Source of the DNA: Acidobacteriota bacterium
Lineage (GTDB): Bacteria; Acidobacteriota; Thermoanaerobaculia; Multivoradales; JAGPDF01
NCBI GenBank assembly: GCA_012521815.1
Contig: JAAYLR010000141.1
Location: 414 to 64,413 of the forward strand
Length of the DNA: 64,000 nucleotides
Direction of reading: 5' to 3'
A program made the translations under genes and the position numbers. Numbering within the stretch: position 1 is the first letter of the stretch; each line of letters opens with the position of its first letter. The notes beneath the pieces are model-generated. The model did not search any database and was not told where the DNA came from. It worked only from the letters and a program-made list of their open reading frames with translations. Shown here one piece after another: positions 1-64,000 of the stretch.

Positions 1-27
1 CACCCACGCTGGCAGGCGCGGCGGGAG

Positions 28-1038
28 ATGGCCGCCGGCTGGGTCGAGGAGCTCGCGGGGCAGGGGGCCAGCTGCCCGCTGCCGGTCTCGCTCTGGCTCT
101 ACCCGAACGTGCGCACGAACAACGGCGACCTGCCCGCCGGCGCCTGGCGTCACGGCGGCGGGCCGCTGCCCGCGAGCGCCGACGAGCTCGACCCGGCGGC
201 GGCGGTGCCGTTCGCCGAGCTCTTCCGCGGCTGGTCGATCCTCCTCGCCCCGACCGAGTTCTCGGCCACCGCGCCGCTGAAGGTCGCCGCCCGCAGCTTC
301 CCCATCCGGGCCGCGACGATGCCCGGCTTCACCGCCGAGATGATCCCGGCGCTGCGCCTCGACTACGGCGAGGTGAACCGCCGGGTCGCCCGGCTCGCCG
401 GGCTCCTCACCGCCGCCGAAGGATGCGATCTCCTCTTCCATCACCCGCAGGGCGATTCGGCCCTCCACCTCGACCTCCGCCACCGCAGCGCGCACGCCTC
501 CGGGGGCCTCGTGCCCGAGCCCGGCTTCGCCGGCAACCTCCCTTCGGGAGAGGCGTACATCGTCCCCTACGAGGGAGAGCGCGCCGGGGAGCCGAGCCGC
601 ACGGCCGGCTTCCTGCCGGTGCAGTTCGGAGACGAGGTGGTCGTCTACCGGATCCAGGGCAACCGCGCTCTCGAGGTCCTGCCCGGCGGCGCGGCCGCCG
701 CGGCCGAAGCCGCGCACCTCCGGCGCGAGCCGGCGTACGGGAACCTCGCCGAGCTCGGGCTCGGGGTGCTCGCCGCGTTCGGCGTGGAGCCGGTGGGCGA
801 GATCCTCCTCGACGAGAAGCTCGGCCTCCACATCGCCTTCGGCCGCAGCGACCATTTCGGCGGCACGGTCGGGCCGGCCCAGTTCTCCGCTCCCGGCGAG
901 GTGATCCACATCGATCGCGTCTACGTCCCCGCCTGCCAGCCGCGGATCAGGGTGGCCGCCGCCGACCTCCTCCTGCCGGCGGGCGAGCGGCTCGCGCTGA
1001 TGCGCGATCAGGCGTATGTCGAGGGGCTCTTCGACTGA
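28..1038 (+). CDS. hypothetical protein (possible aminopeptidase-like fold; 5' end may extend beyond window start)
   Basis: 336-aa ORF with high GC3 and no internal stops; the frame stays open upstream to position 1, so the N-terminus may be truncated by the window edge. Motifs such as [12 protein letters not shown] and HIAFG/HIDRV only weakly recall M29-type aminopeptidases. No recognisable family with confidence. Confidence 0.5.
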
Positions 1039-1053
1039 GCCGGGGCCGGGGGA

Positions 1054-1083
1054 TTGACAGCACCTCGGTCTTTGTGCTGATAC
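1054..1083 (+). promoter_or_regulatory. sigma70-like promoter upstream of cold-shock gene
   Basis: TTGACA at 1054-1059, a 17-18 nt spacer, then CTGATACT (-10-like) at 1077-1084. This leaves a 5'UTR of about 110 nt before the cspA ATG, typical of csp genes, and is conspicuous in a GC-rich background. Confidence 0.35.
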
Positions 1084-1202
1084 TCCGCCCCGTCTGTCGA
1101 CAGGTCGACCGACACGAGCCGTCCCAGTCCGGGGCGGTCTCGAAAACTGAGTGTAGATGGGCACGGTTCGACCGGCTCAGGCTACCGAGGAGCAGGGAGA
1201 GC

Positions 1203-1409
1203 ATGCGCATCCAGGGCAGTGTCAAGTGGTTCAACGAGGCCAAGGGCTTCGGCTTCATCACCCGTGACGACGGCGAGAAGGACTGCTTCGTCCACCACAC
1301 CGGCATCGCGGGCGAGGGCTTCAAGACCCTCCACGAGGGTGAGCGGGTCGAGTTCGACGTGGTCCAGGGCCAGAAGGGCCCGGCGGCCGCCAACGTCACC
1401 CGCATCTGA
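1203..1409 (+). CDS. cspA: cold-shock protein, CspA family
   Basis: 68 aa; sequence [35 protein letters not shown] with RNP-1/RNP-2 motifs; AGGAG RBS 8 nt upstream of the ATG. The track's long 423..1409 ORF is an upstream shadow extension. Confidence 0.95.
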
Positions 1410-1432
1410 CGACCGACTGACCAGACGCCAAC

Positions 1433-1475
1433 GGGGCCGGTTCGCCGCAGGGCGAGCCGGCCCCGATTCTTTTCC
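1433..1475. terminator. rho-independent terminator (bidirectional, between convergent cspA and ELW-repeat gene)
   Basis: GGGGCCGG (1433-1440), a 16-nt loop, CCGGCCCC (1457-1464), followed by GATTCTTTTCC. Confidence 0.5.
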
Positions 1476-1514
1476 GGAGACCGCCGCAGGCGGCACCGCC
1501 GGGCGCCGCCCGCC

Positions 1515-2804
1515 TCAGGGCGTCGCCGCGTCCCAGCGATGCGGGCCGCCGGACTCCCAGCCATCACGGAAGAGCGGCACCGAGCCGTCGGCCGTCAGGC
1601 CCCAGAGCTCGAACCCCCGCTCCCCGTCGTTTGCCGCGAAGAGCAGCGTGCTCCCCACCTGCCGGAAGAGGCCCGGGCTCGACGACGCCGGACCCGGCGC
1701 GATGTCCGTCAGCCGCCACGTCCCCGCCGAGGTCCCGTCGGTCCGCCACGCCTCCCGCCCCCACGCCGGCGTCCACGCCGAGAAGACCAGCCGCCCGTCG
1801 AGCCAGGCGAGATCGCCCGGGCAGGAGGAGCCGGCTCCCGGCACGAGATCGGCGGCCGGCACGGTCCCCGCCGGGGTGCCGTCCGTCACCCAGAGCTCGC
1901 GGCCGAGCGCCGGATGCTCCGCCACGAAGAAGAGGCGCTCCCCCGCCGGGGTCAGCTCCCGCGGCGAGGAGGGCCGCGGCCCGGGCATCAGGTCGCCGAG
2001 GAGGTATGTCCCCGCCTCCGTCCCGTCGCTCACCCAGAGCTCCTCGCCGTGCACCCCGTCGTCGGCCGCGAAGAGCACGCGGTCCCCGAGCGCGGCGACC
2101 TTGCCCTCGAGCCGCGGCTCGAACGGAGCGGCGAGCGGGTCGCCGAGCTGGATCGCCGAGGCCGGACCCGGCGCAATATCGCGCACGCGCCGCGTTCCCG
2201 CCGGCGTCCCGTCCGTCCACCAGAGCTCGGTGCCGTACGCCTCCTCGCTCACCACCACCGCGAAACCGGTACCCGCCGGAACGATCCCCCGGATCCAGTC
2301 GACGCTGCCCGCCGCGAGCAGCTCCACGGGCGAGGCATCGGGGGCGAGGAAGTGGAGGCTCCTGCAGCCGTAGAGCGCCCCGAGCGGCGAGCTCGCGAGG
2401 TTCCAAGGGGTGCAGAGCACGGGGTCGATGGCGTCGGCCAGAAACGAGCCGTCCTCCGTGCCGTCGCTCTCCCAGAGCCCCTGTGGCGTGCCGAGGAGCC
2501 AGCCGGATCCGAACGGAACCGCCGGGGGCTCCCAGTACCCGGTACCCTGGATCCCCGGTACGAACGGTACCCCGGTTCCCTCCGGAAGGCCGTCGGTGCG
2601 CAGGAGGCCGGTCTCCATCGAATCGGGCTCCTGGGCGTGGACCACGGCGAACCCGCCGTTGGCGGCACAGGTCGCGCTGTTCCAAGCCACCTCCCGCAGC
2701 GCCTCGAGGCCACCGATCGCGCCGTCGCTCGACACGAGCCGGGCCGTCGCCTCCGCGGTCCAGATCCGCGCCTCGTAGAGGAGCCGGTTCCCGGTCACCT
2801 CCAT
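1515..2804 (-). CDS. ELWxxDGT-repeat protein, distal segment (probably the frameshifted continuation of the upstream gene)
   Basis: Repeats TELWWTDGTPAGT, EELWVSDGTEAGT, RELWVTDGTPAGT and REAWRTDGTSAGT. The first in-frame ATG (2804) overlaps the stop of the upstream gene in the +1 frame right after a G6/C6 homopolymer. Repeat periodicity is maintained across the junction. Confidence 0.55.
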   Translation of the reverse strand: MEVTGNRLLYEARIWTAEATARLVSSDGAIGGLEALREVAWNSATCAANGGFAVVHAQEPDSMETGLLRTDGLPEGTGVPFVPGIQGTGYWEPPAVPFGSGWLLGTPQGLWESDGTEDGSFLADAIDPVLCTPWNLASSPLGALYGCRSLHFLAPDASPVELLAAGSVDWIRGIVPAGTGFAVVVSEEAYGTELWWTDGTPAGTRRVRDIAPGPASAIQLGDPLAAPFEPRLEGKVAALGDRVLFAADDGVHGEELWVSDGTEAGTYLLGDLMPGPRPSSPRELTPAGERLFFVAEHPALGRELWVTDGTPAGTVPAADLVPGAGSSCPGDLAWLDGRLVFSAWTPAWGREAWRTDGTSAGTWRLTDIAPGPASSSPGLFRQVGSTLLFAANDGERGFELWGLTADGSVPLFRDGWESGGPHRWDAATP

Positions 2805-4387
2805 GCAGCGGGTGGGGGGTTGTGGAGAAAACGGGGAAAATCGCGGGGCGGCTGCAGGCTCGAGGATTGCCAGCCGAGCTGCCGTACGACGCTCGTGGTG
2901 TCGGCCGCCGGATCGGCCCGCCAGAGGCGCACCCCCGCCTCCGGATCCCAGGTCGGGAGCAGGAGCTGGCCGCCGAGCGCCACCGGTGGGAGTCGCGAGG
3001 CGAAGTCCGGCAGCCCCGGGTACTCCTCTCCCGGGGTGAGGTCGGAGATCCGCCGCGTCCCCGCGGGCGTGAGGTCGGTCGCCCAGAGCTCCAGCCCCGC
3101 GCCCGAGCCGTCGTCGGCGAGGAAGACGACCTCGCCACCGGCCACGGCCGAGAAGATCCCGCTCAGATACGCCAGATCGACCGCCGCCGAGCTCTCCGGG
3201 CCGGGGCGCAGATCGGCGAGCGGGGTAGCCACGAGCCCGTCGACGACCCACGGTTCGGCGCCGGTCGCCGGCTCCCAGACGGCGAGGAAGAGGCGCCCGC
3301 CGAGGCTCGATGCCCAGGCGCCGACGTACGGCCGGGCATCGTCCGGGAGCGGAACGAGCTCGGTGCCGCTCACGGTCCCGTCGGAGCGCACGAGCTCGGT
3401 CGCGCCCTCTGGCGTCTGCCCCACGAGATAGCCGGAGTCGCCAGCGATGACGATAACGCTGTTCAGGCCGCCGTAGCCCACCCGGCGGAGGAAGAAGGTG
3501 CCGGCCACCGTACCGTCGGAACGCCAGAGCTCGATGTCGTGGTTCGGCTGCGCCACGGTGTAAAGGAGCGTGCCGTCAGGCAGCGAGTTGAACCGCCGGT
3601 AGGCACCCGAGACGCTCTGCCAGCCGCCTTCGGGCGGCAGGCTGGAGAGCCGCTGCGTCCCCGCCGCCGTGCCGTCGCTCACCCAGAGCCCGGTGCGCTC
3701 CGCCGGCGCCCCGGCGATGGCGAAGAAGAGGTGCCCCGCTCCCGGCTCCAGCACGCCGATACCGGCGCTCTCCGGGCCAGGGGACAGATCGCGCACGAGC
3801 CAGGTTCCCGCCGCCGTGCCGTCGGAGCGCCAGAGCTCCGCACCGTGCACCCCATCGTCGGGTACGAAGAAGAGGAGACCCGAGGCCACGAGGAAGTTGC
3901 GCGGCGCGGACGAGTCGAGCCCCGGCCGGAGGTCGGCGACGAGGCGGGTCCCCCCCGCCGTGCCGTCGGTCGCCCAGAGCTCCACCCCGTGCACCCCGTC
4001 GTGGCCGGCGAAGAAGAGCGTCGAGCCGAGCACCGCGAGCGCCCCCGGGGCGCCGATGGCGGAGGTGCCACAGGCTCCCGGGCAGAGATCGCGCACCATC
4101 CAGGTGCCGAGCGCCGTGCCGTCGGAGCGCCAGAGCTCCTCGCCATGCACGCCGTCGTCGTGGAAGAAGTAGAGTGCGCCGCCCATCGCGACCGGCTGCG
4201 CCCGGAGGCCGATGAAACTCCACGGGTAGTCCACGCCCACGCCGAGGTCGTGGACGAGGTAGGGACCGTCCGCCGGGGCCGGCGCTGCTAGGACGGCGAG
4301 CTGGAACGCCACGGCAAGCAGCACGAGAGCCGCGTCGCGGCGGGCGCGGCGGCCAACGAACGGCATGGTCGGCTCGGGCCTGGCCAT
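2795..4387 (-). CDS. secreted ELWxxDGT-repeat protein (N-terminal signal peptide)
   Basis: Start ATG at 4387 has a GGAGGTGAG SD 7 nt upstream. N-terminus MARPEPTMPFVGRRARRDAALVLLAVAFQLAVLAAPAPA looks like a signal peptide, followed by about 9 repeats of the ~50-aa unit ...DDGVHGxELWRSDGTAAGT.LVRDL.PG.... The track's 1609-aa ORF (2795..7624) is an upstream shadow extension across ettA. Confidence 0.75.
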   Translation of the reverse strand: MARPEPTMPFVGRRARRDAALVLLAVAFQLAVLAAPAPADGPYLVHDLGVGVDYPWSFIGLRAQPVAMGGALYFFHDDGVHGEELWRSDGTALGTWMVRDLCPGACGTSAIGAPGALAVLGSTLFFAGHDGVHGVELWATDGTAGGTRLVADLRPGLDSSAPRNFLVASGLLFFVPDDGVHGAELWRSDGTAAGTWLVRDLSPGPESAGIGVLEPGAGHLFFAIAGAPAERTGLWVSDGTAAGTQRLSSLPPEGGWQSVSGAYRRFNSLPDGTLLYTVAQPNHDIELWRSDGTVAGTFFLRRVGYGGLNSVIVIAGDSGYLVGQTPEGATELVRSDGTVSGTELVPLPDDARPYVGAWASSLGGRLFLAVWEPATGAEPWVVDGLVATPLADLRPGPESSAAVDLAYLSGIFSAVAGGEVVFLADDGSGAGLELWATDLTPAGTRRISDLTPGEEYPGLPDFASRLPPVALGGQLLLPTWDPEAGVRLWRADPAADTTSVVRQLGWQSSSLQPPRDFPRFLHNPPPAAWR

Positions 4388-4564
4388 CGTCTCACCTCCG
4401 GGGATCGATGCGCGCCAAGATACCAGACAACGCCGCGCCGGGCTGTGAGGCGTTGCACTCCCCGGTCCGCCCCGGGCGGGGGGCGATAGACTCCGCGCTG
4501 CCGTCGCGGCGCCGCCCCGAGCGGGCGCCGCCCTCACTCTCCCGTTCGCCAGGGGGTTTCGCGC

Positions 4565-6223
4565 ATGCCGCAGTTCATCTACCACATGAAGAACCTGCGC
4601 AAGGTCACGCCGCAGGGCAAGGAGATCCTCAAGGGGATCTGGCTCTCGTTCTTCTACGGCGCCAAGATCGGCGTCATCGGCCACAACGGCGCCGGCAAGT
4701 CGACGCTCCTGCGGATCATGGCCGGGCTCGACCCCGACTTCGACGGCGAGGCGAAGCTGCTCGACGGCTACACCGTCGGCATGCTGCCGCAGGAGCCGGT
4801 GCTGCCGGCCGGGCGGACGGTGCAGGAGGTGGTCGAGGAGGCGGTGGCGGAGAAGAAGGCGATCCTCGCGCGCTACGACGAGCTCGCCGCGAACTACTCC
4901 GACGAGACCGCCGACGAGATGGGGCGCCTCCAGGACCAGATCGACGCCCAGAACCTCTGGGAGCTCGACCGCCACCTCGAGGTGGCGATGGACGCGCTCC
5001 GCCTCCCGCCGGCCGATCAGGAGGTCTCGACGCTCTCCGGCGGCGAGAAGCGGCGGGTCGCACTCTGCCGCCTGCTGCTGACCGCTCCCGACCTGCTGCT
5101 GCTCGACGAGCCGACGAACCACCTCGACGCCGAGTCGGTCGCCTGGCTCGAGCATCACCTGCAGGAGTACAAGGGGACGGTGGTCGCCATCACCCACGAC
5201 CGCTACTTCCTCGACAACGTCGCCGGCTGGATCCTCGAGCTCGACCGGGGCGCCGGGATCCCCTGGGAGGGGAACTACTCCTCCTGGCTCGACCAGAAGC
5301 AGCAGCTCCTCGCGAAGGAGGAGAAGGAGGCGACCGCCCGGCGGCGGACCCTCGAGCGCGAGCTGGAGTGGATCCGGATGGCACCGCGCGCCCGCCACGC
5401 CAAGGGGAAGGCGCGCCTGAACGCCTACGAACAGCTCCTCGCCGAGGACCAGGCGGCCGAGAAGCGCGGTCCCGCCAACGAGATCCTGATCCCGCCCGGG
5501 CCGCGCCTCGGCGAGAAGGTGATCGTCGCCGAGGGGCTCACCAAGGCGTACGGCGAAAAGCTCCTCTTCGCGGACCTCTCCTTCATCCTGCCGCGCTCGG
5601 CGATCGTCGGCGTCATCGGCCCGAACGGCGCCGGCAAGACGACGCTGATGCGGATCTTCGTCGGCCAGGAGAAGCCCGACGCCGGCACCCTGACGATCGG
5701 CGAGACGGTCGTGCTCTCCTACGTCGATCAGAGCCGCGAGACCCTCGACCCGGAGAAGACGGTCTTCCAGGAGATCTCCGACGGCGGCCGCGACCTCGTG
5801 CTCGTGGGCCGGCGCGAGGTGCCGTCGCGCGCCTACTGCTCCTGGTTCAACTTCCGCGGCGCGGATCAGCAGAAGAAGGTGCGCGATCTGTCGGGCGGCG
5901 AGCGCAACCGCCTCCACCTCGCCCGGCTGCTCAAGAGCGACGGCAACGTGATCCTCTTCGACGAGCCGACCAACGATCTCGACGTCGACACCCTGCGGGC
6001 GCTCGAAGAGGCCCTCCTCGCCTTTCCCGGCTGCGCCGTGGTGGTCTCCCACGACCGCTGGTTCCTCGACCGGATCGCCACCCACATCCTCGCCTTCGAA
6101 GGGGAGTCGCAGGTCGTCTGGTTCGAGGGCAACTATCAGGAGTACGAAGCCGACCGCCGCCGCCGTCTCGGCACGGAGGCCGATCAGCCGCACCGGATCC
6201 GGTACCGGAAGCTCGTGCGCTGA
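4565..6223 (+). CDS. ettA: energy-dependent translational throttle protein EttA (ABC-F ATPase)
   Basis: 552 aa; MPQFIYHMKNLRKVTPQGKEILKGIWLSFFYGAKIGVIGHNGAGKSTLLRIMAG; two ABC domains, with Walker A at GHNGAGKST and GPNGAGKTT. Confidence 0.95.
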   Translation: MPQFIYHMKNLRKVTPQGKEILKGIWLSFFYGAKIGVIGHNGAGKSTLLRIMAGLDPDFDGEAKLLDGYTVGMLPQEPVLPAGRTVQEVVEEAVAEKKAILARYDELAANYSDETADEMGRLQDQIDAQNLWELDRHLEVAMDALRLPPADQEVSTLSGGEKRRVALCRLLLTAPDLLLLDEPTNHLDAESVAWLEHHLQEYKGTVVAITHDRYFLDNVAGWILELDRGAGIPWEGNYSSWLDQKQQLLAKEEKEATARRRTLERELEWIRMAPRARHAKGKARLNAYEQLLAEDQAAEKRGPANEILIPPGPRLGEKVIVAEGLTKAYGEKLLFADLSFILPRSAIVGVIGPNGAGKTTLMRIFVGQEKPDAGTLTIGETVVLSYVDQSRETLDPEKTVFQEISDGGRDLVLVGRREVPSRAYCSWFNFRGADQQKKVRDLSGGERNRLHLARLLKSDGNVILFDEPTNDLDVDTLRALEEALLAFPGCAVVVSHDRWFLDRIATHILAFEGESQVVWFEGNYQEYEADRRRRLGTEADQPHRIRYRKLVR

Positions 6224-6331
6224 GCCGCGCGCCGGGAACGGCGGCCACCGGCCCTGACACAGCGCGGGAAGCGCGGCGATCGCGTTCTTCGCGCTCGTTC
6301 CCGCCGCCCGCGCGGTAGACTCGGAGCGATC

Positions 6332-6997
6332 ATGTACGCGCGCCTCCTCGATCTCCGCCTGGCCCCCGGCGCCACCCCGGCGTTCGCCGGCCTCTACCGC
6401 CAACGGATCTCGCCGACCCTCACCGCGACCCCCGGCTGCCTCGGCGCCGTGGCCCTCGCGGCGACGGGGCACGAGGAGAAGATCCTCTCCCTCACCCTCT
6501 GGCGGGCCGCCGAGGCCGCCGACGCCTACGACCGGGAGGGCCGCTTCGGCCAGCTCCTCGGCGAGACCGCCTCTCTCTTCCCCGGCCGGGACCGGGACGC
6601 CGATCCGCTCGACGACGGGGGCGAAGAGCTCGTCATCGAGGGGTATGCCGCCGAGCTCGCGCTGCCGCCGGCGCTCGGCAGGGCGCTGAGCGGCGTCACC
6701 TTCGCCCGCACCATCGTGGTCGAGGCCGCCGCCGGACGGGAGGAAGAGATCGAGCGGCGCGCCTGGGCGGCCGTCGACAGGGCCGCCGAGGAGGCGCTCG
6801 GCCTCGTCTCGATCTTCCTCATGCGCGGCCTCGACCGGCGGGAGCGGACGCTCGTCCTCGGCCTCTGGGAGAGCGAGGAGGCGGCCGGTCGGTGGGAGCG
6901 CTCCGAGCCGCACCTCGCGCTCCTGCGCGATCTCGAGAGCGCCGGGCTCGCGGCCGAGATCACGCCTTACCGGGTGCTCTGCGCGGGCGCCTTCTGA
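6332..6997 (+). CDS. hypothetical protein with two tandem ABM/Dabb-like (antibiotic biosynthesis monooxygenase-like) halves
   Basis: 221 aa, GGAG RBS. Both halves show an ...L.LW.S.EAA.A... pattern (LSLTLWRAAEAADAY and LVLGLWESEEAAGRW). Low-confidence family call. Confidence 0.5.
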   Translation: MYARLLDLRLAPGATPAFAGLYRQRISPTLTATPGCLGAVALAATGHEEKILSLTLWRAAEAADAYDREGRFGQLLGETASLFPGRDRDADPLDDGGEELVIEGYAAELALPPALGRALSGVTFARTIVVEAAAGREEEIERRAWAAVDRAAEEALGLVSIFLMRGLDRRERTLVLGLWESEEAAGRWERSEPHLALLRDLESAGLAAEITPYRVLCAGAF

Positions 6998-7581
6998 GCG
7001 ATCACCGCCAGCAGCTCGTCGACGATCCGCAGCGTCAACCCCCAGATCGTCCGCCCCTCGTAGCGGACGCACGGCGTCGGCAGCGGCACCCCGCGAAGGA
7101 CCCAGGTGAAGGCGCTGCGGTGAGCCGGTTCGGCGAGGTAGGCGAGCGGCACCCAGAGCGCCTCCTGGACCTCGGCGCTCGCCGTGAACGCGGGATCGCC
7201 GTGGATCGCGAAGACGAACGGCGCGACGCTGTGCGGGAGCCGGCCGTGCCGCAGATGGGTGCGGACCTCGGAGAGCTGCCCGAGCAGGCGGCCTCCCGCT
7301 TCGAGGTCGAGCGCGAGCTCCTCGCGCGTCTCCCGGATCGCCGCCGCCAGCGGACTGGCGTCGTCCGGATCGACCCGGCCGCCGGGCAGCCCCATCTGCC
7401 CCGACCAGGGGTCGCGCGGGTGCTCGGCCCGGCGGATGAAGAGGAGCTCGGCGCCCGGTTCGCGATCGCGGAGCACCGCCGCCACCGCCGCCTTGTGCGC
7501 CAGGAGCACCTCCTCCTCGCGGCGGGGTGCGAACCCGCGAAGCGCCGAGCCGGCACGGGCGACGTCGTAACGAACGGCCAT
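6967..7581 (-). CDS. NUDIX hydrolase, CoA pyrophosphatase-like
   Basis: Nudix box GLPGGRVDPDDASPLAAAIRETREELAL preceded by the NuCoA-like LFIRRAEHPRDPWSGQMGLPGG. Start chosen at MAVRYDV (7581); the track ORF starts 34 codons earlier in Arg-rich shadow. Confidence 0.8.
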   Translation of the reverse strand: MAVRYDVARAGSALRGFAPRREEEVLLAHKAAVAAVLRDREPGAELLFIRRAEHPRDPWSGQMGLPGGRVDPDDASPLAAAIRETREELALDLEAGGRLLGQLSEVRTHLRHGRLPHSVAPFVFAIHGDPAFTASAEVQEALWVPLAYLAEPAHRSAFTWVLRGVPLPTPCVRYEGRTIWGLTLRIVDELLAVIAQKAPAQSTR

Positions 7582-7622
7582 CGCCACAGATTCTCGCACC
7601 GGGTAAGCTCGGGCGGCAGCCC

Positions 7623-7976
7623 ATGCGCTCACCCGGCTCCTCCCGCCCCGTCTACGCCACCGGCCGCGGCCGCCTCTGCCCACGCTGCGGCGCGCCGGTG
7701 GACGCCTGCCGCTGCGCCGCGACGGCCGCCGAGCCGCTCCCGGCGCGCATCGAACCGGTGCTGCGCATCGAGCGCGCCGGCCGCGGCGGCAAGACGGTGA
7801 CGGTGATCGCCGGCCTGCCGCGCAACCGGCCGTTCCTCCAGGAGCTCGCCGCCGAGCTGAAGCGCGCCTGCGGCAGCGGCGGCACCGCGGGCGACGGCCA
7901 GGTGGAGATCCAGGGCGACCACCGCGAGACGGTGCGCGCGCGGCTCGCCGCCAGGGGCTGGCGCGTCAGGGGCTGA
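7623..7976 (+). CDS. yciH: translation initiation factor SUI1/YciH family
   Basis: MRSPGSSRPVYATGRGRLCPRCGAPVDACRC...RIERAGRGGKTVTVIAGL...LKRACGSGGT...EIQGDHRETVRARLAARGWRV, a typical YciH. It lies divergent from the NUDIX gene across a 41-bp gap. Confidence 0.85.
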   Translation: MRSPGSSRPVYATGRGRLCPRCGAPVDACRCAATAAEPLPARIEPVLRIERAGRGGKTVTVIAGLPRNRPFLQELAAELKRACGSGGTAGDGQVEIQGDHRETVRARLAARGWRVRG

Positions 7977-7992
7977 CCCGTAGAATCGGGAG

Positions 7993-8751
7993 ATGCGCGT
8001 CTCCCGCCTCGGCCCCGCCGCCTTCTCGATCGAGTTCGCCACCGAAGAGGAGCTCTTCGCCGAGCACCGCGCGCATCTCGGTGCCGGCGGGCTCAGGCTG
8101 CCCTGCGACGGCGAGGAGCTCCCGCTCTTCGCCCCCCTCACCCTCACGCTGCGCCTCGCCGGCCGCGACGAGGTGGCGGCCACCGCCCGCGTGGTCGGGA
8201 GCCTCGGCGGCGAGCTCGCGATCGCTCTCGACGGCCCGCCCGCCGCCCTCCTCGACGCCCTCCTCGCGGCGGCGCCCGTGGCCGCGCCAGCGGCGCCGTC
8301 CGCGGCGCCCGAGGAGGATCCGGAGGAGTCCGATTCGACCCCCGAGGGAACGCTCTGGGAGCGGCTGCGCAGCCTGAACCGGAACCAGCGTCTCCTCCTC
8401 GCTCCGAAGGCGGGGAGGGCCGAACGCGCGCTGCTCGTCCAGGAGAGCGACGCGCAGGTGCTCTTCGCGCTGCTGAAGAACCCCCGCCTCACCCTCGACG
8501 AGGTGGTGCGGGTGGCCAAATCCTCCTTCCTGAGCTTCCAGATGGCCGAGCTGATCCTCAAGACCAGCCAGTGGATCGGCAACCTCGACGTCCGCCTGGC
8601 GCTCGTCCACAACCCGAAGACGCCGGTCCCGTTCGCGCTGCGCCTGCTCCCCACCCTCCCCGATTCCGAGGTCCGGGCGATCGCCAAGGGCGCGGCCACG
8701 AGCATGGCGCTCAAGCAGGCGGCGCTGAAGCGGGTCCAGGGCTACTCCTGA
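7993..8751 (+). CDS. hypothetical protein (possible PilZ-like N-terminal domain)
   Basis: 252 aa, GGGAG RBS. N-terminus has RVSRL...(23 aa)...LGAGGLRL, weakly PilZ-like (RxxxR ... D/NxSxGG). Ala/Pro linker, then a conserved-looking alpha-helical C-terminal domain. No confident family. Confidence 0.55.
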   Translation: MRVSRLGPAAFSIEFATEEELFAEHRAHLGAGGLRLPCDGEELPLFAPLTLTLRLAGRDEVAATARVVGSLGGELAIALDGPPAALLDALLAAAPVAAPAAPSAAPEEDPEESDSTPEGTLWERLRSLNRNQRLLLAPKAGRAERALLVQESDAQVLFALLKNPRLTLDEVVRVAKSSFLSFQMAELILKTSQWIGNLDVRLALVHNPKTPVPFALRLLPTLPDSEVRAIAKGAATSMALKQAALKRVQGYS

Positions 8752-8818
8752 GAGCGCCGCCCCGGCTGCTAAGATCCCTCCCCCCGCGGCCCCGCCGCAG
8801 TCAGAAAGGAACCGATCC

Positions 8819-10024
8819 ATGGGCGACACCACGCGGCACCACCCCTCGACCCTCGTCATCCACGCCGGCCAGCACGCCGATCCGCACACCGGAGCCGTCT
8901 CGGTACCGATCTACCAGACCTCGACGTTCGCCTTCCGGAGCGCGGACGAAGGGGCCGCCCGTTTCCTCGGCGCCGACCCCGGCTTCATCTACACCCGGCT
9001 CGGCAACCCGACGATCCAGGCGCTGGAGACGGCGATCGCCGAGCTCGAAGGGGGCGCCGGCGCGCTCGCCGCGGCCACCGGCATGGCCGCGGTGCAGACG
9101 GTCTACTTCGCGCTGCTCGAACAGGGGGCGCACGTGGTCGCCACCGACGCCGTCTACGGCCCGTCGCGGCTCGTGCTGGAGACCGAGTACCGGCGCTTCG
9201 GCGTGAGCGCGACGTTCGTGGACTCCTCCGACGCCGCCAACGTCGCCCGCGCGATGCGTCCGGAGACCCGGCTCGTCTACGTCGAGAGCCCCGCGAACCC
9301 GACGATGGCGGTGACCGACCTCGCCGCCTGCGCGAAGATCGCCCACGACCACGGCGCGCTGCTCTGCGTGGACAACACCTTCGCCTCCCCGCTCCTCCAG
9401 CGGCCGCTCGATCTCGGCGCCGACGTGGTGCTCCACAGCCTGACGAAGTTCATCAACGGCCACTCCGACGTCGTCGGCGGCGTCGTCACCGCGCGCGATC
9501 CCGAGCTGCTCACCCGCCTGCGCAAGGTGCACCGGAACCTCGGCGGCACCATGGACCCGCACCAGGCGTGGCTCGTCCTGCGCGGCCTGAAGTCGCTCGC
9601 CCTCCGGGTGGAGCGCGCCCAGGCCAACGCCCAGCGGATCGCCGCCTTCCTCGAAGCCGATCCGCGCGTCGCCTGGGTTCGCTACCCGGGGCTCGCCTCC
9701 CACCCGCAGCACGAGCTCGCGAGCCGGCAGATGGCCGGCCCGGGCGCGGTGATCTCCTTCGGCGTGCGGGGCGGTTTCGCGGCGGCCAAGACGATGATCG
9801 AGAGCTGCCGCCTGGCGACGCTCGCGGTGAGCCTCGGCGGGATCGAGACGCTGATCGAGCACCCGGCCTCGATGACCCACAGCGCGCTGCCGCGCGCCGA
9901 GCGCGAGGCGGCCGGGATCACCGACGACCTCGTCCGGATCGCCGTCGGCTGCGAGGACGAGCGCGACCTGCTCGCCGACGTCGACCAGGCGCTCGCGCGG
10001 GCGGCGGCCATCGCGGCTCCCTGA
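8819..10024 (+). CDS. PLP-dependent trans-sulfuration enzyme (methionine gamma-lyase / cystathionine gamma-synthase family)
   Basis: 401 aa. PLP-lysine motif SLTKFINGHSDVVGG and an N-terminus typical of the Cys/Met metabolism PLP family. AAAGGA RBS. Confidence 0.9.
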   Translation: MGDTTRHHPSTLVIHAGQHADPHTGAVSVPIYQTSTFAFRSADEGAARFLGADPGFIYTRLGNPTIQALETAIAELEGGAGALAAATGMAAVQTVYFALLEQGAHVVATDAVYGPSRLVLETEYRRFGVSATFVDSSDAANVARAMRPETRLVYVESPANPTMAVTDLAACAKIAHDHGALLCVDNTFASPLLQRPLDLGADVVLHSLTKFINGHSDVVGGVVTARDPELLTRLRKVHRNLGGTMDPHQAWLVLRGLKSLALRVERAQANAQRIAAFLEADPRVAWVRYPGLASHPQHELASRQMAGPGAVISFGVRGGFAAAKTMIESCRLATLAVSLGGIETLIEHPASMTHSALPRAEREAAGITDDLVRIAVGCEDERDLLADVDQALARAAAIAAP

Positions 10025-10048
10025 GCGGACGTTCGCGGGAGCAGAGCC

Positions 10049-11056
10049 ATGACGAGCGCACGGCGCCGGCTCGGCGCGAGCGACCTCGAGATCAGCCCGC
10101 TCGGGCTCGGCACCTGGGCGATCGGCGGCCCCTGGCTCTTCGGCTGGGGTGAGCAGGAGGATGCCGACTCGATCGCCGCCATCCGGCGGGCGGTCGCATC
10201 CGGCATCAACTGGATCGACACCGCGCCGGCCTACGGCCTCGGCCACGCCGAGACGGTGATCGCGCGGGCGCTCGCCGGCCTGCCGGCGGCCGAGCGGCCG
10301 TACCTCTTCACGAAGTGCTCGCTCCTCTGGGACGACGCCGGCGCGATCTCCCACTCGCTCGCCGCCGCCTCGCTGCGGCGGGAGTGCGAGGCGAGCCTCC
10401 GCCGGCTCGGCGTCGAGGCGATCGACCTCTACCAGATCCACTGGCCGCACCACCCCGATGGCGACGGCACCGAGGGTCCGATCGAGGAGGCCTGGGAGAC
10501 GCTCGCGGCGCTGCGCGCCGAGGGGAAGGTGCGCTGGATCGGGGTCTCGAACTTCGACGCCGGCCAGCTCGACCGGATCTCCCGGATCGCCCCGGTGACC
10601 AGCCTCCAGCCCCCGTACTCGATGGTGCGGCGGAAGATCGAGAAGGAGATCCTCCCCTGGTGCGCCGCGCACGGCGTGGGGGTGCTCGCCTACTCGCCGA
10701 TGGCCGCCGGGCTGCTGACCGGCGCGATGACGCGGGAGCGGGTCGCCCGCCTGAGCGCCGACGACTGGCGGAAGCGGACGAACCCGGAGCTGCGCGAACC
10801 GCGCCTGTCGGCGAACCTCGAGCTGGTCGCGAGCCTCGCCGGGATCGGCGCCCGCCACGGCCGCGGCCCGGGGGAGGTGGCGATCGCCTGGACGCTCGCC
10901 AACCCGGCGGTGACCGCGGCGATCGTCGGCGCCCGCAACGCCACCCAGGTGGACGGCTTCGCGGGGGCGCTCACCTTCCGCCTCGACGCCGCCGAGCTCG
11001 CCGAGATCGACGTCGCGCTCGCCCGGCGCACGGCACGGATCGCCGCCGCGGGCTGA
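10049..11056 (+). CDS. aldo/keto reductase
   Basis: 335 aa; LGLGTWAIGG...IDTAPAYG...IDLYQIHWP...GVSNF; GGGAG RBS. Confidence 0.9.
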   Translation: MTSARRRLGASDLEISPLGLGTWAIGGPWLFGWGEQEDADSIAAIRRAVASGINWIDTAPAYGLGHAETVIARALAGLPAAERPYLFTKCSLLWDDAGAISHSLAAASLRRECEASLRRLGVEAIDLYQIHWPHHPDGDGTEGPIEEAWETLAALRAEGKVRWIGVSNFDAGQLDRISRIAPVTSLQPPYSMVRRKIEKEILPWCAAHGVGVLAYSPMAAGLLTGAMTRERVARLSADDWRKRTNPELREPRLSANLELVASLAGIGARHGRGPGEVAIAWTLANPAVTAAIVGARNATQVDGFAGALTFRLDAAELAEIDVALARRTARIAAAG

Positions 11057-11097
11057 GCCGTCCGCGCGGCCGCGAACGCCCCGTGTCCCGGACCGCC

Positions 11098-11865
11098 ATG
11101 CCCCGCTTCGAGCGGTACGTCGCCCTCGGTGACAGCTCCACCGAAGGCCTCGACGATCCGGACGGCCGGGGCGGCTACCGGGGCTGGGCCGACCGGTTCG
11201 CCGCCCGGGTGGCGGTCGCGCAGGGCGGCCTCCTCTACGCCAACCTCGCGGTGCGGGGCAAGCACGCCCGCCAGGTGCGCGAGGAGCAGCTCGCCGCGGC
11301 GCTCGCGCTCCGGCCCGATCTCGCGACGCTCTTCGCGGGCACGAACGACGCGGTCTCCCGCCGTTTCGACCTCGACGCCGTCATCGCCGACCTCGATGCG
11401 ATGCAGCGGGCGCTCGTCGCGAGCGGCGCCACCGTGCTCACGCTCACCCTCCCCGATCCGGGGCGGGTGCTGCCGTGGTTCCGCGGCTTCTCCCGGCGAG
11501 TCGCGGTCCTCAACGCCGCGGTCCGCAGGCTCGCGGCGGCGAACGGGGTGCTCGTCGCCGACCTCGCCGCCTGGCCGGATGCCTCCGATCCCCGTCTCTG
11601 GAGCGAAGACCGGCTGCACGCCAACAGCGCCGGTCACGAGCGGATCGCCGCCGCTCTCGCCCGTGCCCTCCGGCTGCCGGACACCGACGACGCCTGGCGC
11701 GCGCCGCTGCCGGCCACGCCGCCGGTCGGGCGCGTGCGGCGTCTCGGCGCCGATCTCCTCTGGGCCTACCGCTTCCTCTTTCCCTGGCTCTGGCGCCATG
11801 CCCGCGGGCGCTCTTCCGGCGACGGCCGGCGGCCCAAGCGGCCGGCGCTCCTGCCGGTGTGCTGA
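11098..11865 (+). CDS. SGNH/GDSL-family hydrolase
   Basis: MPRFERYVALGDSSTEG (GDS block I), FAGTNDA (block III) and DRLHANSAGHERIA (block V with D..H). Start placed at the internal ATG of the track ORF 10315..11865, which overlaps the AKR gene upstream. Confidence 0.8.
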   Translation: MPRFERYVALGDSSTEGLDDPDGRGGYRGWADRFAARVAVAQGGLLYANLAVRGKHARQVREEQLAAALALRPDLATLFAGTNDAVSRRFDLDAVIADLDAMQRALVASGATVLTLTLPDPGRVLPWFRGFSRRVAVLNAAVRRLAAANGVLVADLAAWPDASDPRLWSEDRLHANSAGHERIAAALARALRLPDTDDAWRAPLPATPPVGRVRRLGADLLWAYRFLFPWLWRHARGRSSGDGRRPKRPALLPVC

Positions 11866-11919
11866 CCGGCCCGGGTCACCACCTCGTGCCGGACGACGGC
11901 GAGCCGTCGCGGGGTCGGC

Positions 11920-12336
11920 TCAGCCGCGCTTCCTCGTCACCGCCCGCTTCCGCGCGGGGGGCGCGGCCGCCGACGCGGCGGGGGCGTGCCGCTCCTCCTC
12001 CAGGCGGAAGAGGATCCGGCCGCAGCGCTCGCACGTCTCGAGATCGCTCTGGCGGCTCGCCATCGCCGTCGGACGCACCGTGAAGCAGCCGAGACAGGTG
12101 CCACCGAGCGAGGGGACGACCGCCCGCGGATGGCGCTGCCGTATCCGCTCGTAGAGGCGCAGGACCCTGGCGTCGATCCGCGCCGCCGCCTCGGCCCGGG
12201 CCTCGCTCAGGCGCGTCGACTCCCCGAGCGGGAAGCCGAGCGCCGCCTCGCGCTCGCGCATCGCGGCCTCGCCGAGGTCGGCGAGCAGGGCGTCGAGCTC
12301 CTGCAGGACGAGGAGTTCCTGGATCTGTGGGTTCAT
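11920..12336 (-). CDS. zinc-ribbon protein (coiled-coil + C4 zinc ribbon, COG1579-like)
   Basis: 138 aa; coiled-coil N-terminal part then CLGCFTV...(16)...CERCGRIL (CxxC...CxxC). The ATG overlaps the stop of the upstream EIIA gene (ATGA). The long track ORF 11920..13512 is an upstream shadow extension. Confidence 0.7.
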   Translation of the reverse strand: MNPQIQELLVLQELDALLADLGEAAMREREAALGFPLGESTRLSEARAEAAARIDARVLRLYERIRQRHPRAVVPSLGGTCLGCFTVRPTAMASRQSDLETCERCGRILFRLEEERHAPAASAAAPPARKRAVTRKRG

Positions 12337-12833
12337 CGCGCGAGCGCCTCCTGGATGCGGGGCCGGATCAGCTGCCGCGCGAGCTTCTCCAGATCGTCGA
12401 AGCTCTCGACGGCGAGCAGCCGTTCGCGGTCGGTGTCGTGGTGCACCGCCGCCACCAGCACCCCGAGCAGCGGCAGATACCCCTCGCCGCCCACGCCGTA
12501 CGGCGCCACGACGAGGAAGACGCGCTCGACCGGGTGACCATCGACGGCCTGGAAGTCGAGGCCGCGGGCGAGCCGGGCGACGACGAGCGTCGTCCGCTGC
12601 GCGACCATCGAGCGGGCGTGCGGGATCGCGATCCCATGTCCGAGGCCGGTGGTGCCGAGCGCCTCGCGCTCGACGAGCAGGCGCTGGAAAGCGTTGCGGT
12701 CGTGGATCGCTCCCGCCGCGCCGAGGGCGTCGGCGAGCGCGGCGAAGAGCTCCTCCTGGCTGGAGACTTCGAGCGCGGGCAGGAAGAGGCCCGCCTCGAT
12801 CCGGATGGATGTGGCGATGTCGATCGGCTTCAC
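12333..12833 (-). CDS. PTS EIIA type-2 protein (PtsN / EIIA-Ntr-like)
   Basis: 166 aa. Phospho-His region GLGHGIAIPHAR in an EIIA(Fru/Mtl/Ntr) fold pattern. GTG start with GGGAGG SD, 18 nt downstream of the hycFG-like stop. Confidence 0.8.
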   Translation of the reverse strand: MKPIDIATSIRIEAGLFLPALEVSSQEELFAALADALGAAGAIHDRNAFQRLLVEREALGTTGLGHGIAIPHARSMVAQRTTLVVARLARGLDFQAVDGHPVERVFLVVAPYGVGGEGYLPLLGVLVAAVHHDTDRERLLAVESFDDLEKLARQLIRPRIQEALAR

Positions 12834-12851
12834 GATACCTCCCGGCTGAGA

Positions 12852-13631
12852 CTAACGGCTCTCGCCCGCGGATTCCAGACGCCCGAGGAGCCGCAGCATC
12901 CCGTCGAGCATGGTGAGGGGATGCGGCGGACAGCCCGGCACCCAGAGATCGACCGGCACCACCGCGCCGGCGCCGCCGGCGACCTCGGGGTGCCCCAGAT
13001 ACGGTCCCCCGGCGATCGCGCAGGCGCCGATGGCGATCACGATCTTCGGCGGCGCCACCGCGTCGTACGTCTTGCGCAGCGCGAGGCGCATGTTCTCGCT
13101 CACCGGCCCGGTCACGATCAGGCCGTCGGCGTGGCGCGGCGAGGCGACGATCCGGATGCCGAAGCGGCCGATGTCCCAGGCCAGCGTGGAGAGGACGTTG
13201 ACGTCCGCCTCGCAGGCGTTGCAGCCGCCGGCGCTCACCTGCCGGAGCTTGAGCGAGCGGCCGAAGAGGCGGCGGAGCCGTTCGTCGAGCGCGGTGGCGA
13301 GCGCGAGCTCCCGCTCGGCGCTCACCTGCAGCTCCTCGCGCCGGCGCACCGCGAGCCGGTGATCGCCGCCCCAGGTGATCGCGCCCTCCGGGCAGGCGGC
13401 GGCGCACTCCGCGCAGAAGAGGCAGCGGCCGAGATCGATCGCGATCGCGGGCGAGAGCGAGATCGCCTCCGTGGGGCAGACCTCCACGCAGTCGCGGCAA
13501 CCGTCGCGGCACCGCTCGGGCGCGAGCAGCGGACGGCCGCGGAAGCGGTCCGGCAGCGGCGGCGGCGGCCCGTCGGGGTAGGCGAAGGTCCGGTGCCCCT
13601 GATGGAGTCGCGCGCGCAGCAGTCTGATCAT
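12852..13631 (-). CDS. fused 2x[4Fe-4S] ferredoxin (HycF/NuoI-like) + hydrogenase/complex-I small subunit (HycG/NuoB-like)
   Basis: N-terminus has CRDGCRDCVEVCP and CLFCAECAAACP (two CxxCxxCxxxCP motifs). C-terminal part has SAGGCNACE, IGACAIAGGPY and VPGCPPHP, matching HycG/NuoB cluster-binding motifs. Confidence 0.85.
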   Translation of the reverse strand: MIRLLRARLHQGHRTFAYPDGPPPPLPDRFRGRPLLAPERCRDGCRDCVEVCPTEAISLSPAIAIDLGRCLFCAECAAACPEGAITWGGDHRLAVRRREELQVSAERELALATALDERLRRLFGRSLKLRQVSAGGCNACEADVNVLSTLAWDIGRFGIRIVASPRHADGLIVTGPVSENMRLALRKTYDAVAPPKIVIAIGACAIAGGPYLGHPEVAGGAGAVVPVDLWVPGCPPHPLTMLDGMLRLLGRLESAGESR

Positions 13632-13653
13632 CGGTGGCGGTTCTCCCCGGCGC

Positions 13654-15168
13654 TCAGAGGTCGTGTCCGCAGTAGGACAGGTTGAAGCTCTTGTTGCAGA
13701 GCGGGAAATCGGAGATCTGCCCGCCGCGCAGCGCCCGGGCGAGCCCGCTCCAGTTGTGGAACGACGGGTCGACGATCTTGTAGCGCGCGAAGCGCCCCGC
13801 GCGATCGGTGAGGGCGACGTGGCAGATCTCGCCGCGCCACCCCTCGACGAGCGACACCGCGAGGCTCTCGGGCGCGAGCCGCCCCACTGGCACCCGCACC
13901 TCCCCCTCCGGAAGCGCCGCGAGCGTGGCGTGGAGGAAGGCGAGCGAGTGCTCCATCTCGAGCCAGCGGACCCGGGCGCGGGCGTGGACGTCGCCGGAAG
14001 CCGCCGTGGCCACCGCCATCGACTGGTCGCGGTACGCCCCGCCGGGGTGATCGCGACGCAGGTCCCGGTCGACCCCCGAGGCGCGCGCCGCCGGCCCCAC
14101 CAGGCCGAGCGCGAGGGCGTCCTCCCGCGGCACCACGCCGGTCGTCTCGAACCGCTCCATGACCGACGAGCTCTCCCAGAGCAGCTCGATGGCGGAGCGG
14201 GCGTCGGTGAAGGTGCGGTCGAGGCCGGCCCGCAGGCGCTCGCGCCGCGCCGGCTCGAGGTCGAAGCCGCTGCCCCCCGGGCGGACGAGGCCGCGTCCGA
14301 AGCGCGAGCCGCAGAGCTCGGCCGAGAGGTTCAGGAAATCGCCCCTGATCCGCCCGCAGAAGGAGGCGGTCGGCAGGTAGCCGACGTCGCCGGCGAGCGC
14401 GCCGAGGTCGCCGGTGTGGTTCGCCAGCCGCTCGAGCTCGAGCGCGATCGCGCGCAGCGCCGCTCCCCGCGGCGGTGCCGCGGTGCCGGCGAGCGCCTCG
14501 ATCAGCTCGCAGCCCGCCGTCGCGTGGCCGATCGTCGTGTCGCCGGCGGAGGTCTCCAGGTAATGGATCGTGCGCCGGTCGGGCCCCCCGATGAGCGCCC
14601 GCTCCACCCCCCGGTGCTGGTAGCCGAGCCGGATCTCGAGGTGGAAGACCTGCTCGCCGTGGCACTGGAACCGGAAATGCCCGGGCTCGATCACCCCGGC
14701 GTGCACCGGCCCGACCCCGACCTCGTGGACCTCCTGCCCCTCGACCCGGTAGAGCTCGCCGGTACCGGGCAGCGCGGGGGCCGGCGCGCCCGCCGCGGGT
14801 GCGACCAGCGGTGGCTGCGAACGCACCGGCGCCGGCGCCGGATGCCCCTCCGCGACGAGCCCGAACTGCTCGGCGAGCTCGCGTTCGAAGAGGTGGAGCT
14901 GCGGACACGCGGCGGCTCGGGAGGGGAACGCCGGGCCGGTGAGCGTCGCCCGGGCAAGCGCGATCCCGGCGCGCGCGTCGTCGGCGAGCACCGCCACGAG
15001 CTCGACCCCCGAGGGGCGCGGCACCCCGAACCAGGCGGCCACCCGCAGCCCGCCGTCGCACGCCGTGACGACGGCGTCGGCCAGCTCGGCCACCGGCAGC
15101 GCCGGAATCTCCCGCCGCGCCACCGCGACCCCCGCCGTGGTCCGCAGGAAGCGGTCGGCGCCGCTCAT
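13654..15168 (-). CDS. NuoC-NuoD-fusion / HycE-like large subunit, apparently lacking NiFe-binding cysteines
   Basis: 504 aa. NuoC-like N-terminal domain, then GPVHAGVIEPGHFRF...LGYQHRGVE (NuoD/large-subunit signature). Where L1 (RxCGxCxxxH) is expected it reads SAGDTTIGH. The C-terminus ends FPLCNKSFNLSYCGHDL rather than DPCxxCxxR. ATGA coupling to the upstream gene; GGAGGGGG SD. Confidence 0.85.
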   Translation of the reverse strand: MSGADRFLRTTAGVAVARREIPALPVAELADAVVTACDGGLRVAAWFGVPRPSGVELVAVLADDARAGIALARATLTGPAFPSRAAACPQLHLFERELAEQFGLVAEGHPAPAPVRSQPPLVAPAAGAPAPALPGTGELYRVEGQEVHEVGVGPVHAGVIEPGHFRFQCHGEQVFHLEIRLGYQHRGVERALIGGPDRRTIHYLETSAGDTTIGHATAGCELIEALAGTAAPPRGAALRAIALELERLANHTGDLGALAGDVGYLPTASFCGRIRGDFLNLSAELCGSRFGRGLVRPGGSGFDLEPARRERLRAGLDRTFTDARSAIELLWESSSVMERFETTGVVPREDALALGLVGPAARASGVDRDLRRDHPGGAYRDQSMAVATAASGDVHARARVRWLEMEHSLAFLHATLAALPEGEVRVPVGRLAPESLAVSLVEGWRGEICHVALTDRAGRFARYKIVDPSFHNWSGLARALRGGQISDFPLCNKSFNLSYCGHDL

Positions 15169-16598
15169 CGTCCCCCTCCGAGCGCCGCCGCAGCCTCGGT
15201 CAGCAGCCCGCGCAGCGACGCCGGCAGATGGAGGCCGAGCAGGAGCACGAGCGCGACGAGCAGGAGCGGCGGCAGGTAGCCGCGCGCCCGGTCGCGGTAC
15301 GCCGACTGCCGGGCGTAGGCCGTCGGCCGTCCCTGGAGAGCGGCGAAGGTGGTCGTCCCCATCCCGGCGAAGACGAGCAGCAGGAGGGCGACGAAGAGGG
15401 CGGCCAGCCAGCCGCGCCCGGCGGCCAGCGCCACCTGCACGATCAGCAGCTTGCTCACGAAGAGGCCGAACGGGGGCGAGCCGGTGATCGCGAAGAGGCC
15501 GAAGAGGAAGACCGTGCCCGAATACGGCAGGCGCCGCAGCGCACCGCGGATCTCGCCGGTCGTCTTGCCGCCGAACGCCCGGTGGAGGTTCCCGGCCGCG
15601 AGGAAGAGCCCGGCCTTGCCGAAGGCGTTGAGCACGAGGTGCAGGAGCGCGGCGAAGGTGGCGGCGGCGCCGAGGCCGGCGGCGAGCGCGAGGATCCCCA
15701 TCTGCTCGACGCTCGAGTAGGCGAGCATCCGCTTCAGATCCCGCTGCCCGAGCAGCAGCGCGCCGGCCACCGCCATCGAAAGGAGGCCGATGGCGATGAG
15801 CAGGCGGTTCGCGTAGATCCCCTCGCCCGCCGCCGCGGTGAGCTGGGTGAAGCGCAGCAGGGCGAGGAAGGCGCAGCTCGTCAACCCCCCGGCGAGCACC
15901 GCGCCCACCACGCCGGGCGCCTCGCCGTAGGCGTCCGGCTTCCAGGTATGCATCGGCGCGAGCCCCATCTTCGTGCCGTAGCCGACGAGCAGCAGCGCGA
16001 AGCCGGTGCGCAGCCAGGGACGCGAGAGCTCGCCGGCGCGGGCGAGCAGGTCGGGGAAGAGGAGCGACGCCTCGCCGCCGCCGAGCAGCGCCGCGTAGCC
16101 GACGAAGAACGACCCGAGCAGCGCCAGCGCGATCCCCACCGAGGAGATCAGCAGGTACTTCCAGGTGGCCTCGATCGATCGCGCCGAGCGGTTGAAGTAG
16201 ACGAGCGGCGCCGAGGCGAGCGTCGTCGCCTCGATCCCCACCCAGAGCAGGCCGAGATGCTGCGCGTACGCCACCAGGCTCATCGCGCCGAGGACGGCGA
16301 GCATGCAGGCGGTGAAGCGGCGATTCTCCCGCTCGGGGCGCTGCTCCAGATAGCCGACCGCGTAGACGGCGCAGACGAGGAAGAGCACGCTCACGAGCAG
16401 CAGCAGGAGCCGCCCGGGGGCGTCGAGCCGGAGCCAGTCGCCGCCGCTCCCCGCGGGGGCGCGCAGCGCGAGCCCGACGAGGAGGAGGTGGATGGCCGCG
16501 CCGAGCGCGAGCAGCCGCGGCCGCCAGAGCCGGGAGGGCGTCAGGTAGACGGCGACCGCCAGGGCCAACGGCACGACGACGGGCAGCGGCAGGAGCAC
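15165..16598 (-). CDS. NuoM/NuoN-like proton-pumping membrane subunit (HyfF-like)
   Basis: 477 aa, polytopic; conserved antiporter-like block LGLAPMHTWKPDAYGEAP and others; GTG start 2 nt after the upstream stop. Confidence 0.85.
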   Translation of the reverse strand: MLLPLPVVVPLALAVAVYLTPSRLWRPRLLALGAAIHLLLVGLALRAPAGSGGDWLRLDAPGRLLLLLVSVLFLVCAVYAVGYLEQRPERENRRFTACMLAVLGAMSLVAYAQHLGLLWVGIEATTLASAPLVYFNRSARSIEATWKYLLISSVGIALALLGSFFVGYAALLGGGEASLLFPDLLARAGELSRPWLRTGFALLLVGYGTKMGLAPMHTWKPDAYGEAPGVVGAVLAGGLTSCAFLALLRFTQLTAAAGEGIYANRLLIAIGLLSMAVAGALLLGQRDLKRMLAYSSVEQMGILALAAGLGAAATFAALLHLVLNAFGKAGLFLAAGNLHRAFGGKTTGEIRGALRRLPYSGTVFLFGLFAITGSPPFGLFVSKLLIVQVALAAGRGWLAALFVALLLLVFAGMGTTTFAALQGRPTAYARQSAYRDRARGYLPPLLLVALVLLLGLHLPASLRGLLTEAAAALGGGR

Positions 16599-16600
16599 GG

Positions 16601-17242
16601 CTACTCCCGCAGCTGCGAGAGCCGCCGCGTGTCGAGCGAGGCGAACTCCCGGTTGATGTGGTGGATGATGATGCTGAGCACGAAGATGCCGACGAAGAGG
16701 TCGAGGAGCACCCCGGCCTCGACGAGGAACGGCATCGCCTCGACGAGCAGCAGGCCGAAGGCGAAGATCCCGTTCTCCAGCACGAGGTAGCCGACCACCT
16801 GGGTGATCGCCTTGCGCCGGGTGACGAGCAGGAGGAGCCCGGCGGCGACGGTGGCGAGCGCGGCCGGCACGAGCAGCGGCGCGAGCCGCTCCTCGGCGAA
16901 CGGGAGCCGCCCCGCCGCCGCCACCGCGAGCGCGGTGGTGAGGGCGCCGAGGACGAGCGACGGGAGCAGGCCGAGCAGCGGCTCGACCTCGCGCCGGATC
17001 GCCACCTGCCGGAGCGCCCGGAAGAGCATCGCCGGGATCAGCCAGGCCTTGAGCACCACGCTCGCGAGGGCGAGTACCAGCACCCGGTTGCTCGCCTCCC
17101 CGTGGGCGACGATCGCGATCACCCCGAGCAGCAGCCCCTGGAGGGCGACCGCCCGCACCATCGAGCCGATCCGGCCGGCGCCAAGCGCCACGAGGTTCAC
17201 GAGCAGGAGGCCGGCGACGAGGATCTCGAGCAGCGATTGCAT
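16601..17242 (-). CDS. HyfE-like small membrane subunit (NuoK-related)
   Basis: 213 aa hydrophobic protein with HyfE-like length and topology; 4-nt gap to the upstream gene. Confidence 0.75.
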   Translation of the reverse strand: MQSLLEILVAGLLLVNLVALGAGRIGSMVRAVALQGLLLGVIAIVAHGEASNRVLVLALASVVLKAWLIPAMLFRALRQVAIRREVEPLLGLLPSLVLGALTTALAVAAAGRLPFAEERLAPLLVPAALATVAAGLLLLVTRRKAITQVVGYLVLENGIFAFGLLLVEAMPFLVEAGVLLDLFVGIFVLSIIIHHINREFASLDTRRLSQLRE

Positions 17243-17246
17243 CCGG

Positions 17247-18194
17247 TCACCTTCCGAGCAGCAGCAGCGCGAAGCCGCAGCTGAGCACCGCGGCGACGAG
17301 CAGCGCCGGCACCCGCAGCAGCCGCAGCCGCGCCATGGTCGACTCCACGACGCCGATCAGCACCGCGACGGCGAGCACGCCGAGGACGAAGAAGCCGAGG
17401 CCGAGCCACCCCCGGACGGTGGCCGCCGGCACGAGGATGTGCATCAGGAGCACGTCGAGCACCAGCAGCTTGACCGCCGCGCCGTACTCCACGAGGCCGA
17501 AGAGCGGGCCGCTGTGGTCGAGGACCATGACCTCGTGGATCATCGTCAGCTCGAGGTGGGTCGCCGGGTCGTCGACCGGGATCCGGGCGCACTCGGCGAG
17601 CAGGACGATCAGCACCCCGGCGGCGACGAGCGCGAGCGCCACGGTGCTGTCGCGCCAGAGCTCCCCTTCCGGCGCCCGCAGCATGTCCTCGAGCTGCAGC
17701 GAGCCGGAGAGGCGCGCGAGAGCGAAGAAGGCGAAGAAGAGCGCCGGCTCGGTGAGCCAGGCGAAGCCGACCTCCCGGGCCGCCCCCATCCCCTCGAACG
17801 GCGAGCCGGTGTCGAGCGCCGCCGCGGCGGTGAAGAAGCGGCCGAGCGCGAGCAGGTAGGCGAAGAGCACGAAGTCGCCGGCGAAGGAGATCGGCGCGTC
17901 GAACGGCCCGAGCGGCACCACCAGCCCCGCCATCACCGCGGTGACGACCGCGAGTACCGGCGCGAGGGCGAAGACGCCGGTCGTCGTCGCGCTCAGCGCG
18001 AGCTCCTTGCGCGCGAGCTTGGCGAGATCGCGGTACGGCTGGACGAGGCTCGGGCCGCGCCGCCCCGCGAAGCGCGACTTCGTCCGCTGGATCACCCCGA
18101 GCAGGAGCGGCGGCAGCAGGAGGAGGACCCCGAGGTGGACCAGGATCTGGCTCAGCGCCACGGCGGACCTCCGGCGGCGTGGCTCACGAGCCAC
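17247..18194 (-). CDS. NuoH-like membrane subunit (HycD/HyfC-like)
   Basis: Aligns by eye to E. coli HycD (…RVARARLHNRRGPGVLQEYRDIIKLLGRQ vs …QRTKSRFAGRRGPSLVQPYRDLAKLARKE; ...LDTGSPF...). The true start is probably a few codons inside (near VALSQIL); the first ~11 Arg-rich residues are doubtful. Confidence 0.8.
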   Translation of the reverse strand: MAREPRRRRSAVALSQILVHLGVLLLLPPLLLGVIQRTKSRFAGRRGPSLVQPYRDLAKLARKELALSATTTGVFALAPVLAVVTAVMAGLVVPLGPFDAPISFAGDFVLFAYLLALGRFFTAAAALDTGSPFEGMGAAREVGFAWLTEPALFFAFFALARLSGSLQLEDMLRAPEGELWRDSTVALALVAAGVLIVLLAECARIPVDDPATHLELTMIHEVMVLDHSGPLFGLVEYGAAVKLLVLDVLLMHILVPAATVRGWLGLGFFVLGVLAVAVLIGVVESTMARLRLLRVPALLVAAVLSCGFALLLLGR

Positions 18195-20223
18195 CGAGCC
18201 TTTCCACGGGCCACCACGGCTGCAGGCTCACGAGCAGCAGGATCACGAGCGCGATCACGACGTAGAGGAGGTACTGCTGGAGGCTCCCCTGGTGGTAGCG
18301 GCGCAGCCGCTCGCTCAGCCGCACGAGCCACCGCACCCCGGGGCGCAGGAGCCGCTCGAGCACGCTGTCGGCGATCTCGGAGTGGAAGCTGCTCGCCTCC
18401 GGGAACGGCCCCTCGATCCGCGGCCAGCGGAAGCGGGGGGCGAGCACCCAGCCGAAGCGCGAGGTGATCAGCTCGGCGAACGACGAGGCCGTGTACTGCA
18501 GCCGCGGCGAGGCGCCGGCGAAACCGCAGTCCCAGGTCGGCAGCTCCGGCTGGCGTTCCCGGGCCCGGCGGCAGAGCGGGGCGAGCCGCAGCGAGATCAG
18601 GGCGGTGAGGAGGATCAGGAGGGCGGCGACGACCGCGAGCCGGCCGAGCGGCAGGAACCGCCCCCAGCCGAGGAGCGCCCCCGTGTCCTCCGCCCAGGCG
18701 GCGATCCCGCGATCGACCGCCGGCGCGAAGAGGCCGGGGGCGATACCGATCGCCACGCAGGCCGCGGCGAGGAGCGCCATCGGCCGGAGCATCGGCGCCG
18801 GTGCCTCCTTCGCCGCCGCGGCGGCCTCCGAGCGCGGGGTGCCGAGGAAGACGATGCCGTAGACCTTCACGAAGCAGGCGACCGCGAGCGCTCCGGTGGC
18901 CGCCAGCGCCGCCGCCGGCAGCGCGGCCCAGGCCGGGCCGGGGCCGAGCGCCGCCCGGGCGAGCCCGAGGAAGATCGCCAGCTCGCTCACGAAGCCGTTG
19001 AGCGGCGGCAGCGCACAGATCGCCACCGCGCCGACGAGGAAGAGCCCGGCGGTGGCCGGCATCCGCTTCGCGAGCCCCCCCTGGAGGTCGATCTCCCGGC
19101 TGCCGGTGGCGTGGAGGACCGAGCCCGCGCCGAAGAAGAGGAGCGACTTGAAGAGCGCGTGGTTCCAGACGTGGAGCAGGCAGCCGGCCATTCCGAGCAC
19201 CACCCAGTCGGCGCGGCCGGTGGCGCGCCCGGCCATCGCGAGCCCGAGGCCGAGGAGGATGATCCCGATGTTCTCGATGCTGTGGTAGGCGAGCAGCTTC
19301 TTCAGATCGTGCTGCGCGAGGGCGAAGACGACACCGAAGAACGCCGAGAGCCCGCCGGCGGCGAGCAGGACGACGCCCCAGGAGAGCGGCGGCGCCGCCA
19401 CCAGCCCGAGGGTCCGCACGAGCCCGTAGATCCCCATCTTGAGGACGACCCCCGACATCAGCGCCGAGACGTGGCTCGGGGCGCTCGCGTGGGCGTCGGG
19501 GAGCCACGAGTGGAGGGGCATCACCCCCGCCTTGATCCCGAAGCCGACGAGCGCGAGCGCGAAGAGCGCGGTGAGCGCCTTCGGCGCGGCGGTGGCCGGG
19601 ATCGCACCGAACGCGAAGCCGCCGCCGAGCTGCGCCTGGAGGGCGAAGAGCGCGACGAGGCAGAGCAGCGCCGCGTGGCTGTACAGCAGATAGGTCCAGC
19701 CGGCGGCGCGCACCTCGGCCCGCGCCTCCTCGGTGACCACGAGGAAGTAGGTCGCGAGCGCCATCGTCTCCCACGCGATCAGGAACGAGAAGCCGTCGCG
19801 GGCGGCGAGCAGCAGCAGGAGGCTCGCGAGCGCGAGGCCGTAGCTGAACTGGAGCCGCCGGCCGTGACGCGGGTGGCGGCGGGGATCCCAGTAGGTGCGG
19901 CCGTAGACCGCCCCGAGGCCGCCGACGAACAGGACCGGCAGCGCGAAGAAGCCGCTGAGGGCGTCGCCCCCGAGCTGCCCTTCGCCGAGGAAGAGCCCCG
20001 GCAGCCGCAGCGCGGCGGGTGCGGAGGCGGCGAGCAGCGCCACCGCGCCGGCGATCCCCACCGCGCAGCCGGCGAGCGTGAGCCGCACCGTCCAGCGCGA
20101 GCCCGACAGCGAGCGCCGCGGCAGGAGCAGCGCCGGCACCCCGCTGAGCGTGAGCACGAAGGCGGCGCCGAGCAGGAGCAGGAGCCCCGCGCGGGCGGCG
20201 AGGGGGCCTTCGAAGCCGCTCAT
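18184..20223 (-). CDS. NuoL-like antiporter-type membrane subunit (HyfB/HycC-like)
   Basis: 679 aa from MSGFEGPLAARAGLLLLL; conserved blocks WLPDAHASAPSHVSALMSGVVLKMGIYG and HALFKSLLF. ATG at 20223 overlaps the stop of the 31-aa HTH ORF (ATGA). The track ORF starts 69 codons earlier in non-coding-looking sequence. Confidence 0.85.
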   Translation of the reverse strand: MSGFEGPLAARAGLLLLLGAAFVLTLSGVPALLLPRRSLSGSRWTVRLTLAGCAVGIAGAVALLAASAPAALRLPGLFLGEGQLGGDALSGFFALPVLFVGGLGAVYGRTYWDPRRHPRHGRRLQFSYGLALASLLLLLAARDGFSFLIAWETMALATYFLVVTEEARAEVRAAGWTYLLYSHAALLCLVALFALQAQLGGGFAFGAIPATAAPKALTALFALALVGFGIKAGVMPLHSWLPDAHASAPSHVSALMSGVVLKMGIYGLVRTLGLVAAPPLSWGVVLLAAGGLSAFFGVVFALAQHDLKKLLAYHSIENIGIILLGLGLAMAGRATGRADWVVLGMAGCLLHVWNHALFKSLLFFGAGSVLHATGSREIDLQGGLAKRMPATAGLFLVGAVAICALPPLNGFVSELAIFLGLARAALGPGPAWAALPAAALAATGALAVACFVKVYGIVFLGTPRSEAAAAAKEAPAPMLRPMALLAAACVAIGIAPGLFAPAVDRGIAAWAEDTGALLGWGRFLPLGRLAVVAALLILLTALISLRLAPLCRRARERQPELPTWDCGFAGASPRLQYTASSFAELITSRFGWVLAPRFRWPRIEGPFPEASSFHSEIADSVLERLLRPGVRWLVRLSERLRRYHQGSLQQYLLYVVIALVILLLVSLQPWWPVERLGGS

Positions 20224-20315
20224 GCCTCGCTCACCACGCGCTGCTCGATCCAGCGATAGATCGTCTTCTCGGAGACGTCCAGCAGGCGGGCGGCATCCCT
20301 GACGAGGAGCTTCAT
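20220..20315 (-). CDS. 31-aa mini helix-turn-helix ORF (excisionase/MerR-type HTH_17-like), translationally coupled to the complex operon
   Basis: MKLLVRDAARLLDVSEKTIYRWIEQRVVSEA: a canonical 'LL.vs..T.YRwi..' HTH with the usual C-terminal wing missing. Its stop overlaps the next ATG (ATGA). Absent from the track because it is under 60 aa. No strong SD. Confidence 0.35.
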   Translation of the reverse strand: MKLLVRDAARLLDVSEKTIYRWIEQRVVSEA

Positions 20316-20350
20316 GGAGCAGATGTCGCCCCAGGGGGACGACAATGGAC

Positions 20351-20379
20351 AATCTATCCCGCTCCCACTCCCACTTCAA
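20351..20379 (-). promoter_or_regulatory. candidate sigma70-type promoter for the mini-HTH / complex operon
   Basis: On the minus strand: TTGAAG (20379-20374), a 17-nt spacer, TAGATT (20356-20351), about 40 nt upstream of the HTH ATG. An AATCAtTGATT inverted repeat lies about 50 nt further upstream (20432-20442). Confidence 0.3.
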
Positions 20380-20517
20380 CGGATGACAGGCAATGGCGAA
20401 AGCGGACCTCGCCCCGTCCAATCCGATCAAATCATTGATTCAAAGGAGTTTTCTCGCTCGTCGGCGCGCCCGGCACGCGACGGGAGGACGCTCACCCTCA
20501 CCCCTCCGCAAATCGCC

Positions 20518-20575
20518 TGGCACCTTCCGCCGGCAAATCCGGCAAATCGGCTGGCACCTTTCGGGCACCTTTCGG
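20518..20575. repeat. structured tandem direct-repeat array in the 290-bp intergenic region upstream of the operon
   Basis: GGCACCTTCCG (20519-20529), CCGGCAAAT x2 (20530-20547), GGCACCTTTCG x2 perfect tandem (20553-20574). Likely regulator binding sites. Confidence 0.5.
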
Positions 20576-20607
20576 AAAGGGACGGGAGGGGCTGGCGGGA
20601 GCCGGAG

Positions 20608-21051
20608 CTACCGGAGCGGGGAGACGAAGACGGTGAGCCCCTCGACCCGTTCGACGCGCACCCGGGCGCCGGCCGGAAGGGGGCGGGAGGTGGTGAGGCG
20701 GGCGTTCCACGACTCGCCGGCGAGCTCGACCCGGCCGAGCCGGCCGGGGGCGAGCGCTTCGAGCGTCACCCCTTCGCTCCCCACCAGCGGGTCGACCTTC
20801 CTCCGGGCGACGGCCGCCGCGGCCGCCCGGCCCTTTCCGCGGTGCCTCGTGAGCACCAGCGCCAACCCCACCGCGAAGAGGAGGGCGAAGAGCGCCCCCG
20901 GCGCCCACCCCGGCAGGCCGGGCACCGCGAAACGGACGAGGCCGGTGAGCAGCGCCGCGCCGCCGCCGAGCAGCAGGAGCACCCGCCAGCGCCGGTGGAA
21001 AGCGCCGAGGAGCAGGAGGAGTCCGAGGATCAGCCAGTACCAGTGAGACAT
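20608..21051 (-). CDS. NfeD-like membrane protein (short form, C-terminal OB-fold)
   Basis: 147 aa. Two N-terminal TM helices, then a beta-rich C-terminus (GRLGRVELAGESWNARL...VRVERVEGLTVFVSP) typical of NfeD. No SPFH/stomatin partner in the window. Confidence 0.65.
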   Translation of the reverse strand: MSHWYWLILGLLLLLGAFHRRWRVLLLLGGGAALLTGLVRFAVPGLPGWAPGALFALLFAVGLALVLTRHRGKGRAAAAAVARRKVDPLVGSEGVTLEALAPGRLGRVELAGESWNARLTTSRPLPAGARVRVERVEGLTVFVSPLR

Positions 21052-21135
21052 GGAGCGCTCCGGAGGGAAAGTCGGTGTCGCGCGGATGCTACACCGCCTC
21101 CGGAGGGGCTTCCGCGACCGCCGCCGCGGCCGGGA

Positions 21136-22971
21136 TCAGCCGTGCTCGGCGAGCAGCCGCAGCACCCGCTCGCCGTACCGCTCGAGCTTCTTCGCCCCGA
21201 TCCCCGGCACCTCGGCGAGCTGCGCGAGAGTGGCCGGCACGCGGAGCGCGATCTCGCGCAGCGTCCGGTCGTGGAAGACGAGGTACGGCGGCACCCCGGC
21301 CGCCGCCGCGAGCTCCTTGCGCAGGGCGCGGAGCGCCTCGTACCGCGCCGCGTCCGGGAGGAGCTCGGCGGCCGGGGGCGCCGTCGCCACCTTCCGCCGC
21401 CGGCCCTCGGGACGCCGGAGCACCCGCAGCGCGAGCCGCTCCTGCCCCCGGAGCACCGGCCAGGCGCGCGGGGCGAGGCGCAGCACGCCGAAGCCGTCGG
21501 TCTCGATCTCGAGGTAGCCACGCGCCACGAGCTGGCGGAAGACGGTCCGCCACTCCTTCGCGTCGAGCTCGCCGCCGACCCCGAAGGTCGGCAGCCGGTC
21601 GTGCCCGTGACGCTGGATCTTCTCGGTCGCCTCGCCGCGCAGCAGGTCGACGAGATGCATCGCCCCGAACCGCTCGCCGGTCCGGTAGACCGCCGAGAGC
21701 GCCTTCTGCGCCGGCACCGTGGCGTCCCAGGTGGCGGTCGGCTGGAGGCAGTTGTCGCAGTTGCCGCAGGGCTCCGGGAGCTCCTCGCCGAAGTAGCGCA
21801 GCAGCACCCGCCGCCGGCACTCGGTGGTCTCGCCGTAGCCGACGACCGCGTCGAGCTTCCGGCGCTCGATCTGCTTCCGCTCCGCCTCGGCGCCACCGGC
21901 GTCGATGAGCCGCCGCAGGTTCACGACGTCCTGCAGCCCCCAAACCATCCAGGCGTCGGCGGGCTCGCCGTCGCGCCCGGCGCGGCCGGTCTCCTGGTGG
22001 TACGCCTCGAGGCTCCGCGGCAGGTCGAGGTGGGCGACGAAGCGGACGTCCGGCCGGTCGATCCCCATCCCGAAGGCGATCGTCGCCACGACCACCACGC
22101 CGTCGTCGGAGCGGAACCGGTCGAGCACCGCCCGGCGCGCCTCCGGCTCCATCCCGGCATGGTAGGCGAGCGCCGGCACCCCGTGGGCGGTGAGCCAGTC
22201 GGCGGTCTGCTCGACCTTCGCGCGGGAGAAGCGGTAGACGATCCCGCAATGACCGGCGTGCTCCGACGCGAGGAAGGCGAGGAGCTGCCGGCCGGGGTCG
22301 CCCAGCTTGTCGACCACGCGGTAGCGGAGGTTCGGCCGGTCGAAGCTCGCGAGGAAGAGCCGGGCCCCGTCGAGCCCGAGCCGGGCGACGATCTCGCGCC
22401 GGGTCGGCGGGTCGGCGGTGGCGGTCAACGCGAGCCGCGGCACCCCGGGGAAGCGTTCGGCGAGCACGGAGAGGCCGAGGTACTCGGGGCGGAAATCGTG
22501 CCCCCACTGGGAGACGCAGTGCGCCTCGTCGATCGCGATCAGCGCGAGCGGCACGCCGTCGAGCAGCGCGAGGAACCGCTCGGTCAGCAGCCGCTCCGGC
22601 GCCACGTAGAGCAGGTCGAGCTCGCCGCGCCGGAGCCGGCGCTCGACCCCGACGAGCTCGCCGGGGGGGAGGTTCGAGTGGCAGGCGGCGGCGGCGACCC
22701 CGAGCTCGGCGAGCGCCGCCACCTGATCCTGCATGAGCGCGATGAGCGGCGAGACGACGACCCCGGTGCCCGACCGTACGAGCGCGGGCAGCTGGTAGCA
22801 GAGCGACTTGCCGCCGCCGGTCGGCCAGACCACGAAGGCGTCGCGCCCCGCGAGGAGCGCGGCCACGACCTCCTCCTGCCCGGCGCGGAAGCCGGGGAAG
22901 CCGAAGACCTCGGCGAGGGTCGCGCGGGCGCGTTCGAGGGTGGGCGGATCGCATTCCACGGGGGTGAGCAT
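21136..22971 (-). CDS. recQ: ATP-dependent DNA helicase RecQ
   Basis: FGFPGFRAGQEEVV...WPTGGGKSLCYQLPAL...DEAHCVSQWGHDFRPEY; zinc-binding CGNCDNC; RQC and HRDC-like C-terminus. Start taken at MLTPVE (22971). Confidence 0.9.
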   Translation of the reverse strand: MLTPVECDPPTLERARATLAEVFGFPGFRAGQEEVVAALLAGRDAFVVWPTGGGKSLCYQLPALVRSGTGVVVSPLIALMQDQVAALAELGVAAAACHSNLPPGELVGVERRLRRGELDLLYVAPERLLTERFLALLDGVPLALIAIDEAHCVSQWGHDFRPEYLGLSVLAERFPGVPRLALTATADPPTRREIVARLGLDGARLFLASFDRPNLRYRVVDKLGDPGRQLLAFLASEHAGHCGIVYRFSRAKVEQTADWLTAHGVPALAYHAGMEPEARRAVLDRFRSDDGVVVVATIAFGMGIDRPDVRFVAHLDLPRSLEAYHQETGRAGRDGEPADAWMVWGLQDVVNLRRLIDAGGAEAERKQIERRKLDAVVGYGETTECRRRVLLRYFGEELPEPCGNCDNCLQPTATWDATVPAQKALSAVYRTGERFGAMHLVDLLRGEATEKIQRHGHDRLPTFGVGGELDAKEWRTVFRQLVARGYLEIETDGFGVLRLAPRAWPVLRGQERLALRVLRRPEGRRRKVATAPPAAELLPDAARYEALRALRKELAAAAGVPPYLVFHDRTLREIALRVPATLAQLAEVPGIGAKKLERYGERVLRLLAEHG

Positions 22972-23069
22972 CTCGCAGATCGTCCTTTCCGCACAGCAGA
23001 CGCGACGGCGGCGCGCCATCGCTCGCTGCCGTCGGAGGCGCGGGATAAGATGCCCCTGCTGGTGCGCCC

Positions 23070-23891
23070 GTGATCGTCGCCTTCGTCAGCAAGAAGGGGG
23101 GCGTCGGCAAGACGACGAGCGCGGTCAACGTGGCGGCCGTGCTCGCCCGTCTCGGCCATCGCACCCTGCTCGTGGACCTCGACAGCCAGGCCTCGGCCTC
23201 GCTCTCGCTCGGGGTCGCCCGCGCCGACCTCGCCCCCTCCGCCTACGACCTCCTCTTCGCCAAACGGCCGGCCGCCGAGATCGTGCGCCGCACCGCGATC
23301 CCGAACCTCGATCTCGTGACCGCCTCGGTCGATCTCGTCGCCGCCGATCTCGATCTCGCGCCGCTGCGCGACCGGGAGCTCGTCCTCGGCCGCCAGCTCG
23401 CGCCGCTCCGCGCGGCGTACGAGTGGATCCTCCTCGACTGCCCGCCGGCGCTCTCGGTCGTCCCGCTCAGCGCGCTCGCCGCCGCCGACGGCTGCGTCGT
23501 GCCCGTGGTCCCGCAGCCGCTCGCCTGGGAAGGGGTCGATCTCCTCCTCGCCGCGGTGAGCCGCCTGCGCGAACGGTTCGGCACCGGCCCCCGCCTCCTC
23601 GGCCTCCTCCTGACGATGGCCGACAGCCGCACCCGCCTCGCCCGCGAGACGACCCGTCTCCTCCGCGAGCGCTTCGGCGACCGCCTCTTCACCGCCGCGG
23701 TGCCGGTCTGCACCCGCCTGGCCGAAGCCCCCGCCTGGGGCCGCCCCCTCGTCGAAGCCGAACCCGAATCCCGCGCCGCCCTCGCCTACGCCGCCGCCGC
23801 CCGCGAGCTCATCGACCGGAGCGCGAGCGGCGAGACCGGCCCGGCCTCGAAGATCGGCGTGCTCGGAACCGACCCGGCCCGGCACGGATAG
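23070..23891 (+). CDS. ParA/Soj-family ATPase (orphan, no parB adjacent)
   Basis: GTG start; deviant Walker A VSKKGGVGKTTSAVNVAA; 273 aa. Confidence 0.85.
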   Translation: MIVAFVSKKGGVGKTTSAVNVAAVLARLGHRTLLVDLDSQASASLSLGVARADLAPSAYDLLFAKRPAAEIVRRTAIPNLDLVTASVDLVAADLDLAPLRDRELVLGRQLAPLRAAYEWILLDCPPALSVVPLSALAAADGCVVPVVPQPLAWEGVDLLLAAVSRLRERFGTGPRLLGLLLTMADSRTRLARETTRLLRERFGDRLFTAAVPVCTRLAEAPAWGRPLVEAEPESRAALAYAAAARELIDRSASGETGPASKIGVLGTDPARHG

Positions 23892-23903
23892 GATCTCCCC
23901 GCC

Positions 23904-25304
<1,401 letters not shown>

Positions 25305-25400
25305 GCGCCGCCCGGCCCCCGCCGCGGTCGGCCGGGGGTGGCGTTCCCCCCATCCCCCGCTACCGGGCCGAAGGCGATAGCATCGGCGGCGGAGGCCCCG

Positions 25401-26627
25401 ATGAACGTGCCCTCGCGTGCCACCACCCACCCCGTCCTGGTCGGCGGGGTGCGGATCGGCGGCGGCGCCCCGGTCGTCGTCCAGTCGATGACCGCGACCG
25501 ACACCGCCGACGTGGCGGCCACCGTGCGCCAGTGCCACGAGCTCGCCCGCGCCGGCTCGGAGCTGGTACGGGTGACCGTGAACGTGCCCGCCGCCGCGGC
25601 GGCGGTGCCCGAGATCCGGCGCCGGCTCGACGACCTCGGCTGCGACGTGCCGCTCATCGGCGACTTCCACTACAACGGCCACCTCCTCCTCACCGAGCAC
25701 CCCGACTGCGCCGCGGCGCTCGCCAAGTACCGGATCAACCCCGGTAACGTCGGCTTCGGCGACCGGCGCGACGAGCAGTTCGCGACCATCTGCCGGATCG
25801 CGGTCGAGCGGGGCAAGCCGGTGCGGATCGGCGTCAACGCCGGCTCGCTCGATCAGGAGCTGGTGATGGCGAAGATGCAGGAGAACACCGACCGCGGGCT
25901 CGGGCGGAGCGCCGAGGAGATCTACGCCGACTGCATGGTGATCTCCGCGCTCCAGTCGACCGAGGCGGCGCTCGCCTGCGGCCTGACCGAAGAGCAGATC
26001 GTCATCTCCTGCAAGGTCTCCCGCCCGCCGGAGCTCGTCACCGTCTACCGGGAGCTCGCGCGCCGCACCCGCCAGCCGCTCCACCTCGGGCTGACCGAGG
26101 CGGGGATGGGGATCAAGGGCGTCGCCTGGTCGGCGGCGGCGCTCGGGGTGCTGCTCGCCGAGGGGATCGGCGACACGATCCGCGTCTCGCTCACCCCGCG
26201 CCCCGGCGGCGACCGGCGCGACGAGGTCGAGGCCGCCTGCGAGATCCTGCAGGCGCTCGGCCTGCGCGCCTTTGCCCCGTCGGTGACCGCCTGCCCCGGC
26301 TGCGGGCGGACCACCTCGACCACCTTCCAGGAGCTCGCGCTGCGCGTCCAGGAGTACGTCCGCGAGCGGCTCCCCGCCTGGAAGCGGGAGCGGGCGGGGG
26401 TCGAGGAGCTCAAGCTGGCGGTCATGGGCTGCGTCGTCAACGGCCCCGGGGAGTCGAAGATGGCGAACATCGGCATCTCGCTGCCCGGCACCGGCGAGGC
26501 TCCGACCTGCCCCGTCTTCGTCGATGGCCGCAAGCACGCCACGCTGAGCGGCAGCCCCGAGGAGCTCGCCACGCAGCTGATCGCGATCATCGAGGAGTAC
26601 GTCTCCACCCACTACCCGAGGCACTGA
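25401..26627 (+). CDS. ispG: 4-hydroxy-3-methylbut-2-en-1-yl diphosphate synthase (flavodoxin), IspG/GcpE, long form with insertion domain
   Basis: [15 protein letters not shown]..., C-terminal CPGCGRTTS...[10 protein letters not shown]. Start at MNVPSR (25401); the track ORF begins 21 codons earlier. Confidence 0.9.
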
Positions 26628-26639
26628 GAGGAAGCGAAC

Positions 26640-28838
26640 GTGACCATCGACCCGCTCTCCCCCGCGAGCTTCGTCAACGAACTCGGCCTCGCCTGGAAGC
26701 AGCTCTGGATCTACCCTCCCGGCCATCCGGCGCGGGCGGGCTCGGTGGAACGCGCCTACCGCGCGCTCGCGCGCCTGCTCGGCCCCACCGGGCTGTTCGC
26801 GCTCGGCGTCGAGCGCGACGCCTTCGTCTGCGGACAGGAGCGCAACGACAGCCCGAGCGCCCAGCGCCTCGCCGGCCAGCTCTTCGGCCGCAACGTCGCG
26901 GTGGTCTCGTTCGCGGACGGGATCGACGTCGCCGAGCTCGAGCGCTTCCTCAACCTGATCAACCCCGACCCGGGCCAGACCCGCAGCAGCCGGTTCTGGG
27001 AGGAGATGGACGCCCTCGGCTGCCCGCACGTGACGCTGCAGCCGGTCGACTACTCCGGTCTCGAGCTGACCGATGACCTCACGGAGCCCGAGCCCGCGAA
27101 GAAGGAGGCTCCGCCGAAACCGGGCGACCTCTGGCAGGAGATCCTCGAGCAGCTGCTCGCCGGCCGGAAGCTCGGCGCCGAGGGCCTGAGCGGCGCCGCG
27201 GCGACGCTGGCCGAGGTCATCAGCGTGATCGAGAAGCTGCTCGAGGCGGCGCTCGCCTCCGGGGCGATCCGGGGCGAGGTGCCGCTGAGCGAAGAGCAGG
27301 CGGCCGTCCGGGCCAGGGCGACGATCAACTCGCTCGCCGAGCAGATCGCGGCGGTGGTGGCACGCCATCTCGACCTCATCGGCCCCGAAGCGTTCGCCGC
27401 CGAGCTCCTGCAGATCGCCCATCTCCTGCGGGCGCTGCCGGCCGAGCTGCGGCCGCCGATCCTCGACGCCGTGCTCCGGCGGGTCGTCGCGCTCGCCGAA
27501 CCCGCCGACGCGCTCGGCCTGCTCGCCGCCTCCACCTCGGCCGCCGAGGTGCTCGCCTCGACGCGCCGGCTCGCCAGCCGGGGACTGCGCCTCACCGACA
27601 CCGTCCTGCAGACGCTCGAAGCGCTCTTCCTCCGGACGGCTCCTCCCGGTCCCGCCCCGGCGACCGGGGCCGACGCGGTCGCCCGCCTCTTCGCGCTCGG
27701 CGACATCGAGGGGCCGCTTCCCGGCGGTGCCGGGGAGCGCTTCCTCCTCGCGCTGCCCCAGCGCCGCGATCCGCTGACCGCCCCCCTGCCCGAGCTGGAG
27801 AAGCGGCAGCGCAGCCTCGGCGCCGCCGAGCGGGAGGACGCCCTCGCCGAGACGCTGCTCCAGCTCGCCTTCACGGCCACGGCGGGCGACCGCGCGGCGG
27901 CGCTCGCCAACCGGCTCGAAGCGCTCTTCCGGGGCCTGCTGCGCGCCGGCCGCCTGGAGGCCGCCGAGGGGATCGTGGCCGCCGTGGCCGCCGCCGGGCA
28001 CTCCGGCCGCGACGAGGCGCGACAGCGCCGGGCCGGGCGGCTCGCCGAGCAGCTCGCCGGGCCGGGCGCCATGGCGGCGCTCGCCGAGCTGATCGGGCAG
28101 CTGCCGGCCGAGGAGCGCGAACGGCCACTGCGGCTGGTGCGCGCGCTCGGCGATCCGGCGATCGCGCAGCTGCTCGACCAGCTCTCCGCGGAGCAGGATC
28201 TGACCCGGCGCCGGCACCTCTTCGACTTCCTCGTCGGCCTCGGCCCGGCGCTGACGCCCCACGCCGTGCGCCTGCTCGACGACCCCCGCTGGTTCGTCGT
28301 CCGCAACATGCTGGCCCTCCTCTGCGAGACCGGCGACCGGAGCCAGGCCGCCGCGATCCGCAACGCGGCGCTCCACGCCGACGCGCGGGTGCGGCTGGAG
28401 GCGGTCCGGGCGCTCGCCGCGCTCGACCCGCAGCTCCCCGCCGCGCTCGTCGACCGCCTGCTCGCCGACCCGGACTCCCGGGTCGCCGAGTTCGCGGCGC
28501 GCACCCTCGCCGCCCGCACCCGCCACGGGCGCGACACCCTGGTGGCGCTCCTGCGGCGCCGCGACCTGTTCGGCCGCCAGCGCGCCCGCCGCCTCCAGGC
28601 GCTGCGCACGCTCGGCGCCCTCGGCGACCCGGAGGTCCTGCCGCTCCTGCGGCGCTCCTTCCGCGGCGGCCTCTTCGGGGTGAGCGTCGAGGAGCGCCGC
28701 GTCGCCTACGCAGCGCTCGCGGGCTACCCCCCCGCCGCGCGCCGGCCCTGGCTCGAACAGGGGCGCCGGAGCGGCGACACCGAGATCCGTCGTACCTGCG
28801 AACAGCTGCTCGCCACGTCCGAGGAGGTGTCCTCGTGA
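26640..28838 (+). CDS. HEAT-repeat protein with a conserved N-terminal IYPxxHP module
   Basis: GTG start with GAGGAAG RBS; 732 aa. C-terminal HEAT/PBS-lyase-like repeats (DPRWFVVRNMLALLCETGDR, DARVRLEAVRALAALD, DPDSRVAEFAARTLAA). N-terminal ~60 aa are homologous to the N-terminus of the next gene. Confidence 0.7.
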   Translation: MTIDPLSPASFVNELGLAWKQLWIYPPGHPARAGSVERAYRALARLLGPTGLFALGVERDAFVCGQERNDSPSAQRLAGQLFGRNVAVVSFADGIDVAELERFLNLINPDPGQTRSSRFWEEMDALGCPHVTLQPVDYSGLELTDDLTEPEPAKKEAPPKPGDLWQEILEQLLAGRKLGAEGLSGAAATLAEVISVIEKLLEAALASGAIRGEVPLSEEQAAVRARATINSLAEQIAAVVARHLDLIGPEAFAAELLQIAHLLRALPAELRPPILDAVLRRVVALAEPADALGLLAASTSAAEVLASTRRLASRGLRLTDTVLQTLEALFLRTAPPGPAPATGADAVARLFALGDIEGPLPGGAGERFLLALPQRRDPLTAPLPELEKRQRSLGAAEREDALAETLLQLAFTATAGDRAAALANRLEALFRGLLRAGRLEAAEGIVAAVAAAGHSGRDEARQRRAGRLAEQLAGPGAMAALAELIGQLPAEERERPLRLVRALGDPAIAQLLDQLSAEQDLTRRRHLFDFLVGLGPALTPHAVRLLDDPRWFVVRNMLALLCETGDRSQAAAIRNAALHADARVRLEAVRALAALDPQLPAALVDRLLADPDSRVAEFAARTLAARTRHGRDTLVALLRRRDLFGRQRARRLQALRTLGALGDPEVLPLLRRSFRGGLFGVSVEERRVAYAALAGYPPAARRPWLEQGRRSGDTEIRRTCEQLLATSEEVSS

Positions 28839-29986
28839 GTCTCCAGGCGGTACAGGCGATCCTCGCCGCGCTCACCACCGGCATCACCACGCGGGCGATC
28901 TACCCGCGCAACCACCCCCGCGTCCGGCAGGCCGCGGCCGACCTGATCACCGTCTTCGGCGAGACGCTGCGAGCGGTCGGCAAAGAGGAGCTGACGATCC
29001 TCGTGGTCGGCGACGAGCTGGTGGTCGACGACCGGCCGATGCGCCAGGCCGCGCTCTTCCAGGAGAGCCTCCTGCGCGGGCTCCAGCGGCGCAGCGTCGA
29101 ACGGCTCACCCTCGGCGCCGGCCTCGCCCCGGAAGAGGCGGCGGCGCTGCTCGACGGGCTCTCCGGCGCCGGCGAGCTCGCCAACTCCCCCCACGTCACC
29201 CTCGGCCGGGTGCGGCTCGGCTACGGCGAAGAGGACGACGGCATCGCCGCCGACGACGGCCCCGAGGAGCCCGACGCCGAGCCGGAGCAGAAGGGCCTCC
29301 AGGAGAGCGACATCGAAGCCGTCCGCGCGGCGTTCGCGCTCTTCGCGACCGATCGGGCGGAAAGCATCCGGCGCCTCCGGCAGCTCCTGCCCGAGCTGGT
29401 CGTGAAACTGGCCCGGATGCGCCGCACCTTCTATCTCCTCCCGGCGGCCGAAGAGCCCGACGAGCGCCTCTCCGTCCACTCGGTCAACGTCGCCCTGCTC
29501 GCGATCGTCTTCGGTCAGGCCCTCGGCTTCGACGAGGCGCTGCTCGCCGAGCTCGGCTTCGCGGCGCTCTTCCACGACATCGGCAAGCTCGAGCTGCCCG
29601 CCGAGCTCCGGCGGCCGGGGCGCCCCCTGAGCCCGTCCGAACGGGCGCTCTTCGAACGCCACCCCGAGCTCGGCGCGGCCACGCTCGCCACCACCGAGGA
29701 GGCGGGTACGCTCAGCGTCGTCGTCGCCTACGAACACCACCTGCGCTGGGACGGCGAGCCCTCCTACCCGCCGCGCCAGGCGCCGGCGCGCGCCCCCGGC
29801 CTCGCGAGCCAGCTCACCGCGGTGGTGGATCTCTGGGACGTGGCGCTGGCGCTCGCGCCGGCGCCCGGTGCCGCTGCCCGGGCGTACGCGCGGGAGGCGC
29901 TGGTGGCGGCGGCGGGAACCCGCCTCGATCCGTGGCTCGCCGGCCGCTTCCTCAGCCTCGTCTCCGGCCCCGGAGCGCCACCCTGA
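28835..29986 (+). CDS. HD-GYP-like phosphohydrolase domain protein (degenerate GYP: HHLRWDGEPSYP)
   Basis: GTG start overlapping the upstream stop (GTGA). HD motif at FHDIGK; HHLRWDGEPSYP replaces the canonical HHExxDGxGYP. Its N-terminal IYPRNHPRVRQ...LTILVVGDELVVDDRP module is shared with the upstream gene. Confidence 0.8.
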   Translation: MSLQAVQAILAALTTGITTRAIYPRNHPRVRQAAADLITVFGETLRAVGKEELTILVVGDELVVDDRPMRQAALFQESLLRGLQRRSVERLTLGAGLAPEEAAALLDGLSGAGELANSPHVTLGRVRLGYGEEDDGIAADDGPEEPDAEPEQKGLQESDIEAVRAAFALFATDRAESIRRLRQLLPELVVKLARMRRTFYLLPAAEEPDERLSVHSVNVALLAIVFGQALGFDEALLAELGFAALFHDIGKLELPAELRRPGRPLSPSERALFERHPELGAATLATTEEAGTLSVVVAYEHHLRWDGEPSYPPRQAPARAPGLASQLTAVVDLWDVALALAPAPGAAARAYAREALVAAAGTRLDPWLAGRFLSLVSGPGAPP

Positions 29987-30031
29987 GCGGGTGACCGGGC
30001 CGCTCCCGCGGCCCCGCCGGCGGCGCGCCCG

Positions 30032-31315
30032 TCATTCGTCCGGGCGCTGCTTCTCCCGGTTCCGCAGGAGCTCGCCGAGCGTTCCGAAACCGCCCCGCTC
30101 GCGCGCCAGATGGGCCCGCCACTCGGCCTCCTCGCCGGTCCCGGCGTGGCGGGTTCCGAGCAGGGTGAGCGAGAGGCGACGGCGCGTCTCGTCCACGTCG
30201 GCGACCCGCACCACGAGGTCCTCGCCGAGCTGGAGCGCTTCGCGCGCGTGGTTGAGCCGGCGGCCCTCGCCGAGCTCGCTGACGTGGACGAGCCCCTCGA
30301 GACCGGGCGCCACCTCCACGAACGCGCCGAACGATTCGAGGCGCATCACCCGGCCCGGGTGCTCGCTGCCGACGGGGAAGCGCAGCGCCGCATCCTTCCA
30401 GGGATCGCGCTGCAGCGCCTTGATCGAGAGCGCGATCCGCTCCTCCCGCCGCCCCTCGCGCGGCGGCTCGATGCGCAGCACCTGCACCTCGACCTCGTCG
30501 CCCACCGCGAGGACGTCCTCCACGGACGCGACCCGGGTATGGCCGAGCTCGCTCGTGTGGATCATCCCCTCGATCCCCCCGAGGTCGACGAACGCCCCGT
30601 AGCTGGCGAGCGAGGTGACCCGGCCGCGCACCACCGCCCCCGGCGCCAGGGTGGCGCGCACCGCCGCGGCGCGCTCGCGCGCCTCCCGTTCGAGCAGCTC
30701 GCGGCGCGAGACGACCACGTTGGCGGAACGCCCCCGGCCCCCCTCCTCGACGCGGGTGACGAGGAAGGCGAGACGCTGGCCGACGAGCGCCTCCGGCTCG
30801 GCGACCGGCCGGGCCGCGATCTGCGAGACCGGACAGAACGCCCGCTGCCCCGCGAGCTCGACCTCGAAGCCGCCCTTCACCACCCCCCGGATAATCCCCT
30901 CTACCGGCAGGCCCATCTCCTTCGCCTGCCGCAGCTCCGGACCGACCTCGCCCGGGCGTCCGCCCCCCCGGCGGCGCAGGAGGAAGGCCCGCGAGCCCGG
31001 ATCGCGGCCGACCACCACGGCCACGAGGGGATCGCCCACGCTCACCGTGACCTCGCCGTCGAGATCCCGCACCTCGACGGTGTCGAGGATCCCCTCGAGG
31101 CCGCCGCCGAGGTCGAGGAAGACCGTCTCCGCGCCCACCGCAAGCACCTTCCCCTCCACCCGCTCGCCGGGCGCGGGCTCGCGCGGGCCTCCGGGAGCGG
31201 GGCCGGAGTCGGAAGCGGCCAGGAGGCGCTCGAACTCCGCGCGCTCCGGATCGCCCGGCTGGTCGGGATCATCGAGGAAGGCGGGACGGGAGGGGCGGCG
31301 GGGACGGGAGCTCAT
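30032..31315 (-). CDS. S1 RNA-binding domain protein (four tandem S1 domains, RpsA-like)
   Basis: 427 aa from MSSRPRRPSRP. Four S1-like modules (GERVEGKV..., GLPVEGIIRGVVKGGFEVEL, GAVVRGRVTSLASYGAFVDL, HPGRVMRLESFGAFVEV). The upstream part of the track ORF (821 aa) is shadow. Confidence 0.8.
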   Translation of the reverse strand: MSSRPRRPSRPAFLDDPDQPGDPERAEFERLLAASDSGPAPGGPREPAPGERVEGKVLAVGAETVFLDLGGGLEGILDTVEVRDLDGEVTVSVGDPLVAVVVGRDPGSRAFLLRRRGGGRPGEVGPELRQAKEMGLPVEGIIRGVVKGGFEVELAGQRAFCPVSQIAARPVAEPEALVGQRLAFLVTRVEEGGRGRSANVVVSRRELLEREARERAAAVRATLAPGAVVRGRVTSLASYGAFVDLGGIEGMIHTSELGHTRVASVEDVLAVGDEVEVQVLRIEPPREGRREERIALSIKALQRDPWKDAALRFPVGSEHPGRVMRLESFGAFVEVAPGLEGLVHVSELGEGRRLNHAREALQLGEDLVVRVADVDETRRRLSLTLLGTRHAGTGEEAEWRAHLARERGGFGTLGELLRNREKQRPDE

Positions 31316-31435
31316 GCGCCGGAGTCTAGCCCGCCCGCGCCCTCCCGGCCCGCTTGCCGACGCCCGCGGGGGAGGGCTACCATCGGCGGCGCGCGGCCGG
31401 GTCGCCGGCTGCAGACCGCCCCCTGGGAGGGACCC

Positions 31436-32389
31436 ATGAAGCGCATCCTCGTGACCGGCGCGCTCGGTCAGATCGGTTCCGAGCTCGTCCCGGCGCTGGC
31501 CGCCCGTTTCGGCTCCGACGCCATCGTCGCCTCCGACATCCGCCTGCCCCCCGCGGGCCAGTCCGGCCCGCTCGGCCACTTCGAGTTCCTCGACTCGACC
31601 AACCTGCGGCAGATCCAGGATCTCGTGCGCCGCTACGACGTGGGGACGATCTACCACCTCGCGGCCCTGCTCTCGGCGTCGGCCGAGGAGAAGCCCCACG
31701 TCGCCTGGGAGCTGAACATGGGCGGGCTCTACAAGATCCTCGAGGTCGCCCGGGCCCACCGTTGCAAGGTCTTCTTCCCGAGCTCGATCGGCGCCTTCGG
31801 TCCCGGCACCCCGAAGGAGCGCACGCCGCAGGAGACCCTCCAGCGGCCGACGACGATCTACGGCGTCACCAAGGTCGCCGGCGAGCTGCTCTGCGACTAC
31901 TACCACCAGCGCTTCGACCTCGACACCCGCGGCCTGCGCTTCCCGGGGCTGATCTCCTACGTCGCCCCGCCCGGCGGCGGCACCACCGACTACGCGGTGG
32001 CGATCTTCTACGACGCCCTCCGCCACGGCCGCTACACCTGCTTCCTCGGGCCCGACACCCGGCTCGACATGATGTACATGCCCGACGCGGTCAGCGCGCT
32101 CATCGAGCTGATGGCCGCCGACCCGCAGCGGCTCGTGCATCGCAACGCCTTCAACGTCACCGCGATGAACTTCACCCCCGCGGAGCTGGCGGCCGAGATC
32201 CGGAAGCACCTGCCCGATTTCCGCATCGACTACGAGATCGACCCCATCCGGCAGGCGATCGCCGACTCGTGGCCGGACTCGCTCGACGACTCCGCGGCGC
32301 GGGAGGAGTGGGGCTGGAAGCCGGTCTACGACCTGCCCACGATGGTGGCCGACATGCTCGACAAGCTCCGCGCCAAGCTCCGTCTCTGA
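31436..32389 (+). CDS. tdh: L-threonine 3-dehydrogenase (NAD-dependent epimerase/dehydratase-fold type)
   Basis: MKRILVTGALGQIGSELV...YHLAALLSA...NMGGLYKILE...TIYGVTKVAGELL; GGGAGG RBS; directly followed by kbl. Confidence 0.9.
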   Translation: MKRILVTGALGQIGSELVPALAARFGSDAIVASDIRLPPAGQSGPLGHFEFLDSTNLRQIQDLVRRYDVGTIYHLAALLSASAEEKPHVAWELNMGGLYKILEVARAHRCKVFFPSSIGAFGPGTPKERTPQETLQRPTTIYGVTKVAGELLCDYYHQRFDLDTRGLRFPGLISYVAPPGGGTTDYAVAIFYDALRHGRYTCFLGPDTRLDMMYMPDAVSALIELMAADPQRLVHRNAFNVTAMNFTPAELAAEIRKHLPDFRIDYEIDPIRQAIADSWPDSLDDSAAREEWGWKPVYDLPTMVADMLDKLRAKLRL

Positions 32390-32405
32390 TCCAGGAGATC
32401 CGACC

Positions 32406-33644
32406 GTGCCCACCGACCGCCTGCACGAAACGCTCGCCCAGGAGATCCACGCCGTCGACGCCCGGGGCGCGAGCAAACGGCGCGAGCCCGTGATCACCGG
32501 CGTGCTCCCCGCCCAGGACGGCTTCGGCCCCCGCTACCTGCTCGCCGGGGAGGGATCGCAGCCGTTCCTGAAGATGAACTCCAACAACTACCTCGGCATG
32601 GCGCTGCGGGCCGAGCTCGCCGCCGCCGCCGAGGGCGCCGGCCGGCTCTACGGCGCCGGACCCGGCGCGGTCCGCTTCATCAGCGGCACCTGCGCCCCCC
32701 ACGTCGAGCTCGAGGAGCGGCTCGCCGCCTTCCACGGCCGGGAAGCGGCGATGCTCTTCAGCGCCGCCTACTCCGCGATGATCGGCGTCATCGTGCCCCT
32801 GGTGAGCGCCGACACCGTGCTCGTCAGCGACGAGCTGAACCACAACTGCATCATCAACGCGATGCGCCTCGCCCGGCCGCGGGAGAAGTACGTCTACCGC
32901 CACCTCGACCTCGCCGAGCTCGACGAGCGCCTCACCATGGCCGCCGCGAGCGGCGCCCGCCGGGCGCTGGTGGTCACCGACGGCATCTTCAGCATGCGCG
33001 GCGACCACGCCCCCCTCGCCGAGATCGCCGCCCTCTGCCGCCGCCACGACGCCGCCTTCGCCGAGAACGTCGTCCTGCTCGTGGACGACTCGCACGGGGT
33101 GGGCGCCTGCGGCGCCACCGGCCGCGGCACCGAGGAGATCACCGGCTCGGAGCCGGCCGACATCCTCGTCGCCACCCTCGGCAAGGCGCTCGGGGTCAAC
33201 GGCGGCTACGTGGTCGGCAGCCGGGTGCTAGTCGATTTCCTGCGCGAGACCGCGCCGACCTACATCTACTCGAACCCGATCGGTGCGAGCGAGGCGGCGG
33301 CCGCGCTCGCCGCCCTCGACCTGCTCGACAGCCCGCGGGGGCGCGAGCTGCTCGCGCACCTGCGGGCGATGACCCGGCGCTTCGAGAAGGGACTCATCGA
33401 CCTCGGCCTCGAGACGATCCCGAGCGAACACCCGGTGGTCCCGCTGATGGTGCGCGACACGCCCCGGACGCTCGCCATCGTCGACCACCTGCGGGCGCAC
33501 GGGGTCCTCGCCACCGGGCTGAACTTCCCCGTGGTGCCGCGCGGCGACGAGGAGATCCGCTTCCAGGTGAGCGCCGACCACACCCCCGCCGACATCGACT
33601 ACGTCCTCGAGCAGCTCGGCCGGTTCGCGCCGGCGGCCGGCTGA
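32406..33644 (+). CDS. kbl: 2-amino-3-ketobutyrate CoA ligase (glycine C-acetyltransferase)
   Basis: GTG start, AGGAG RBS. Class-II aminotransferase fold with PLP-lysine ATLGKALG; paired with tdh. Confidence 0.9.
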   Translation: MPTDRLHETLAQEIHAVDARGASKRREPVITGVLPAQDGFGPRYLLAGEGSQPFLKMNSNNYLGMALRAELAAAAEGAGRLYGAGPGAVRFISGTCAPHVELEERLAAFHGREAAMLFSAAYSAMIGVIVPLVSADTVLVSDELNHNCIINAMRLARPREKYVYRHLDLAELDERLTMAAASGARRALVVTDGIFSMRGDHAPLAEIAALCRRHDAAFAENVVLLVDDSHGVGACGATGRGTEEITGSEPADILVATLGKALGVNGGYVVGSRVLVDFLRETAPTYIYSNPIGASEAAAALAALDLLDSPRGRELLAHLRAMTRRFEKGLIDLGLETIPSEHPVVPLMVRDTPRTLAIVDHLRAHGVLATGLNFPVVPRGDEEIRFQVSADHTPADIDYVLEQLGRFAPAAG

Positions 33645-33653
33645 GCGGGGCGT

Positions 33654-34730
33654 TCAGGCCGCCGGCGCCTCGCCGGCCGGCGGCTCGTCGCCGCCGCGCA
33701 GCACGATCTCGAAGAGCGAGCGGGCGATCGCGACGACCACCGGCCCGACGAGGAAGCCGAGCACGCCGAACAGCTGCAGGCCGCCGAGCACCGCGAAGAA
33801 GATCGTCAGCTCGTGCATCCGCGCCCGCTCCCCCACCAGCCGCGGGCGCAGCAGGTTGTCGATCGATCCGATCACCAGCCCGCCCCAGAGCGCGAGCCCC
33901 AGCCCCTTGCCCCAGCTGCCGGTGAGCAGGAGCCAGAGCGCCACCGGCCCCCAGACCAGGGAGGCGCCGACGAGCGGGAGCATGGAGAGGATCGCCATCA
34001 CCGCCCCCCAGAGGATCGCGCCGGGGAGCCCGAGGACCGCAAAGGCGAGGCCGCCGAGCACCCCCTGGACGACCGCGATCACGAGGTTCCCGTTCACGCT
34101 CGCCTGGATGATCTCGCCGGTGCGGGCGACGATCCGTTCGGCATCCGCCCGGGGCAGCGGCAGCTGATCGGGCAGGCCGGTGCGGATCTCCTCCGCGTCC
34201 CGGAAGAGGTAGAAGAGGGTGAAGACGACGAGCGCGAGCTTCATCGTGGCGCCGAAGACCCCGCCGAGGACGTTGAAGGTGCCCTTGAGCGCCGTCTGGC
34301 TCAGGCGGCCGACGAGGTCGGCCACCTTCTCCGGGGCCACCTCGATCTCGAGCCCGGTCTTCTGCGCGAACCAGTCGAGCGCCTCCTGCACCCGGCCGCC
34401 GGCCAGCGGATCGGCGAGCAGCGGGCCGACCCGCTCCTGCGCGGTCTGCGCGAAATGGGCGAGCTCGGCGCCGACCGCCGCCCCCACGAACCCGACCGGG
34501 ATCAGGACGACGAGGATCACGAGCAGCACCGAGCAGAGCGCCGCGAGCGACGGCCGGCGGAGCCAGCGGGCGAGGCGCCGGTGCACGGGGAAGAAGAGGA
34601 GCACGAGCACCCCGGCCCAGACGAGCACCGAGAGGAACGGCTGGAGGATCTGGTAGGTGAGGTAGAGCGCGATCGCGCACGCCGCGAGCAGCAGCAGCCA
34701 GCGCGCCTGGCGCCCCCGTTCCGTGATCAT
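33654..34730 (-). CDS. AI-2E family transporter (PerM/TqsA-like)
   Basis: 358 aa from [11 protein letters not shown]; 8-TM pattern with the conserved ...SVNGNLVIAVVQGVLGG... and ...IDNLLRP... blocks. ATG overlaps the upstream peptidase stop (ATGA). Confidence 0.85.
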   Translation of the reverse strand: MITERGRQARWLLLLAACAIALYLTYQILQPFLSVLVWAGVLVLLFFPVHRRLARWLRRPSLAALCSVLLVILVVLIPVGFVGAAVGAELAHFAQTAQERVGPLLADPLAGGRVQEALDWFAQKTGLEIEVAPEKVADLVGRLSQTALKGTFNVLGGVFGATMKLALVVFTLFYLFRDAEEIRTGLPDQLPLPRADAERIVARTGEIIQASVNGNLVIAVVQGVLGGLAFAVLGLPGAILWGAVMAILSMLPLVGASLVWGPVALWLLLTGSWGKGLGLALWGGLVIGSIDNLLRPRLVGERARMHELTIFFAVLGGLQLFGVLGFLVGPVVVAIARSLFEIVLRGGDEPPAGEAPAA

Positions 34731-36799
34731 GGCCGGGCCGCGTCGGTTTCGAGACCGAGGACCGCCCGCACGTCCGGCTCCGCAGGCGGCATCCCCGCTG
34801 GGACGGGCCGGGCGAGGAAGTGTTCGAACCACTCCACGAGGCGGATCGAGAAATCGAGCTGCGAGGCGGCCCGGCGGTTGCCGTGCCCCTCGCCCGGATA
34901 CCAGACGAGGCGCACCGGCGCCTGGGCGAGCCGGCGCAGGTACCGGTAGAGCATCAGCGACTGGCTCGGGTGGACCCGCGGATCGCGGTCGCCGTGGGCG
35001 ATGAGCAGCGGGGTCCGGGAGCGGGCGACATGGAAGAGCGGGCTGCGCTCCCGCGCGAGATCGAACCGCTCGTGCGCCGCGTCGAGGAAGTGCACCTGCT
35101 CGTCCTCGACCGGGATGTCGGTCGTGCCCGCCTTCGAGGCGATCTCGCTGATCCCGACGAACATCACCCCGGCCGCGAAGCGGTCGCTGTAGCGGGTCGC
35201 CGCCCAGGCGGTGGCGTAGCCGCCGTAGGAGCCGCCGGTGATCCCCACCCGCTCCGGATCGGCGAGGCCGGTGGCGATCAGGTGATCGACGGCGTCGACG
35301 ACGTCGTCGAACTCGGCCCCCGCCGGATCCCCCTGGCCGGCCTTCGAGAAGGCGAGGCCCCGCCCGGTCGAGCCGCGATAGTTCGGGTAGAAGACCGCCA
35401 TCCCGCGGGCGGCGAGCACCTGCCCGGGGTTCGCGTACCGGCTCAGCCAGCCGTTGGCGAAATGCGCCTCCGGCCCGCCGTGGACGACGACCACGAGCGG
35501 CACCCGCTCCCCCGGCCGCCGGGCAAGCGGTTCGAGGAGCATCCCCTCGAGCGCGAGCCCGTCGCGGGCCGCAAAGCCGACGACGGTCTGCGGCGCGAGG
35601 CGCCGGGTGGCGAGCCACGGGTTCGAATCGGTGAGCCGCCGGGGAGCGGCCGCCCCGGGCTCCCAGAAGAAGACCTCGGCCGGGTGGGCGGAGCTCTCCC
35701 CCACGAGCGCGATCGCGCCGGTCGCGGCGCGATCGATCCCGCCCCAGACCTCCCCGCCCGCCGGCAGGAGCGGCTCCTGGCCGCCCGCGAGGTCGAACGC
35801 CACGACCTCGCTCCCCACCCCCCGGGCGACGATCGCCAGCAGGCGCTCCGGCCCGGCCCAGGTGAACTCCTGGACGTGGGCCGGAAAGTCGGCGGGGACG
35901 AGGTCGCGCGGAACGCCGCCCCGAGAGCCGGTGAACGCGAACCGGGCGGTGGACGGATCCTTCGGGTCGGCGGCGCCGATGAAGGCGAGGTGCGCCCCGT
36001 CGGGAGCGAGGCGGGCCGGACCGAGCTTGCCGCGGTTCTCGACCCGTCCCACCACCGTGCCCGGCGCCGGATCGATCAGGTGGAGCTGCCGGGCCATGTA
36101 GCCGTCGTCGACCGACGGCGTCGGCGCCACCGCGGCGAGGAGCCGCTCGCCGGCCCAGGAGAGCCCGGAGGCCGAGCCCGGCAGGTCGAGCTGGCGCGGC
36201 GCCGGGGCCTTCCCTTCGGCCGGCGGCGCGAGCTCGGCCACGAAGAGGCGGGTCTGGAGCCAGCTCTCCTCGAAGACGACCGCGTCGAACCCCTTCTCCC
36301 GCCGCTCCCGCTCGGCCGCCGGCGCCTTCTCCCGGGCGGTGAAGGCGACCTGCCGGCCGTCGCCGGCGAGCGCGTACTCCTCGATCCCCGTCTCGTGGCA
36401 GAGACGGCGCCGCGCCTCGCCGCCGTCGCGCGGGATCGACCAGAGGCAGGTGGCCTCGTCCCCCTGCCGCCGGGCGAGGAAGAGGATCTCCCGGCCGTCG
36501 GGGGTCCAGGCGAGGGAACGCACGTTCTCCCGGCCGGTCACGAACCCCCGGTCGGCCCCCAGCCGGTCGACGACGTGCAGCTCGCCCCAGGCCGGGCCGT
36601 CCTCCTCCTCCCAGGGGCGGCGGGGCACGCCGAGAACGTAGGCGACGAGCTCGCCGTCGGCGGAGACCGCGACCTCCCGCACCGACCGCAGGCGAGCGAT
36701 GTCGGCGAGCGAGAGCGGCTCCGGCGTGGCGGCCGGCAGCGCGGCGGCGAAAAGAGTGAGACCGAGCGCAGCGCAGACGAGGCGTACGGCAGCGGGCAT
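34727..36799 (-). CDS. secreted S9-family serine peptidase (prolyl oligopeptidase / acylaminoacyl-peptidase-like, beta-propeller + alpha/beta hydrolase)
   Basis: Signal peptide [24 protein letters not shown]. Catalytic Ser in [10 protein letters not shown]; the Asp/His parts are present ([13 protein letters not shown]). Confidence 0.85.
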
Positions 36800-36891
36800 C
36801 GCGAGGCTCTCCGAGAGCCGGGCGCCGTTCAGCCGGGCCCGGTGCGGCGAATGCTAACGCGGGTCGGGCACCTTTCCGCCCGGCCCGGGGC

Positions 36892-37710
36892 TCATCCCCG
36901 CAGCGCGAAGCCGAGCAGTGCGAGGCCGAAGGCGACGCGGTAGAGGACGAACGGCGCGAGCGAGCGGCGGCGCAGCCAGGCGAGGAGCCAGGCGATCACC
37001 AGGTAGCCGGCCGCCGCCGAGACCCCGACCACCGCGAGCGGCGCCAGCCAGCCGCCGAACGCCACGGGGGCGATCCCGAGCAGGTGCTCGCCGAGATCCT
37101 TCCCCGCCGCCAGGATCCCCACCGGCACCGCGAGGAGGAAGGCGAAGCGGGCCGCCGCCGGCCGGGTGAAGCCGAGCAGCAGGAGCGCGGTGAGCGTGAT
37201 CCCCGACCGCGAGGTGCCGGGCACGAGCGCGAGCGCCTGGGCGGCGCCCACCAGCAGCGCCGTCTTCCAGGTCAGATCGGCTTCGGTCCGCTCCTGGCGG
37301 GCGCGCCGGTCGGCCCAGAGCAGGAGCAGGCCGTAGGCGATCAGGTTGACGGCGACGAGCAGCGGCCGGCGGCCGGCCCCCTCGACCCACCGGTGGATCG
37401 CGAGCCCCACCACCACCGCCGGCAGCGTGCCGAGCGCGAGGTACCAGCCGAGCCGGGCGGCGGGAGGCGCCTCGGAGCGCCAGATCCGGGGCGCGGTCAG
37501 AGCGGAGCGCACGATCTCCAGGAGATCGCGCCGGAAGTAGACGGCCACCGCGAGCAGCGTGCCGGTGTTGGCGAGGATGTCGAACGAGAGCCCCTGGTCG
37601 GGCCAGCCGAGCAGGTGGGGGATCAGGATCAGGTGCCCCGAGGAGCTGATCGGCAGAAACTCCGTCACCGCCTGGACGAGCGCCAGGACGATCGCCTGGA
37701 GCGGGCTCAT
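36892..37710 (-). CDS. uppP: undecaprenyl-diphosphatase UppP (BacA)
   Basis: 272 aa from [27 protein letters not shown]; PGTSRSG motif. Confidence 0.9.
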
Positions 37711-37852
37711 CCGGTCGATCCAAACGAACGGAGTACCAGAGCGGGGCGAACCGAGAAGCGCGAGCGAGACATGGGCCGCCGCATATACTACGCGGGCGTT
37801 CGCCGTTACGTACCCGCCGCGTCGCGGACAGGATCGACGGAGAGCATCGCCC

Positions 37853-38956
37853 ATGGAGACCTGGATCGTCACCGGCGGAGCCGGGTTCATCGGCTCCAAC
37901 TTCGTCCACCGCGCGCTCGCGCGCGGCGATCGCCGCATCGTCGTGCTCGACAAGCTCACCTACGCCGGGCACCGGGAGAGCCTCGCCGGCGCCGAGGGGA
38001 ACCCCCGCTTCCGGTTCGTCGCGGGGGACATCGCCGACCGCGCCCTGGTGCGCACCCTCTTCGCCGCCGAGCGCCCCGCCGCGGTCGTGAACTTCGCCGC
38101 CGAGAGCCACGTGGACCGCTCGATCGAGGCCCCGGGGACGTTCGTCGAGACGAACGTCGTCGGCGTCTTCGAGCTGCTGGAGGCGGCCCGCGGCCATCTC
38201 GCCGGGCTGCCCGACGGCGAGCGGGAGCGGTTCCGCTTCCTCCACGTCTCGACCGACGAGGTCTACGGCAGCCTCGGCCCCACCGGCCTCTTCACCGAGA
38301 CGACGCCGTACGACCCGAGCTCCCCCTACAGCGCCTCGAAGGCGGCGGCCGACCACCTCGTGCACGCCTGGGCCCGCACCTACGGCCTGCCGGCGCTGCT
38401 GACGAACTGCTCGAACAACTACGGCCCGTACCAGTATCCGGAGAAGCTGATCCCGCTGATGATCCTCAACGCGCTCGAGGGCCGGCCGCTGCCGATCTAC
38501 GGCGACGGCGGCAACGTGCGCGACTGGATCTACGTCGGCGACCACTGCGAGGGGATCGAGCTCGCGCTCGCCCACGGCCGGCCCGGGGAGCGGTACAACC
38601 TCGGCGGCGGCAACGAGCGGACGAACCTGGAGGTGGTGGCGGCGATCTGCGCGGCGCTCGAAGCCGTCCGGCCGGCGCGGGAGAACCCGGCCCTCGCGGC
38701 GCGGGGGGTGACGAGCTACGAGGCGCTCCGCACCTTCGTCCCCGACCGCCCCGGCCACGACCGCCGGTATGCGATCGACGCCACGAAGGCGGCCCGCGAG
38801 CTCGGCTGGCGGGCCCGGCACGACTTCACCTCGGGCCTCGCCGCGACCGTCGCCTGGTACCTCGACCACCTCGACTGGTGCGCGGCCGTCCAGTCCGGCC
38901 GGTACGACCGGGAGCGGCTCGGCCTCGCCACGGCCCCCGCGGAGGGAGCGAAATGA
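37853..38956 (+). CDS. rfbB: dTDP-glucose 4,6-dehydratase
   Basis: [17 protein letters not shown]..., [11 protein letters not shown]. Start at the internal ATG of the track ORF 37559..38956. Confidence 0.95.
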
Positions 38957-39828
38957 GAGGGATCGTGCTCGCCGGCGGCGCGGGGAGCCGCCTCCACCCT
39001 CTGACCCGGGGGGTGAGCAAGCAGCTGCTGCCGGTCTACGACAAGCCGATGGTCTACTACCCGCTCTCGAGCCTCATGCTCGCCGGGATCCGGGAGATCC
39101 TCGTCATCACCACCCCCGAGGATCAGCCCGCCTTCCAGCGGCTGCTCGGCGACGGGAGCCGGTTCGGGATCGACCTCGCCTGGGCGGTGCAGCCGACCCC
39201 CGGCGGCCTCGCGCAGGCGTTCCTGATCGGCCGCGAGTTCGTGGGCGGCGAGCGGGTGGCGCTCGCCCTCGGCGACAACGTCTTTTACGGCCACGGCTTC
39301 TCGACCGACCTGGCCGCCGCCGCCGCGCGCGCGCAGGGAGCGACCGTCTTCGCCTACCGGGTTCGCGACCCGGAACGGTACGGGGTGGTCGAGCTCGGCG
39401 CCGACGGGCGGGCGCTCTCGATCGAGGAGAAGCCGGCCGCGCCACGCTCCCACCTCGCGGTGACCGGCCTCTACTTCTACGATCAGCGGGTGCTCGAGAT
39501 CGCCGCCGCGCTCCGCCCCTCGCCGCGCGGCGAGCTGGAGATCACCGACGTCAACCGGGCCTACCTCGCGGCCGGCGACCTCCACGTGCAGGTGCTCGGC
39601 CGCGGGATCGCCTGGCTCGACACCGGCACCCACGAGTCGCTCGCCCAGGCCTCCGCCTTCATCCAGGCGATCGAGGAGCGGCAGGGGCTCAAGGTCGCCT
39701 GCCTCGAGGAGATCGCCTGGCGTCAGGGCTGGCTCTCCGCCGACGAGCTCGCCCGGGAGGCCGCGGCCCTCGCCCAGTCGGAGTACGGCCGGTACCTGCA
39801 GCGGCTGCTCGCCGAGGAGGCGCGGTGA
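38953..39828 (+). CDS. rfbA: glucose-1-phosphate thymidylyltransferase
   Basis: [39 protein letters not shown]...; ATGA overlap with rfbB. Confidence 0.95.
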
Positions 39829-40394
39829 GGTTCACGCCCACCGCCCTGCCCGGCGTGGTGCTCGTCGAGCCCGACGTCCACCGCGACGAGCGCGGCTTCT
39901 TCCTCGAGGTCTTCCACCGCACCCGCTGGGCCGAGCAGGGCGGCCTCGATCTCGACTTCGTCCAGGACAACCACTCCCGCTCCCGCCGCGGCACCCTGCG
40001 CGGCCTCCACGCCCAGATCGAGACCCCGCAGGGGAAGCTCGTCCGCTGCCCCCGGGGCGCGCTCTTCGACGTCGCGGTCGACGTGCGGCGCGGTTCGCCC
40101 ACCTTCGGGCGCTGGGTCGGCTACGAGCTCTCGGAGGAGAACTTCCGCCTGCTCTGGATCCCGCCGGGGTTCCTCCACGGCTTCTGCGCGCTCTCCGAGA
40201 TCGCCGAGCTGAGCTACAAATGCACCGGGCCGTACGATCCGGCCGCCGAGATCACGGTGGCGTGGAACGACCCGGAGATCGGCATCGCCTGGCCGGTGGC
40301 CGAACCGGTCCTCTCGGCGCGCGACGCCGCGGCGCCGCCGCTCGCGGCACTCCACGAGCGGCTCCCCCGCTACTCCGGAAGCCCGGCTCCGTGA
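39825..40394 (+). CDS. rfbC: dTDP-4-dehydrorhamnose 3,5-epimerase
   Basis: GTG start overlapping the rfbA stop (GTGA); cupin fold ...[10 protein letters not shown]...LRGLHAQ...[27 protein letters not shown]... Confidence 0.9.
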
Positions 40395-41956
40395 ACGCGC
40401 GGGCGGCGGTGCTCTCTCCGGCCGATCTCGCCGCGCTCGCCGCGGCGGGGATCGCCGCCGGCGAGGCCGAACGCCAGCTCGCGCTCCTCGCCGCGCCGCC
40501 GCCGCCGCTCCGGCTGGCACGCCCCTGCGCGGTGGGCGACGGGATCGTCCGCCTCGCTCCCGGCGACGAGCCGGCGCTCCTCGCCGCCGCCCGGGAGGCC
40601 GCGGCCCGGGGCGCGCTCGCGAAGTTCGTGCCCGCCTCGGGTGCGGCGACCCGGATGTTCACCGGCCTGCTGGCGCTCGCCGCCGATCCGGACGCCGAGG
40701 GCGGCCGCCGGGAGGCCGCGGCGGTCGGCACCTCGCTCGCCCGGCTGGCGCTCCGCGACCGGCTCGCGACCCTCCTCGCGCCGCGCGGCGAGACGGCGGC
40801 GGCGCTCGCCGCCGATCCCGTCCGTCTCGCCCGGGCGATCGTCGGCGCCGACGGCCTCGACCTCGCCGCTCTCCCCAAAGGCCTCCTCCCGTTCCATCTC
40901 TACCCGGAGGGGGAGCGAACCGCCTTCGTCGAGCACCTCGTCGAGGGGGCGGCGTATCTCGCCGACCGGGAGGGGCTCTGCCGGTTCGACTTCACCGTCC
41001 CTCCCGGCACCGACCCGCTCTTCCACGCCGCCCTCGCCGAGGCCGGCGAGCGCCACGCCCGGCGCCTCGGCGTCCGCTTCGAGGTCCGTCTCTCGCATCA
41101 GGAACGGGCGACCGACACCCTCGCGCTCGCTCCGGACGGAACGCCGTTCCGGCAGCCGGATGGCCGGCTCCTCCTCCGCCCCGGCGGCCACGGCGCGCTG
41201 CTCGGCAACCTCGAGGCGACCGGCCGCGAGCTCGTGCTCGTGAAGAACATCGACAACGTCCTGCCCGCGGACCGGCACGCCGAGGTGGCGCATTGGCAGC
41301 AGCTGCTCGCCGGTCTCGCGCTCACGCTCACCGCCCGGCGCGACGCCATGCTCCGGGCGCTCGCAGCGGCGCCGGCGCGGGAGACGATCCGCGCGGCGGC
41401 GACGCTGCTCGCCGCGCTCGCCGACCCGGAGGCGGCGGCGCTCGGCGCGGAGCCCTCGCCCGCGCACCTCCGCGACCGCCTCCGCCGGCCGCTGCGCGTC
41501 TGCGGCGTCGTCCGCAACGAAGGGGAGCCCGGCGGAGGCCCCTTCTGGGTGCGCGACGAGGCGGGCCGGGAGAGCCTCCAGATCGTCGAGGGGGCGCAGG
41601 TCGCCCGGAGCGATCCGGAGCAGGCGGCGATCTGGCGCGCCTCCACCCATTTCAATCCGGTCCAGCTCGCCTGTGCGCTGCGCGACGAGAAGGGGAAGCC
41701 GTTCCCGCTCGCCCGCTTCGTCGACGAGACGGCGGTCGTCATCGCCGAGAAGCGCGAAGGGAGCCGCCCGCTGCGCGCCCTCGAACGGCCCGGGCTCTGG
41801 AACGGCGCCATGGCCCGCTGGCACACCGTCTTCGTGGAGGTGCCGGTGGCGATCTTCGCCCCGGTCAAGACCCTCCTCGACCTCGCGCGGCCCGAGCATC
41901 AGGCCGGCGCCGCCCCACCCGTTGACACGGTTTCCGCCCGCCCCTCGGCGGGCTAG
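40391..41956 (+). CDS. UDPGP-family (eukaryote-type UTP-sugar-1-phosphate uridylyltransferase-like) protein, coupled to rfbC
   Basis: GTG start overlapping the rfbC stop (GTGA); 521 aa. Motifs KFVPASGAATRMF (cf. UGPase LNGGLGTSMG), RPGGHGALLGNL...LVLVKNIDNV (cf. PPGHGD...IFVSNIDNL) and IFAPVKTLLDL (cf. FLPVKTTSDLL). Confidence 0.65.
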   Translation: MNARAAVLSPADLAALAAAGIAAGEAERQLALLAAPPPPLRLARPCAVGDGIVRLAPGDEPALLAAAREAAARGALAKFVPASGAATRMFTGLLALAADPDAEGGRREAAAVGTSLARLALRDRLATLLAPRGETAAALAADPVRLARAIVGADGLDLAALPKGLLPFHLYPEGERTAFVEHLVEGAAYLADREGLCRFDFTVPPGTDPLFHAALAEAGERHARRLGVRFEVRLSHQERATDTLALAPDGTPFRQPDGRLLLRPGGHGALLGNLEATGRELVLVKNIDNVLPADRHAEVAHWQQLLAGLALTLTARRDAMLRALAAAPARETIRAAATLLAALADPEAAALGAEPSPAHLRDRLRRPLRVCGVVRNEGEPGGGPFWVRDEAGRESLQIVEGAQVARSDPEQAAIWRASTHFNPVQLACALRDEKGKPFPLARFVDETAVVIAEKREGSRPLRALERPGLWNGAMARWHTVFVEVPVAIFAPVKTLLDLARPEHQAGAAPPVDTVSARPSAG

Positions 41957-41998
41957 GATCGGAAGACGACCCACTCACCTTTCGGAAGCGAGCCCGAC

Positions 41999-43156
41999 AT
42001 GCTGAACGTCTTCGTCCCCAAGGAGAGCCGGCCCGGCGAGCGGCGCGTCGCCGCCACCCCCGACAGCGTCAAGCGGCTGCTCAAGGCCGGCCTGGCCGTC
42101 CAGGTCGAGCGGGAGGCCGGCTTCGCGGCCGGCATCCCCGACGACGCCTACGCCAAGGCCGGGGCGACCGTCGCCGCCCACGCCACCGATCTCTGGCGCC
42201 ACGCCGACATCGTCCTCAAGGTGGCGCCGCTCGGCTCGAACCCGTCGCTCGGGATCATGGAGCTCGAGGCGCTCAAGCCGGGAGCGGTGCTGATCGGCTT
42301 CCTCGATCCGTTCAACCTGCCGGTCGTGCGCCGTTACGCCGAGCGGCGGATCACTGCGGTCTCGATGGAGCTGGTGCCGCGGATCACCCGCGCCCAGGTC
42401 ATGGACGCCCTCTCCTCGCAGGCGTCGGTCGCCGGCTACCGGGCGGTGCTGATCGCCGCGACCCGGGTGGGGAAGTACTTCCCGCTGATGACCACGGCCG
42501 CGGGCACCGTGACCCCCGCCCGGGTGGTCGTGCTCGGCGCCGGCGTCGCCGGGCTGCAGGCGGTCGCCACCGCCAGGCGGCTCGGCGCGGTCGTGGAGGT
42601 CTCCGACATCCGCCCCGCGGTCAAGGAGCAGGTCGAGTCGCTCGGCGGCCGCTTCATCGACCTGCCGCTCGAGGAGTCCGGTGAAGGGAGCGGCGGCTAC
42701 GCCCGCGAGCTCTCGAAGGCGGGCCTCGAGCGCCAGCGCGAGGTGCTCACCCGCCACCTCGCCCAGGCCGACGTGGTGATCACCACCGCGCAGGTCCCGG
42801 GCAAGCGGGCGCCGATCCTGGTGACCACCGCGATGGCCGAGCAGATGAAGCCGGGGGCGGTGATCGTCGACATCGCGGCCGAGCAGGGCGGCAACTGCGA
42901 GCTGACCCGTGCCGACGAGACGGTCGAGCATCGCGGGCTCCTGGTGCTCGGGCCGACCAACCTCGCCGCCGGCATGGCCGGCGACGCCAGCGTGCTCTAC
43001 GCGCGCAACGTGGCCGCGCTGCTGCTCCACTTCGTCCGGGACGGCGAGCTCGCCATCGATCCGGCCGACGAGGTGCTCGCCGGCGCGCTGCTGACCCACC
43101 AGGGCGAGGTCATCAACCGGACCGTCGCCGAGCTGCTCGCCGCCAGCCGCGGTTGA
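41999..43156 (+). CDS. pntAA: NAD(P) transhydrogenase alpha subunit part 1 (dI, NAD(H)-binding)
   Basis: 385 aa; VVLGAGVAGLQAV Rossmann, alanine-dehydrogenase/PNT N-terminal fold, C-terminal ...EQGGNCE...; no pntAB or pntB nearby. Confidence 0.85.
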   Translation: MLNVFVPKESRPGERRVAATPDSVKRLLKAGLAVQVEREAGFAAGIPDDAYAKAGATVAAHATDLWRHADIVLKVAPLGSNPSLGIMELEALKPGAVLIGFLDPFNLPVVRRYAERRITAVSMELVPRITRAQVMDALSSQASVAGYRAVLIAATRVGKYFPLMTTAAGTVTPARVVVLGAGVAGLQAVATARRLGAVVEVSDIRPAVKEQVESLGGRFIDLPLEESGEGSGGYARELSKAGLERQREVLTRHLAQADVVITTAQVPGKRAPILVTTAMAEQMKPGAVIVDIAAEQGGNCELTRADETVEHRGLLVLGPTNLAAGMAGDASVLYARNVAALLLHFVRDGELAIDPADEVLAGALLTHQGEVINRTVAELLAASRG

Positions 43157-43230
43157 GACCCCGCTCCTCGCGCCTCCCCGCGCGCCGCCGGCCGGGATAG
43201 ACTCCGGCCCTCTCCCGGGAGGGCGTCGCC

Positions 43231-45141
43231 ATGGGCGAACAGGACGTCCGAGAGCTCGACACGGAGTTGCAACGCGACTTCACGCGCAAGCTCCTCGCCG
43301 ACCTGCGCGCGCTCGAGCTGCTCCTCGACCACGGCTTCCTCGAATCGGGGGTGCGCCGGATCGGCGTCGAACAGGAGCTCTTCCTCGTCGACCGGCGCTG
43401 GCGGCCGGCGCCGCTGGCGATGGAGATGATCGACCGGCTCGCCGACGATCACTTCACCACCGAGGTCGCCCGCTTCAACCTCGAGTTCAACTCCGATCCG
43501 CTCGTCTTCGAGACCGACTGTCTCTCCCGGCTCGAACGGCAGCTGGAGGCGCTCCTCGCCCGGGCGCGGGAGGCGGCCGCCGAGCTCGGCATCGGGCTGG
43601 TGATGGTCGGCATCCTGCCCACCCTCGAGAAGTCGGACCTCACCCTCGCCAACATGACCCCGAAGCCGCGCTACTTCGCGCTCAACGACGCGATGCGGCG
43701 GCTGCGGGGAGGCGACTACGAGTTCCACATCAAGGGCCTCGACGAGCTGCTCGTGAGCCACGACTCGGTGATGGTCGAGGCGTGCAACACGAGCTTCCAG
43801 ACGCATTTCCAGGTCGGTCCGGAGGAGTTCGCGGAGCTCTACAACCTCACCCTCGCGATCGCCGCGCCGGTGCTCGCGGTGGCGTGCAACTCGCCGCTCC
43901 TCTTCGGCCGGCGCCTCTGGCGCGAGACCCGGATCGCCCTCTTCCAGCAGTCGGTCGACCATCGCGCGGCCACCCCCTCCCTGCGCGAGCAGGCGCCGCG
44001 CGTCTCCTTCGGACGGCGGTGGCTCGACGACTCGGTGCTCGAGATCTTCCGCGAGGACATCGCCCGCTTCCGGGTGCTGCTCGCGGCGGAGATCGACGAG
44101 GATCCGTTCGCCCGGATCCGGGCCAACGAGATCCCCGAGCTCAAGGCGCTGCGGCTCCACAACGGGACGATCTACCGCTGGGCGCGCCCCTGCTACGGGA
44201 TCCACGACGGCCGCGCCCACCTGCGGATCGAGAACCGGATCCTGCCGGCGGGCCCCTCCCTGCGCGACGAGATGGCCAACGCGGCCTTCTGGTACGGCCT
44301 GCTCGCCGGCGCCTCGCGCGAGTACGGCGACATCCGCTCCCGTCTCGAGTTCGATCACGCGCAGGAGAACTTCCTCGCCGCCGCGCGCCTCGGCCTGCGG
44401 GCCCGGTTCACCTGGCTCGACGGCGCCGACCTGACCGCCGAAAAGCTGGTGCTCGACGAGCTCCTGCCGCTCGCCCGCGAGGGGCTGCGCGTGAAGGAGA
44501 TCGCGGCCGAGGATGCCGATCGCTACCTCGGCGTGATCGAGGAGCGGGTCCGGGCGGGGCGGACCGGCGCGCAGTGGCTGCTCGATTCGCTCGCCGCGAT
44601 GCGCGGCCAGGGGCTTGCGGCCGAGCGGCTCGCGGCGCTGACCGCCGCCACCGCCGATCAGCAGCGGCAGGGGAAGCCGGTTCACGAATGGCCGCTCGCC
44701 CGCCGCGAGGACGCCGGCGGCTGGGAGCAGCACTTCACCCGCGTCGAGCAGTTCATGTCGCGCGATCTGTTCACCGTCGGCCCCGACGACATCGTCGATC
44801 TCGCCGCGGCGATCATGGACTGGAAGAACATCCATTACGTCCCGGTCGAGGACGCCCATCACCGCCTGCTCGGGCTCGTCACCCATCGCCGCCTCCTCCG
44901 CCTCCTCGGCCAGGGGCAGGGGAGCGCCGGCTCGCGGCCGCTGCCGGTGCACGAGGTGATGAAGCGGGAGGTGGTGACCGCGACCCCGGAGATGTCGGCC
45001 CTCGACGCGATGAGCCTGATGCGCCAGCGGCGGGTCGGCTGCCTGCCGGTCCTGCAGGGAGAGCGGCTGATCGGGCTCGTCACCGAGAACGATTTCCTCG
45101 GCGTCGCCGGCCAGCTCCTGGAGCACGAGCTGCGGCGATGA
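43231..45141 (+). CDS. glutamate-cysteine-ligase family 2 (GCS2/YbdK-like carboxylate-amine ligase) fused to a C-terminal CBS-domain pair
   Basis: 636 aa; GGGAGGG RBS. GCS2-like core (RIGVEQELFLVD..., HTHFQV); last ~150 aa are CBS-like (VPVED...LLGLVT, GCLPVLQGERLIGLVTENDFL). Confidence 0.8.
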   Translation: MGEQDVRELDTELQRDFTRKLLADLRALELLLDHGFLESGVRRIGVEQELFLVDRRWRPAPLAMEMIDRLADDHFTTEVARFNLEFNSDPLVFETDCLSRLERQLEALLARAREAAAELGIGLVMVGILPTLEKSDLTLANMTPKPRYFALNDAMRRLRGGDYEFHIKGLDELLVSHDSVMVEACNTSFQTHFQVGPEEFAELYNLTLAIAAPVLAVACNSPLLFGRRLWRETRIALFQQSVDHRAATPSLREQAPRVSFGRRWLDDSVLEIFREDIARFRVLLAAEIDEDPFARIRANEIPELKALRLHNGTIYRWARPCYGIHDGRAHLRIENRILPAGPSLRDEMANAAFWYGLLAGASREYGDIRSRLEFDHAQENFLAAARLGLRARFTWLDGADLTAEKLVLDELLPLAREGLRVKEIAAEDADRYLGVIEERVRAGRTGAQWLLDSLAAMRGQGLAAERLAALTAATADQQRQGKPVHEWPLARREDAGGWEQHFTRVEQFMSRDLFTVGPDDIVDLAAAIMDWKNIHYVPVEDAHHRLLGLVTHRRLLRLLGQGQGSAGSRPLPVHEVMKREVVTATPEMSALDAMSLMRQRRVGCLPVLQGERLIGLVTENDFLGVAGQLLEHELRR

Positions 45142-46844
45142 GCCGTCCCCGGTCGCGCCCCTCTCTCTCCTTCGCCCTCCTGGCGCTCGCGCTCCTCCTC
45201 GCCCCGCCGGCCGGCGCCGCGCTCCGCGGGGCGCTCGCCGCCGATGAGGCCGACGCGGTGGCGGCCGGTGCCGAGCTGCTCGCCGCGGGCGGCAACGCGG
45301 CGGACGCCGCCGTGGCCGCCGCCCTCGCCCTCGCGGTCGTCCACCCGGAGGCCGGCAACCTCGGCGGCGGCGGCTTCGCCGTCGCCCGCTGCGATGGCCG
45401 GCTCGTCGCGCTCGACTTCCGCGAGACGGCCCCCGCAGGGGCGCATCCGGGCCTCTTCCTCGACGCCGCGGGCGAGCCCCGGCCGGGAGCCTCGACCGAG
45501 GGCCCGCTCGCCGCCGGCGTCCCCGGTGCCCCGTGGGGGTATCACGAGCTCCACCGGCGCTGCGGCCGCCGCCCCTGGGCGGAGGTCGTCGCGCCGGCCG
45601 AGCGGCTGGCCCGCGACGGTTTCGCCCTCTCGCCGCGGAGCGCCCGCTCGCTCGCCCTCTCCGCCGGGCGGCTCGCCCGCTTCCCCGAGAGCGCCGCGAC
45701 CTGGCTCCCCGGCGGCACGCCGATCGCCGCCGGCAGCCGGGTGCGGTTGCCGGCGCTCGCCCAGACACTCGCGGCGTACGGCCGCCGCGGTCCGGCGGCC
45801 CTCGCCCGCGGCGCCGCCGCCCGCGCCCTCGTCGCCGCCTCGACGCGCCACGGCGGGATCCTCCGGATGGCCGACCTTGCCGCCTACCGGCCGGTCTGGC
45901 GCGAGCCCCTTCGGTTCGCGGCGTTCGGCTGGCAGCTCGCGGGGATGGGGCTCCCCTCCTCCGGCGGGACGATCACCGCCTGGACCCTCGCGCTCGCCGA
46001 GCGGGGCGGCTGGGCGAAGCTGCCCCGCGATGGCGCCGAGCGCGCCCATCTCCTCGCCGAGAGCTGGCGCCGGAGCTTCGCCGATCGCACCCTGCTCGGC
46101 GATCCGGCGACCAGCCGCGCCACCCCGGCCGTGCTCCTCGCCCCCGCGCGGCTGGCGCGGGCGCTGGCCGGAATCGATCCGGAGCGCGCCACGCCGTCGG
46201 CGGCGGTGCGGCCGGCCCCCGGTGCGCCGCCCCGCGAGCGGCCGGAGACCACCCACCTCGCGGTGGTCGACGCCGAGGGGAACGCGGTCGCGCTCACCAC
46301 GACGATCAACGACCTGTTCGGCTGCGCCCTCTGGGTGCCCGAGGTCGGGATCTTCCTCAACAACGAGATGGACGATTTCGCGACCGCCCCCGGCCGGCCG
46401 AACCTCTTCGGGCTCGTGCAGGGCGAGGCGAACGAGGTGCGCCCGGGGCGCCGGATGCTCTCCTCGATGAGCCCCACCCTCGCCTGGCGGGGGACGGAGA
46501 TCGTCGCCATCGGCGGCCGGGGCGGGTCGCGGATCCCGACCGCCACGGCGCAGGTGCTGCTCTTCCTGCTCGCCGACGGCGAGGCGATCCGCGCCGCGGC
46601 CGCCCACCCCCGGCTCCATCACCAGTGGCTCCCCGACCGGCTCGAGGCCGAACCGGGCGCGCTCGCGGCCGGGGCACGGGAGGAGCTCCGCGAGCGAGGA
46701 CACGAGGTCGTCCCGCCGCCCGCCACCGCCAAGGTGAACCTCGTCCGGCGGCGGGCGGACGGGGCGCTCGAGGCGGCCGGCGACCCACGCGGCCCGGGTG
46801 CGGCCACCCCCGTGACCCCGGCGCTCCCGGCCGCCGGGAACTGA
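45138..46844 (+). CDS. ggt: gamma-glutamyltranspeptidase
   Basis: Signal peptide MSRPRSRPSLSFALLALALLLAPPAGAA; autoprocessing nucleophile region ETTHLAVVDAEGNAVALTTTIN; ATGA overlap with the upstream gene. Confidence 0.9.
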   Translation: MSRPRSRPSLSFALLALALLLAPPAGAALRGALAADEADAVAAGAELLAAGGNAADAAVAAALALAVVHPEAGNLGGGGFAVARCDGRLVALDFRETAPAGAHPGLFLDAAGEPRPGASTEGPLAAGVPGAPWGYHELHRRCGRRPWAEVVAPAERLARDGFALSPRSARSLALSAGRLARFPESAATWLPGGTPIAAGSRVRLPALAQTLAAYGRRGPAALARGAAARALVAASTRHGGILRMADLAAYRPVWREPLRFAAFGWQLAGMGLPSSGGTITAWTLALAERGGWAKLPRDGAERAHLLAESWRRSFADRTLLGDPATSRATPAVLLAPARLARALAGIDPERATPSAAVRPAPGAPPRERPETTHLAVVDAEGNAVALTTTINDLFGCALWVPEVGIFLNNEMDDFATAPGRPNLFGLVQGEANEVRPGRRMLSSMSPTLAWRGTEIVAIGGRGGSRIPTATAQVLLFLLADGEAIRAAAAHPRLHHQWLPDRLEAEPGALAAGAREELRERGHEVVPPPATAKVNLVRRRADGALEAAGDPRGPGAATPVTPALPAAGN

Positions 46845-46920
46845 GCGGGCGGAGGCTCCCCGACTCGGGCTGGCCCGCCCGCCGCCGATGGGAGAGACTT
46901 CCCCCGAGGAGGAGACCACC

Positions 46921-47487
46921 ATGCGCCGTCGCGCCGCCGCCATCGTTTTCGCCGCCGCCGCCCTCGCCGCTCTCGCCGCCTGCCGCGAGAGCCAGCCGCC
47001 GCCAGTGGCGCCCGCGCCGGTCCGGGTCGAGCATCCCGCCTCGGGGCTCGCCATCGCCGCCCTCCCGGCCTCTCTCCGCCTCGTCTCGGCCGACGGCCCG
47101 GTGCTCGAGCTGGCGCCGGCCGATCCGGCCCGCGGCGGGCGCTTCACGCTCACCGCCGGCGACCCCGAGCCGGGCGGGATCAACCTGATCGAGGTCGTCC
47201 GCGCGGCGGGCGTCGAGCTCGCGGCCCGTCCCGAGGGCGCCTTCCTCGGCCAGCGGGAGCTGATCACGTCGACCGGCCACGCCTACTCCGCCCGCGGCAC
47301 CTGGGTCGAGGATGGCGAGAAGCGGGAGGAGCTGCGGATCTACGCGCTGCACCCCGAACGTTCGGTGGATCGGCTGGTGACCCTCACCTACGTCTATCCG
47401 GCGGGCGACCGCGAAGAGAGCGGCGAGCGGTTCAACGAGGGGCTGTTCGTGCTCGGCGAGCTCGAGAAGCTTCCGGCCGCCGACTGA
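46921..47487 (+). CDS. putative lipoprotein
   Basis: MRRRAAAIVFAAAALAALAAC (lipobox LAAC); AGGAGGAG RBS; 188 aa. Confidence 0.6.
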   Translation: MRRRAAAIVFAAAALAALAACRESQPPPVAPAPVRVEHPASGLAIAALPASLRLVSADGPVLELAPADPARGGRFTLTAGDPEPGGINLIEVVRAAGVELAARPEGAFLGQRELITSTGHAYSARGTWVEDGEKREELRIYALHPERSVDRLVTLTYVYPAGDREESGERFNEGLFVLGELEKLPAAD

Positions 47488-47497
47488 GCCGGTCCGC

Positions 47498-49351
47498 TCA
47501 GGCGGCGCGGCCGTACTGGAGCTGATAGAGGCGGTAGTAGATCCCGCGCCGGGCGACGAGCTCGGCGTGGGTACCTTCCTCGCGCAGCTCCCCCTTGTGG
47601 AGGACGAGGATCCGGTCCGCCCGCTGGATCGTCGAGAGGCGATGGGCGATCACCAGGCTGGTGCGGCCCGCGAGCAGCCGGTCGAGTGCCGCCTGGAGGA
47701 GCCGCTCGGTCTCCGAGTCGACCGAGGCGGTGGCCTCGTCGAGGATCAGCACCCGCGGATCGAAGGCGAGGGCGCGGGCGAAGGCGAGGAGCTGCTTCTG
47801 CCCGACCGAGAAGCCGGCGCCCCGTTCCCGCACCGGCGCCGCGAACCCGCCGGGGAGCCGCTCGATGAAGCCGAGCGCCTGCGCTTCGGCGGCCGCGTGG
47901 CGGAGCCGCTCGTCGCCGATCGCCGTCTCGCCGAGCCGCAGGTTGCCGGCCACCGACCCGGAGAAGAGGAAGACGTCCTGGAGGATCACTCCCACCGCCC
48001 GCCGCAGGCTGGCGAGGTCCCAGGCCCGCACGTCCACCCCGTCGAGCCGTACCGCCCCCGCCTGGACGTCGTAGAAGCGCAGCAGGAGGTTCGCGAGCGT
48101 CGACTTCCCCGCCCCGGTATGGCCGACGATCGCCACCATCTCCCCCGGCGCCACCCTGAAGGAGACGTTGCGCAGCACCGGCTCGCCGGGCAAATAGCTG
48201 AAATCGACGCCGTCGAGCTCGATCGCCCCCGCCACTCGCGCTGGGCGGTGCAGGTTCGGTGGCGCCGTCACCGCGGGCGGGGTGTCGAGCAGGACGAAGA
48301 TCCGCTCCGAGCTCGCCATCGCCGCCTGCAGCACGTTGTACTTCTCCGACAGGTCGGCGAGCGGCTGATAGAAGCGCTGGGCATACTGGAGGAACGCCAC
48401 CAGGGCGCCCACCGAGAGGGTGCCCCGCACCGCCTGCCCGCCCCCCACCCAGAGCACGAGCCCGAGACCGGCCGCGGTCAGCAGCTCGACCCCGGGGTAG
48501 TAGACGGCGTAGTAGAAGATGCCGCGCACGTGGGCGTCGCGGTGGTCGCGGTTGTGCCGCGCGAACCGCGTCCGGGCCGCGGCCTCGCCCCCGAAGAGCT
48601 GCACCACCGCCATCCCGGCGATCTGCTCCTGCAGGAAGGCGTTGATCCGCGCCAGCAGCACCCGGACCTCGCGGAAGCTCGCCCGGGCCCGGAGCTTGAA
48701 CCAGAGGGTGAGCAGGAAGAGCAGCGGCAGCACCGCGAAAGCCGAGAGCGCGAGCCGCCAGTCGAGCCAGAAGAGGACCCCGACGATCCCCCCGAGCTGG
48801 AGCACGTCTCCGAAGAGGGTGACGATGCCCGAGCTGAACAGCTCGTCGAGGGCGTCGACGTCGCTCGTCGCCCGGGTCACCAGCCGGCCGACCGGAGTCC
48901 GGTCGAAGAAGGCCACCTCCAGCCGCTGCAGGTGGGCGAAGATCTCCGCCCGCAGGTCGGCCATCACCCGCTGGCCGACCATCTGCATCAGGTAGCCCTG
49001 GCCGTAGACGACGCCGAACCCCGCGACGAGCGAGACGAGGTAGACGAGCGCGGCGACGGCGAGCCCGGTGGCGGGGTCGGGCGCGAGATCGTAGCGGGCG
49101 AGGAGCGCCGCCACCTGCCGGCTCACCGCCGCCCGCGGCGCCGCGGGATCGCCGGGGGCGACGAAGAGGTCGAGCACCACCGCCGTGGCCAGCGGGCCGA
49201 CCAGCTGGAGCAGGGCGGAGGCGGCGATCAGCACGACCGCGAGCACCGTGGCGCCGCGGTACGGGTGCAGGTAGCCGAGCAGCCGCCGCATCAGCCGGGC
49301 GTCGTAGGTACGCTCGAGGGCCTCCTCCTCGTGGGGCGCGTTCCCGCTCAC
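47498..49351 (-). CDS. ABC transporter, fused permease/ATPase exporter (MsbA-like)
   Basis: 6-TM domain plus an NBD (GHTGAGKST, LSVGQKQLLAFARA, ILDEATASVD). Start uncertain: GTG at 49351 (VSGNAPHEEE...) or ATG at 49291 (MRRLLGYLHPY); neither has a strong SD. Confidence 0.8.
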   Translation of the reverse strand: MSGNAPHEEEALERTYDARLMRRLLGYLHPYRGATVLAVVLIAASALLQLVGPLATAVVLDLFVAPGDPAAPRAAVSRQVAALLARYDLAPDPATGLAVAALVYLVSLVAGFGVVYGQGYLMQMVGQRVMADLRAEIFAHLQRLEVAFFDRTPVGRLVTRATSDVDALDELFSSGIVTLFGDVLQLGGIVGVLFWLDWRLALSAFAVLPLLFLLTLWFKLRARASFREVRVLLARINAFLQEQIAGMAVVQLFGGEAAARTRFARHNRDHRDAHVRGIFYYAVYYPGVELLTAAGLGLVLWVGGGQAVRGTLSVGALVAFLQYAQRFYQPLADLSEKYNVLQAAMASSERIFVLLDTPPAVTAPPNLHRPARVAGAIELDGVDFSYLPGEPVLRNVSFRVAPGEMVAIVGHTGAGKSTLANLLLRFYDVQAGAVRLDGVDVRAWDLASLRRAVGVILQDVFLFSGSVAGNLRLGETAIGDERLRHAAAEAQALGFIERLPGGFAAPVRERGAGFSVGQKQLLAFARALAFDPRVLILDEATASVDSETERLLQAALDRLLAGRTSLVIAHRLSTIQRADRILVLHKGELREEGTHAELVARRGIYYRLYQLQYGRAA

Positions 49352-49487
49352 GGGCCGGACGATACCGCACCGGGACGGGGCGGAACGGGCCGACCCGGGG
49401 TGCGAAAGATGCCGCTTCCCGCATCCGGGGCTTGGATGTAGACTCCGGGGAGCCATCTGCCGGAAGGGCCGCAAGGGAAGGAGTGCC

Positions 49488-50624
49488 ATGCCGCCGACTC
49501 TCAACGCGCTGCTGAAGACCATGGTGGAGCAGGGGGGTTCCGATCTCCACATCACCACCAACTCCCCGCCCCAGATCCGGGTCGACGGCGTTCTCCACGC
49601 CCTCGACATCCCCCCGATGTCGCCCAGCGACACGAAACAGATCTGCTACGCCATCCTCACCGACAACCAGAAACACCGCCTCGAGGAGAACCTCGAGATC
49701 GACTTCTCCTTCGGCATCAAGGGGCTCTCCCGCTTCCGCGCCAACGTCTACCATCAGAGGGGGGCCATCGCCGGCGCCTTCCGGACGATCCCCTACGAGA
49801 TCCGCTCCTTCCGGGATCTCGGCCTGCCGCCGGTGGTGGAGAAGATCTGCGAGAAGCCGCGCGGGCTCGTGCTGGTGACCGGCCCCACCGGCTCCGGCAA
49901 GACGACGACGCTCGCGGCGATGCTCGACAAGATCAACCGGGAGCGCCACGAGCACATCGTCACCATCGAGGACCCGGTCGAGTACCTCCACTCGCACAAG
50001 AAGTGCATCGTCAACCAGCGCGAGCTCCACGCCGACACCCACAGCTTCGCCAACGCGCTGCGTTCGGCGCTGCGGCAGGATCCCGACGTGGTGCTGATCG
50101 GCGAGATGCGCGACTACGAGACGGTCGAGTCGGCGCTCCGCATCGCCGAGACCGGCCACCTCACCTTCGCCACCCTCCACACCAACAGCGCCGCGCAGAC
50201 GATCAACCGTATCGTGGACATCTTCCCCGCCCACCAGCAGGGGCAGATCCGCGTGCAACTCTCGTTCGTGCTCGAAGGCATCCTCTGCCAGTCGCTCCTG
50301 CCGCGCGTCTCCGGCAAGGGCCGGGCCCTCGCCATGGAGATCCTGGTTCCCAACTCGGCGATCCGCAACCTGATCCGCGAGGACAAGGTGCACCAGATCT
50401 ACGGCATGATGCAGACCGGACAGGCCAAGCACGGGATGCAGACCTTCAACCAGTCCCTGGCCACGCTCTACTTCCGGCGCCAGATCAGCCTGCAGACCGC
50501 GCTCGCCCGCTCTTCGTATCCGGACGAGCTGCAGGAGATCATCGCCCGTGGTCCCTCCGCGGTCGGCCTCGGGCCGCAGGGGGCGGAGAAGCCGGGGAAC
50601 TCGACCGCTGCCGTCAGGAGCTGA
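49488..50624 (+). CDS. pilT: type IV pilus retraction ATPase PilT
   Basis: 378 aa; GSDLHITTNSPPQIRVDG; Walker A GPTGSGKTT; AAGGAG RBS. Confidence 0.95.
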   Translation: MPPTLNALLKTMVEQGGSDLHITTNSPPQIRVDGVLHALDIPPMSPSDTKQICYAILTDNQKHRLEENLEIDFSFGIKGLSRFRANVYHQRGAIAGAFRTIPYEIRSFRDLGLPPVVEKICEKPRGLVLVTGPTGSGKTTTLAAMLDKINRERHEHIVTIEDPVEYLHSHKKCIVNQRELHADTHSFANALRSALRQDPDVVLIGEMRDYETVESALRIAETGHLTFATLHTNSAAQTINRIVDIFPAHQQGQIRVQLSFVLEGILCQSLLPRVSGKGRALAMEILVPNSAIRNLIREDKVHQIYGMMQTGQAKHGMQTFNQSLATLYFRRQISLQTALARSSYPDELQEIIARGPSAVGLGPQGAEKPGNSTAAVRS

Positions 50625-50627
50625 GCC

Positions 50628-51833
50628 ATGCCGAACTTCGTCTGGAAGGGGAAGACCCGGACCGGCGCCCTGCAGGAGGGCGTGCTGCTCGCCGACTCCC
50701 GTGACGCGGCGCTCGCCGTGCTGCGGCGCCAGAACATCCAGGTCACCAACCTGCGGGAGAAGGGCAAGGAGGTCCGCCTCCTGCCGCGGCTGCCCCAGGG
50801 GATCGACGCCAAACGGGTCGCGGTCTTCACCCGGCAGTTCTCGGTGATGCTCGATGCCGGCCTGCCCCTCGTGCAGTGTCTCGAGATCCTCGGCGAGCAG
50901 GAGGAGAACCGGCGGTTCCGGGAGATCATCAACCAGGTGCGCAGCGACGTCGAGCAGGGCTCCTCGCTCGCCGACGCGATGCGCAAGCACCCGGTGGCCT
51001 TCAACAACCTCTACACCAACATGATCGCCGCCGGCGAGGCGGGCGGCATCCTCGACATCATCCTCCAGCGGCTGTCGACCTACATCGAGAAGGCGGTCAA
51101 GCTCAACGCCCAGGTGAAATCGGCGCTGGTCTACCCGACGACCGTCATCGTCATCGCCGTCCTGGTCGTGATCGTCATCCTCTGGAAGGTGATCCCGGTC
51201 TTCGCCCAGCTCTTCGCCGGGCTCGGCGGCGAGCTGCCGTTCCTCACCCGCATGGTGGTCGGCGCGAGCAACTTCCTCGGCCGCTACTTCATCTTCGTCG
51301 CCATCGGCGTGGTGGCGCTCGTCTACGCCGTGCGCGCCTGGCACAAGACGCCGAGCGGGGCGCGGATCATCGACGCCGGCCTGCTGCGGATCCCGGCGAT
51401 CGGCATGCTGCTGCGCAAGATCGCGGTCGCCCGCTTCTGCCGCACCCTCTCGACGCTGACCTCCTCCGGCGTGCCGATCCTCGACGGTCTCGAGATCACC
51501 GCCAAGACGGCGGGCAACGCGATCATCGAGGACGCGGTGATGGCGGTGCGCAAGAACGTCGAGGAGGGCAAGACGATCTCCGGACCGCTCGCCGAGACCA
51601 AGGTCTTCCCGGCGATGGTCGTGCACATGATCAACGTCGGCGAACAGACCGGCGCGCTCGACCAGATGCTCTCGAAGATCGCGGACTTCTACGAGGAAGA
51701 GGTGGACATGGCGGTGGCCAACCTCATGAAGCTGATCGAACCGCTCATGATCCTCTTCCTCGGCACAGTCATCGGCACCATCGTGGCCGCGATGTACCTG
51801 CCCATGTACGCGATTCTCCAGAAGCTCGGCTAG
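50628..51833 (+). CDS. pilC: type IV pilus platform protein PilC (GspF family)
   Basis: 401 aa; two GspF repeats; AGGAG RBS 3 nt after the pilT stop. Confidence 0.9.
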   Translation: MPNFVWKGKTRTGALQEGVLLADSRDAALAVLRRQNIQVTNLREKGKEVRLLPRLPQGIDAKRVAVFTRQFSVMLDAGLPLVQCLEILGEQEENRRFREIINQVRSDVEQGSSLADAMRKHPVAFNNLYTNMIAAGEAGGILDIILQRLSTYIEKAVKLNAQVKSALVYPTTVIVIAVLVVIVILWKVIPVFAQLFAGLGGELPFLTRMVVGASNFLGRYFIFVAIGVVALVYAVRAWHKTPSGARIIDAGLLRIPAIGMLLRKIAVARFCRTLSTLTSSGVPILDGLEITAKTAGNAIIEDAVMAVRKNVEEGKTISGPLAETKVFPAMVVHMINVGEQTGALDQMLSKIADFYEEEVDMAVANLMKLIEPLMILFLGTVIGTIVAAMYLPMYAILQKLG

Positions 51834-51867
51834 CAGCGCCCTGTTCCCCACCCCGGCCACCGCCGCG

Positions 51868-53550
51868 GTGCCAGCGGCCCGCCTCCTCGGCCAGCTCCGC
51901 TGGCTCATCGTGATCCGGCTGGTGATGATCACCAGCGTGGCGGTGCCGTACTTCCTGCTCCGCCTCACCGCCGCCCGGGAAGGGCAGATCCCCTTCTTCG
52001 GCTCCGGCGCGCCCGACCTGCTGCTCCTGCTCACCGGCGCCACCTACCTCGCGAGCCTCGTCTATTTCGCGCTGCTGCGTCCTCTCGCTTGTCGCGCCGT
52101 CCTCCAGGCCGCGATCCAGTTCGGGGGCGACCTGGTGCTCATCACCGGGCTCGTCTACTGGTTCGGCGGCATCGCCAGCCCGTTCTCGCTGCTCTATCTG
52201 CTCGTCATCGCCTACGCCGCGGTGATGCTCCGGAGGCAGGCGGCGTTCTGGACCGCCACCGCCGCCTACATCGCCTACGCCGCCCTCCTGCTCGCGCTCT
52301 ATCGCGGCTGGATCCCCGGGCGCCCGGACACGCTCACCGGCGACGAGGGCTTCACGCGCCTCCTCTACAACCTCGCCGTCCACCTCTTCGGCTTCTACGC
52401 CGTCGCCCTTCTCACCTCGCATCTGGCTTTGACGCTGAGCCGCTCCGAGCGCGCGCTGGCCGAACAGAGCGACAACCTCGCCGATCTGCGGGTGGCGCAC
52501 CACGATGTCGTGCAGTCGATCCCGAGCGGCCTGCTCACCACCGATCTCGACGGCGCCGTCACCCGCCTGAACCGCGCGGCCGAGGAGATCCTCGGCCGCA
52601 GCGAAAGCGCCCTGCTCGGTGCGCACGTGGCCACGACCGGCCTCTTTTCGCGCTCGCGCTGGACGCACGAGACCGAGCTCGAGCGGCGGGGCGCCTACCA
52701 CCGTGCCGAGACCGAGCTCGCGCGGGGCGAGGCCCGGATCCCGATCGGCTACTCGCTCGGCGAGATCACCGACGCCCACGGCCGCCGCTCCGGCTTCGTC
52801 GTGGTCTTCCAGGACCTCTCCGAGTGGCGCCGGCTGCAGGAGGAGGTGCGGGTCAAGGACCGGATGGCGGCGGTCGGCGAGCTCGCCGCCGGGCTCGCGC
52901 ACGAGGTCGGCAACCCGCTCGCCGCGATCTCCGGCTCGGTGCAGATGCTCTCGGCCGCGCCCGGCGTCGACCCCGGCCAGCGCCAGCTGCTCACCATCGT
53001 GCACCGGGAGAGCCAGCGGCTCGACCGCACCATCAAGGGGTTCCTGCGCTTCGCGCGCCCCCGCGACCAGGCGGTGGTCGAGTTCGACATCGCCCGCCTC
53101 GTCGCCGAGCATTTCGAGCTGCTTCGCAACTCCGAGGAGGCCGGCCCGAGGCACCGGCTGCGGCTCGCGCTCGATCAGCAGTCGACGACCGCGATCGCCG
53201 ATCCCGACCAGGTGAGCCAGATCTTCTGGAACCTCGCCCGCAACGCCCTGCGCGCGATGCCCGACGGCGGCGACCTCGTGGTGAGCGGGCAGCGGCAGGA
53301 CGAGCGCTACCGGTTGAGCTTCCGCGACAGCGGCCACGGCATGGATCCCGAACAGCGCGCCCGTCTCTTCCAGCCCTTCCAGTCGTTCTTCGACGGCGGT
53401 ACCGGTCTCGGGATGGCGATCGTCTACCGTCTCGTCCAGGAGCACGACGGCCGCGTGAGTGTGGAGAGCAAGGAGGGCGCCGGGACGACGATCACCGTCG
53501 AGCTGCCGCTGCGGCCGGCGGCAGCGGCGTCCGAGAGGGGAACGGCATGA
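51868..53550 (+). CDS. pilS: PilS-like sensor histidine kinase
   Basis: GTG start; N-terminal 5-6 TM, a PAS-like segment, H-box GELAAGLAHEVGNPL, HATPase (GTGLGMAIV). Confidence 0.85.
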   Translation: MPAARLLGQLRWLIVIRLVMITSVAVPYFLLRLTAAREGQIPFFGSGAPDLLLLLTGATYLASLVYFALLRPLACRAVLQAAIQFGGDLVLITGLVYWFGGIASPFSLLYLLVIAYAAVMLRRQAAFWTATAAYIAYAALLLALYRGWIPGRPDTLTGDEGFTRLLYNLAVHLFGFYAVALLTSHLALTLSRSERALAEQSDNLADLRVAHHDVVQSIPSGLLTTDLDGAVTRLNRAAEEILGRSESALLGAHVATTGLFSRSRWTHETELERRGAYHRAETELARGEARIPIGYSLGEITDAHGRRSGFVVVFQDLSEWRRLQEEVRVKDRMAAVGELAAGLAHEVGNPLAAISGSVQMLSAAPGVDPGQRQLLTIVHRESQRLDRTIKGFLRFARPRDQAVVEFDIARLVAEHFELLRNSEEAGPRHRLRLALDQQSTTAIADPDQVSQIFWNLARNALRAMPDGGDLVVSGQRQDERYRLSFRDSGHGMDPEQRARLFQPFQSFFDGGTGLGMAIVYRLVQEHDGRVSVESKEGAGTTITVELPLRPAAAASERGTA

Positions 53551-54968
53551 GCGCCCGGCTGCTCGTGGTCGACGACGAGCCGAGCATGCTCGACATGCTC
53601 TCGCTGCTCTGGCGTGCCGAGGGTTACGAGGTCGAGACCGCCCGCTCGGTCGGCGAGGCGCGCGAACGGCTCGCCGAGCGGCCCGTCGACCTGGTGCTCT
53701 GCGACATCCTGATGCCGGACGGCAACGGCCTCGAGCTGCTGCGGGAGATCAAGGCGTCCGACCCGCGGGTGGCGGTGATCATGATGACCGCCTACACCTC
53801 GACGAAGAGCGCCCTCGAGGCGATGAAGCTCGGCGCCTACGACTACATCTCCAAGCCGTTCGCCGATCTCGAGGAGCTCAAGCTGCTCGTCGCCAAGGCG
53901 CTCGAGAAGACCCAGCTGGTCGACGAAAACGTCTATCTGCGCGGCGAGCTCGAGCGGCGTTACGCCTTCGACCGGATCGTCGGCCGCAGCCCCCGGATGC
54001 GCGCCGTCTTCGAGCTCGTGGAGCGGGTCGCGCGCACCCATTCCACCGTCCTGATCCAGGGCGAGAGCGGCACCGGCAAGGAGCTCGTCGCCCGGGCGAT
54101 CCACTTCGCGAGCCCGCGCGCCCGGCAGCGCTTCCTCTCGGTCAACTGCGGCGCCCTGCCCGAAACCCTGCTCGAGAGCGAGCTGTTCGGCCACGAGCGG
54201 GGGGCCTTCACCGGCGCGGTGCGCGAGAAGCGGGGGCTCTTCCAGGAGGCCAACCGCGGCACCCTCTTCCTCGACGAGATCGGCGACATGTCGCTGCCGA
54301 TGCAGGTGAAACTGCTCCGGGCGCTGCAGGATCGCACCGTGCGCAAGGTCGGCGGCACCGTCGAGGAGCCGGTGGACGTGCGGATCATCGCCGCCACGAA
54401 CCAGAACCTCGCCGAGCGGCTCGCGCAGGGGACCTTCCGCGAGGACCTCTTCTACCGGATCAACGTGATTCCGATCGAGCTCCCGCCGCTGCGTGAACGG
54501 CGGGAGGACATCCCGCTGCTGGTGCACCACTTCCTGCTCGAGAGCAGCCGCCGGCTGGGGATCGAGCCGCGGCGGATCTCGGTCGAGGCGATGCGGCGGC
54601 TCGAGACCCACTCCTGGCCGGGCAACGTGCGCGAGCTCGAGAACCTCGTGGAGCGTACGCTCGCCCTCTCCACCGCCGAGGTCATCACCACCGACGATCT
54701 CCCGCTCGAGCTGCTCATCCCGGGCCAGACCGGGGCCGCGACTCCGACCCTGCCCTCCGAGGGGCTCGATCTCGAAGCCCACCTCGACGGCCTCCGGCGG
54801 GAGCTGATGCGGCAGGCGCTCGATCGCACCGGTGGCCATCAGGGGCAGGCGGCCGAGCTGCTCGGGATGAGCCTCCGTTCGTTTCGCTACTATGCCGGCA
54901 AGTGCGGGCTCGCGGGACGGCGGGACGACGAGGAGGCGGCCGCCACGCCCCCCACCGCCGAACCATGA
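53547..54968 (+). CDS. pilR: sigma-54-dependent response regulator PilR (NtrC family)
   Basis: ATGA overlap with pilS. REC domain (LLVVDDEPS...D54), AAA+ sigma54-interaction domain ([14 protein letters not shown]), C-terminal Fis-type HTH. Confidence 0.9.
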
Positions 54969-55023
54969 GAAACCGGTCTCTCCGGACCGCCGCGTCCGGA
55001 CGCCGGAGCCCGCGAGGCCGCCG

Positions 55024-58000
55024 ATGAGCCATCACCCTCCGGTCCGCAGTTCCTGCCGGGTACTGCTCCTCGCCGTCACCCTGCTGCTCGCCTCCCCCGC
55101 CGGTGGCGCCATGGCGGCGACCGATCCGGCGGCGCGCGCCCAGCCGGTCCTGCAGATCTACGGCGATCGCGACGGGCTGCCCCACAACACCGTGAGCGAG
55201 ATCGCCCTCGATCGCGAGGGGCGCCTCTGGATCGGCACCCACGACGGCGTCGCCACCTTCGACGGCCGCGCCTGGCGTACCATCGAGCTTCCCCAGCCGC
55301 ACAAGACCCACCGGATCCGGTCGCTCCTCCCCGCGCACGACGGCGGGCTCTGGATCGGCACCGAGGCGGGTGGCCTCGTCCGCTGGCGTGAAGAGGGCGC
55401 CCAGAGCATCGAGCAGGTGCGCGTGGGCGCAATCGACCTGCCGCTGAACCGCGTCAACGCGCTCCTCGAGCTCGAGACCCCGCAGGGAGAGCGCGAGCTC
55501 TGGGCGGGAACCCATGCCGGCGGCATCTTCCGCCGGCGCGGCGGCGAATGGCACCGCTACGGTACCGAGGAAGGGCTCCCGACGCTCCAGGTCTGGTCGC
55601 TCCTCGCCACCCGCGACGCGGCCGGCGCCGCCACGATCTGGGCCGGGACCCTCCGGGGGCTCGTGCGGCTCGAACCGGATGGAAACCGCTTCGAGCCGGT
55701 GCCCGGCGCGCCGGAAGCGCCGGTCGTCCGGCTCACCGCCACCCGGGACGACGCCGGCAGGCCGATCGTCTGGGCGGCGACGTTTGGCCAGGGCCTCCAT
55801 CGCCTCCAGGGCACGGCCTGGACCCGCTGGACCCGGACGGAAGGGCTGCCCAACGATTTCGTCATCGCCCTCTCCCCCTCCCGGGCCCCGGACGGCCGGT
55901 CCGGGGTCTGGGTCGGCACCGACGGCGGCGGCGTCGCGCGCGTCAGTGAAGGCGTCGATCAGGTCTTCGACGAACAGAGCGGCCTGTCGGCCACCGCCGC
56001 CGTCTACGCGCTGCTCGAGACCACCACCGCCGACGGCGTCTCAGCGCTCTGGATCGGGATGCGCAACGGCGGCCTCGCCCGGCTCCGGCGGTACGGCTGG
56101 AAGAGCTTCGTCCTCCATGACGAGGGGGCCCGGCTGCCGGTGAGCGCTCTCCTGGAGACCACCGATCCCCAGGGGAACCCCCGCTACTGGCTCGGCACCG
56201 ACGGCGGCGGCCTCTTCCGTCTCGACAGCGACGGCTGGCAGCGGCTCACGGGGCCGGGCGCGCCCCTGCCCGACGACACCATCCGTTGCCTGCTCGCGCG
56301 CGGCGAATCGGGCCGGGAGGAGGTCTGGGTCGGGACCCGGAACCGTGGCCTGATGCGGTTCGCGGCCGGACGGTGGCAGACCTTCGACCGCGCCGGCGGA
56401 GCGCTGCCCGATGACATCGTCGAGGCCCTCCTCGAGACCTCCGAAGCCGCCGGAGAGTCGATCCTCTGGGTCGGTACCCGCACCGGCCTCGTGCGCTTCG
56501 ATGGCCGCCGGTGGGAACGGGTCGCGACTCCTGGATGGCCGCTCGAAAGCCGTTTCCAGACGTTCGCGTCGACCCGCGACCCGAACGGCGGGCTCGTGCT
56601 CTGGGTCGGCACGGACGACGGTCTCGGGCGTCTCGAGAACGGCTCCTGGCGACTGCTCGGCACGGAGGCCGGGCTGCCGAACCCGATCGTGCGCTCGCTG
56701 CACGCCGGCACCGGCCCCGGAGGGGAGCCGGCGCTCTGGGTCGGCACCACCGGGGGCGGGGTCGCGCTGATCGATCTCGCCGCGGAGAGCCGCCCGCCCA
56801 TCCTCCTCGATCGGGGCACCCTGCCCGGGCTGCCCAACGACGTCATCCACGGGATCACGGAAGACGCGACCGGCAGCGTCTATCTCCTCACGAACCGCGG
56901 GGTCGCCCGCCTGACCCCGGAGCCGAACCCCGGACCGGATGGGGCGAGCTACCGGGTCACGAGCTTCAACCACGAGGACGGCCTGCCGCTCAACCAGGGG
57001 AACCGGGGGGCGGTGATGCGCGACCGCCACGGGCGGATCTGGGTGGGGACGGTCGGCGGCGCGGCGTTCTACGAGCCGGGCAGCGAGCGTCCCGACCAGG
57101 TCGCCAAACGGCTTCTCCTGCGTGGGCGGCTGCTCCCGGAAGGGCGGCTCCTGGAGTCCGGCGAACGGCTCTCGTACCGGTCGTCGAGCATCCGCTTCGA
57201 CTACACCCTGCTCTCCTTCTTTCGCGAGGAGACGAGCGCGTACCGTTCCCGTCTCGTCGGCCTCGAGGCGCAACCGACCTCCTGGGGCAACGAGAGCGCC
57301 CGCGAGTTCGTACACCTGCCGGCCGGCAACTACCGGTTCCAGGCCTGGGGGCGCGACTATGCCGGCAACGTCACGGGGCCCGTGGAGATCGCCTTCGCGA
57401 TCCGCCCCGCCCCCTGGCAGACGCTCTGGGCACGGCTGGCGCTCCTCGTGCTGATCGTCGGACTCGTCGCCCTGATCGTACGCCATCGTTCCCGCCGGCA
57501 TGCGCGGCGCGAGCGCGAGCTGACCGAGCAGGTGGAGGCGCGTACCCGGCAGCTGCACGAGGCGAACCTGGCCCTGATGAAGCTCTCCTACGCCGATCCG
57601 GTCACCTCGGTCGCCAACCGGCGGCGATTCGACGAGGCCCTCGAGCACGAGTGGCGGCGGGCGGAGCGGATGCGGATACCGCTCGCTCTGATCATGATCG
57701 ACGTCGACCGTTTCAAGGAGTTCAACGACACCTACGGCCACCAGCGGGGCGACGAGGTCCTGCGCACGGTGGCCACCGCGCTGAACGATGGTCTGAAGCG
57801 GAGCGGCGACCTCCTTGGCCGTTACGGCGGCGAGGAGTTCGGAGTCATCCTCCCCGACACCAGCCTCGACGGCGCCGTGCTGGTTGCCGAACAGCTGCGG
57901 CGGCGGATCAAACGGCTGGCGATCGCGCACGACGCTTCCCACGTCGCGCCGCACGTGACGATCAGTTGCGGCGTCGCCTCCCTCGAGCCGGACAAGGGCG

Positions 58001-58083
58001 GCGACATCCACCTGCTGCTGCGACAGGCCGACGCGGCGCTCTACCGCGCCAAGGAGCGCGGGCGCGACCGCGTCGCCACCTGA
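55024..58083 (+). CDS. diguanylate cyclase with N-terminal periplasmic beta-propeller (two-component-regulator-propeller / Y_Y_Y-like) sensor, TM, GGDEF domain
   Basis: Signal sequence MSHHPPVRSSCRVLLLAVTLLLASPAGGAMA. About 12 LWIGT..GGL propeller repeats. TM WARLALLVLIVGLVALIV, coiled coil, then GGDEF with RYGGEEFGVIL active site. Confidence 0.85.
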   Translation: MSHHPPVRSSCRVLLLAVTLLLASPAGGAMAATDPAARAQPVLQIYGDRDGLPHNTVSEIALDREGRLWIGTHDGVATFDGRAWRTIELPQPHKTHRIRSLLPAHDGGLWIGTEAGGLVRWREEGAQSIEQVRVGAIDLPLNRVNALLELETPQGERELWAGTHAGGIFRRRGGEWHRYGTEEGLPTLQVWSLLATRDAAGAATIWAGTLRGLVRLEPDGNRFEPVPGAPEAPVVRLTATRDDAGRPIVWAATFGQGLHRLQGTAWTRWTRTEGLPNDFVIALSPSRAPDGRSGVWVGTDGGGVARVSEGVDQVFDEQSGLSATAAVYALLETTTADGVSALWIGMRNGGLARLRRYGWKSFVLHDEGARLPVSALLETTDPQGNPRYWLGTDGGGLFRLDSDGWQRLTGPGAPLPDDTIRCLLARGESGREEVWVGTRNRGLMRFAAGRWQTFDRAGGALPDDIVEALLETSEAAGESILWVGTRTGLVRFDGRRWERVATPGWPLESRFQTFASTRDPNGGLVLWVGTDDGLGRLENGSWRLLGTEAGLPNPIVRSLHAGTGPGGEPALWVGTTGGGVALIDLAAESRPPILLDRGTLPGLPNDVIHGITEDATGSVYLLTNRGVARLTPEPNPGPDGASYRVTSFNHEDGLPLNQGNRGAVMRDRHGRIWVGTVGGAAFYEPGSERPDQVAKRLLLRGRLLPEGRLLESGERLSYRSSSIRFDYTLLSFFREETSAYRSRLVGLEAQPTSWGNESAREFVHLPAGNYRFQAWGRDYAGNVTGPVEIAFAIRPAPWQTLWARLALLVLIVGLVALIVRHRSRRHARRERELTEQVEARTRQLHEANLALMKLSYADPVTSVANRRRFDEALEHEWRRAERMRIPLALIMIDVDRFKEFNDTYGHQRGDEVLRTVATALNDGLKRSGDLLGRYGGEEFGVILPDTSLDGAVLVAEQLRRRIKRLAIAHDASHVAPHVTISCGVASLEPDKGGDIHLLLRQADAALYRAKERGRDRVAT

Positions 58084-58200
58084 CGCGGATCGTTCCGGCC
58101 CCCGGGAGCGCATCCCCGACCCGTCGCGAAGCTCCGCATTAGACTCCACGACAGACCCCGCTCGCCGCTCCGGCGAAACCGGCACCCGAGGAGCCCGACC

Positions 58201-59961
58201 ATGCCTCGCCTCGTCATCCCCTTCCTGTTCCTGATCCTGACGGCGGGTTTCACGACCGCCGCCACCGCGAGCGAACCGCCGAGCGCCGGCGAGCAGGCCC
58301 GGCTCGTGGCCGCCGAGCAGGCCGGGCGGCTTGCCCCCGGCCTCGCGATGGCGCTCGCCCGTGGCGAGACGATGCCGGTGATCGTCCGCTTCGCGTCCCC
58401 CGCCGGGGAGGCGGAGCCCGCCCGCCGCGGCGCCGCGCTGCTCGCCCGGGTACCCGCCTCCGAACGCAGCGGCGAGCGGCTCTTCACGACCGTGCCGGGG
58501 ATGGCGCTCTCCCTCTCCGCCCGGGGCCTCGCCGCGCTGCTCGCCGAGCCCGAGGTCCTCCGCGTCGATCCCGACGCCGGCGGCGGCGCCCTGCTCGCCG
58601 AAACGGTGCCGCTCGCCGGGGGCGCGGCGCTCCAGATGGCCGGTTGGACCGGCGCCGGCAGCGTGGTGGCCCTCCTCGATTCCGGGATCGACGCCGCCCA
58701 TCCCGATCTCGCCGGCGCCCTCGACGGGGAAGCCTGCTTCTGCACCACCGCGGACGGCGCCGGCTGCTGCCCGGGTGGCGGCACGACCCGCACCGGCCCC
58801 GGCAGCGCCGCCGACGACTTCGGGCACGGCACCCATCTCGCGGGGATCATCACCGGCGACGGTCACGTCGCTCCGGTCGGCATGGCCCCCGAGGCCAGGC
58901 TGGTGGCCGTCAAGGTGCTCGACGCCACGGGGGCGTTCGCCTTCAGCTCCGACATCGTCGCCGCGCTCGACTGGATCACCGCCCACCGCCCCGACGTGGA
59001 CGTCGTGAGCCTGAGCCTCGGCACCGGCGCCCTCTTCCCCGGCGTCTGCGACGACGCCACCGCCTACACCCAGCTGCTCGCCGCCGCCGTCGCCAACCTG
59101 CGCGCCCGCGGCGTGCTGGTGCTGGCCGCGAGCGGCAACCGCGGCTCCGGCACCGCGCTTCCGGCCCCCGCCTGCCTGCGGGAGGTCATCGCGGTCGGCG
59201 CCACCTGGGATGCCGACGTCGGCTACCAGGGCACGATGTGTCTGCCCCCCCCCGACGGTCCCGGACCGGACCCGGTCACCGCCCCGGGCCAGATCACCTG
59301 CTTCTCGAACACCAACGCCGAGGTCGCCCTCGTAGCCCCAGGCGCGCCGATCACCTCCACCCGGCTCGGCGGCGGCACGACGACGCTCTACGGCACCTCG
59401 CTCGCCGCCGCGGTGGCGAGCGGCTGCGCCGCGCTCCTGCGCGAGGCGGCCCCGCTCGCCTCCCCCGAGCTGCTCGCCAGCGCCCTCGCCACCTCCGCGA
59501 CCCGCCCCACCGACCGGAAGAACGGCCGCTCCTTCCCGCTCCTCGACTGCGTCCGCGCGCTCGCCGTCGCCCAGAGCGCCAACACCGCCCCCTGCACGCG
59601 CGGCGCCACCACCGCCTGCCTGCTCGGCGGCCGCTTCGAGGTGACGGTCGGCTGGCTCTCCGACGGCCACGCCACCGGCGAGGCGAAGGTCATGGCGTTC
59701 GGGGGCCAGCGGACGGAGTCCGACCAGTCGGTCTTCTTCTACTTCTTCGACGACCAGCCCGAGAACTTCGAGATGGGGGTGAAGGTGCTCGACGGCTGCC
59801 CGATCAACGGCCAGTACTGGGTCTTCATCTCCGGCCTGACGAACCGCGGCTACACGGTGCGGGTGCGCGACAGCGTGACCGGGCGGATCCGTACCTATGC
59901 GAACCCGCTCGGCAACTACCCGCAGACGGTCGGCGACACCGACGCCCTCCCCTGCTCCTGA
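58201..59961 (+). CDS. secreted subtilisin-like serine protease (S8) with an unnamed C-terminal ~110-aa domain
   Basis: Signal peptide; triad D (LLDSGID), H (HGTHLAGI), S (GTSLAAAV). The C-terminal domain FFYFFDDQPENFEMGVKVLDGC...WVFISGLTNRGYTVRVRDSVTGRIRTYANP...DALPCS is shared with the next gene. Confidence 0.85.
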   Translation: MPRLVIPFLFLILTAGFTTAATASEPPSAGEQARLVAAEQAGRLAPGLAMALARGETMPVIVRFASPAGEAEPARRGAALLARVPASERSGERLFTTVPGMALSLSARGLAALLAEPEVLRVDPDAGGGALLAETVPLAGGAALQMAGWTGAGSVVALLDSGIDAAHPDLAGALDGEACFCTTADGAGCCPGGGTTRTGPGSAADDFGHGTHLAGIITGDGHVAPVGMAPEARLVAVKVLDATGAFAFSSDIVAALDWITAHRPDVDVVSLSLGTGALFPGVCDDATAYTQLLAAAVANLRARGVLVLAASGNRGSGTALPAPACLREVIAVGATWDADVGYQGTMCLPPPDGPGPDPVTAPGQITCFSNTNAEVALVAPGAPITSTRLGGGTTTLYGTSLAAAVASGCAALLREAAPLASPELLASALATSATRPTDRKNGRSFPLLDCVRALAVAQSANTAPCTRGATTACLLGGRFEVTVGWLSDGHATGEAKVMAFGGQRTESDQSVFFYFFDDQPENFEMGVKVLDGCPINGQYWVFISGLTNRGYTVRVRDSVTGRIRTYANPLGNYPQTVGDTDALPCS

Positions 59962-59983
59962 TCTTTCCGAGGGAGGCCGCCCG

Positions 59984-61594
59984 ATGACCGCCCCGCAGCC
60001 CGTCCGGCGCCACCACGCCGTCGTCCGGCTCTTCGCCGTCGCCCTTCTGGTCGCCGCCCCCGGGCTTGCGGGTGAGCTCACGCTGCGGCCTCTCGACGGC
60101 GCGGTGCGCCCCGTCGAGAAGATCGTCAACGGCCAGCTCGACTTCGGTCACCCGGCCGTCGGCGCCCTGCTCGGCCCGCAGGGGCTGCGCTGCAGCGCGG
60201 TCCTCGTCGGCTGCCGCACCGCGCTCACCGCCGCCTCCTGTTTCTGCTCGGATCCGTTCACCGGCGAGCCGCTCGCCGGACCGGAGTGCCTCGCCCGGCC
60301 CGAGCTGCTGGACACTGCGGGCCACACGCTCTTCCTCCAGCACCACCCGCCGCTGCCGGTGCAGGAGGCGGTCGTCCACCCCGGCTACGAGCCGGGCGGG
60401 GGCCACGACCTCGCGCTCCTGCGGCTCGGCGCCGCGGCGGCGGGGATCGCCCCGCTGCCGCTCCGGGAGGGCGACCCGCCTGCCCCCGGGAGCCCGGGAG
60501 AGCTGGTCGGCTTCGGGCGCGCCGGCGGCGAGACGGAGGATTGGGGGATGAAGCGCACCGGCAGGGTCGCGCTCGCCGCCTGTGACGGGGTTCCGGACGA
60601 AGGGAACCTCTGCTGGCGGTTCACGGCGCCGCTCCCCGCGCCGGGCGAGGCCGCGAACGCCTGCGACCGGGATGCCGGCGGGGCGCTCATCGTGGCCGGA
60701 AGCATGGGCCCCCGGCTCGCCGGCATCCTCTCCGGCGGCCTCGGCACCGACTGCCTGCCGCCCGACGAGGGGTGGGCCTCGGATGTCACCGCGGCGCGCG
60801 ACTGGATCGTCGCGACCGCGCTGGACGACCCGCTCGCCCCGGCGGCCTGTGGCGACCTGCGCAGCGCGGGCGCGCCGGGGACGTTCGTGCAGGGCAGCCA
60901 CGGCGATCTCGACGGCGCCTCCCCCGACTTTCGCACGACCTTCGCGATCCCCGCCGGAAGCGTGCTGCTGCGGGTCAATCTGAACGGCGACGAGAACGGC
61001 CGCCTCGCCGAGGCGCCGGACGCCGACCTCTACCTGCGCGCCGGCGCGCCGCCCGAGCGCGACGCGTACGACTGCGCGAGCACCGGCAGCGGGCTCTTCG
61101 AGAGCTGCGAGATCGCCGCTCCCGAAGACGGCACCTGGCACGCGCTGGTGAGCCGGGAGGCCGGCGCCGGACCGTTCCAGCTCACGGCGACGAGCTTCGC
61201 CGGCCAGGCGACGGAGTGCAGCCCCGGCCCGCACACCCTCTGTGTCGACGACCAGCCCGGCGACCGGCGGTTCAAGATCGAGATCGACTACTTCTCGCCG
61301 CCGCGCGCCGTCCTCGGCCGCGGCCGGGCGATCCCCCTCGCCGAGCTCGGCGTGAGCCGGGGCGGTCTCTTCTGGTTCTTCACCGCGGACAACCCGGAGG
61401 TGCTCGTCAAGGTGCTCGACGCCTGCACCCCGGCGCTCGGCAACCGGTTCTGGGTCTTCCTCACCGCCGGGACCGACCTCGGCTACAGCCTCACCGTGAC
61501 CGATACCGCGAGCGGGCTCCAGCGCACCTACGCGAACGAGGACGGGGCACCGGCGCTGCCGGTGCAGGACGTCGACGCCTTCCCCTGCCCCTGA
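59984..61594 (+). CDS. trypsin-like (S1) pseudo-protease with the same C-terminal domain (His and Ser of the triad appear substituted)
   Basis: GGGAGG RBS; signal peptide. IVNGQ..., then CRTALTAASC where the trypsin TAAHC His becomes Ser; DLALLRL keeps the Asp; CDRDAGGAL replaces GDSGGP, so Ser becomes Ala. The C-terminal domain is homologous to the S8 C-terminus. Confidence 0.8.
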   Translation: MTAPQPVRRHHAVVRLFAVALLVAAPGLAGELTLRPLDGAVRPVEKIVNGQLDFGHPAVGALLGPQGLRCSAVLVGCRTALTAASCFCSDPFTGEPLAGPECLARPELLDTAGHTLFLQHHPPLPVQEAVVHPGYEPGGGHDLALLRLGAAAAGIAPLPLREGDPPAPGSPGELVGFGRAGGETEDWGMKRTGRVALAACDGVPDEGNLCWRFTAPLPAPGEAANACDRDAGGALIVAGSMGPRLAGILSGGLGTDCLPPDEGWASDVTAARDWIVATALDDPLAPAACGDLRSAGAPGTFVQGSHGDLDGASPDFRTTFAIPAGSVLLRVNLNGDENGRLAEAPDADLYLRAGAPPERDAYDCASTGSGLFESCEIAAPEDGTWHALVSREAGAGPFQLTATSFAGQATECSPGPHTLCVDDQPGDRRFKIEIDYFSPPRAVLGRGRAIPLAELGVSRGGLFWFFTADNPEVLVKVLDACTPALGNRFWVFLTAGTDLGYSLTVTDTASGLQRTYANEDGAPALPVQDVDAFPCP

Positions 61595-61633
61595 ACGGCC
61601 CGCCGGCAGAGCCGCTCCCGGCTCCGGCCAGGG

Positions 61634-62929
61634 CTAGGTGCCGGCGGTGATCCGTTTCCCCTCCGACTTGGCGATGATCGTCGCCACCATCGCATCGCCG
61701 GTGACGTTGAGGACCGTCCGGAGCATGTCGAGCGGCCGGTCGACCGCGAGGATCAGCGCCAGCCCCTCGACCGGCAGCCCGACGGCGTTCAGGACGATGA
61801 TCAGCATCACGATGCCGGCTCCCGGCACCCCCGCGGTGCCGATGGAGGCCAGGGTCGCCGTCACGATGATCGTCAGCTGCTGGGCGAGCGTCAGCTCGAT
61901 GCCGAACACCTGGGCGATGAAGACGGCGGCGACTGCCTGATAGAGGCTGGTGCCGTCCATGTTGATCGTCACCCCGACGGGGAGCACGAAGCTGGTGATC
62001 TCGTTGCTCACCCCCAGCTCCTTCTCCACCTGCTCCATCGTGACGGGCAGCGTGGCGGCGCTCGAGCTGGTCGAGAACGCGACGAGCTGCACCGGGAAGA
62101 GCGCCCGGTAGAACTGCCGGAAGCTCACCCCGGAGAAGACGCGGATGAACAGCGGATAGAGGAGCAGCGCGACCGCCAGGAGCCCGCCGATCACCACCAG
62201 CGCATAGAGGCCGAGCGTCGTGAAGAGGTGCAGCGAGTCGGCGAGGCTGTCGCCCGAGAAGTCGACGATCAGCCCGGCCATGAGGGCGAGCACCCCGACG
62301 GGGGCGAACCGCATGATGAACTCGATCATCTTCAGGACGATCTCGTTGACGCCGGAGATGAAGCCGCTCACCACCTCCACGTGCGGATGCCGGACCGCCA
62401 CCATCGCCACCCCGAAGAGCATGGCGAAGAAGATGACCTGCAGCATGTTCCTGTTCTCTGAGGCGGCGGCGACCGCGTTTTCGGGGATCGCCTCCACGAG
62501 GAACTGCAGCGGGCTGCCCTCCAGGAGCCCCGCGGCGGTCACCTGCTGCCCCTCCACGTCCCCTCCGTACCGCGCGAGGAACTCCACCCGCTTCTCCGCG
62601 GGGAAGGAGTTGCCCGGCTGGACGAGGTTGACGAGGAGCAGCCCGATCGTCACCGCCAGCACGGTGGTGAGGATGTAGATCGCGATCGTCTTGACCCCGA
62701 TCCGCGACAGCCGCGAGATGTCCTTCAGGCCCGCGATGCCCGTGACCAGGGAAGCGAAGATGAGAGGAACGGCGATCAGCTTGAGCAGGTTCAGGAAGAT
62801 GACGCCGAACGGCTTGACCCAGTCGCGCACCAGCCAGTCGGCACCGGCTGCCACCGCAGCGATGCCGATCAGCACGCCCGCAAACATGCCGAGCAGGATC
62901 TTCCAGTAGAGGGGCAGGCGTCTCCACAT
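61634..62929 (-). CDS. dicarboxylate/amino acid:cation symporter (DAACS family, GltP/DctA-like)
   Basis: 431 aa, 8-10 TM; conserved blocks ...FDRLRTM-like (AVDRPLDMLRTVLNVTGD) and ...SSSAATLP... Confidence 0.9.
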   Translation of the reverse strand: MWRRLPLYWKILLGMFAGVLIGIAAVAAGADWLVRDWVKPFGVIFLNLLKLIAVPLIFASLVTGIAGLKDISRLSRIGVKTIAIYILTTVLAVTIGLLLVNLVQPGNSFPAEKRVEFLARYGGDVEGQQVTAAGLLEGSPLQFLVEAIPENAVAAASENRNMLQVIFFAMLFGVAMVAVRHPHVEVVSGFISGVNEIVLKMIEFIMRFAPVGVLALMAGLIVDFSGDSLADSLHLFTTLGLYALVVIGGLLAVALLLYPLFIRVFSGVSFRQFYRALFPVQLVAFSTSSSAATLPVTMEQVEKELGVSNEITSFVLPVGVTINMDGTSLYQAVAAVFIAQVFGIELTLAQQLTIIVTATLASIGTAGVPGAGIVMLIIVLNAVGLPVEGLALILAVDRPLDMLRTVLNVTGDAMVATIIAKSEGKRITAGT

Positions 62930-62937
62930 GGCGCGGT

Positions 62938-64000
62938 TCAGCGGGGAATGACCGGCAGGACGATGTGCGAGGGGTACTCCGGCGAGCGCATGACCGTCTG
63001 CCGCGCCGTCTCCATCCGCACCGAGGTCATCGGGTCTTCACCGGTGTTCAGGTTCCGGTCGAAGCGCGGGAAGTTGCTGCTCGAGATCTCCACCCGCAGG
63101 CGGTGGCCGGGGAGGAAGACGTTGCTCGTGGCCCAGAGGTCGATCTCGTACTCGTACACCCGCCCCGGCTCGAGCAGCTCGGCGGGCGCCGCCTTCCCCT
63201 TCCGGTAGCGGGCGCGCACGATGCCGTCCTGGAGGTTCTGGGCGTACCCGTCGGGGTGCACGTCGACGAGCTTGGCCGTCCAGTCGGTGTCCCGGGCGCT
63301 CGTGGCGGCGTAGAGGACGACCCGGATCGGCCCCGTCACCTCCAGCGCCTCTTCGAGGACGGGCGTCGTGTAGACGAGGACGTCCTGGCGCCTCTCCGCC
63401 GCGATCTGGTTCGCCGGCCCCGACGGCACCCGGCTGCAGCAGGTGTTGCCGCCGAGCGTGGGCACGGGGTCGTTCGGATCGTAGGTGAACTCGTCCCGCC
63501 CCGGCTGGCGCGGGGGCTGCAGGCTCAGGGTGCCGTTGCCGGCAACCGAGTTCGCCGGCCCCTCGCCGCCGAAGTAGTAGTTCGTGTAGCGGGTGCGGGC
63601 GAGCGGCCACTCGTTCTCGTGACGCCAGACGTTCTCCCCCATGACGAAGATCTTGACCGGCGGCTCGCTGTCCACGCCGTTGTCGATCCCCTTGAGCCAG
63701 TGATCGTGCCAGCGCAGGTAGAGCTTGCGCATCTCCAGCTCGGCCGCCGCACCGAAGTCGATACCCCGCTCCGGCCCTTCGCGCGGGGCGTCCGGCTTGT
63801 CCGTCCGCGCCCCGGTCTCGTGCGGCCAGGGGCCGATGATCAGATGCTTCCCCTTCCGGGCGCGCTCCGAGGGGCTCGCCGTGGTGATCCGGACGTGGTC
63901 GTCGAGCGCGCCGCGGAGGAAGAGGTCGTACCAGCCCTCGACGACCAGGAGCGGCACCGTGATCTGCTCGATCTCGTTCTCGAAGCTGATCCCCTTCCAG
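62938..64000 (-). CDS. CocE/NonD-family (X-Pro dipeptidyl-peptidase S15-like) hydrolase, 3' portion; gene continues past the window end
   Basis: The reading frame stays open through 64000 (…WKGISFENEIEQITVPLLVVEGWYDLF…); the C-terminal beta-sandwich domain is present. The N-terminal catalytic part lies outside the window. Confidence 0.8.
   Translation of the reverse strand, partial: WKGISFENEIEQITVPLLVVEGWYDLFLRGALDDHVRITTASPSERARKGKHLIIGPWPHETGARTDKPDAPREGPERGIDFGAAAELEMRKLYLRWHDHWLKGIDNGVDSEPPVKIFVMGENVWRHENEWPLARTRYTNYYFGGEGPANSVAGNGTLSLQPPRQPGRDEFTYDPNDPVPTLGGNTCCSRVPSGPANQIAAERRQDVLVYTTPVLEEALEVTGPIRVVLYAATSARDTDWTAKLVDVHPDGYAQNLQDGIVRARYRKGKAAPAELLEPGRVYEYEIDLWATSNVFLPGHRLRVEISSSNFPRFDRNLNTGEDPMTSVRMETARQTVMRSPEYPSHIVLPVIPR

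Follow-up and report, generated by a model that had tools for sequence, protein, structure and literature searches.

We have analyzed a locus on the minus strand of a 64-kb stretch of DNA (the window, meaning the whole 64,000 nucleotides) in which two adjacent open reading frames, ORF1 and ORF2, code for arrays of the ELWxxDGT repeat. The features of the region, with positions counted along the window, are the following.

4395 to 4399, minus strand: Shine-Dalgarno sequence GGAGG of ORF1, 7 nt 5' of its ATG (read directly)
4387 to 2795, minus strand: ORF1 (530 aa), which covers the N-terminal part of the ancestral gene and comprises a signal peptide, nine repeats of the ELWxxDGT type and an out-of-frame tail of 13 aa
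4271 to 4387, minus strand: predicted Sec signal peptide of ORF1, residues 1-39 (translation inspected)
2837 to 2838, minus strand: site of a 1-nt deletion, the sole gap in the alignment with the intact allele of contig L024
2795 to 2836, minus strand: out-of-frame tail of ORF1, PRFLHNPPPAAWR, with its TGA stop (translation and alignment with the intact allele)
2814 to 2819: homopolymer, G6 on the plus and C6 on the minus strand, unchanged in 14 carrier loci
1515 to 2837, minus strand: C-terminal portion of the ancestral gene, shifted to the -1 frame, with about nine further repeats, annotated as ORF2
2804 to 1515, minus strand: ORF2 as called from the ATG at 2804, 429 aa
2795 to 2804, minus strand: overlap of ORF1 and ORF2, 10 nt, ATGGAGGTGA, with the ORF2 ATG at 2804-2802 (read directly)
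2797 to 2795, minus strand: TGA stop of ORF1 (read directly)

An initial annotation had described an upstream ORF with a signal peptide and about nine repeats that stops at 2795, followed by a downstream ORF without a signal peptide of its own whose first ATG, at 2804, overlaps that stop. Translation of the minus strand bore out each of these points. The N-terminus of ORF1 is signal-like, with an n-region RRARRD, an h-region ALVLLAVAFQLAVLAA and a predicted cleavage site between APA and DG, and its residues 13-33 form a lone helix in the AF2 model. In the translation of ORF2 neither a signal peptide nor a hydrophobic N-terminus was found, and no Shine-Dalgarno sequence was detected upstream of the ATG at 2804. 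The motif GGAGGTGAGACGATG is located 5' of every full-length copy of the gene in related contigs, with nothing comparable at ORF2. The stop of ORF1 overlaps a GTG (as GTGA) 7 nt downstream of the ORF2 ATG, a context for termination-reinitiation that is fortuitous. The NCBI records (P0124) use the alternative GTG start at 2798, which gives a protein of 427 aa. ORF2 had been correctly assigned to another frame than ORF1, but the +1 given for it is, in the direction of translation, -1 (= +2), so that one extra base in the DNA rejoins both frames. A scan for promoters and terminators found only a hairpin (1432-1465), and this one serves the cold-shock gene that converges on the locus.

Both halves belong to the TIGR04534 family (ELWxxDGT_rpt, repeat stretches of about 47 residues), with scores of 303.6 bits over 7 scored stretches for ORF1 and 250.5 bits over 5 stretches for ORF2, against a curated cutoff of 65 bits. 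A Pfam search gave no family match for either ORF, and a full-text literature search for 'ELWxxDGT' found no paper. The repeat periodicity previously noticed across the junction holds, since in the repaired protein the repeat cores are located at residues 433, 487 and 541, i.e., at a spacing of 54 + 54 residues. With about 957 aa and roughly 18-19 repeats, the product of the ancestral gene was a secreted ELWxxDGT-repeat protein, probably a beta-propeller. Relatives of 950-1150 aa, several of them named 'ELWxxDGT repeat protein' by JGI or NCBI, have the same array as the two ORFs combined, uninterrupted in a single polypeptide, whereas here the array is broken after repeat 9 by the frameshift.

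The fused query recovered P0001 (963 aa, 74% identity), P0002 (954 aa, 70%) and P0003 (966 aa, 64%), all at 100% coverage, and P0007 (944 aa, 49%) at 96% coverage, together with additional proteins of about 950 aa at about 43% identity. A comparison with orthologues had been suggested in the initial annotation, and those recovered (944-966 aa, coverage 96-100%) are all single continuous proteins that run uninterrupted through the junction. A scan of a genome collection yielded one close relative (Thermoanaerobaculia MAG ACID-4), the others being distant and at the level of paralogues.

The most informative sequence came from the 90% cluster of ORF1 and ORF2, which contains one unsplit member, P0126 (957 aa), encoded on L024, the only contig from which this intact A-type allele is known. 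Its gene is 96.2% identical to that of the window over an alignment of 2874 columns with exactly one gap, of 1 nt, and differs from it at 109 other positions. Where L024 has GATTTCTCCCCG the window has GATTT-TCCCCG. The C of the ancestral TTC Phe codon has been lost, giving GATTTTCCCCG, and GAT TTC TCC has become GAT TTT CC between window positions 2838 and 2837. At the protein level P0126 reads PPRDF-SPFSLQPPTRCMEV, while the window has PPRDF in frame 0 and then SPFSPQPPTRCMEV in frame -1. A B-type allele (contig L012) likewise reads GATTTC at this position. The continuous orthologues and the 957-aa allele with its one gap support the earlier proposal that a frameshift has divided a single gene of about 960 aa.

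The site of the lesion is not the one that had been proposed. The G6 run of the plus strand is present at 2814-2819 as described, but the deletion is at 2838/2837, 18 nt upstream of the C6 run in the sense of the minus strand, and the lost base was a C between T's (TTT[C]TCCCC), which is not a homopolymer contraction with respect to the intact allele. At the position of the C6 run L024 has CCCCCG and is in frame there. There are 32 G6/C6 runs in the 64 kb of the window, at 73.5% GC. Judged from the alignment, the run at 2814-2819 is a bystander, not the lesion. Placing the indel by means of the orthologues at 64-74% protein identity had been tried and rejected, the DNA being too divergent locally and giving only a hint of the T4C4 region; the 96%-identical allele resolved the position that these distant orthologues had left vague. 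The case warns against taking a homopolymer for the lesion simply because it is close by, as the close intact allele put the deletion 18 nt away.

The frameshifted form is widespread. Proteins identical to ORF1 and to ORF2 occur in 81 and 106 blocks, respectively, of the assembly collection, the blocks being independent ENA, JGI, NCBI and Logan assemblies from unrelated projects, with contig names in both the NODE_ and the k141_ styles. The junction sequence was identical in the carrier loci that were read (14/14), and every cluster fragment reaching the junction ends in PRFLHNPPPAAWR. A pattern scan of metagenome DNA allowing 0-3 bases at the deletion site added only two contigs, each with the frameshift. 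The deletion is real and is fixed in a widespread wastewater/anaerobic-digester population of a Thermoanaerobaculia (Acidobacteriota) bacterium.

We have also examined the predicted structures. The AF2 model of a full-length orthologue (pLDDT 82.9, pTM 0.84) and that of ORF1 alone (pLDDT 82.3, pTM 0.81) are both all-beta. In the former the break lies just past F515, at the transition from repeat 9 to repeat 10 and within the segment 513-523, one of only three internal low-confidence segments. The best TM-scores of the ORF1 model in Foldseek were with 10-bladed Vps10p propellers (TMq 0.44-0.49 over 430-515 aligned columns). Large propellers, i.e., the 10-bladed Vps10p domains of sortilin and SorLA, the YWTD propellers of LRP2 and LRP6 and GH74, gave the best matches, and the models share with them an all-beta architecture of four-strand repeat units, but with about 10-12% sequence identity and only moderate TM-scores. 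As far as the models go, the resemblance is one of fold class and is no evidence that function is shared. A profile search of PDB sequences gave nothing meaningful. The models suggest that the nine repeats of ORF1 could form a closed, stable propeller.

We consider it likely, with a probability of about 0.83, that an ancestral gene of about 957 aa suffered a 1-nt deletion that left a truncated, exported ORF1 product and, in ORF2, a young pseudogene remnant. The lineage of the window has lost a single C between 2838 and 2837, so that the frame set by the normal start is left after Phe-517, the 13 wrong residues of the tail follow and the stop is reached at 2795. Since ORF1 has retained a ribosome-binding site, the signal peptide and nine repeats, its product is probably a truncated secreted propeller; it would still be exported, as the signal peptide plus the first nine repeats, and may still be able to fold independently into a large propeller. 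ORF2 would be expressed at best at a low level, via termination-reinitiation at the overlapping ATG or GTG, and its product would stay in the cytoplasm. Because it has neither ribosome-binding site nor signal peptide, ORF2 is most likely a young pseudogene remnant, probably dead and so far free of further lesions, and no secondary stops or indels were found in the ORF2 of the carriers. The recent frameshift pseudogene, with its single indel against the intact allele, is the sole survivor of the three options that the initial annotation had left standing, the other two being a sequencing error and slipped-strand phase variation.

The split is an ordinary gene-decay event. Like other frameshift pseudogenes, the locus has a one-base indel when compared with intact orthologues, close or distant, a premature stop after 13 out-of-frame codons and a downstream remnant without signals for translation or export. 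The difference is that the disrupted allele is here the commonest public form of the locus and shows no secondary decay. The dN/dS against the intact allele is 0.28 in the 3' half and 0.41 in the 5' half, i.e., not raised in the 3' half. Such values are compatible with a very recent lesion as well as with ORF2 still being in use, and do not discriminate between the two. The SNPs among carriers, 7 of 8 at third codon positions, were considered as a sign of selection on ORF2 and rejected; nearly all of them are shared with other alleles and were imported by recombination, and hence carry no information on selection.

A functional split gene, in which ORF2 is translated by coupling at the ATG/GTGA and both halves are under selection, possibly as two subunits of a propeller, seems to us improbable. 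In its favour, coupled genes typically overlap as these do (GTGA, with the ATG 7 nt 5' of the stop); the array is interrupted about halfway, in a low-confidence loop that separates repeats 9 and 10; ORF1 alone models as a confident unit; and ORF2 is undamaged in all carriers with a dN/dS of 0.28. Nevertheless, lacking a signal peptide, ORF2 cannot be exported via Sec to meet ORF1 outside the cell. The two-gene layout was found in no other lineage among the recovered orthologues and the 90% cluster, and the 'start' of ORF2 is merely an internal Met of the intact protein (MEV/MEA in P0126 and P0001, Leu in P0002 and P0003). Recency plus recombination imports account for the low dN/dS.

Slipped-strand phase variation, with changes in the length of the G6/C6 (or T4C4) run switching the full-length secreted protein ON and OFF, we regard as highly unlikely. 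Secreted repeat proteins are a class often subject to phase-variable switching, and the C6 run lies inside the out-of-frame stretch, where a +1 change would restore the frame. The locus resembles homopolymer contingency loci in combining a secreted repeat protein, a frameshift and a nearby G/C run, but differs from them in that the lesion is outside the run, no length polymorphism was seen and public data hold no ON form of the same allele. There was no tract-length variant in the 14 carrier loci, which are consensus assemblies from which rare minority variants could escape. We modelled five ON proteins (C restored, C7, C4, C5 and T5), and an exact look-up among about 15 billion proteins found none of these repaired forms. 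The sole intact allele, with its 109 other differences and CCCCCG at the run, represents a separate lineage and not a switch variant. Furthermore, runs of 6 are short for contingency loci, and the window contains 32 of them.

Programmed recoding as the way to a full-length protein, whether through transcriptional slippage or through -1 frameshifting of the ribosome at C CCC CCA (2819-2813), appears very remote. Read in the ORF1 frame, C_CCC_CCA has the formal pattern of an X_XXY_YYZ heptamer, and a -1 slip on it would give ...FLHNPPTRCMEV... in the correct downstream frame; the product of recoding would contain, in one frame across the junction, peptides such as ...RDFSPFSPQPPTR or ...FLHNPPTR. 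Against it, the orthologues and the close intact allele are encoded in one frame, so the frameshift is not a conserved feature. The 93 nt after the C6 run contain no stimulatory RNA structure; of 200 shuffled versions, 134 were equally or more stable (z = +0.45). To our knowledge heptamers with Y = C are not efficient slippery sites, and we know of no transcriptional slippage on a run as short as C6. Finally, a sequencing or assembly error at a homopolymer in a truly continuous gene, for which the position of the lesion among short runs (T4, C4, T4, C6) and the artificial look of the split might speak, has a negligible probability given the same two proteins in 81 and 106 blocks from unrelated projects and differing assemblers, a junction identical across fourteen loci and a lost C flanked by T's, a real deletion predicting raw reads that are uniformly GATTTTCCCC.

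Near-identical genomes have at this locus an intact, deeply divergent allele, or tandem copies. Two divergent alleles are 54-88% identical over the central 2 kb in genomes that are otherwise about 100% identical, and in public data the frameshifted allele is found in 81-106 blocks, the intact B allele in 40 and the intact A allele in 1. The locus shows allele replacement, tandem copy-number change and loss of repeat units in a near-clonal background, by which this uncharacterised family of putative secreted propellers stands out as fast-evolving, and probably surface-exposed, in an abundant wastewater organism. It is possible, if unlikely, that the secreted propeller is under balanced polymorphism and that the truncation was selected and spread through digester and wastewater populations worldwide instead of arising by neutral decay. 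One conceivable advantage would be the evasion of a phage or predator whose receptor is the full-length protein. The wider interest of the locus is modest. For annotation, the two 'hypothetical proteins' listed in NCBI MAG records of this Thermoanaerobaculia lineage, MBP7755483.1 (530 aa) and MBP7755482.1 (427 aa), are the halves of one gene and should be flagged as frameshifted.

In the window, a TIGR04534 repeat-protein gene is split by a frameshift, and the single-base deletion that causes it is genuine and fixed. The two adjacent ORFs of this gene and their signals are located as follows.

4399-4395, minus strand: GGAGG upstream of ORF1
4387..2795, minus strand: ORF1, 530 aa, stop TGA at 2797-2795
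2814-2819, plus strand: G6 run
2804-2802 (first ATG) to 1515, minus strand: ORF2, 429 aa

Read from its translation, ORF1 starts with RRARRD, a hydrophobic stretch (ALVLLAVAFQLAVLAA) and APA|DG, i.e., a typical export signal, followed by nine ELWxxDGT-type repeats. The translation of ORF2 has no hydrophobic N-terminus, and the 10 nt shared by both ORFs are ATGGAGGTGA. TIGR04534 (ELWxxDGT_rpt, NCBIfam; cutoff 65 bits) matched ORF1 with 303.6 and ORF2 with 250.5 bits, and no Pfam match was obtained for either. In the repaired protein the repeat cores fall at residues 84, 136, 184, 233, 286, 331, 378, 433, 487 and 541, with more up to 879, so that the period of ~54 residues is unbroken over the junction. 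The initial annotation had described two adjacent ELWxxDGT ORFs with the period kept across the junction and no signal peptide in ORF2, all of which are seen in the sequence.

Searching with the fused protein retrieved continuous relatives: P0001 (963 aa, 74% identity, 100% coverage), P0002 (954 aa, 70%), P0003 (966 aa, 64%), P0007 (944 aa, 49%) and several others of ~950 aa at ~43%. The junction is uninterrupted in the sequences of these relatives, where P0001 reads ...SSLRPPQVFDIYAMRPPTGCMEAVGGRLLFEAR... The P0002 and P0003 genes have the window's cold-shock and 385-aa genes as direct neighbours, and that of P0001 is one tandem copy upstream of this pair. These continuous syntenic orthologues indicate that the single gene is ancestral and the split derived. 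Together with the unsplit 957-aa protein P0126 (JGI 3300036594), they bear out the proposal of one gene split by a frameshift.

At 90% identity both window ORFs fall into one cluster, in which P0126 is the only unsplit member. The alignment of its gene (3347-6220 of contig L024) with that of the window spans 2874 columns at 96.2% identity and contains a single gap, GATTTCTCCCCG versus GATTT-TCCCCG in the window, between window bases 2838 and 2837. P0126 reads PPRDF-SPFSLQPPTRCMEV; in the window, PPRDF is encoded in the frame of ORF1 and SPFSPQPPTRCMEV in that of ORF2. GATTTC is also found at this site in the divergent intact allele (B-type; the window allele and the intact L024 copy aligned here are A-type), so the lost base was the C of a TTC codon. 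The initial annotation had blamed the G6/C6 homopolymer. At the position of the C6 run, however, the intact allele has CCCCCG, already in frame, and the single gap places the frameshift 18 nt upstream, outside the run. Past the deletion, ORF1 adds 13 wrong residues (PRFLHNPPPAAWR) and stops. A split by deletion of a single base is an ordinary kind of event.

Other explanations were considered. Programmed frameshifting at the window gene is unsupported: C_CCC_CCA is formally a slippery heptamer, but folding of the 93 nt downstream is no more stable than that of shuffled sequences (z = +0.45) and the frameshift is conserved in no relative. Slipped-strand phase variation, judged from the assembled sequences, is likewise unsupported, since none of five modelled repaired proteins was present among ~15 billion sequences and the junction was identical in 14/14 carrier loci, with T4C4 and C6 both unchanged. 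The intact A-type allele differs from the window gene at 109 other positions, and is therefore a distinct lineage rather than an ON variant.

In the public assembly collection, 81 blocks record the exact ORF1 protein and 106 the exact ORF2 protein; they come from unrelated projects, including Copenhagen sewage, JGI metagenomes, further ENA assemblies, Logan assemblies and NCBI MAGs. Among the first 11 loci fetched, eight matched the window gene at every base they cover (one ends early at a contig end), two carried 4 and 8 SNPs, and one was left out of the comparison for a start seed mismatch. All cluster fragments extending to the junction have the same frameshift tail. Sequencing error is ruled out by these independent blocks and the single junction sequence of the 14 loci. 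Of the original reading the frameshift stands, but neither its location nor the error and phase variation explanations do.

GGAGGTGAGACGATG precedes the genuine starts of the gene family (the window gene and each tandem copy in contigs L024 and L012), and only CCCCCCACCCGCTGC is found upstream of the ORF2 ATG. This ATG encodes just an internal Met (...RCMEV...), at a position with Met in P0001 and P0126 but Leu in P0002 and P0003. NCBI callers start ORF2 at a GTG overlapping the ORF1 stop (GTGA; P0124, 427 aa). Termination-reinitiation could yield a little ORF2 product, which, having no signal peptide, could not be exported along with ORF1. AlphaFold2 gave a confident all-beta model for the full-length P0001 (pLDDT 82.9, pTM 0.84), with best Foldseek matches to multi-propeller proteins (LRP2/LRP6, tricorn, GH74, sortilin). 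Internally this model has just three low-confidence segments, and the position of the break, F515 between repeats 9 and 10, lies in one of them (513-523). ORF1 modelled alone kept pLDDT 82.3 and pTM 0.81, with best TM-scores of 0.44-0.49 over 430-515 columns to 10-bladed Vps10p propellers. From these models it is plausible that ORF1 yields a secreted N-terminal propeller that folds despite its truncation. The 3' half of the gene is most likely a young remnant; the dN/dS against the intact allele (0.41 in the 5' part, 0.28 in the 3' part) does not separate this from the alternatives.

The source names of matching records indicate a Thermoanaerobaculia (Acidobacteriota) host. Of all forms of the locus, the one with the frameshift has been sampled most often. 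Other contigs carry at exactly the same place the intact B-type allele (P0136, 953 aa, 40 blocks), and in its flanks (~7 kb towards the ABC-F gene, 1.5 kb towards the cold-shock gene) each 200-nt bin is 98-100% identical to the window. Within the gene, identity is likewise 98-100% in the 3' ~700 nt, 85-88% in the first 400 nt and only 54-87% in the centre (window ~3790-2234); the alleles were compared over window 2234-4300 and L025 7001-9862. By sequence, this looks like replacement of one allele by another as a cassette, in genomes that are otherwise nearly clonal. Tandem pairs of full-length genes were found in three contigs.

L024, 432-6220: B-type and intact A-type in tandem
L012, 1-5288: two B-type copies in tandem
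L013, 6001-11792: 963 aa and 967 aa in tandem, ATGA overlap

The pair of 963 aa and 967 aa is that of the ACID-4 MAG; in another genome (MCZ7650141.1, P0145) two copies are fused into one gene of 1930 aa. In principle, such a tandem in the window's genome could have been collapsed in a short-read assembly. Nearly all SNPs among frameshift carriers are shared with other alleles, and the frameshift allele of L027 (ERZ795389) contains a ~285-nt tract (equivalent to window 2553-2269) identical to the intact A-type of L024, indicating that recombination between alleles continued after the frameshift arose. Allele divergence, tandem copies and imported SNPs point to a recombinationally active locus.

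Two variant fragments were also seen. P0123 (430 aa, 4438-bp contig) is an ORF1 variant lacking exactly 100 residues (equivalent to window ~4135-3836), two repeat units joined at ELWRSDGT/ELWRSDGT, with the frameshift tail still at its end; either repeat-unit deletion by recombination or assembly collapse would account for it. In P0129/P0133 (2012-bp contig; also L029) an ORF2 fragment continues after ...DDGVHGE as low-complexity sequence unrelated to it (PSASGDSLAPIRAATMIRASTPPAMIR...); this contig of an activated-sludge assembly probably has a chimeric end.

The window (1-64000) has a GC content of 73.5%, and no A or T runs of at least 5 occur in its whole 64,000 nt. Long spurious ORFs are common on both strands, e.g., one of 1609 aa (2795..7624) in which ORF1 is merged with the antisense of the ABC-F gene, and ORF length by itself is uninformative here. 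The cold-shock-domain gene (1203-1409, plus strand) and the ELWxxDGT gene converge. Downstream of the former is a strong GC-rich hairpin of 15 pairs with a T-rich tail behind it (1432-1465, plus strand), which by its appearance would terminate only the cold-shock gene.

Follow-up and report, generated by a model that had tools for sequence, protein, structure and literature searches.

Judged from its sequence, the gene cluster at positions 11,920–20,315 of the 64,000-nt stretch of DNA analysed here (the window) carries the genes ehrA-B-C-D-L-S for a canonical Ehr (energy-converting-hydrogenase-related) complex, which is membrane-bound and related to Hyf/Hyc/Ech and complex I. The locus is a typical representative of this family, which is widespread and has been named before; its NiFe ligands are lost and the scanned window ORFs lack maturation and electron-input genes, hence the assignment to the Ehr class, as a first-pass annotation had proposed. 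The best explanation of the locus as a whole, which we consider probable, is a ferredoxin-fed, ion-translocating complex whose operon-heading regulator gene has been mostly deleted here. The cluster comprises the following features:

20374..20379, minus strand: −35-like hexamer TTGAAG of a putative operon promoter, read from the sequence
20351..20356, minus strand: putative −10-like hexamer TAGATT
20336..20351, minus strand: operator relic TGTCCATTGTCGTCCC, a degenerate TGTCCA-N4-TGTCCA direct repeat beginning 36 nt before the ATG
20220..20315, minus strand: 31-codon remnant of an HTH_17-EIIA(Ntr) gene, its stop overlapping the ehrA start (ATGA)
18184..20223, minus strand: EhrA, NuoL/HyfB/HycC-like antiporter-type subunit, 679 aa (NCBIfam, phmmer against the PDB)
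17247..18194, minus strand: EhrB, NuoH/HycD-like subunit, 315 aa (Pfam NADHdh, 1.1e-34)
16601..17242, minus strand: EhrC, HyfE-like (NuoK-related) subunit, 213 aa (NCBIfam, Pfam)
15165..16598, minus strand: EhrD, HyfF/NuoN-like antiporter-type subunit, 477 aa (NCBIfam, Pfam)
13654..15168, minus strand: EhrL, NuoC-NuoD/HycE-like subunit without NiFe ligands, 504 aa, C-terminus ...NKSFNLSYCGHDL
12852..13631, minus strand: EhrS, fusion of HycF/NuoI-like and HycG/NuoB-like domains, 259 aa (Pfam Fer4_7 and Oxidored_q6)
12333..12833, minus strand: stand-alone EIIA (PTS_EIIA_2, Ntr/Fru type), 166 aa (Pfam, 1.2e-22)
11920..12336, minus strand: zinc-ribbon protein, 138 aa, akin to the C-terminal part of CdsZ/CT398 (DUF164)

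All nine closely packed minus-strand ORFs described in the first-pass annotation are present; neighbouring frames overlap by at most 11 nt or lie at most 22 nt apart. Their third-position GC of 0.93–0.99 (genome GC, 74%) marks the nine frames as real coding sequences rather than spurious high-GC ORFs. Since an independent metagenome contig (L090; 97.5% identity across 11 kb) carries the identical gene order, including the 31-codon ORF, the arrangement is not an assembly artefact. Pfam and NCBIfam profiles recognised five of the six complex subunits with E-values of 1e-21 to 1e-169, the exception being the NuoH-like subunit, and the domain assignments far exceed chance matching. Together with phmmer searches against the PDB, these comparisons with hydrogenase and complex I families bore out the NuoL-, NuoH-, HyfE-, NuoM/N-like and NuoCD/HycE-like subunits proposed earlier, and support the overall reading as a group-4-hydrogenase/complex-I-like Ehr module.

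Both the predicted electron wire (three 4Fe-4S motifs) and the predicted ion-translocation machinery (two antiporter-like, a NuoH-like and a HyfE-like subunit) are kept. EhrA matched NCBIfam hydrogenase-4 subunit B at 2.6e-169, under the equivalog cut-off, and its residues 46–597 matched HycC (7z0s_C, 1.9e-64; phmmer). Its E152, K231, K262, K359 and E414 are kept in at least 90% of 59 homologues; guided by the HycC/MbhH alignment, we take them to be the TM5 Glu, TM7 Lys, TM8 Lys, TM11 Lys and TM12 Glu of complex I. In EhrD (NCBIfam hydrogenase-4 subunit F, 2.6e-88; Pfam Proton_antipo_M, 1.3e-45), E123, K210 and K328 are conserved in the homologue alignment. EhrC matches the NCBIfam hydrogenase-4 membrane subunit (HyfE) over its full length (3.3e-21), its C-terminal half also weakly matching Pfam Oxidored_q2. 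The assignment of EhrB, for which NCBIfam reached 2e-11 at best, is carried by Pfam NADHdh; its conserved acidic residues include E134, E141, E149, E201, D208, D209, E215 and E221, and on L090 the gene was called from a start further downstream, for a product of 304 aa.

The small subunit EhrS is indeed the fusion described earlier, its HycF/NuoI-like domain bearing two 4Fe-4S motifs and its HycG/NuoB-like domain the proximal one, with PDB matches (phmmer) to MbhJ (3e-30), HycG (1e-28) and HycF (1e-12). The cluster cysteines (C41, 45, 48 and 52; C70, 73, 76 and 80; C137, 140, 204 and 234) occur in at least 90% of 74 homologues, and the NuoB-type domain carries the CxxC motif typical of hydrogenases in place of the CC motif of complex I.

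In the large subunit, the L1/L2 motifs are not intact: in an alignment anchored by the NiFe-type relatives P0226, P0233, P0243 and P0252, all four NiFe-ligand cysteines are substituted (A208, T211, S498 and G501), confirming the suspected cysteine losses and refuting a [NiFe]-hydrogenase identity at the sequence level. The loss is common to 81 aligned EhrL proteins (the window plus 80 genome loci) and to the wider family, while the scaffold motifs GPVHAG[IV]IEPGHFRF and DFPLxNKSFxL are common to EhrL and the NiFe-type relatives. The C-terminus of EhrL, near-invariant across the 81 sequences, ends at the hydrogenase processing-site position and hence carries no extension that could be cleaved. 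C491 and C500 do not vary in this alignment and D210 is kept in ~90% or more; more distant Ehr proteins have Ile, Val or Ser for C491 and Ser or Ala for C500, and as both residues are conserved in this subfamily alone, the case for a chemistry generally based on cysteine is weakened. Most Ehr-type representatives have the Asp of the 'GD' motif, which NiFe-type relatives lack. Ile160 and Gly209 occupy the positions that align with Nqo4 His38 and Tyr87, the quinone ligands in complex I. The top PDB sequence match is HycE (7z0s_E, 1.2e-36; phmmer), which is also the top Foldseek match of the AF2 model (pLDDT 93; TM 0.89/0.85), with E. coli NuoCD second; the modelled fold is thus that of HycE, ahead of NuoCD.

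Pfam scans of 40 of the ~49 predicted window ORFs found no hyp, hycI, fdh or nuoEFG genes, upholding the earlier statement, and no HycB/HyfA-type (poly-ferredoxin) connector subunit in the operon. The 5-kb flanks of 80 genome loci hold no conserved redox partner gene, fdh and nuoEF included, and no sulfur-metabolism genes were found near the ehr operon. A synteny comparison showed the operon to be conserved in relatives with 56–66% EhrL identity from a dozen phyla, indicating strong purifying selection; hosts include Acidobacteriota, Myxococcota, Planctomycetota, Verrucomicrobiota, Spirochaetota, Lentisphaerota, Elusimicrobiota, Chloroflexota, Desulfuromonadales and others. Published work describes Ehr as devoid of NiFe ligands and of unknown function (PMC6349859, PMC10284858) and as adjoining group 4f (PMC10284858); the Ehr proteins of G. 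sulfurreducens are expressed at levels that vary with the electron donor (PMC7894505). In line with the first-pass annotation, the same three papers treat the redox partners of Ehr as uncharacterised (PMC6349859, PMC10284858, PMC7894505).

In the reading that we favour, a low-potential donor, by analogy most likely reduced ferredoxin, would dock on the HycF/NuoI-like domain of EhrS. Ech, Mbh and MBS receive electrons straight from ferredoxin at this domain, which is intact here, and the missing input module is therefore not in itself unusual, a correction to the earlier reading, whose claim of its absence stands for the scanned window ORFs. Electrons would run via the three EhrS clusters to a remodelled pocket at the EhrL/EhrS/EhrB interface, where an acceptor other than H+ could be reduced and the energy passed to EhrB, C, D and A to move H+ or Na+; the reaction might also go in reverse. 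As to the acceptor, a membrane quinone is a tentative candidate, a partner-delivered or other substrate a more doubtful one, and sulfane or disulfide sulfur unlikely; a redox-sensing antiporter without turnover is more unlikely still.

Every subunit finds its top sequence or structure matches among Hyc/Hyf/Mbh proteins, as would a genuine H2-evolving group 4 [NiFe]-hydrogenase (Hyf/formate-hydrogenlyase type) with fdhF, hyp and hycI outside the window. However, the replacement of the NiFe cysteines throughout the family, the existence of cysteine-bearing relatives that align unambiguously, the lack of a cleavable EhrL extension and the absence of the connector, hyp, hycI and fdh among the scanned window ORFs render this exceedingly improbable. 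Complex I builds its quinone chamber from NuoH, NuoB and NuoD, and the presence of all three counterparts is consistent with a complex-I-like ferredoxin:menaquinone oxidoreductase (11-subunit-minus, cf. Fpo-like/NDH-1) that would reduce quinone in a NuoD/NuoB/NuoH-type cavity. The second-best structural match, NuoCD, and the menaquinone respiration of most host phyla (Acidobacteriota, Myxococcota, Planctomycetota) point the same way. An Ehr–quinone interaction has also been suggested by earlier authors, as cited in bioRxiv 10.1101/765248. This possibility is held only tentatively given the unconserved His38 and Tyr87 positions, the greater proximity of EhrL to HycE than to NuoD in sequence and fold, the occurrence of the family in Spirochaetota, Elusimicrobiota and relatives, and the report that Ehr-bearing Riflemargulisbacteria lack quinone biosynthesis (PMC6349859).

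The invariant C491 and C500, the prevalence of D210 and the Ehr-typical 'GD' Asp would suit an MBS-like reductase, in which the proximal 4Fe-4S cluster and Cys500/Asp210 reduce polysulfide or disulfide, coupled to ion pumping. Precedent exists in P. furiosus MBS/Mbx (6u8y), a NiFe-less group 4 relative among the PDB matches whose chemistry is other than H2 production. Yet more distant Ehr proteins have other residues in place of both cysteines, the match to MbsL is remote (2.3e-17) and sulfur-metabolism genes are missing near the operon, so that we regard such a reductase as improbable. A formate dehydrogenase–Ehr complex has been proposed for Margulisbacteria and Saganbacteria (PMC6349859), and Ehr subunits peak in formate-grown G. 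sulfurreducens (PMC7894505); the locus might accordingly encode the membrane module of this or another oxidoreductase–Ehr supercomplex, its catalytic partner being encoded elsewhere in the genome. Low odds must be given to this proposal too, as fdh and nuoEF are missing from the scanned window ORFs, neither is a conserved neighbour of the operon at the 80 genome loci, and the operon lacks the poly-ferredoxin connector. Finally, Mrp-type antiporter-like subunits, close linkage to EIIA(Ntr)-type proteins and the missing NiFe ligands, which define the catalytic centre of hydrogenase relatives, are compatible with a non-turnover Mrp-like cation/proton antiporter whose Fe-S arm would sense redox state under PTS-Ntr control, serving K+/Na+/pH homeostasis. 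PtsN regulates K+ transport in E. coli, but the conservation of the 12 cluster cysteines, together with an EhrL pocket and C-terminus that hardly vary across phyla, suits catalysis better than sensing, and the HTH domain and operator motif point to transcriptional, not allosteric, control, leaving this reading a slim chance.

The 31-codon ORF preceding ehrA, taken earlier for a small regulatory 'mini-HTH' gene, is instead the in-frame deletion stump of a ~230-aa HTH-EIIA gene that most relatives have at the head of the operon. Its Pfam HTH_17 match (1.7e-6) covers 22 residues of a 51-position model, and residues 1–25 are 96% identical to the N-terminus of a 231-aa protein from locus L003. DNA alignment with L002 and L003 shows ~200 codons lost in frame with the ATGA overlap kept, leaving 25 N-terminal and ~6 tail codons. 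A full-length HTH-EIIA(Ntr) gene lies directly upstream of the ehr operon in 48 of 55 determinable loci and, in the reverse test, ehrA follows in 58 of the 64 loci fetched by this gene; the Desulfuromonadales-type loci L032, L068 and L077 are without it. The relatives' protein carries an excisionase/BldC-type HTH and an EIIA domain; the latter has the GIAIPH histidine and is closest, among solved structures, to PtsN (3urr, 1a6j). In L174, L002 and L092, a gene for PTS enzyme I is found upstream of the regulator gene in divergent orientation. No description of a two-domain, ~230-aa HTH-EIIA protein dedicated to a respiratory-type operon was found in the literature searched.

The putative promoter TTGAAG-N17-TAGATT agrees with the consensus at 8/12 positions, under the strict scan threshold; the last base of TAGATT is the first base of the operator relic, likewise in relatives, and the −35/N17/−10/operator layout is also found in L003, L042, L067 and L174. 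A scan for TGTCCA-N4-TGTCCA with at most two mismatches (background, ~0.01 per 200 nt) covered the 200 nt before each HTH-EIIA start codon. It located tandem sites in 16 of 41 loci from genomes and in 22 of 76 from metagenomes, most of them 35–59 nt from the start. The motif is ~20- to 40-fold enriched in the two independent sets, is present in ~30–40% of loci and recurs beside promoter-like hexamers. BldC-type proteins are expected to bind direct repeats; the HTH-EIIA product probably binds the TGTCCA repeats that adjoin the −10 element, and PTS-type phosphorylation is its probable signal. In the window, the 31-codon leader ORF would be translationally coupled to ehrA and the operon is probably deregulated; another full-length regulator gene might lie beyond the window.

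Downstream, the EIIA gene has a GTG start 18 nt past the ehrS stop, with GGGAGG in front; the His of GIAIPH is kept and the nearest homologues are stand-alone EIIA proteins of 165–166 aa. The zinc-ribbon ORF overlaps the EIIA stop by 4 nt and carries CxxC...CxxC; its assignment is weaker than that of the other ORFs (NCBIfam Zn_ribbon_CdsZ, 2e-8, C-terminal part only; Pfam CT398_CC, 4.5e-4, under the gathering score). The EhrS-EIIA-zinc-ribbon order recurs in L081, L090, L091, L172, L174 and L175, and a zinc-ribbon gene immediately follows ehrS in L002, L029, L052, L056 and L069. The pair also occurs away from Ehr in other lineages (L085–L089) and, in L174, alongside the full-length upstream regulator. 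The two downstream genes noted earlier thus form a separate module that is independent of Ehr. Here, the pair is retained.

Compared with PtsN/EIIA(Mtl)-type PTS-controlled regulators and BldC-type HTH proteins, the relatives' HTH-EIIA protein is alike in its domains but differs in combined architecture, of which 31 codons are left in the window. The Ehr (Ech-hydrogenase-related) complex of Geobacter sulfurreducens, said to have been named by Coppi in 2005, is GSU0739–0745. By the names used in PMC7894505, it shares the NuoL-like EhrA, HyfE-like EhrC, large EhrL and small EhrS; 'EhrA-1' implies two NuoL-like subunits in G. sulfurreducens, whereas the window has one and adds the downstream EIIA and zinc ribbon. 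Geobacter/Pelobacteraceae MAG loci (L032, L068, L076, L077) share the operon and the C-terminal motif, their EhrL identity being 58–59%. Group 4f [NiFe]-hydrogenases and the four NiFe-type representatives (32–36% identity to the window's EhrL) have the scaffold in common with EhrL, the second motif extending to DFPLxNKSFxL-x-Y, but keep ERxCGxCxxxH and LCYSCxDR where Ehr has E-x-x-[AS]-G-D-x-x-x-x-H and LSY[CSA]GxDL. E. coli Hyc/Hyf (7Z0S) provides the top PDB matches of EhrL (HycE), EhrA (HycC) and the EhrS halves (HycF, HycG), and the Ehr set corresponds to HyfB, C, E, F, G and H+I of hydrogenase-4; Ehr differs in lacking NiFe ligands, HycB/HyfA, FdhF, the C-terminal extension and HycI, in fusing HycF and HycG, and in having a HyfE-like subunit. 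MBS and Mbh are group 4 relatives that translocate ions, are fed by ferredoxin and have no input module of their own. P. furiosus MBS/Mbx (6U8Y) and Mbh (6CFW) gave significant matches to EhrL, EhrS and EhrA, yet have many more Mrp-type subunits, and MbhL retains the NiFe site. Complex I (Nuo/Nqo) has NuoB, C, D, H, I, K, L and N homologues in Ehr, which in contrast has neither NuoEFG, separate NuoA/NuoJ genes nor the conserved quinone ligands, and possesses two antiporter-like subunits only.

Nine consecutive minus-strand genes, running from 20315 down to 11920, make up the operon that encodes the energy-converting-hydrogenase-related (Ehr) complex. The window has a GC content of 74% and long open reading frames (ORFs) in all six frames; the real frames were chosen by third-position GC (GC3; 0.93–0.99 for the nine genes) together with homology.

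Genes of the ehr operon, in order of transcription (window coordinates)
20220–20315, minus strand: 31-codon ORF, half a helix-turn-helix (HTH)
18184–20223, minus strand: EhrA (Proton_antipo_M / hydrogenase-4 subunit B, 2.6e-169)
17247–18194, minus strand: EhrB (NADHdh, 1e-34)
16601–17242, minus strand: EhrC (HyfE, 3e-21)
15165–16598, minus strand: EhrD (hydrogenase-4 subunit F, 3e-88)
13654–15168, minus strand: EhrL, large subunit (Complex1_49kDa with a weak 30-kDa N-terminal part)
12852–13631, minus strand: EhrS, small subunit (Fer4_7 and Oxidored_q6)
12333–12833, minus strand: EIIA protein (PTS_EIIA_2, 1e-22)
11920–12336, minus strand: zinc-ribbon protein (C-terminal part of CdsZ/CT398, 2e-8)

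Adjacent genes overlap by up to 11 nt or lie up to 22 nt apart, and three of the junctions are ATGA-type 4-nt overlaps. The first-pass annotation had described nine tightly coupled minus-strand ORFs with these identities, and both Pfam and NCBIfam assignments agree: the full Ehr set of NuoL-, NuoH-, HyfE- and NuoN-like subunits plus large and small subunit is present. The complex subunits all stayed below the NCBIfam equivalog cut-offs, consistent with a family for which NCBI has no model. A terminator scan of positions 11000–21200 revealed no terminator-like site between the nine genes and no support for a terminator between ehrS and the EIIA gene; its only two sites were intragenic, a frequency equal to the shuffle expectation. 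A strict sigma-70 scan of the same region found no promoter, and an Rfam scan of the whole window gave no match.

The best solved relatives of the complex are subunits of E. coli formate hydrogenlyase (HycE, 1.2e-36; HycC, 1.9e-64; HycG, 1.2e-28; HycF, 1.1e-12), followed by P. furiosus Mbh and then by complex I and MBS. An AlphaFold2 model of EhrL built from 56 homologues (pLDDT 93, pTM 0.93) had HycE as its top Foldseek match (7z0s_E; TM 0.89/0.85, rmsd 2.9 Å, 27% identity), with E. coli NuoCD behind. The four positions of the NiFe ligands are occupied in EhrL by A208, T211, S498 and G501. Where HycE carries the L1 motif RxCGxCxxxH as RVCGICGFAH, EhrL reads TSAGDTTIGH (A208, T211), and the register is identical when EhrL is aligned with NiFe-type relatives (ERVCGACSFSH). 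The L2 motif (D)PCxxCxx[HR], which is DPCYSCTDR in HycE and NLCYSCTDR in the NiFe-type relatives, is replaced by NLSYCGHDL followed by the stop codon (S498, G501), a ligand loss common to all 81 aligned EhrL sequences. The cysteine-bearing relatives were supplied by an exhaustive search of 50%-identity cluster representatives (P0226, with ERVCGACSFSH ... NKSFNLCYSCTDR; P0233; P0243; P0252), and since they share with EhrL the scaffold around the ligand sites (GPVHAGIIEPGHFRF, DFPLxNKSFxL), the alignment register is secure. As the EhrL stop coincides with the hydrogenase processing position, the protein has no cleavable extension. With all four ligand positions replaced and no such extension, a NiFe hydrogenase can be excluded on sequence grounds. 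The cysteine losses noticed in the first pass were thereby confirmed, neither L1 nor L2 being intact, and the assignment to the Ehr class stands, as this class is defined by a large subunit without NiFe-coordinating residues (PMC6349859, PMC10284858).

Loss of the metal ligands is accompanied by tight conservation of the site. Practically no variation is seen among the 81 sequences in the final 20 residues of EhrL (ISDFPLCNKSFNLSYCGHDL). Changes specific to Ehr across the wider family comprise Asp210 (of the ‘GD’ pair), S498, G501 and the Leu at the C-terminus; invariance of C491 and C500 is confined to this EhrL subfamily. The near-invariant C-terminus and the pocket offer targets for mutagenesis.

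The remaining subunits were compared with 59–74 homologues. In EhrS, the full set of 12 cysteines is conserved (C41/45/48/52, C70/73/76/80 and C137/140/204/234), and those of the proximal 4Fe-4S cluster (C137, C140, C204, C234) match MbhJ and HycG and are kept in at least 90% of 74 homologues. Residues 41–52 of EhrS, its first ferredoxin-type motif, show the spacing CxxxCxxCxxxC, unusual in comparison with CxxCxxCxxxC and maintained across the 74 homologues. Conserved charged residues were found in EhrA (E152, K231, K262, K359, E414) and EhrD (E123, K210, K328); from alignment with HycC and MbhH and from the motifs of complex I, we take these to be the residues of working antiporter-like subunits. 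Many acidic residues of EhrB are conserved as well. Purifying selection of this strength is incompatible with a decaying operon, and the conservation pattern argues for an electron-transferring, ion-translocating machine. Together, the alignments show a predicted six-subunit complex whose Fe-S wire and pump residues are intact and from which the NiFe ligands and the quinone ligands of complex I are absent.

A search with EhrL yielded at least 552 relatives among the 600 candidate stretches listed, of which the best 80 loci (EhrL 56–66% identical to the window protein) were kept. Within this best 80, the closest loci belong to Thermoanaerobaculia, and the other hosts are Myxococcota, Planctomycetota, Verrucomicrobiota/Kiritimatiellia, Lentisphaerota, Spirochaetota, Elusimicrobiota, Chloroflexota, Zixibacteria, Latescibacterota, Methylomirabilales, Fibrobacter and Geobacter/Pelobacter-type Desulfuromonadales. 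The synteny comparison proposed in the first-pass annotation found the order ehrA-B-C-D-L-S kept in all 80. A second NuoL-like gene is present in 21 of them (e.g. L004, L005, L013, L014, L017, L174); the two ehrA copies of L174 are 80% identical to each other and ~60–63% identical to the window EhrA. Judging by these identities, the L174 duplication is recent and lineage-specific, and we therefore discarded loss of a second copy as an explanation for the window's single EhrA. A seven-subunit form of Ehr may have more than one origin.

No electron-input or catalytic partner genes had been noticed near the operon, and this held for the window ORFs scanned and for the flanks of the 80 loci: Pfam scans covering 40 of the ~49 predicted window ORFs gave no match to hyp, hycI, fdh or nuoEFG. 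Neighbouring genes encode RecQ, NfeD, a GDSL lipase, an aldo/keto reductase and a Cys/Met-metabolism PLP-dependent enzyme, among others unrelated to the complex. Clustering of every ORF in the 5-kb flanks of the operon across the 80 loci brought out neither a conserved redox partner nor an Fdh or NuoEF cluster. Large clusters were formed only by a regulator gene (HTH-EIIA) and by the shadow ORFs antisense to it; smaller ones comprised sigma-54 activators (9 of 80 loci) and a zinc ribbon (5 of 80). In Ech, Mbh and MBS, ferredoxin docks on the HycF/NuoI-like domain, and the lack of a linked partner is expected if the donor is soluble ferredoxin docking on this domain.

Elsewhere in the window, a GC dip (0.67–0.71 vs. 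~0.74) at 49300–52000, in which ORFs 49488–50624 and 50628–51833 have a first-position GC of ~0.63, may represent horizontally acquired DNA; just downstream of it comes a PAS histidine kinase/sigma-54 activator pair (51868–54968). Three well-supported ORFs (429, 530 and 252 aa; GC3 ≥0.90) at 1515–4387 (minus strand) and 7993–8751 (plus strand) had no Pfam match at E ≤ 1e-4. An 89-nt tRNA-Arg(ACG) called by ARAGORN at 60356–60444 (plus strand) falls inside a high-GC3 ORF (59984–61594) and is probably a false positive.

The sole widely conserved neighbour of the ehr operon is the HTH-EIIA gene, which encodes a protein of ~230 aa directly upstream of ehrA. Its product combines an excisionase/BldC-type HTH (TIGR01764, 1e-13; NF033787 in one member) with an EIIA domain whose nearest solved relatives are PtsN structures and in which the GIAIPH histidine is conserved. 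HTH-EIIA directly precedes ehrA in 48 of the 55 loci with a judgeable upstream region; those without it are Geobacter-type, Kiritimatiellae and two planctomycete loci. Conversely, 80 metagenome loci were fetched with the HTH-EIIA family, and among the 64 determinable ones an EhrA-like gene follows in 58. The six exceptions include two tandem HTH-EIIA duplicates that are then followed by ehrA (L130, L170) and a third tandem duplicate whose contig stops before ehrA could appear (L128). A literature search found no EIIA–Ehr link in the papers it covered.

In the window, this gene is reduced to the 31-codon ORF, which retains codons 1–25 (96% identical to those of the related locus L003) and a six-codon tail, lacks the EIIA domain entirely and is shorter than the ~50-residue HTH domain requires. 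DNA comparison revealed an in-frame loss of ~200 codons, with the ATGA overlap with the ehrA start kept as in L002 and L003, and by this comparison the ORF is a deletion remnant of the HTH-EIIA gene. The upstream ‘mini-HTH’ had been called regulatory-looking; it does belong to the regulator gene of ehr operons, but as a remnant of 31 codons with an incomplete HTH rather than the full-length protein. The 31-codon ORF recurs in L090, a locus from another sample that is 97.5% identical over 11 kb, and no second HTH-EIIA copy was found within the window. The remnant may be a leader ORF retained for translational coupling. The lineage represents a natural regulator-deletion variant, of use for expression comparisons in metatranscriptomes.

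Upstream of HTH-EIIA, many loci carry TTGACA-N17-(TAnnnT-like), immediately followed by the direct repeat TGTCCA-N4-TGTCCA. Allowing up to two mismatches within 200 nt of the start codon, the tandem site was detected in 16 of 41 genome loci, almost always 35–49 nt upstream (background ~0.01 per 200 nt of locus DNA), and in 22 of 76 loci of the independent metagenome set, 20 of them 37–59 nt upstream and one locus with three repeats; more than half of the loci thus gave no detectable motif. BldC-type proteins bind head-to-tail to direct repeats, and the 10-bp spacing of the TGTCCA repeats fits this binding mode. The position of the repeat, abutting the –10 element, suggests autorepression by HTH-EIIA. 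In the window, a degenerate copy (TGTCCATTGTCGTCCC, 20351–20336) lies behind TTGAAG-N17-TAGATT, the promoter-like hexamers being weak; if autorepression holds, the ehr operon here would be deregulated.

Further upstream, at 20508–20563 between NfeD and the ehr promoter region, are two 22-nt direct repeats (GCAAATCG[C/G]CTGGCACCTT[C/T]CG) 34 nt apart, with a 9-nt tandem (CCGGCAAAT, two copies) between them. A sigma-54 promoter in this segment (TGGCAC, plus strand) was rejected for unfit GG-to-GC spacing and orientation. The NfeD-like gene itself (20608–21051, minus strand) follows recQ and immediately precedes the ehr promoter region; NfeD is usually accompanied by an SPFH/stomatin partner gene, and none adjoins it here.

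The downstream genes had been described as EIIA-Ntr-like and zinc-ribbon. Both are present. The EIIA protein (166 aa) scores 80.9 bits against PTS_EIIA_2 (Pfam gathering cut-off 27), its GIAIPH aligning with the conserved His of the family, and only 65.9 bits against the PtsN equivalog TIGR01419 (cut-off 138.7), the second conserved His (RAHLHLL region) being missing. Its nearest relatives are stand-alone EIIA proteins. It cannot be regarded as a substitute for the deleted regulator domain, as it is a different paralogue (~34–43% identical to the regulator EIIA domain, without the RAHLHLL motif) and coexists with full-length HTH-EIIA in L174. The zinc-ribbon ORF reaches 34 bits against CdsZ in NCBIfam (cut-off 275) and covers model positions 156–250 of 251 only; it keeps the CxxC...CxxC ribbon, and this partial match makes it a short protein whose relationship to CdsZ is limited to the C-terminal part. 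A link of the EIIA–zinc-ribbon pair to sigma-54, by way of CdsZ/HP0958-type proteins and PtsN, is a tentative lead.

The order ehrS-EIIA-zinc ribbon is constant in the window’s clade (EhrL 69–98% identical; L081, L090, L091, L172, L174, L175), and a related zinc-ribbon gene directly follows ehrS in five loci from three phyla (L002, L029, L052, L056, L069). Such EIIA genes also occur in Eisenbacteria-like contigs, where they pair up with a Zn_ribbon_9 gene at a great distance from any ehr operon. L174, with a divergent enzyme I gene followed by HTH-EIIA, two ehrA, ehrB to ehrS, EIIA and zinc ribbon, displays the ancestral state in full. PEP-utilising PTS enzyme I was seen divergent from the HTH-EIIA/ehr operon in three Thermoanaerobaculia-like loci (L174:36–1598, L002:2243–3712, L092:53–1540); the window contains no enzyme I gene, and no permease gene was seen in the L174 gene table. 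These gene neighbourhoods place Ehr repeatedly among PTS-type regulatory components without a permease. HTH-EIIA and the direct-repeat motif, sometimes joined by enzyme I, lead to a testable hypothesis for when Ehr is switched on.

Mechanistically, the complex would take electrons from reduced ferredoxin, pass them to an acceptor other than protons at the remodelled EhrL pocket, and couple this to redox-driven, possibly reversible movement of H+ or Na+. Quinone is a possible, if tentative, candidate for that acceptor; the positions of Nqo4 His38 and Tyr87 (T. thermophilus), the quinone ligands of complex I, are Ile160 and Gly209 in EhrL (phmmer alignment to 2fug_4). Formate dehydrogenase or quinone partners have been speculated for Ehr (PMC6349859, PMC10284858, bioRxiv 10.1101/765248). 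A partner-delivered or other substrate is doubtful, sulfane or disulfide unlikely, and a complex without turnover very improbable.

It is also quite unlikely that three properties coincide: a new non-NiFe catalytic centre in EhrL, a ferredoxin-driven pump for an unrecognised acceptor, and a dedicated PTS-type phospho-switch. The centre would consist of Asp210, Cys500 and the invariant free C-terminus (...SYCGHDL-COOH) at the former NiFe site, adjoining the proximal 4Fe-4S cluster; the acceptor would be, for instance, disulfide or sulfane sulfur; and the switch would run from EI to HTH-EIIA on the TGTCCA repeats, governing Ehr expression. A respiratory pump, and a very widespread one, would then be linked to cellular PEP/pyruvate or nitrogen status.

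Among known systems, complex I is a poor fit for the operon as judged from its predicted proteins: unlike complex I, EhrS has a hydrogenase-type CxxC motif in its NuoB-like domain, and NuoE, NuoF and NuoG are absent from the operon and from the 40 of ~49 window ORFs scanned. A probable closer counterpart is the Ehr of Geobacter (GSU0739-45): compared via metagenome-assembled genomes (MAGs), Geobacter and Pelobacteraceae loci have the same operon at 58–59% identity. One Pelobacteraceae MAG locus (L077:4309–4815) carries an extra NuoB/HycG-like ORF (168 aa, CNAC) just upstream of an ehr operon without HTH-EIIA. In G. sulfurreducens, the Ehr subunits peak in abundance on formate (PMC7894505). In the literature, Ehr denotes group-4-related complexes that lack NiFe ligands and whose function is not known (PMC6349859, PMC10284858, bioRxiv 10.1101/765248). 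Ehr lies at the evolutionary junction of group 4 hydrogenases and complex I and occurs in many phyla. The window locus, from an uncultured Thermoanaerobaculia-like bacterium, is a further and typical member of this known, functionally unsolved family, to whose picture the linkage to a regulator gene, the direct-repeat motif and the naturally occurring deletion make useful but modest additions.

Follow-up and report, generated by a model that had tools for sequence, protein, structure and literature searches.

A predicted regulatory cassette of a PtsN-like EIIA and a half-length DUF164 zinc-ribbon protein closes an Ehr-type operon in one clade of Thermoanaerobaculia

Introduction

Regulatory EIIA proteins of the PTS are known mostly from Proteobacteria, where EIIA-Ntr (PtsN) acts on TrkA, KdpD and the antiporter YcgO, and their direct partners have been found singly. 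Hydrogenase operons, for their part, are often closed by accessory genes, and for the hydrogenase-like Ehr-type complexes we know of no assigned substrate or physiological role. In Proteobacteria ptsN lies close to rpoN (PMC5024086), and unphosphorylated PtsN is reported to inhibit the K+/H+ antiporter YcgO (PMC11808508). In the DUF164 family, the zinc ribbon of HP0958 is needed for the accumulation of RpoN, DUF164 proteins co-occur with RpoN, and the reported gene neighbours of the long forms are NIF3 or rpoD (PMC3372290). HP0958 and CT398 are the only members of the family known to bind RpoN or components of a secretion apparatus (PMC3372290).

Here we analyse an operon of Thermoanaerobaculia in which the genes of an Ehr-type complex are followed by genes for an EIIA protein (hereafter EIIA) and for a small zinc-ribbon protein (ZnR). 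It lies in what we call the window, the whole 64,000-nt stretch of DNA that was analysed. Contigs with 99% identity at the protein level occur in anaerobic-digester samples (JGI 3300010344 and related). A sequence-only reading of the window had pointed out the arrangement and proposed that EIIA exerts PTS-dependent control over the complex, a linkage it did not know to have been described; in the literature searched, mostly non-subscription and without the original Ehr papers, we likewise found no description of EIIA/PtsN-zinc ribbon, Ehr-PTS, HTH-EIIA or Thermoanaerobaculia hydrogenase linkages.

Results

An Ehr-type operon ending in EIIA and ZnR

The six structural genes (Table 1) had been called Ehr-like from their sequence, and this was borne out. 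They encode the set of HyfB, HyfC/NuoH, HyfE, HyfF, HycE/NuoD and HycF+HycG (NuoI+NuoB) homologues that Ehr, hydrogenase-4 (Hyf) and formate hydrogenlyase have in common. The best PDB match of EhrL is E. coli HycE (7z0s_E, E=1.2e-36), and the alignment to HycE sets AGDT against its CGIC and NLSYCG against its DPCYSC, so that the NiFe cysteines are absent. Since these ligands are missing, the window complex is not a hydrogenase, and it is the combination of a group-4-hydrogenase/complex-I-like subunit set with the loss of the NiFe cysteine ligands that places it among the Ehr-type complexes. Besides this loss, it differs from these systems in that the NuoI- and NuoB-like modules form one protein and that PTS-domain genes are found at both ends of this operon type.

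Table 1 Positions of the operon's genes and control elements in the window
Feature	Position	Strand	Description
17-nt motif GGTGCCAGSCRAKTTGC, two copies	20508-20524 and 20542-20558	-	5' of the putative promoter
Putative sigma-70-type promoter	20337..20379	-	-35 TTGAAG 20374-20379, 17-nt spacer, -10 TAGATT 20351-20356
Direct-repeat putative operator TGTCCATTGTCGTCC	20337-20351	-	overlaps the putative promoter
HTH_17-EIIA stub	20220..20315	-	31 codons, MKLLVRDAARLLDVSEKTIYRWIEQRVVSEA then stop; ATGA overlap with the EhrA gene
EhrA	18184..20223	-	679-aa membrane subunit of antiporter type, HyfB-like; matches Proton_antipo_M and, at 564 bits, the model of hydrogenase 4 subunit B
EhrB	17247..18194	-	HyfC-NuoH-like membrane subunit, 315 aa; NADHdh E=1.1e-34
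EhrC	16601..17242	-	213-aa membrane subunit, HyfE-like; E=3.3e-21 against the model of the hydrogenase 4 membrane subunit
EhrD	15165..16598	-	HyfF-like antiporter-type subunit, 477 aa; domain/family models
EhrL	13654..15168	-	NuoC/D-HycE-like large subunit, 504 aa, without NiFe cysteine ligands
EhrS	12852..13631	-	fused HycF/NuoI-like 2x[4Fe-4S] ferredoxin and HycG/NuoB-like subunit, 259 aa
Spacer	12834..12851	-	18 nt; ribosome-binding site GGGAGG at 12838-12843
EIIA	12333..12833	-	single-domain, PtsN-like, 166 aa, GTG start; Arg56, phospho-acceptor His72, family-specific Tyr119
ZnR	11920..12336	-	half-size DUF164/CT398/HP0958-family, 138 aa; helical hairpin, C4 zinc ribbon and Pro/Ala-rich basic tail

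The junctions are as the sequence-only reading had placed them. EIIA starts 18 nt past the end of the HycF/G-like (EhrS) gene at 12852, with GGGAGG 4 nt ahead of its GTG, and its stop codon shares an ATGA with the ATG of ZnR (12333-12336), AGGAGG lying within EIIA 10 nt upstream of that ATG. All eight junctions of the unit fall between -11 and +22 nt, and scans around the junction of the HycF/G-like gene with EIIA predicted neither a terminator-like nor a promoter-like site there, in agreement with the claim that EIIA and ZnR are members of a tight operon. The region 3' of ZnR folds no better than its shuffles (z=-0.41). The idea that the two are chance ORFs of a 74% GC genome was rejected, since both have many homologues and the EIIA gene has a GC3 of 0.91. 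By these sequence features, EIIA and ZnR are real genes, share one orientation, are translationally coupled and form the last cistrons of a tight unit, which extends from the putative promoter near 20350 as far as 11920.

EIIA keeps Arg56 and His72 but scores below the PtsN orthologue cut-offs

The EIIA domain matches PTS_EIIA_2 (PF00359) with 80.9 bits (cut-off 27) and E=1.2e-22, the match spanning positions 11-139 of a 144-position profile, and the GIAIPHAR motif previously recognised as carrying the phosphorylatable His spans residues 67-74, including His72. Four matches were obtained in the PDB, all of them PtsN (best 2a0j, 7.5e-15), and R56 and GIAIPH72 align with these structures. In an alignment of 67 ZnR-linked EIIAs, R56, E57, T62, A69, P71, H72, P111 and Y119 are invariant. 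By sequence, EIIA is a single-domain member of the Mtl/Fru/Ntr class in which both the catalytic Arg56 and the phospho-acceptor His72 are retained. With EIIA-Ntr it shares the single-domain EIIA_2 fold family and nearly the same positions of the Arg and the phospho-His (R56/H72) and, because no EIIB or EIIC gene lies nearby, it too is expected to work via protein-protein interaction and not in sugar transport.

The name PtsN, taken as an orthologue call, had to be given up. EIIA stays below both NCBIfam equivalog cut-offs (65.9 vs 138.7 bits for TIGR01419; 39.7 vs 221 bits for NF008145) and, instead of an rpoN-hpf-ptsN-rapZ-npr cluster, its gene is located 3' of the Ehr-type genes; no rpoN was found among the window genes scanned, and none is conserved near EIIA-ZnR cassettes. 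Unlike PtsN, moreover, EIIA has a DUF164-type zinc ribbon as its partner gene and lacks the second active-site His, its Tyr119 aligning with the His of 'HLEVL' in 2a0j, a position that we take to be His120 of E. coli PtsN. This Tyr is invariant across the ZnR-linked subfamily, while the HTH_17-EIIA paralogue described below retains the His; phosphotransfer may differ from the canonical reaction as a consequence.

ZnR belongs to the DUF164 family at half the usual length

The four cysteines of ZnR (C81, C84, C102 and C105, in two CxxC motifs) are invariant in 31 homologues, which upholds its description from sequence as a coiled-coil/C4 zinc-ribbon protein. A profile built from ZnR homologues matched CT398 (4ilo, E=9.5e-15), HP0958 (3na7, E=1.3e-10) and 5y05 (0.016) in the PDB, the alignment being confined to residues ~151-254 of CT398. 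When the predicted ZnR model (pLDDT 78.5) was submitted to Foldseek, CT398 was the sole significant match (4ilo, E=7.4e-4, probability 1.0), followed by 5y06. ZnR itself misses the curated cut-offs (20.6 vs 27 bits for PF24481 and 34 vs 275 bits for NF047363, PF02591 not being reported), and a relative at locus L155 passes PF02591 (37.2 bits, cut-off 29.1). In a profile search of 1.84 billion proteins, short forms of 110-160 aa stood out as a distinct group, with ~100 cluster representatives ranking ahead of full-length DUF164 proteins.

These results identify ZnR, at the level of sequence and predicted fold, as a half-length DUF164 protein in which a C4 zinc ribbon accompanies a helical hairpin. 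It corresponds to the C-terminal helices and zinc ribbon of CT398/CdsZ (Chlamydia), HP0958/FlgZ (Helicobacter) and the families PF02591 and PF24481, and like CT398 it has a basic C-terminal tail. It differs in that the short forms are about half as long (110-160 vs 234-265 aa), so that the full architecture of ~235-260 aa with its long coiled-coil hairpin is not present in the 138 aa of ZnR, and in that its gene partner is EIIA and not NIF3 or rpoD. The basic tail is found in 10/11 Ehr-linked ZnR proteins vs 1/63 stand-alone ones, a correlation that rests on roughly two independent lineages. The Ehr-linked proteins would have gained this tail, whose possible targets are nucleic acid, the membrane and the complex itself.

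One explanation that follows this kinship is that ZnR binds sigma-54 (RpoN) and stabilises or sequesters it, as HP0958 and CT398 do, with EIIA adding dependence on the PTS. The homology of ZnR to both proteins in their C-terminal halves and zinc ribbons fits this idea, as do the dependence of RpoN on the HP0958 zinc ribbon and the co-occurrence of DUF164 proteins with RpoN (PMC3372290), the fact that the closest solved relatives of EIIA are PtsN, and the use of sigma-54 by the organism itself, which encodes a sigma-54-dependent response regulator at 53541-54968. We nevertheless regard it as quite unlikely, given that ZnR is without the N-terminal half of the coiled coil, that neither rpoN nor a sigma-54 activator is conserved beside the cassette, and that upstream of the operon no -24/-12 promoter is seen by eye and a sigma-70-like promoter is present. 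Such a role would be a specific version of the output step that we propose for ZnR, and a different wiring of the ptsN-rpoN connection of Proteobacteria.

EIIA-ZnR is a widespread cassette

EIIA is located directly upstream of ZnR at 63 of the 65 genome loci, spread over more than ten phyla. The two genes overlap in 41 of 66 pairs, 24 further pairs are 0-30 nt apart, and one is more widely spaced. The hosts include Eisenbacteria, Gemmatimonadota, Latescibacteria, Zixibacteria, KSB1 and Krumholzibacteriia, as well as Fermentibacteria, Fibrobacteraceae, Cytophagia, Dormiibacterota and Omnitrophota. Outside Thermoanaerobaculia no Ehr genes were found near the cassette (~60 genomes), and neighbour clustering revealed no other universally conserved neighbour of its stand-alone form. 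On this conserved gene order, ZnR is the predicted partner of EIIA, and the two genes form a widespread, apparently undescribed and putatively regulatory cassette.

Linkage of the cassette to Ehr-type operons is restricted to one clade

In Thermoanaerobaculia, ZnR, usually with EIIA, lies 3' of an Ehr-type operon at no fewer than eight loci with differing flanks (window/L013, L017-19, L020/23, L021/22, L024, L183, L184 and L185), and in several of these lineages the junction of the HycF/G-like gene with EIIA is kept at -4 to +18 nt. At L024 (with an ATGA overlap), L020/23 and L185, ZnR directly follows the HycF/G-like gene and the stand-alone EIIA is absent, and at L155 and L167 an independent ZnR subfamily occupies the same place. 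Wherever the relevant sequence is covered, Ehr-linked loci have an EIIA domain, free or fused, in cis with ZnR. Among more distant Ehr-type operons, by contrast, EIIA was found in 0/55 and a divergent ZnR in 2/55, and loci L010-12 (90% nucleotide identity) keep EIIA-ZnR while the entire 8.46-kb HTH-EIIA/Ehr block is absent, an unrelated 218-nt region standing upstream of the cassette. Because of these absences, the link of the cassette to Ehr is clade-specific and dispensable in cis. The expectation that the two genes would co-occur with Ehr-like operons thus holds for the Thermoanaerobaculia loci and fails for the 55 distant operons, and by this comparison the cassette closes the Ehr-type operon in one Thermoanaerobaculia clade.

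This distribution bears on three further explanations. The first is that there is no functional link to Ehr at all, an independent cassette merely lying downstream and being read through. That the cassette stands alone in most phyla, that L010-12 have it behind their unrelated 218 nt with no Ehr block, and that most Ehr-type operons stop at the HycF/G-like gene would all be expected in that case. The tight junction kept in several lineages despite differing flanks would not, and neither would the ATGA overlap of ZnR with the HycF/G-like gene at L024, the independent recruitment of a second ZnR subfamily to the same position or the basic tail specific to Ehr-linked ZnR (10/11 vs 1/63), and we consider simple read-through rather improbable.

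Even less probable, in our estimate, is that ZnR serves the Ehr-type complex in an accessory or assembly role, for instance as a chaperone of the peripheral Fe-S subunits, and that EIIA modulates ZnR. The loci where ZnR alone follows the HycF/G-like gene (L020/23, L024, L185, L155 and L167) and the habit of hydrogenase operons of ending in accessory genes are compatible with such a role, but most short ZnR genes are located away from Ehr genes and beside EIIA, and domain and family searches revealed no similarity to known maturation factors.

The third explanation is the one originally put forward, that EIIA binds membrane subunits of Ehr according to its phosphorylation state and so gates the ion-translocating or redox activity post-translationally. 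EIIA is predicted to be co-transcribed with the structural genes and is closely joined to them, the block persists in Thermoanaerobaculia despite rearrangements, and the basic tail of the Ehr-linked ZnR could tether a complex to the membrane; the reported inhibition of YcgO by unphosphorylated PtsN (PMC11808508) would serve as a precedent. Against this, the Tyr119-type EIIA occurs with ZnR in ~60 genomes with no Ehr genes nearby and is missing from all 55 other Ehr-type operons, L020/23, L024 and L185 retain ZnR with no stand-alone EIIA, and L010-12 retain the pair with no Ehr block. Direct gating is in our view unlikely.

A DNA-binding EIIA fusion heads the operon type

The head of the operon provides a second connection to the PTS. 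HTH_17-EIIA is the first gene in 14/15 related operons, and in four lineages ptsI (Enzyme I) is its immediate neighbour in divergent orientation. The repeat TGTCC-N5-TGTCC, searched for with at most one mismatch in the 250 nt that precede the first gene, is present in 13/17 related operons, a 55-fold enrichment over the rest of the same loci. The motif GGTGCCAGSCRAKTTGC has two matches vs 0.00 expected, and among the other loci only L013 and L017-19 have it upstream of the operon. A sigma-54 promoter of the -24/-12 type was considered upstream of the operon and rejected, as the repeated GGTGCC...TTGC motif lacks the GG-N10-GC spacing on inspection by eye. By these comparisons, the operon in its general form begins with HTH_17-EIIA, which a conserved putative promoter and the TGTCC repeat precede, and ptsI is often a neighbour.

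In the window this gene is reduced to a stub, which over residues 1-25 shows 92% identity to the N-terminus of the L021 HTH_17-EIIA (231 aa). The independent assembly L013 has the same 31-codon stub. The window EIIA is not the displaced EIIA domain of this fusion, a possibility ruled out by an identity of ~35% and by the difference at position 119. The full-length fusion resembles PTS-regulated transcription factors of the MtlR/LicR/LevR type in that a DNA-binding domain and an EIIA(Mtl/Ntr)-type domain, the latter with GIAIPH, make up one protein; unlike them, it has two domains only, its DNA-binding domain is HTH_17/MerR-like, and it is without PRD or EIIB-like domains, besides being cut to 31 codons in the window. 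Since it keeps both the phospho-His motif and a DNA-binding domain, switching by PTS phosphorylation is plausible. No Enzyme I gene was found in the 64-kb window, and tblastn with approximate E. coli and B. subtilis HPr sequences found no HPr in the window or in 185 loci.

A connection of the complex to the PTS is supported because HTH_17-EIIA and ptsI stand at the operon head and EIIA-ZnR follows in Thermoanaerobaculia. Of the link between the Ehr operon and the PTS that the sequence-only reading had proposed, this much was retained, with HTH_17-EIIA in 14/15 operons and ptsI in four lineages; its casting of EIIA as an Ehr-specific component was not, the cassette being free of Ehr in ~60 genomes.

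Discussion

Taken as a whole, the explanation that we favour, and think rather probable, is that a PTS-phosphorylated EIIA acts via ZnR and that Ehr is controlled mainly via HTH_17-EIIA. Enzyme I and HPr would phosphorylate His72 of EIIA according to the PEP/pyruvate state, and the phosphorylation state would set whether ZnR is bound or released, as the conserved coupling of the two genes suggests. ZnR would provide the output and, like its larger DUF164 relatives, would have another protein or nucleic acid as its target. PTS-linked control of the Ehr-type complex would be exerted mainly by HTH_17-EIIA, a regulator whose probable binding site is the TGTCC repeat overlapping the -10 element and the likely transcription start, with the co-expressed EIIA-ZnR as a second PTS-dependent input. 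Since the HTH_17-EIIA gene is a stub in the window, EIIA-ZnR would there be the sole remaining PTS component of the operon. Given that the conserved partner of EIIA is ZnR, and that the operon's widespread connection to the PTS runs through an EIIA fused to a DNA-binding domain, the gene content points to transcriptional or regulatory control rather than to EIIA binding membrane subunits.

A bolder version, which we think unlikely to hold in full, is that EIIA-ZnR is an unrecognised PTS output module, in which a PtsN-like sensor controls a miniature adaptor of the CT398/HP0958 type, whose target is sigma-54/RNA polymerase or, for the tailed Ehr-linked form, the Ehr complex as a docking site, and that together with HTH_17-EIIA it makes Ehr a PEP/pyruvate-gated energy-converting system.

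The conserved coupling over more than ten, mostly uncultivated, phyla singles out one candidate partner for EIIA, and this candidate comes from DUF164, a family in which the few proteins studied bind sigma-54; a PTS connection is a testable hypothesis for the function of DUF164 proteins. For Ehr, the HTH_17-EIIA head, the putative operator, ptsI and the EIIA-ZnR tail suggest that expression follows the PEP/pyruvate (carbon/energy) state, which would narrow the conditions in which to seek activity of the complex.

The natural variants, with both EIIA forms, with only one of them, or with the cassette but no Ehr block, offer a guide for experiments. Near the stand-alone cassettes, GAF-SpoIIE phosphatase, TPR, ABC-transporter and LPS genes are also found, as lineage-specific synteny.

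EIIA and ZnR close an Ehr-type operon

All the genes of interest in the window, which has a GC content of 74%, lie on the minus strand (see the table). Upstream of EIIA are homologues of HyfB, HyfC/NuoH, HyfE, HyfF, NuoC/D-HycE and a NuoI+NuoB (HycF+HycG) fusion, and all gene junctions across the whole unit fall between -11 and +22 nt. The sequence-only reading had placed EIIA, with its phosphorylatable His in GIAIPHAR, 18 nt past the stop of the HycF/G-like gene and behind a GGGAGG, and had the zinc-ribbon gene (ZnR) coupled to it by ATGA; ORF, Pfam and sequence analyses bore out every detail, and ZnR has an AGGAGG of its own, 10 nt before its start. Prediction of terminator- and promoter-like sites between the HycF/G-like gene and EIIA, either of which would have spoken against the proposal of the sequence-only reading, returned none.

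When the large subunit was aligned to E. coli HycE (7z0s_E, E=1.2e-36), CGIC and DPCYSC of HycE fell opposite AGDT and NLSYCG. The window protein is without the NiFe (cysteine) ligands, and the label 'Ehr-like' is therefore apt. The large subunit of locus L024, the sole relative in which this sequence was read, ends like that of the window (CNKSFNLSYCGHDL).

Features of the window and flanks of the Ehr-ZnR block in related loci
Feature	Position	Strand	Details
ZnR	11920-12336	-	ATG start, 138 aa; ATG overlaps EIIA stop
ZnR C-terminal tail	11920-12006	-	Pro/Ala-rich, net-positive
EIIA	12333-12833	-	GTG start, 166 aa, PTS_EIIA_2 domain
GGGAGG	12838-12843	-	precedes EIIA start
HycF/G-like gene, stop	12852	-	
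Large subunit	13654-15168	-	C-terminal end CNKSFNLSYCGHDL
Regulator stub	20220-20315	-	31 codons; remainder of 231-aa HTH_17-EIIA gene deleted
Direct repeat TGTCCATTGTCGTCC	20337-20351	-	kept although regulator gene lost
Promoter -10	20351-20356	-	sigma-70-like
Promoter -35	20374-20379	-	sigma-70-like
17-nt motif GGTGCCAGSCRAKTTGC	20508-20524, 20542-20558	-	upstream of operon promoter
Pilus/regulator set	49488-54968	+	
Sigma-54-dependent response regulator	53541-54968	+	
Reg_prop-GGDEF protein	54892-58083		large
Flanks, window			RecQ/NfeD upstream; GDSL lipase downstream
Flank, L017-19			DUF2878 upstream
Flanks, L021			ptsI upstream; MgtE downstream
Flanks, L183			ptsI upstream; polyketide cyclase downstream
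Flanks, L020			ptsI upstream; Bac_transf-domain gene downstream
Flanks, L185			ptsI upstream; CBM9 protein downstream

Two distinctive protein subfamilies

EIIA matched Pfam PTS_EIIA_2 (E=1.2e-22, 80.9 bits against a cut-off of 27), with His72 in the GIAIPHAR motif, and the only solved structures it matched were four PtsN/EIIA-Ntr proteins, 2a0j (7.5e-15) followed by 3urr, 4gqx and 1a6j. Because its scores lie well below both NCBIfam PtsN equivalog cut-offs (65.9 against 138.7 bits, and 39.7 against 221), EIIA is, judged by sequence, PtsN-like and not a demonstrable PtsN orthologue; the FruA-IIA cut-off was likewise not reached. Invariant in 67 ZnR-linked EIIAs are R56, E57, T62, A69, P71, H72, P111 and Y119. 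The last stands where PtsN structures have their second active-site His ('HLEVL' in 2a0j), a His that is kept by the paralogous HTH_17-EIIA, a DNA-binding/EIIA fusion heading related operons, and we take Y119 as a signature of the ZnR-linked subfamily.

Curated models matched the window ZnR weakly (CT398_CC, 20.6 bits; CdsZ, 34 bits). A profile (A1) built from 31 homologues, among which C81, C84, C102 and C105 are invariant, detected the solved structures of CT398 (4ilo, 9.5e-15), HP0958 (3na7, 1.3e-10) and MSMEG_4306 (0.016), aligning in each to the C-terminal ~100 residues only. For the AlphaFold model (pLDDT 78.5; three helices and a ribbon) CT398 was the sole significant PDB match (E=7.4e-4, probability 1.0), with MSMEG_4306 next. 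Among 1.84 billion representatives the profile found 612 proteins at E<=1e-10, and in the best 150 of these about 100 cluster representatives of 110-160 aa outranked the full-length (234-265 aa) DUF164 proteins. Since CT398 and HP0958 match C-terminally only and the short forms rank ahead, these sequence comparisons place ZnR in a separate branch of the DUF164 (CT398/HP0958) family whose members are half-size.

EIIA-ZnR is a widespread cassette

A ZnR-profile scan limited to one genome for each species gave 80 loci, 65 of them strong hits, and an EIIA homologue stood immediately 5' of ZnR in 63 of the 65. The cassette occurs in phyla including Eisenbacteria, Gemmatimonadota, Latescibacteria, Zixibacteria, KSB1 and Krumholzibacteriia, and also in Fermentibacteria, Fibrobacteraceae, Cytophagia, Dormiibacterota and Omnitrophota. 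Measured from EIIA stop to ZnR start in 66 non-redundant pairs, the distance is below zero in 41; a further 24 pairs lie 0-30 nt apart, and only one pair is spaced more widely. Because the phospho-His is invariant and translational coupling obligatory, the simplest reading is that EIIA would be phosphorylatable and ZnR its direct partner.

No other universally conserved neighbour was found around the pairs in these loci; the GAF-SpoIIE phosphatase, TPR, ABC-transporter and LPS genes that recur there are a matter of synteny within particular lineages. About 21 Eisenbacteria loci (L001-L009, L031 and others) have small unannotated genes and a GAF-GAF-SpoIIE (PP2C) phosphatase gene after the cassette, ~0.4-4 kb downstream of ZnR, an arrangement conserved mainly within Eisenbacteria that may represent a partner-switching-type module.

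Linkage to the Ehr-type operon is confined mainly to one clade

The sequence-only reading had proposed co-occurrence of EIIA and zinc-ribbon genes with Ehr-like operons as a check, and this was borne out within Thermoanaerobaculia, where the link is real. The block of Ehr genes, EIIA where present, and ZnR is carried by the window, by L013 (a 99% twin from an independent assembly), and by L017-19, L021/22, L183 (ZnR identity 77%, 58% and 49%, respectively), L184, L020/23, L024 and L185, with flanking genes that vary by lineage. Between the HycF/G-like gene and EIIA, the spacing is +18 nt in L018, as in the window, and goes down to -1 nt in L183 and -4 nt in L021; L020/23, L024 and L185 are without a stand-alone EIIA, ZnR coming directly after the HycF/G-like gene (overlapping it by ATGA in L024). 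Outside this clade the operon tail is mostly absent: among 80 metagenome loci retrieved with the HycF/G-like protein (58-71% identity), 55 had at least 600 nt downstream, and EIIA followed the operon in none of these, while a divergent short ZnR (24-27% identity; PF02591 E=3.1e-9) came right after the HycF/G-like gene in two (L155, L167).

Loci L010-12 are collinear with L018 at 90% nucleotide identity and carry an unrelated 218 nt in place of 8.46 kb (L018:1045-9504) comprising the promoter, HTH_17-EIIA and all six Ehr genes. EIIA-ZnR is intact, the replacement junction lying exactly at the EIIA start codon; the entire Ehr block is polymorphic, through its insertion or its deletion.

Ehr-linked ZnR proteins of both subfamilies have a Pro/Ala-rich, net-positive C-terminal tail, which reaches at least 15 residues in 10 of 11 (median 31 aa, net charge +5) compared with 1 of 63 stand-alone ZnR proteins. 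This correlation is the sole specific support for direct post-translational control of the complex, as the sequence-only reading had proposed, which we consider unlikely. Tailed homologues were seen in L017, L021, L183-185, L155 and L167 (basic tail of 25-60 residues), and stand-alone cassette ZnR proteins stop ~3 residues beyond the zinc ribbon.

An EIIA-fused regulator heads related operons

The 231-aa HTH_17-EIIA_2 fusion, from a very large family (>7,700 proteins at E<=1e-10), is the first gene in 14 of the 15 metagenome operons whose upstream sequence reaches far enough, and the Thermoanaerobaculia genome and assembly loci likewise start with it. In metagenome contigs L118 (2271-3562) and L130 (2120-3425) the operon is preceded by two paralogues in tandem, which share 27% and 46-49% identity with the query. 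Upstream of the regulator gene lies a conserved sigma-70-like promoter. After it comes TGTCC-N5-TGTCC, a direct repeat whose position overlaps that of the -10 element and of the likely start. With at most one mismatch it occurs in 13 of 17 upstream regions (L018, L020, L021, L130, L135, L154, L158, L166, L167, L176, L182, L183, L185), a 55-fold enrichment over the rest of those loci, and HTH_17-EIIA probably uses it as its operator. In the window the regulator gene survives as a stub, which over its first 25 residues shares 92% identity with the N-terminus of the full-length protein and whose end forms an ATGA overlap with the first Ehr gene; L013 contains this stub too. The Enzyme I gene, ptsI, is divergently adjacent in L020/23, L021, L183 and L185, and wherever the relevant sequence is available, ZnR loci have at least one EIIA domain in cis, free or fused.

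The GGTGCCAGSCRAKTTGC motif, of which no copies are expected by chance, recurs in the closest relatives only (L013 2276-2317; L017-19 near 80 and 1135-1180), where it also precedes a DUF1475 gene.

A probable PTS-sensing pair and its candidate targets

EIIA, ZnR and the Ehr components belong to known families; what appears to be new is how they are combined, EIIA with ZnR and PTS-type genes at both ends of an Ehr-type operon. Literature searches, in which subscription journals were thinly covered, found no paper that links DUF164 zinc-ribbon proteins to EIIA/PtsN, or Ehr/Hyf-like operons to the PTS, the latter in line with the sequence-only reading, which was not aware of a described PTS linkage of this kind.

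The most likely reading, in which we place moderate confidence, is that EIIA-ZnR is a PTS-sensing regulatory pair: Enzyme I/HPr would phosphorylate His72 of EIIA, ZnR would be the output, and a Thermoanaerobaculia clade would have attached the pair to an operon whose transcription was already PTS-linked via HTH_17-EIIA. By analogy with HP0958 and CT398, sigma-54 is a candidate target of ZnR; the HP0958 zinc ribbon is required for RpoN accumulation (PMC3372290). The window encodes a sigma-54-dependent response regulator, and the organism therefore uses RpoN. ZnR may instead act on nucleic acid or, by way of its basic tail, on the Ehr-type complex or on the membrane.

The plus-strand set containing this regulator comprises type IV pilus genes (PilB-like T2SSE, PilC-like T2SSF) and a PilS-like histidine kinase, and is followed by the Reg_prop-GGDEF protein.
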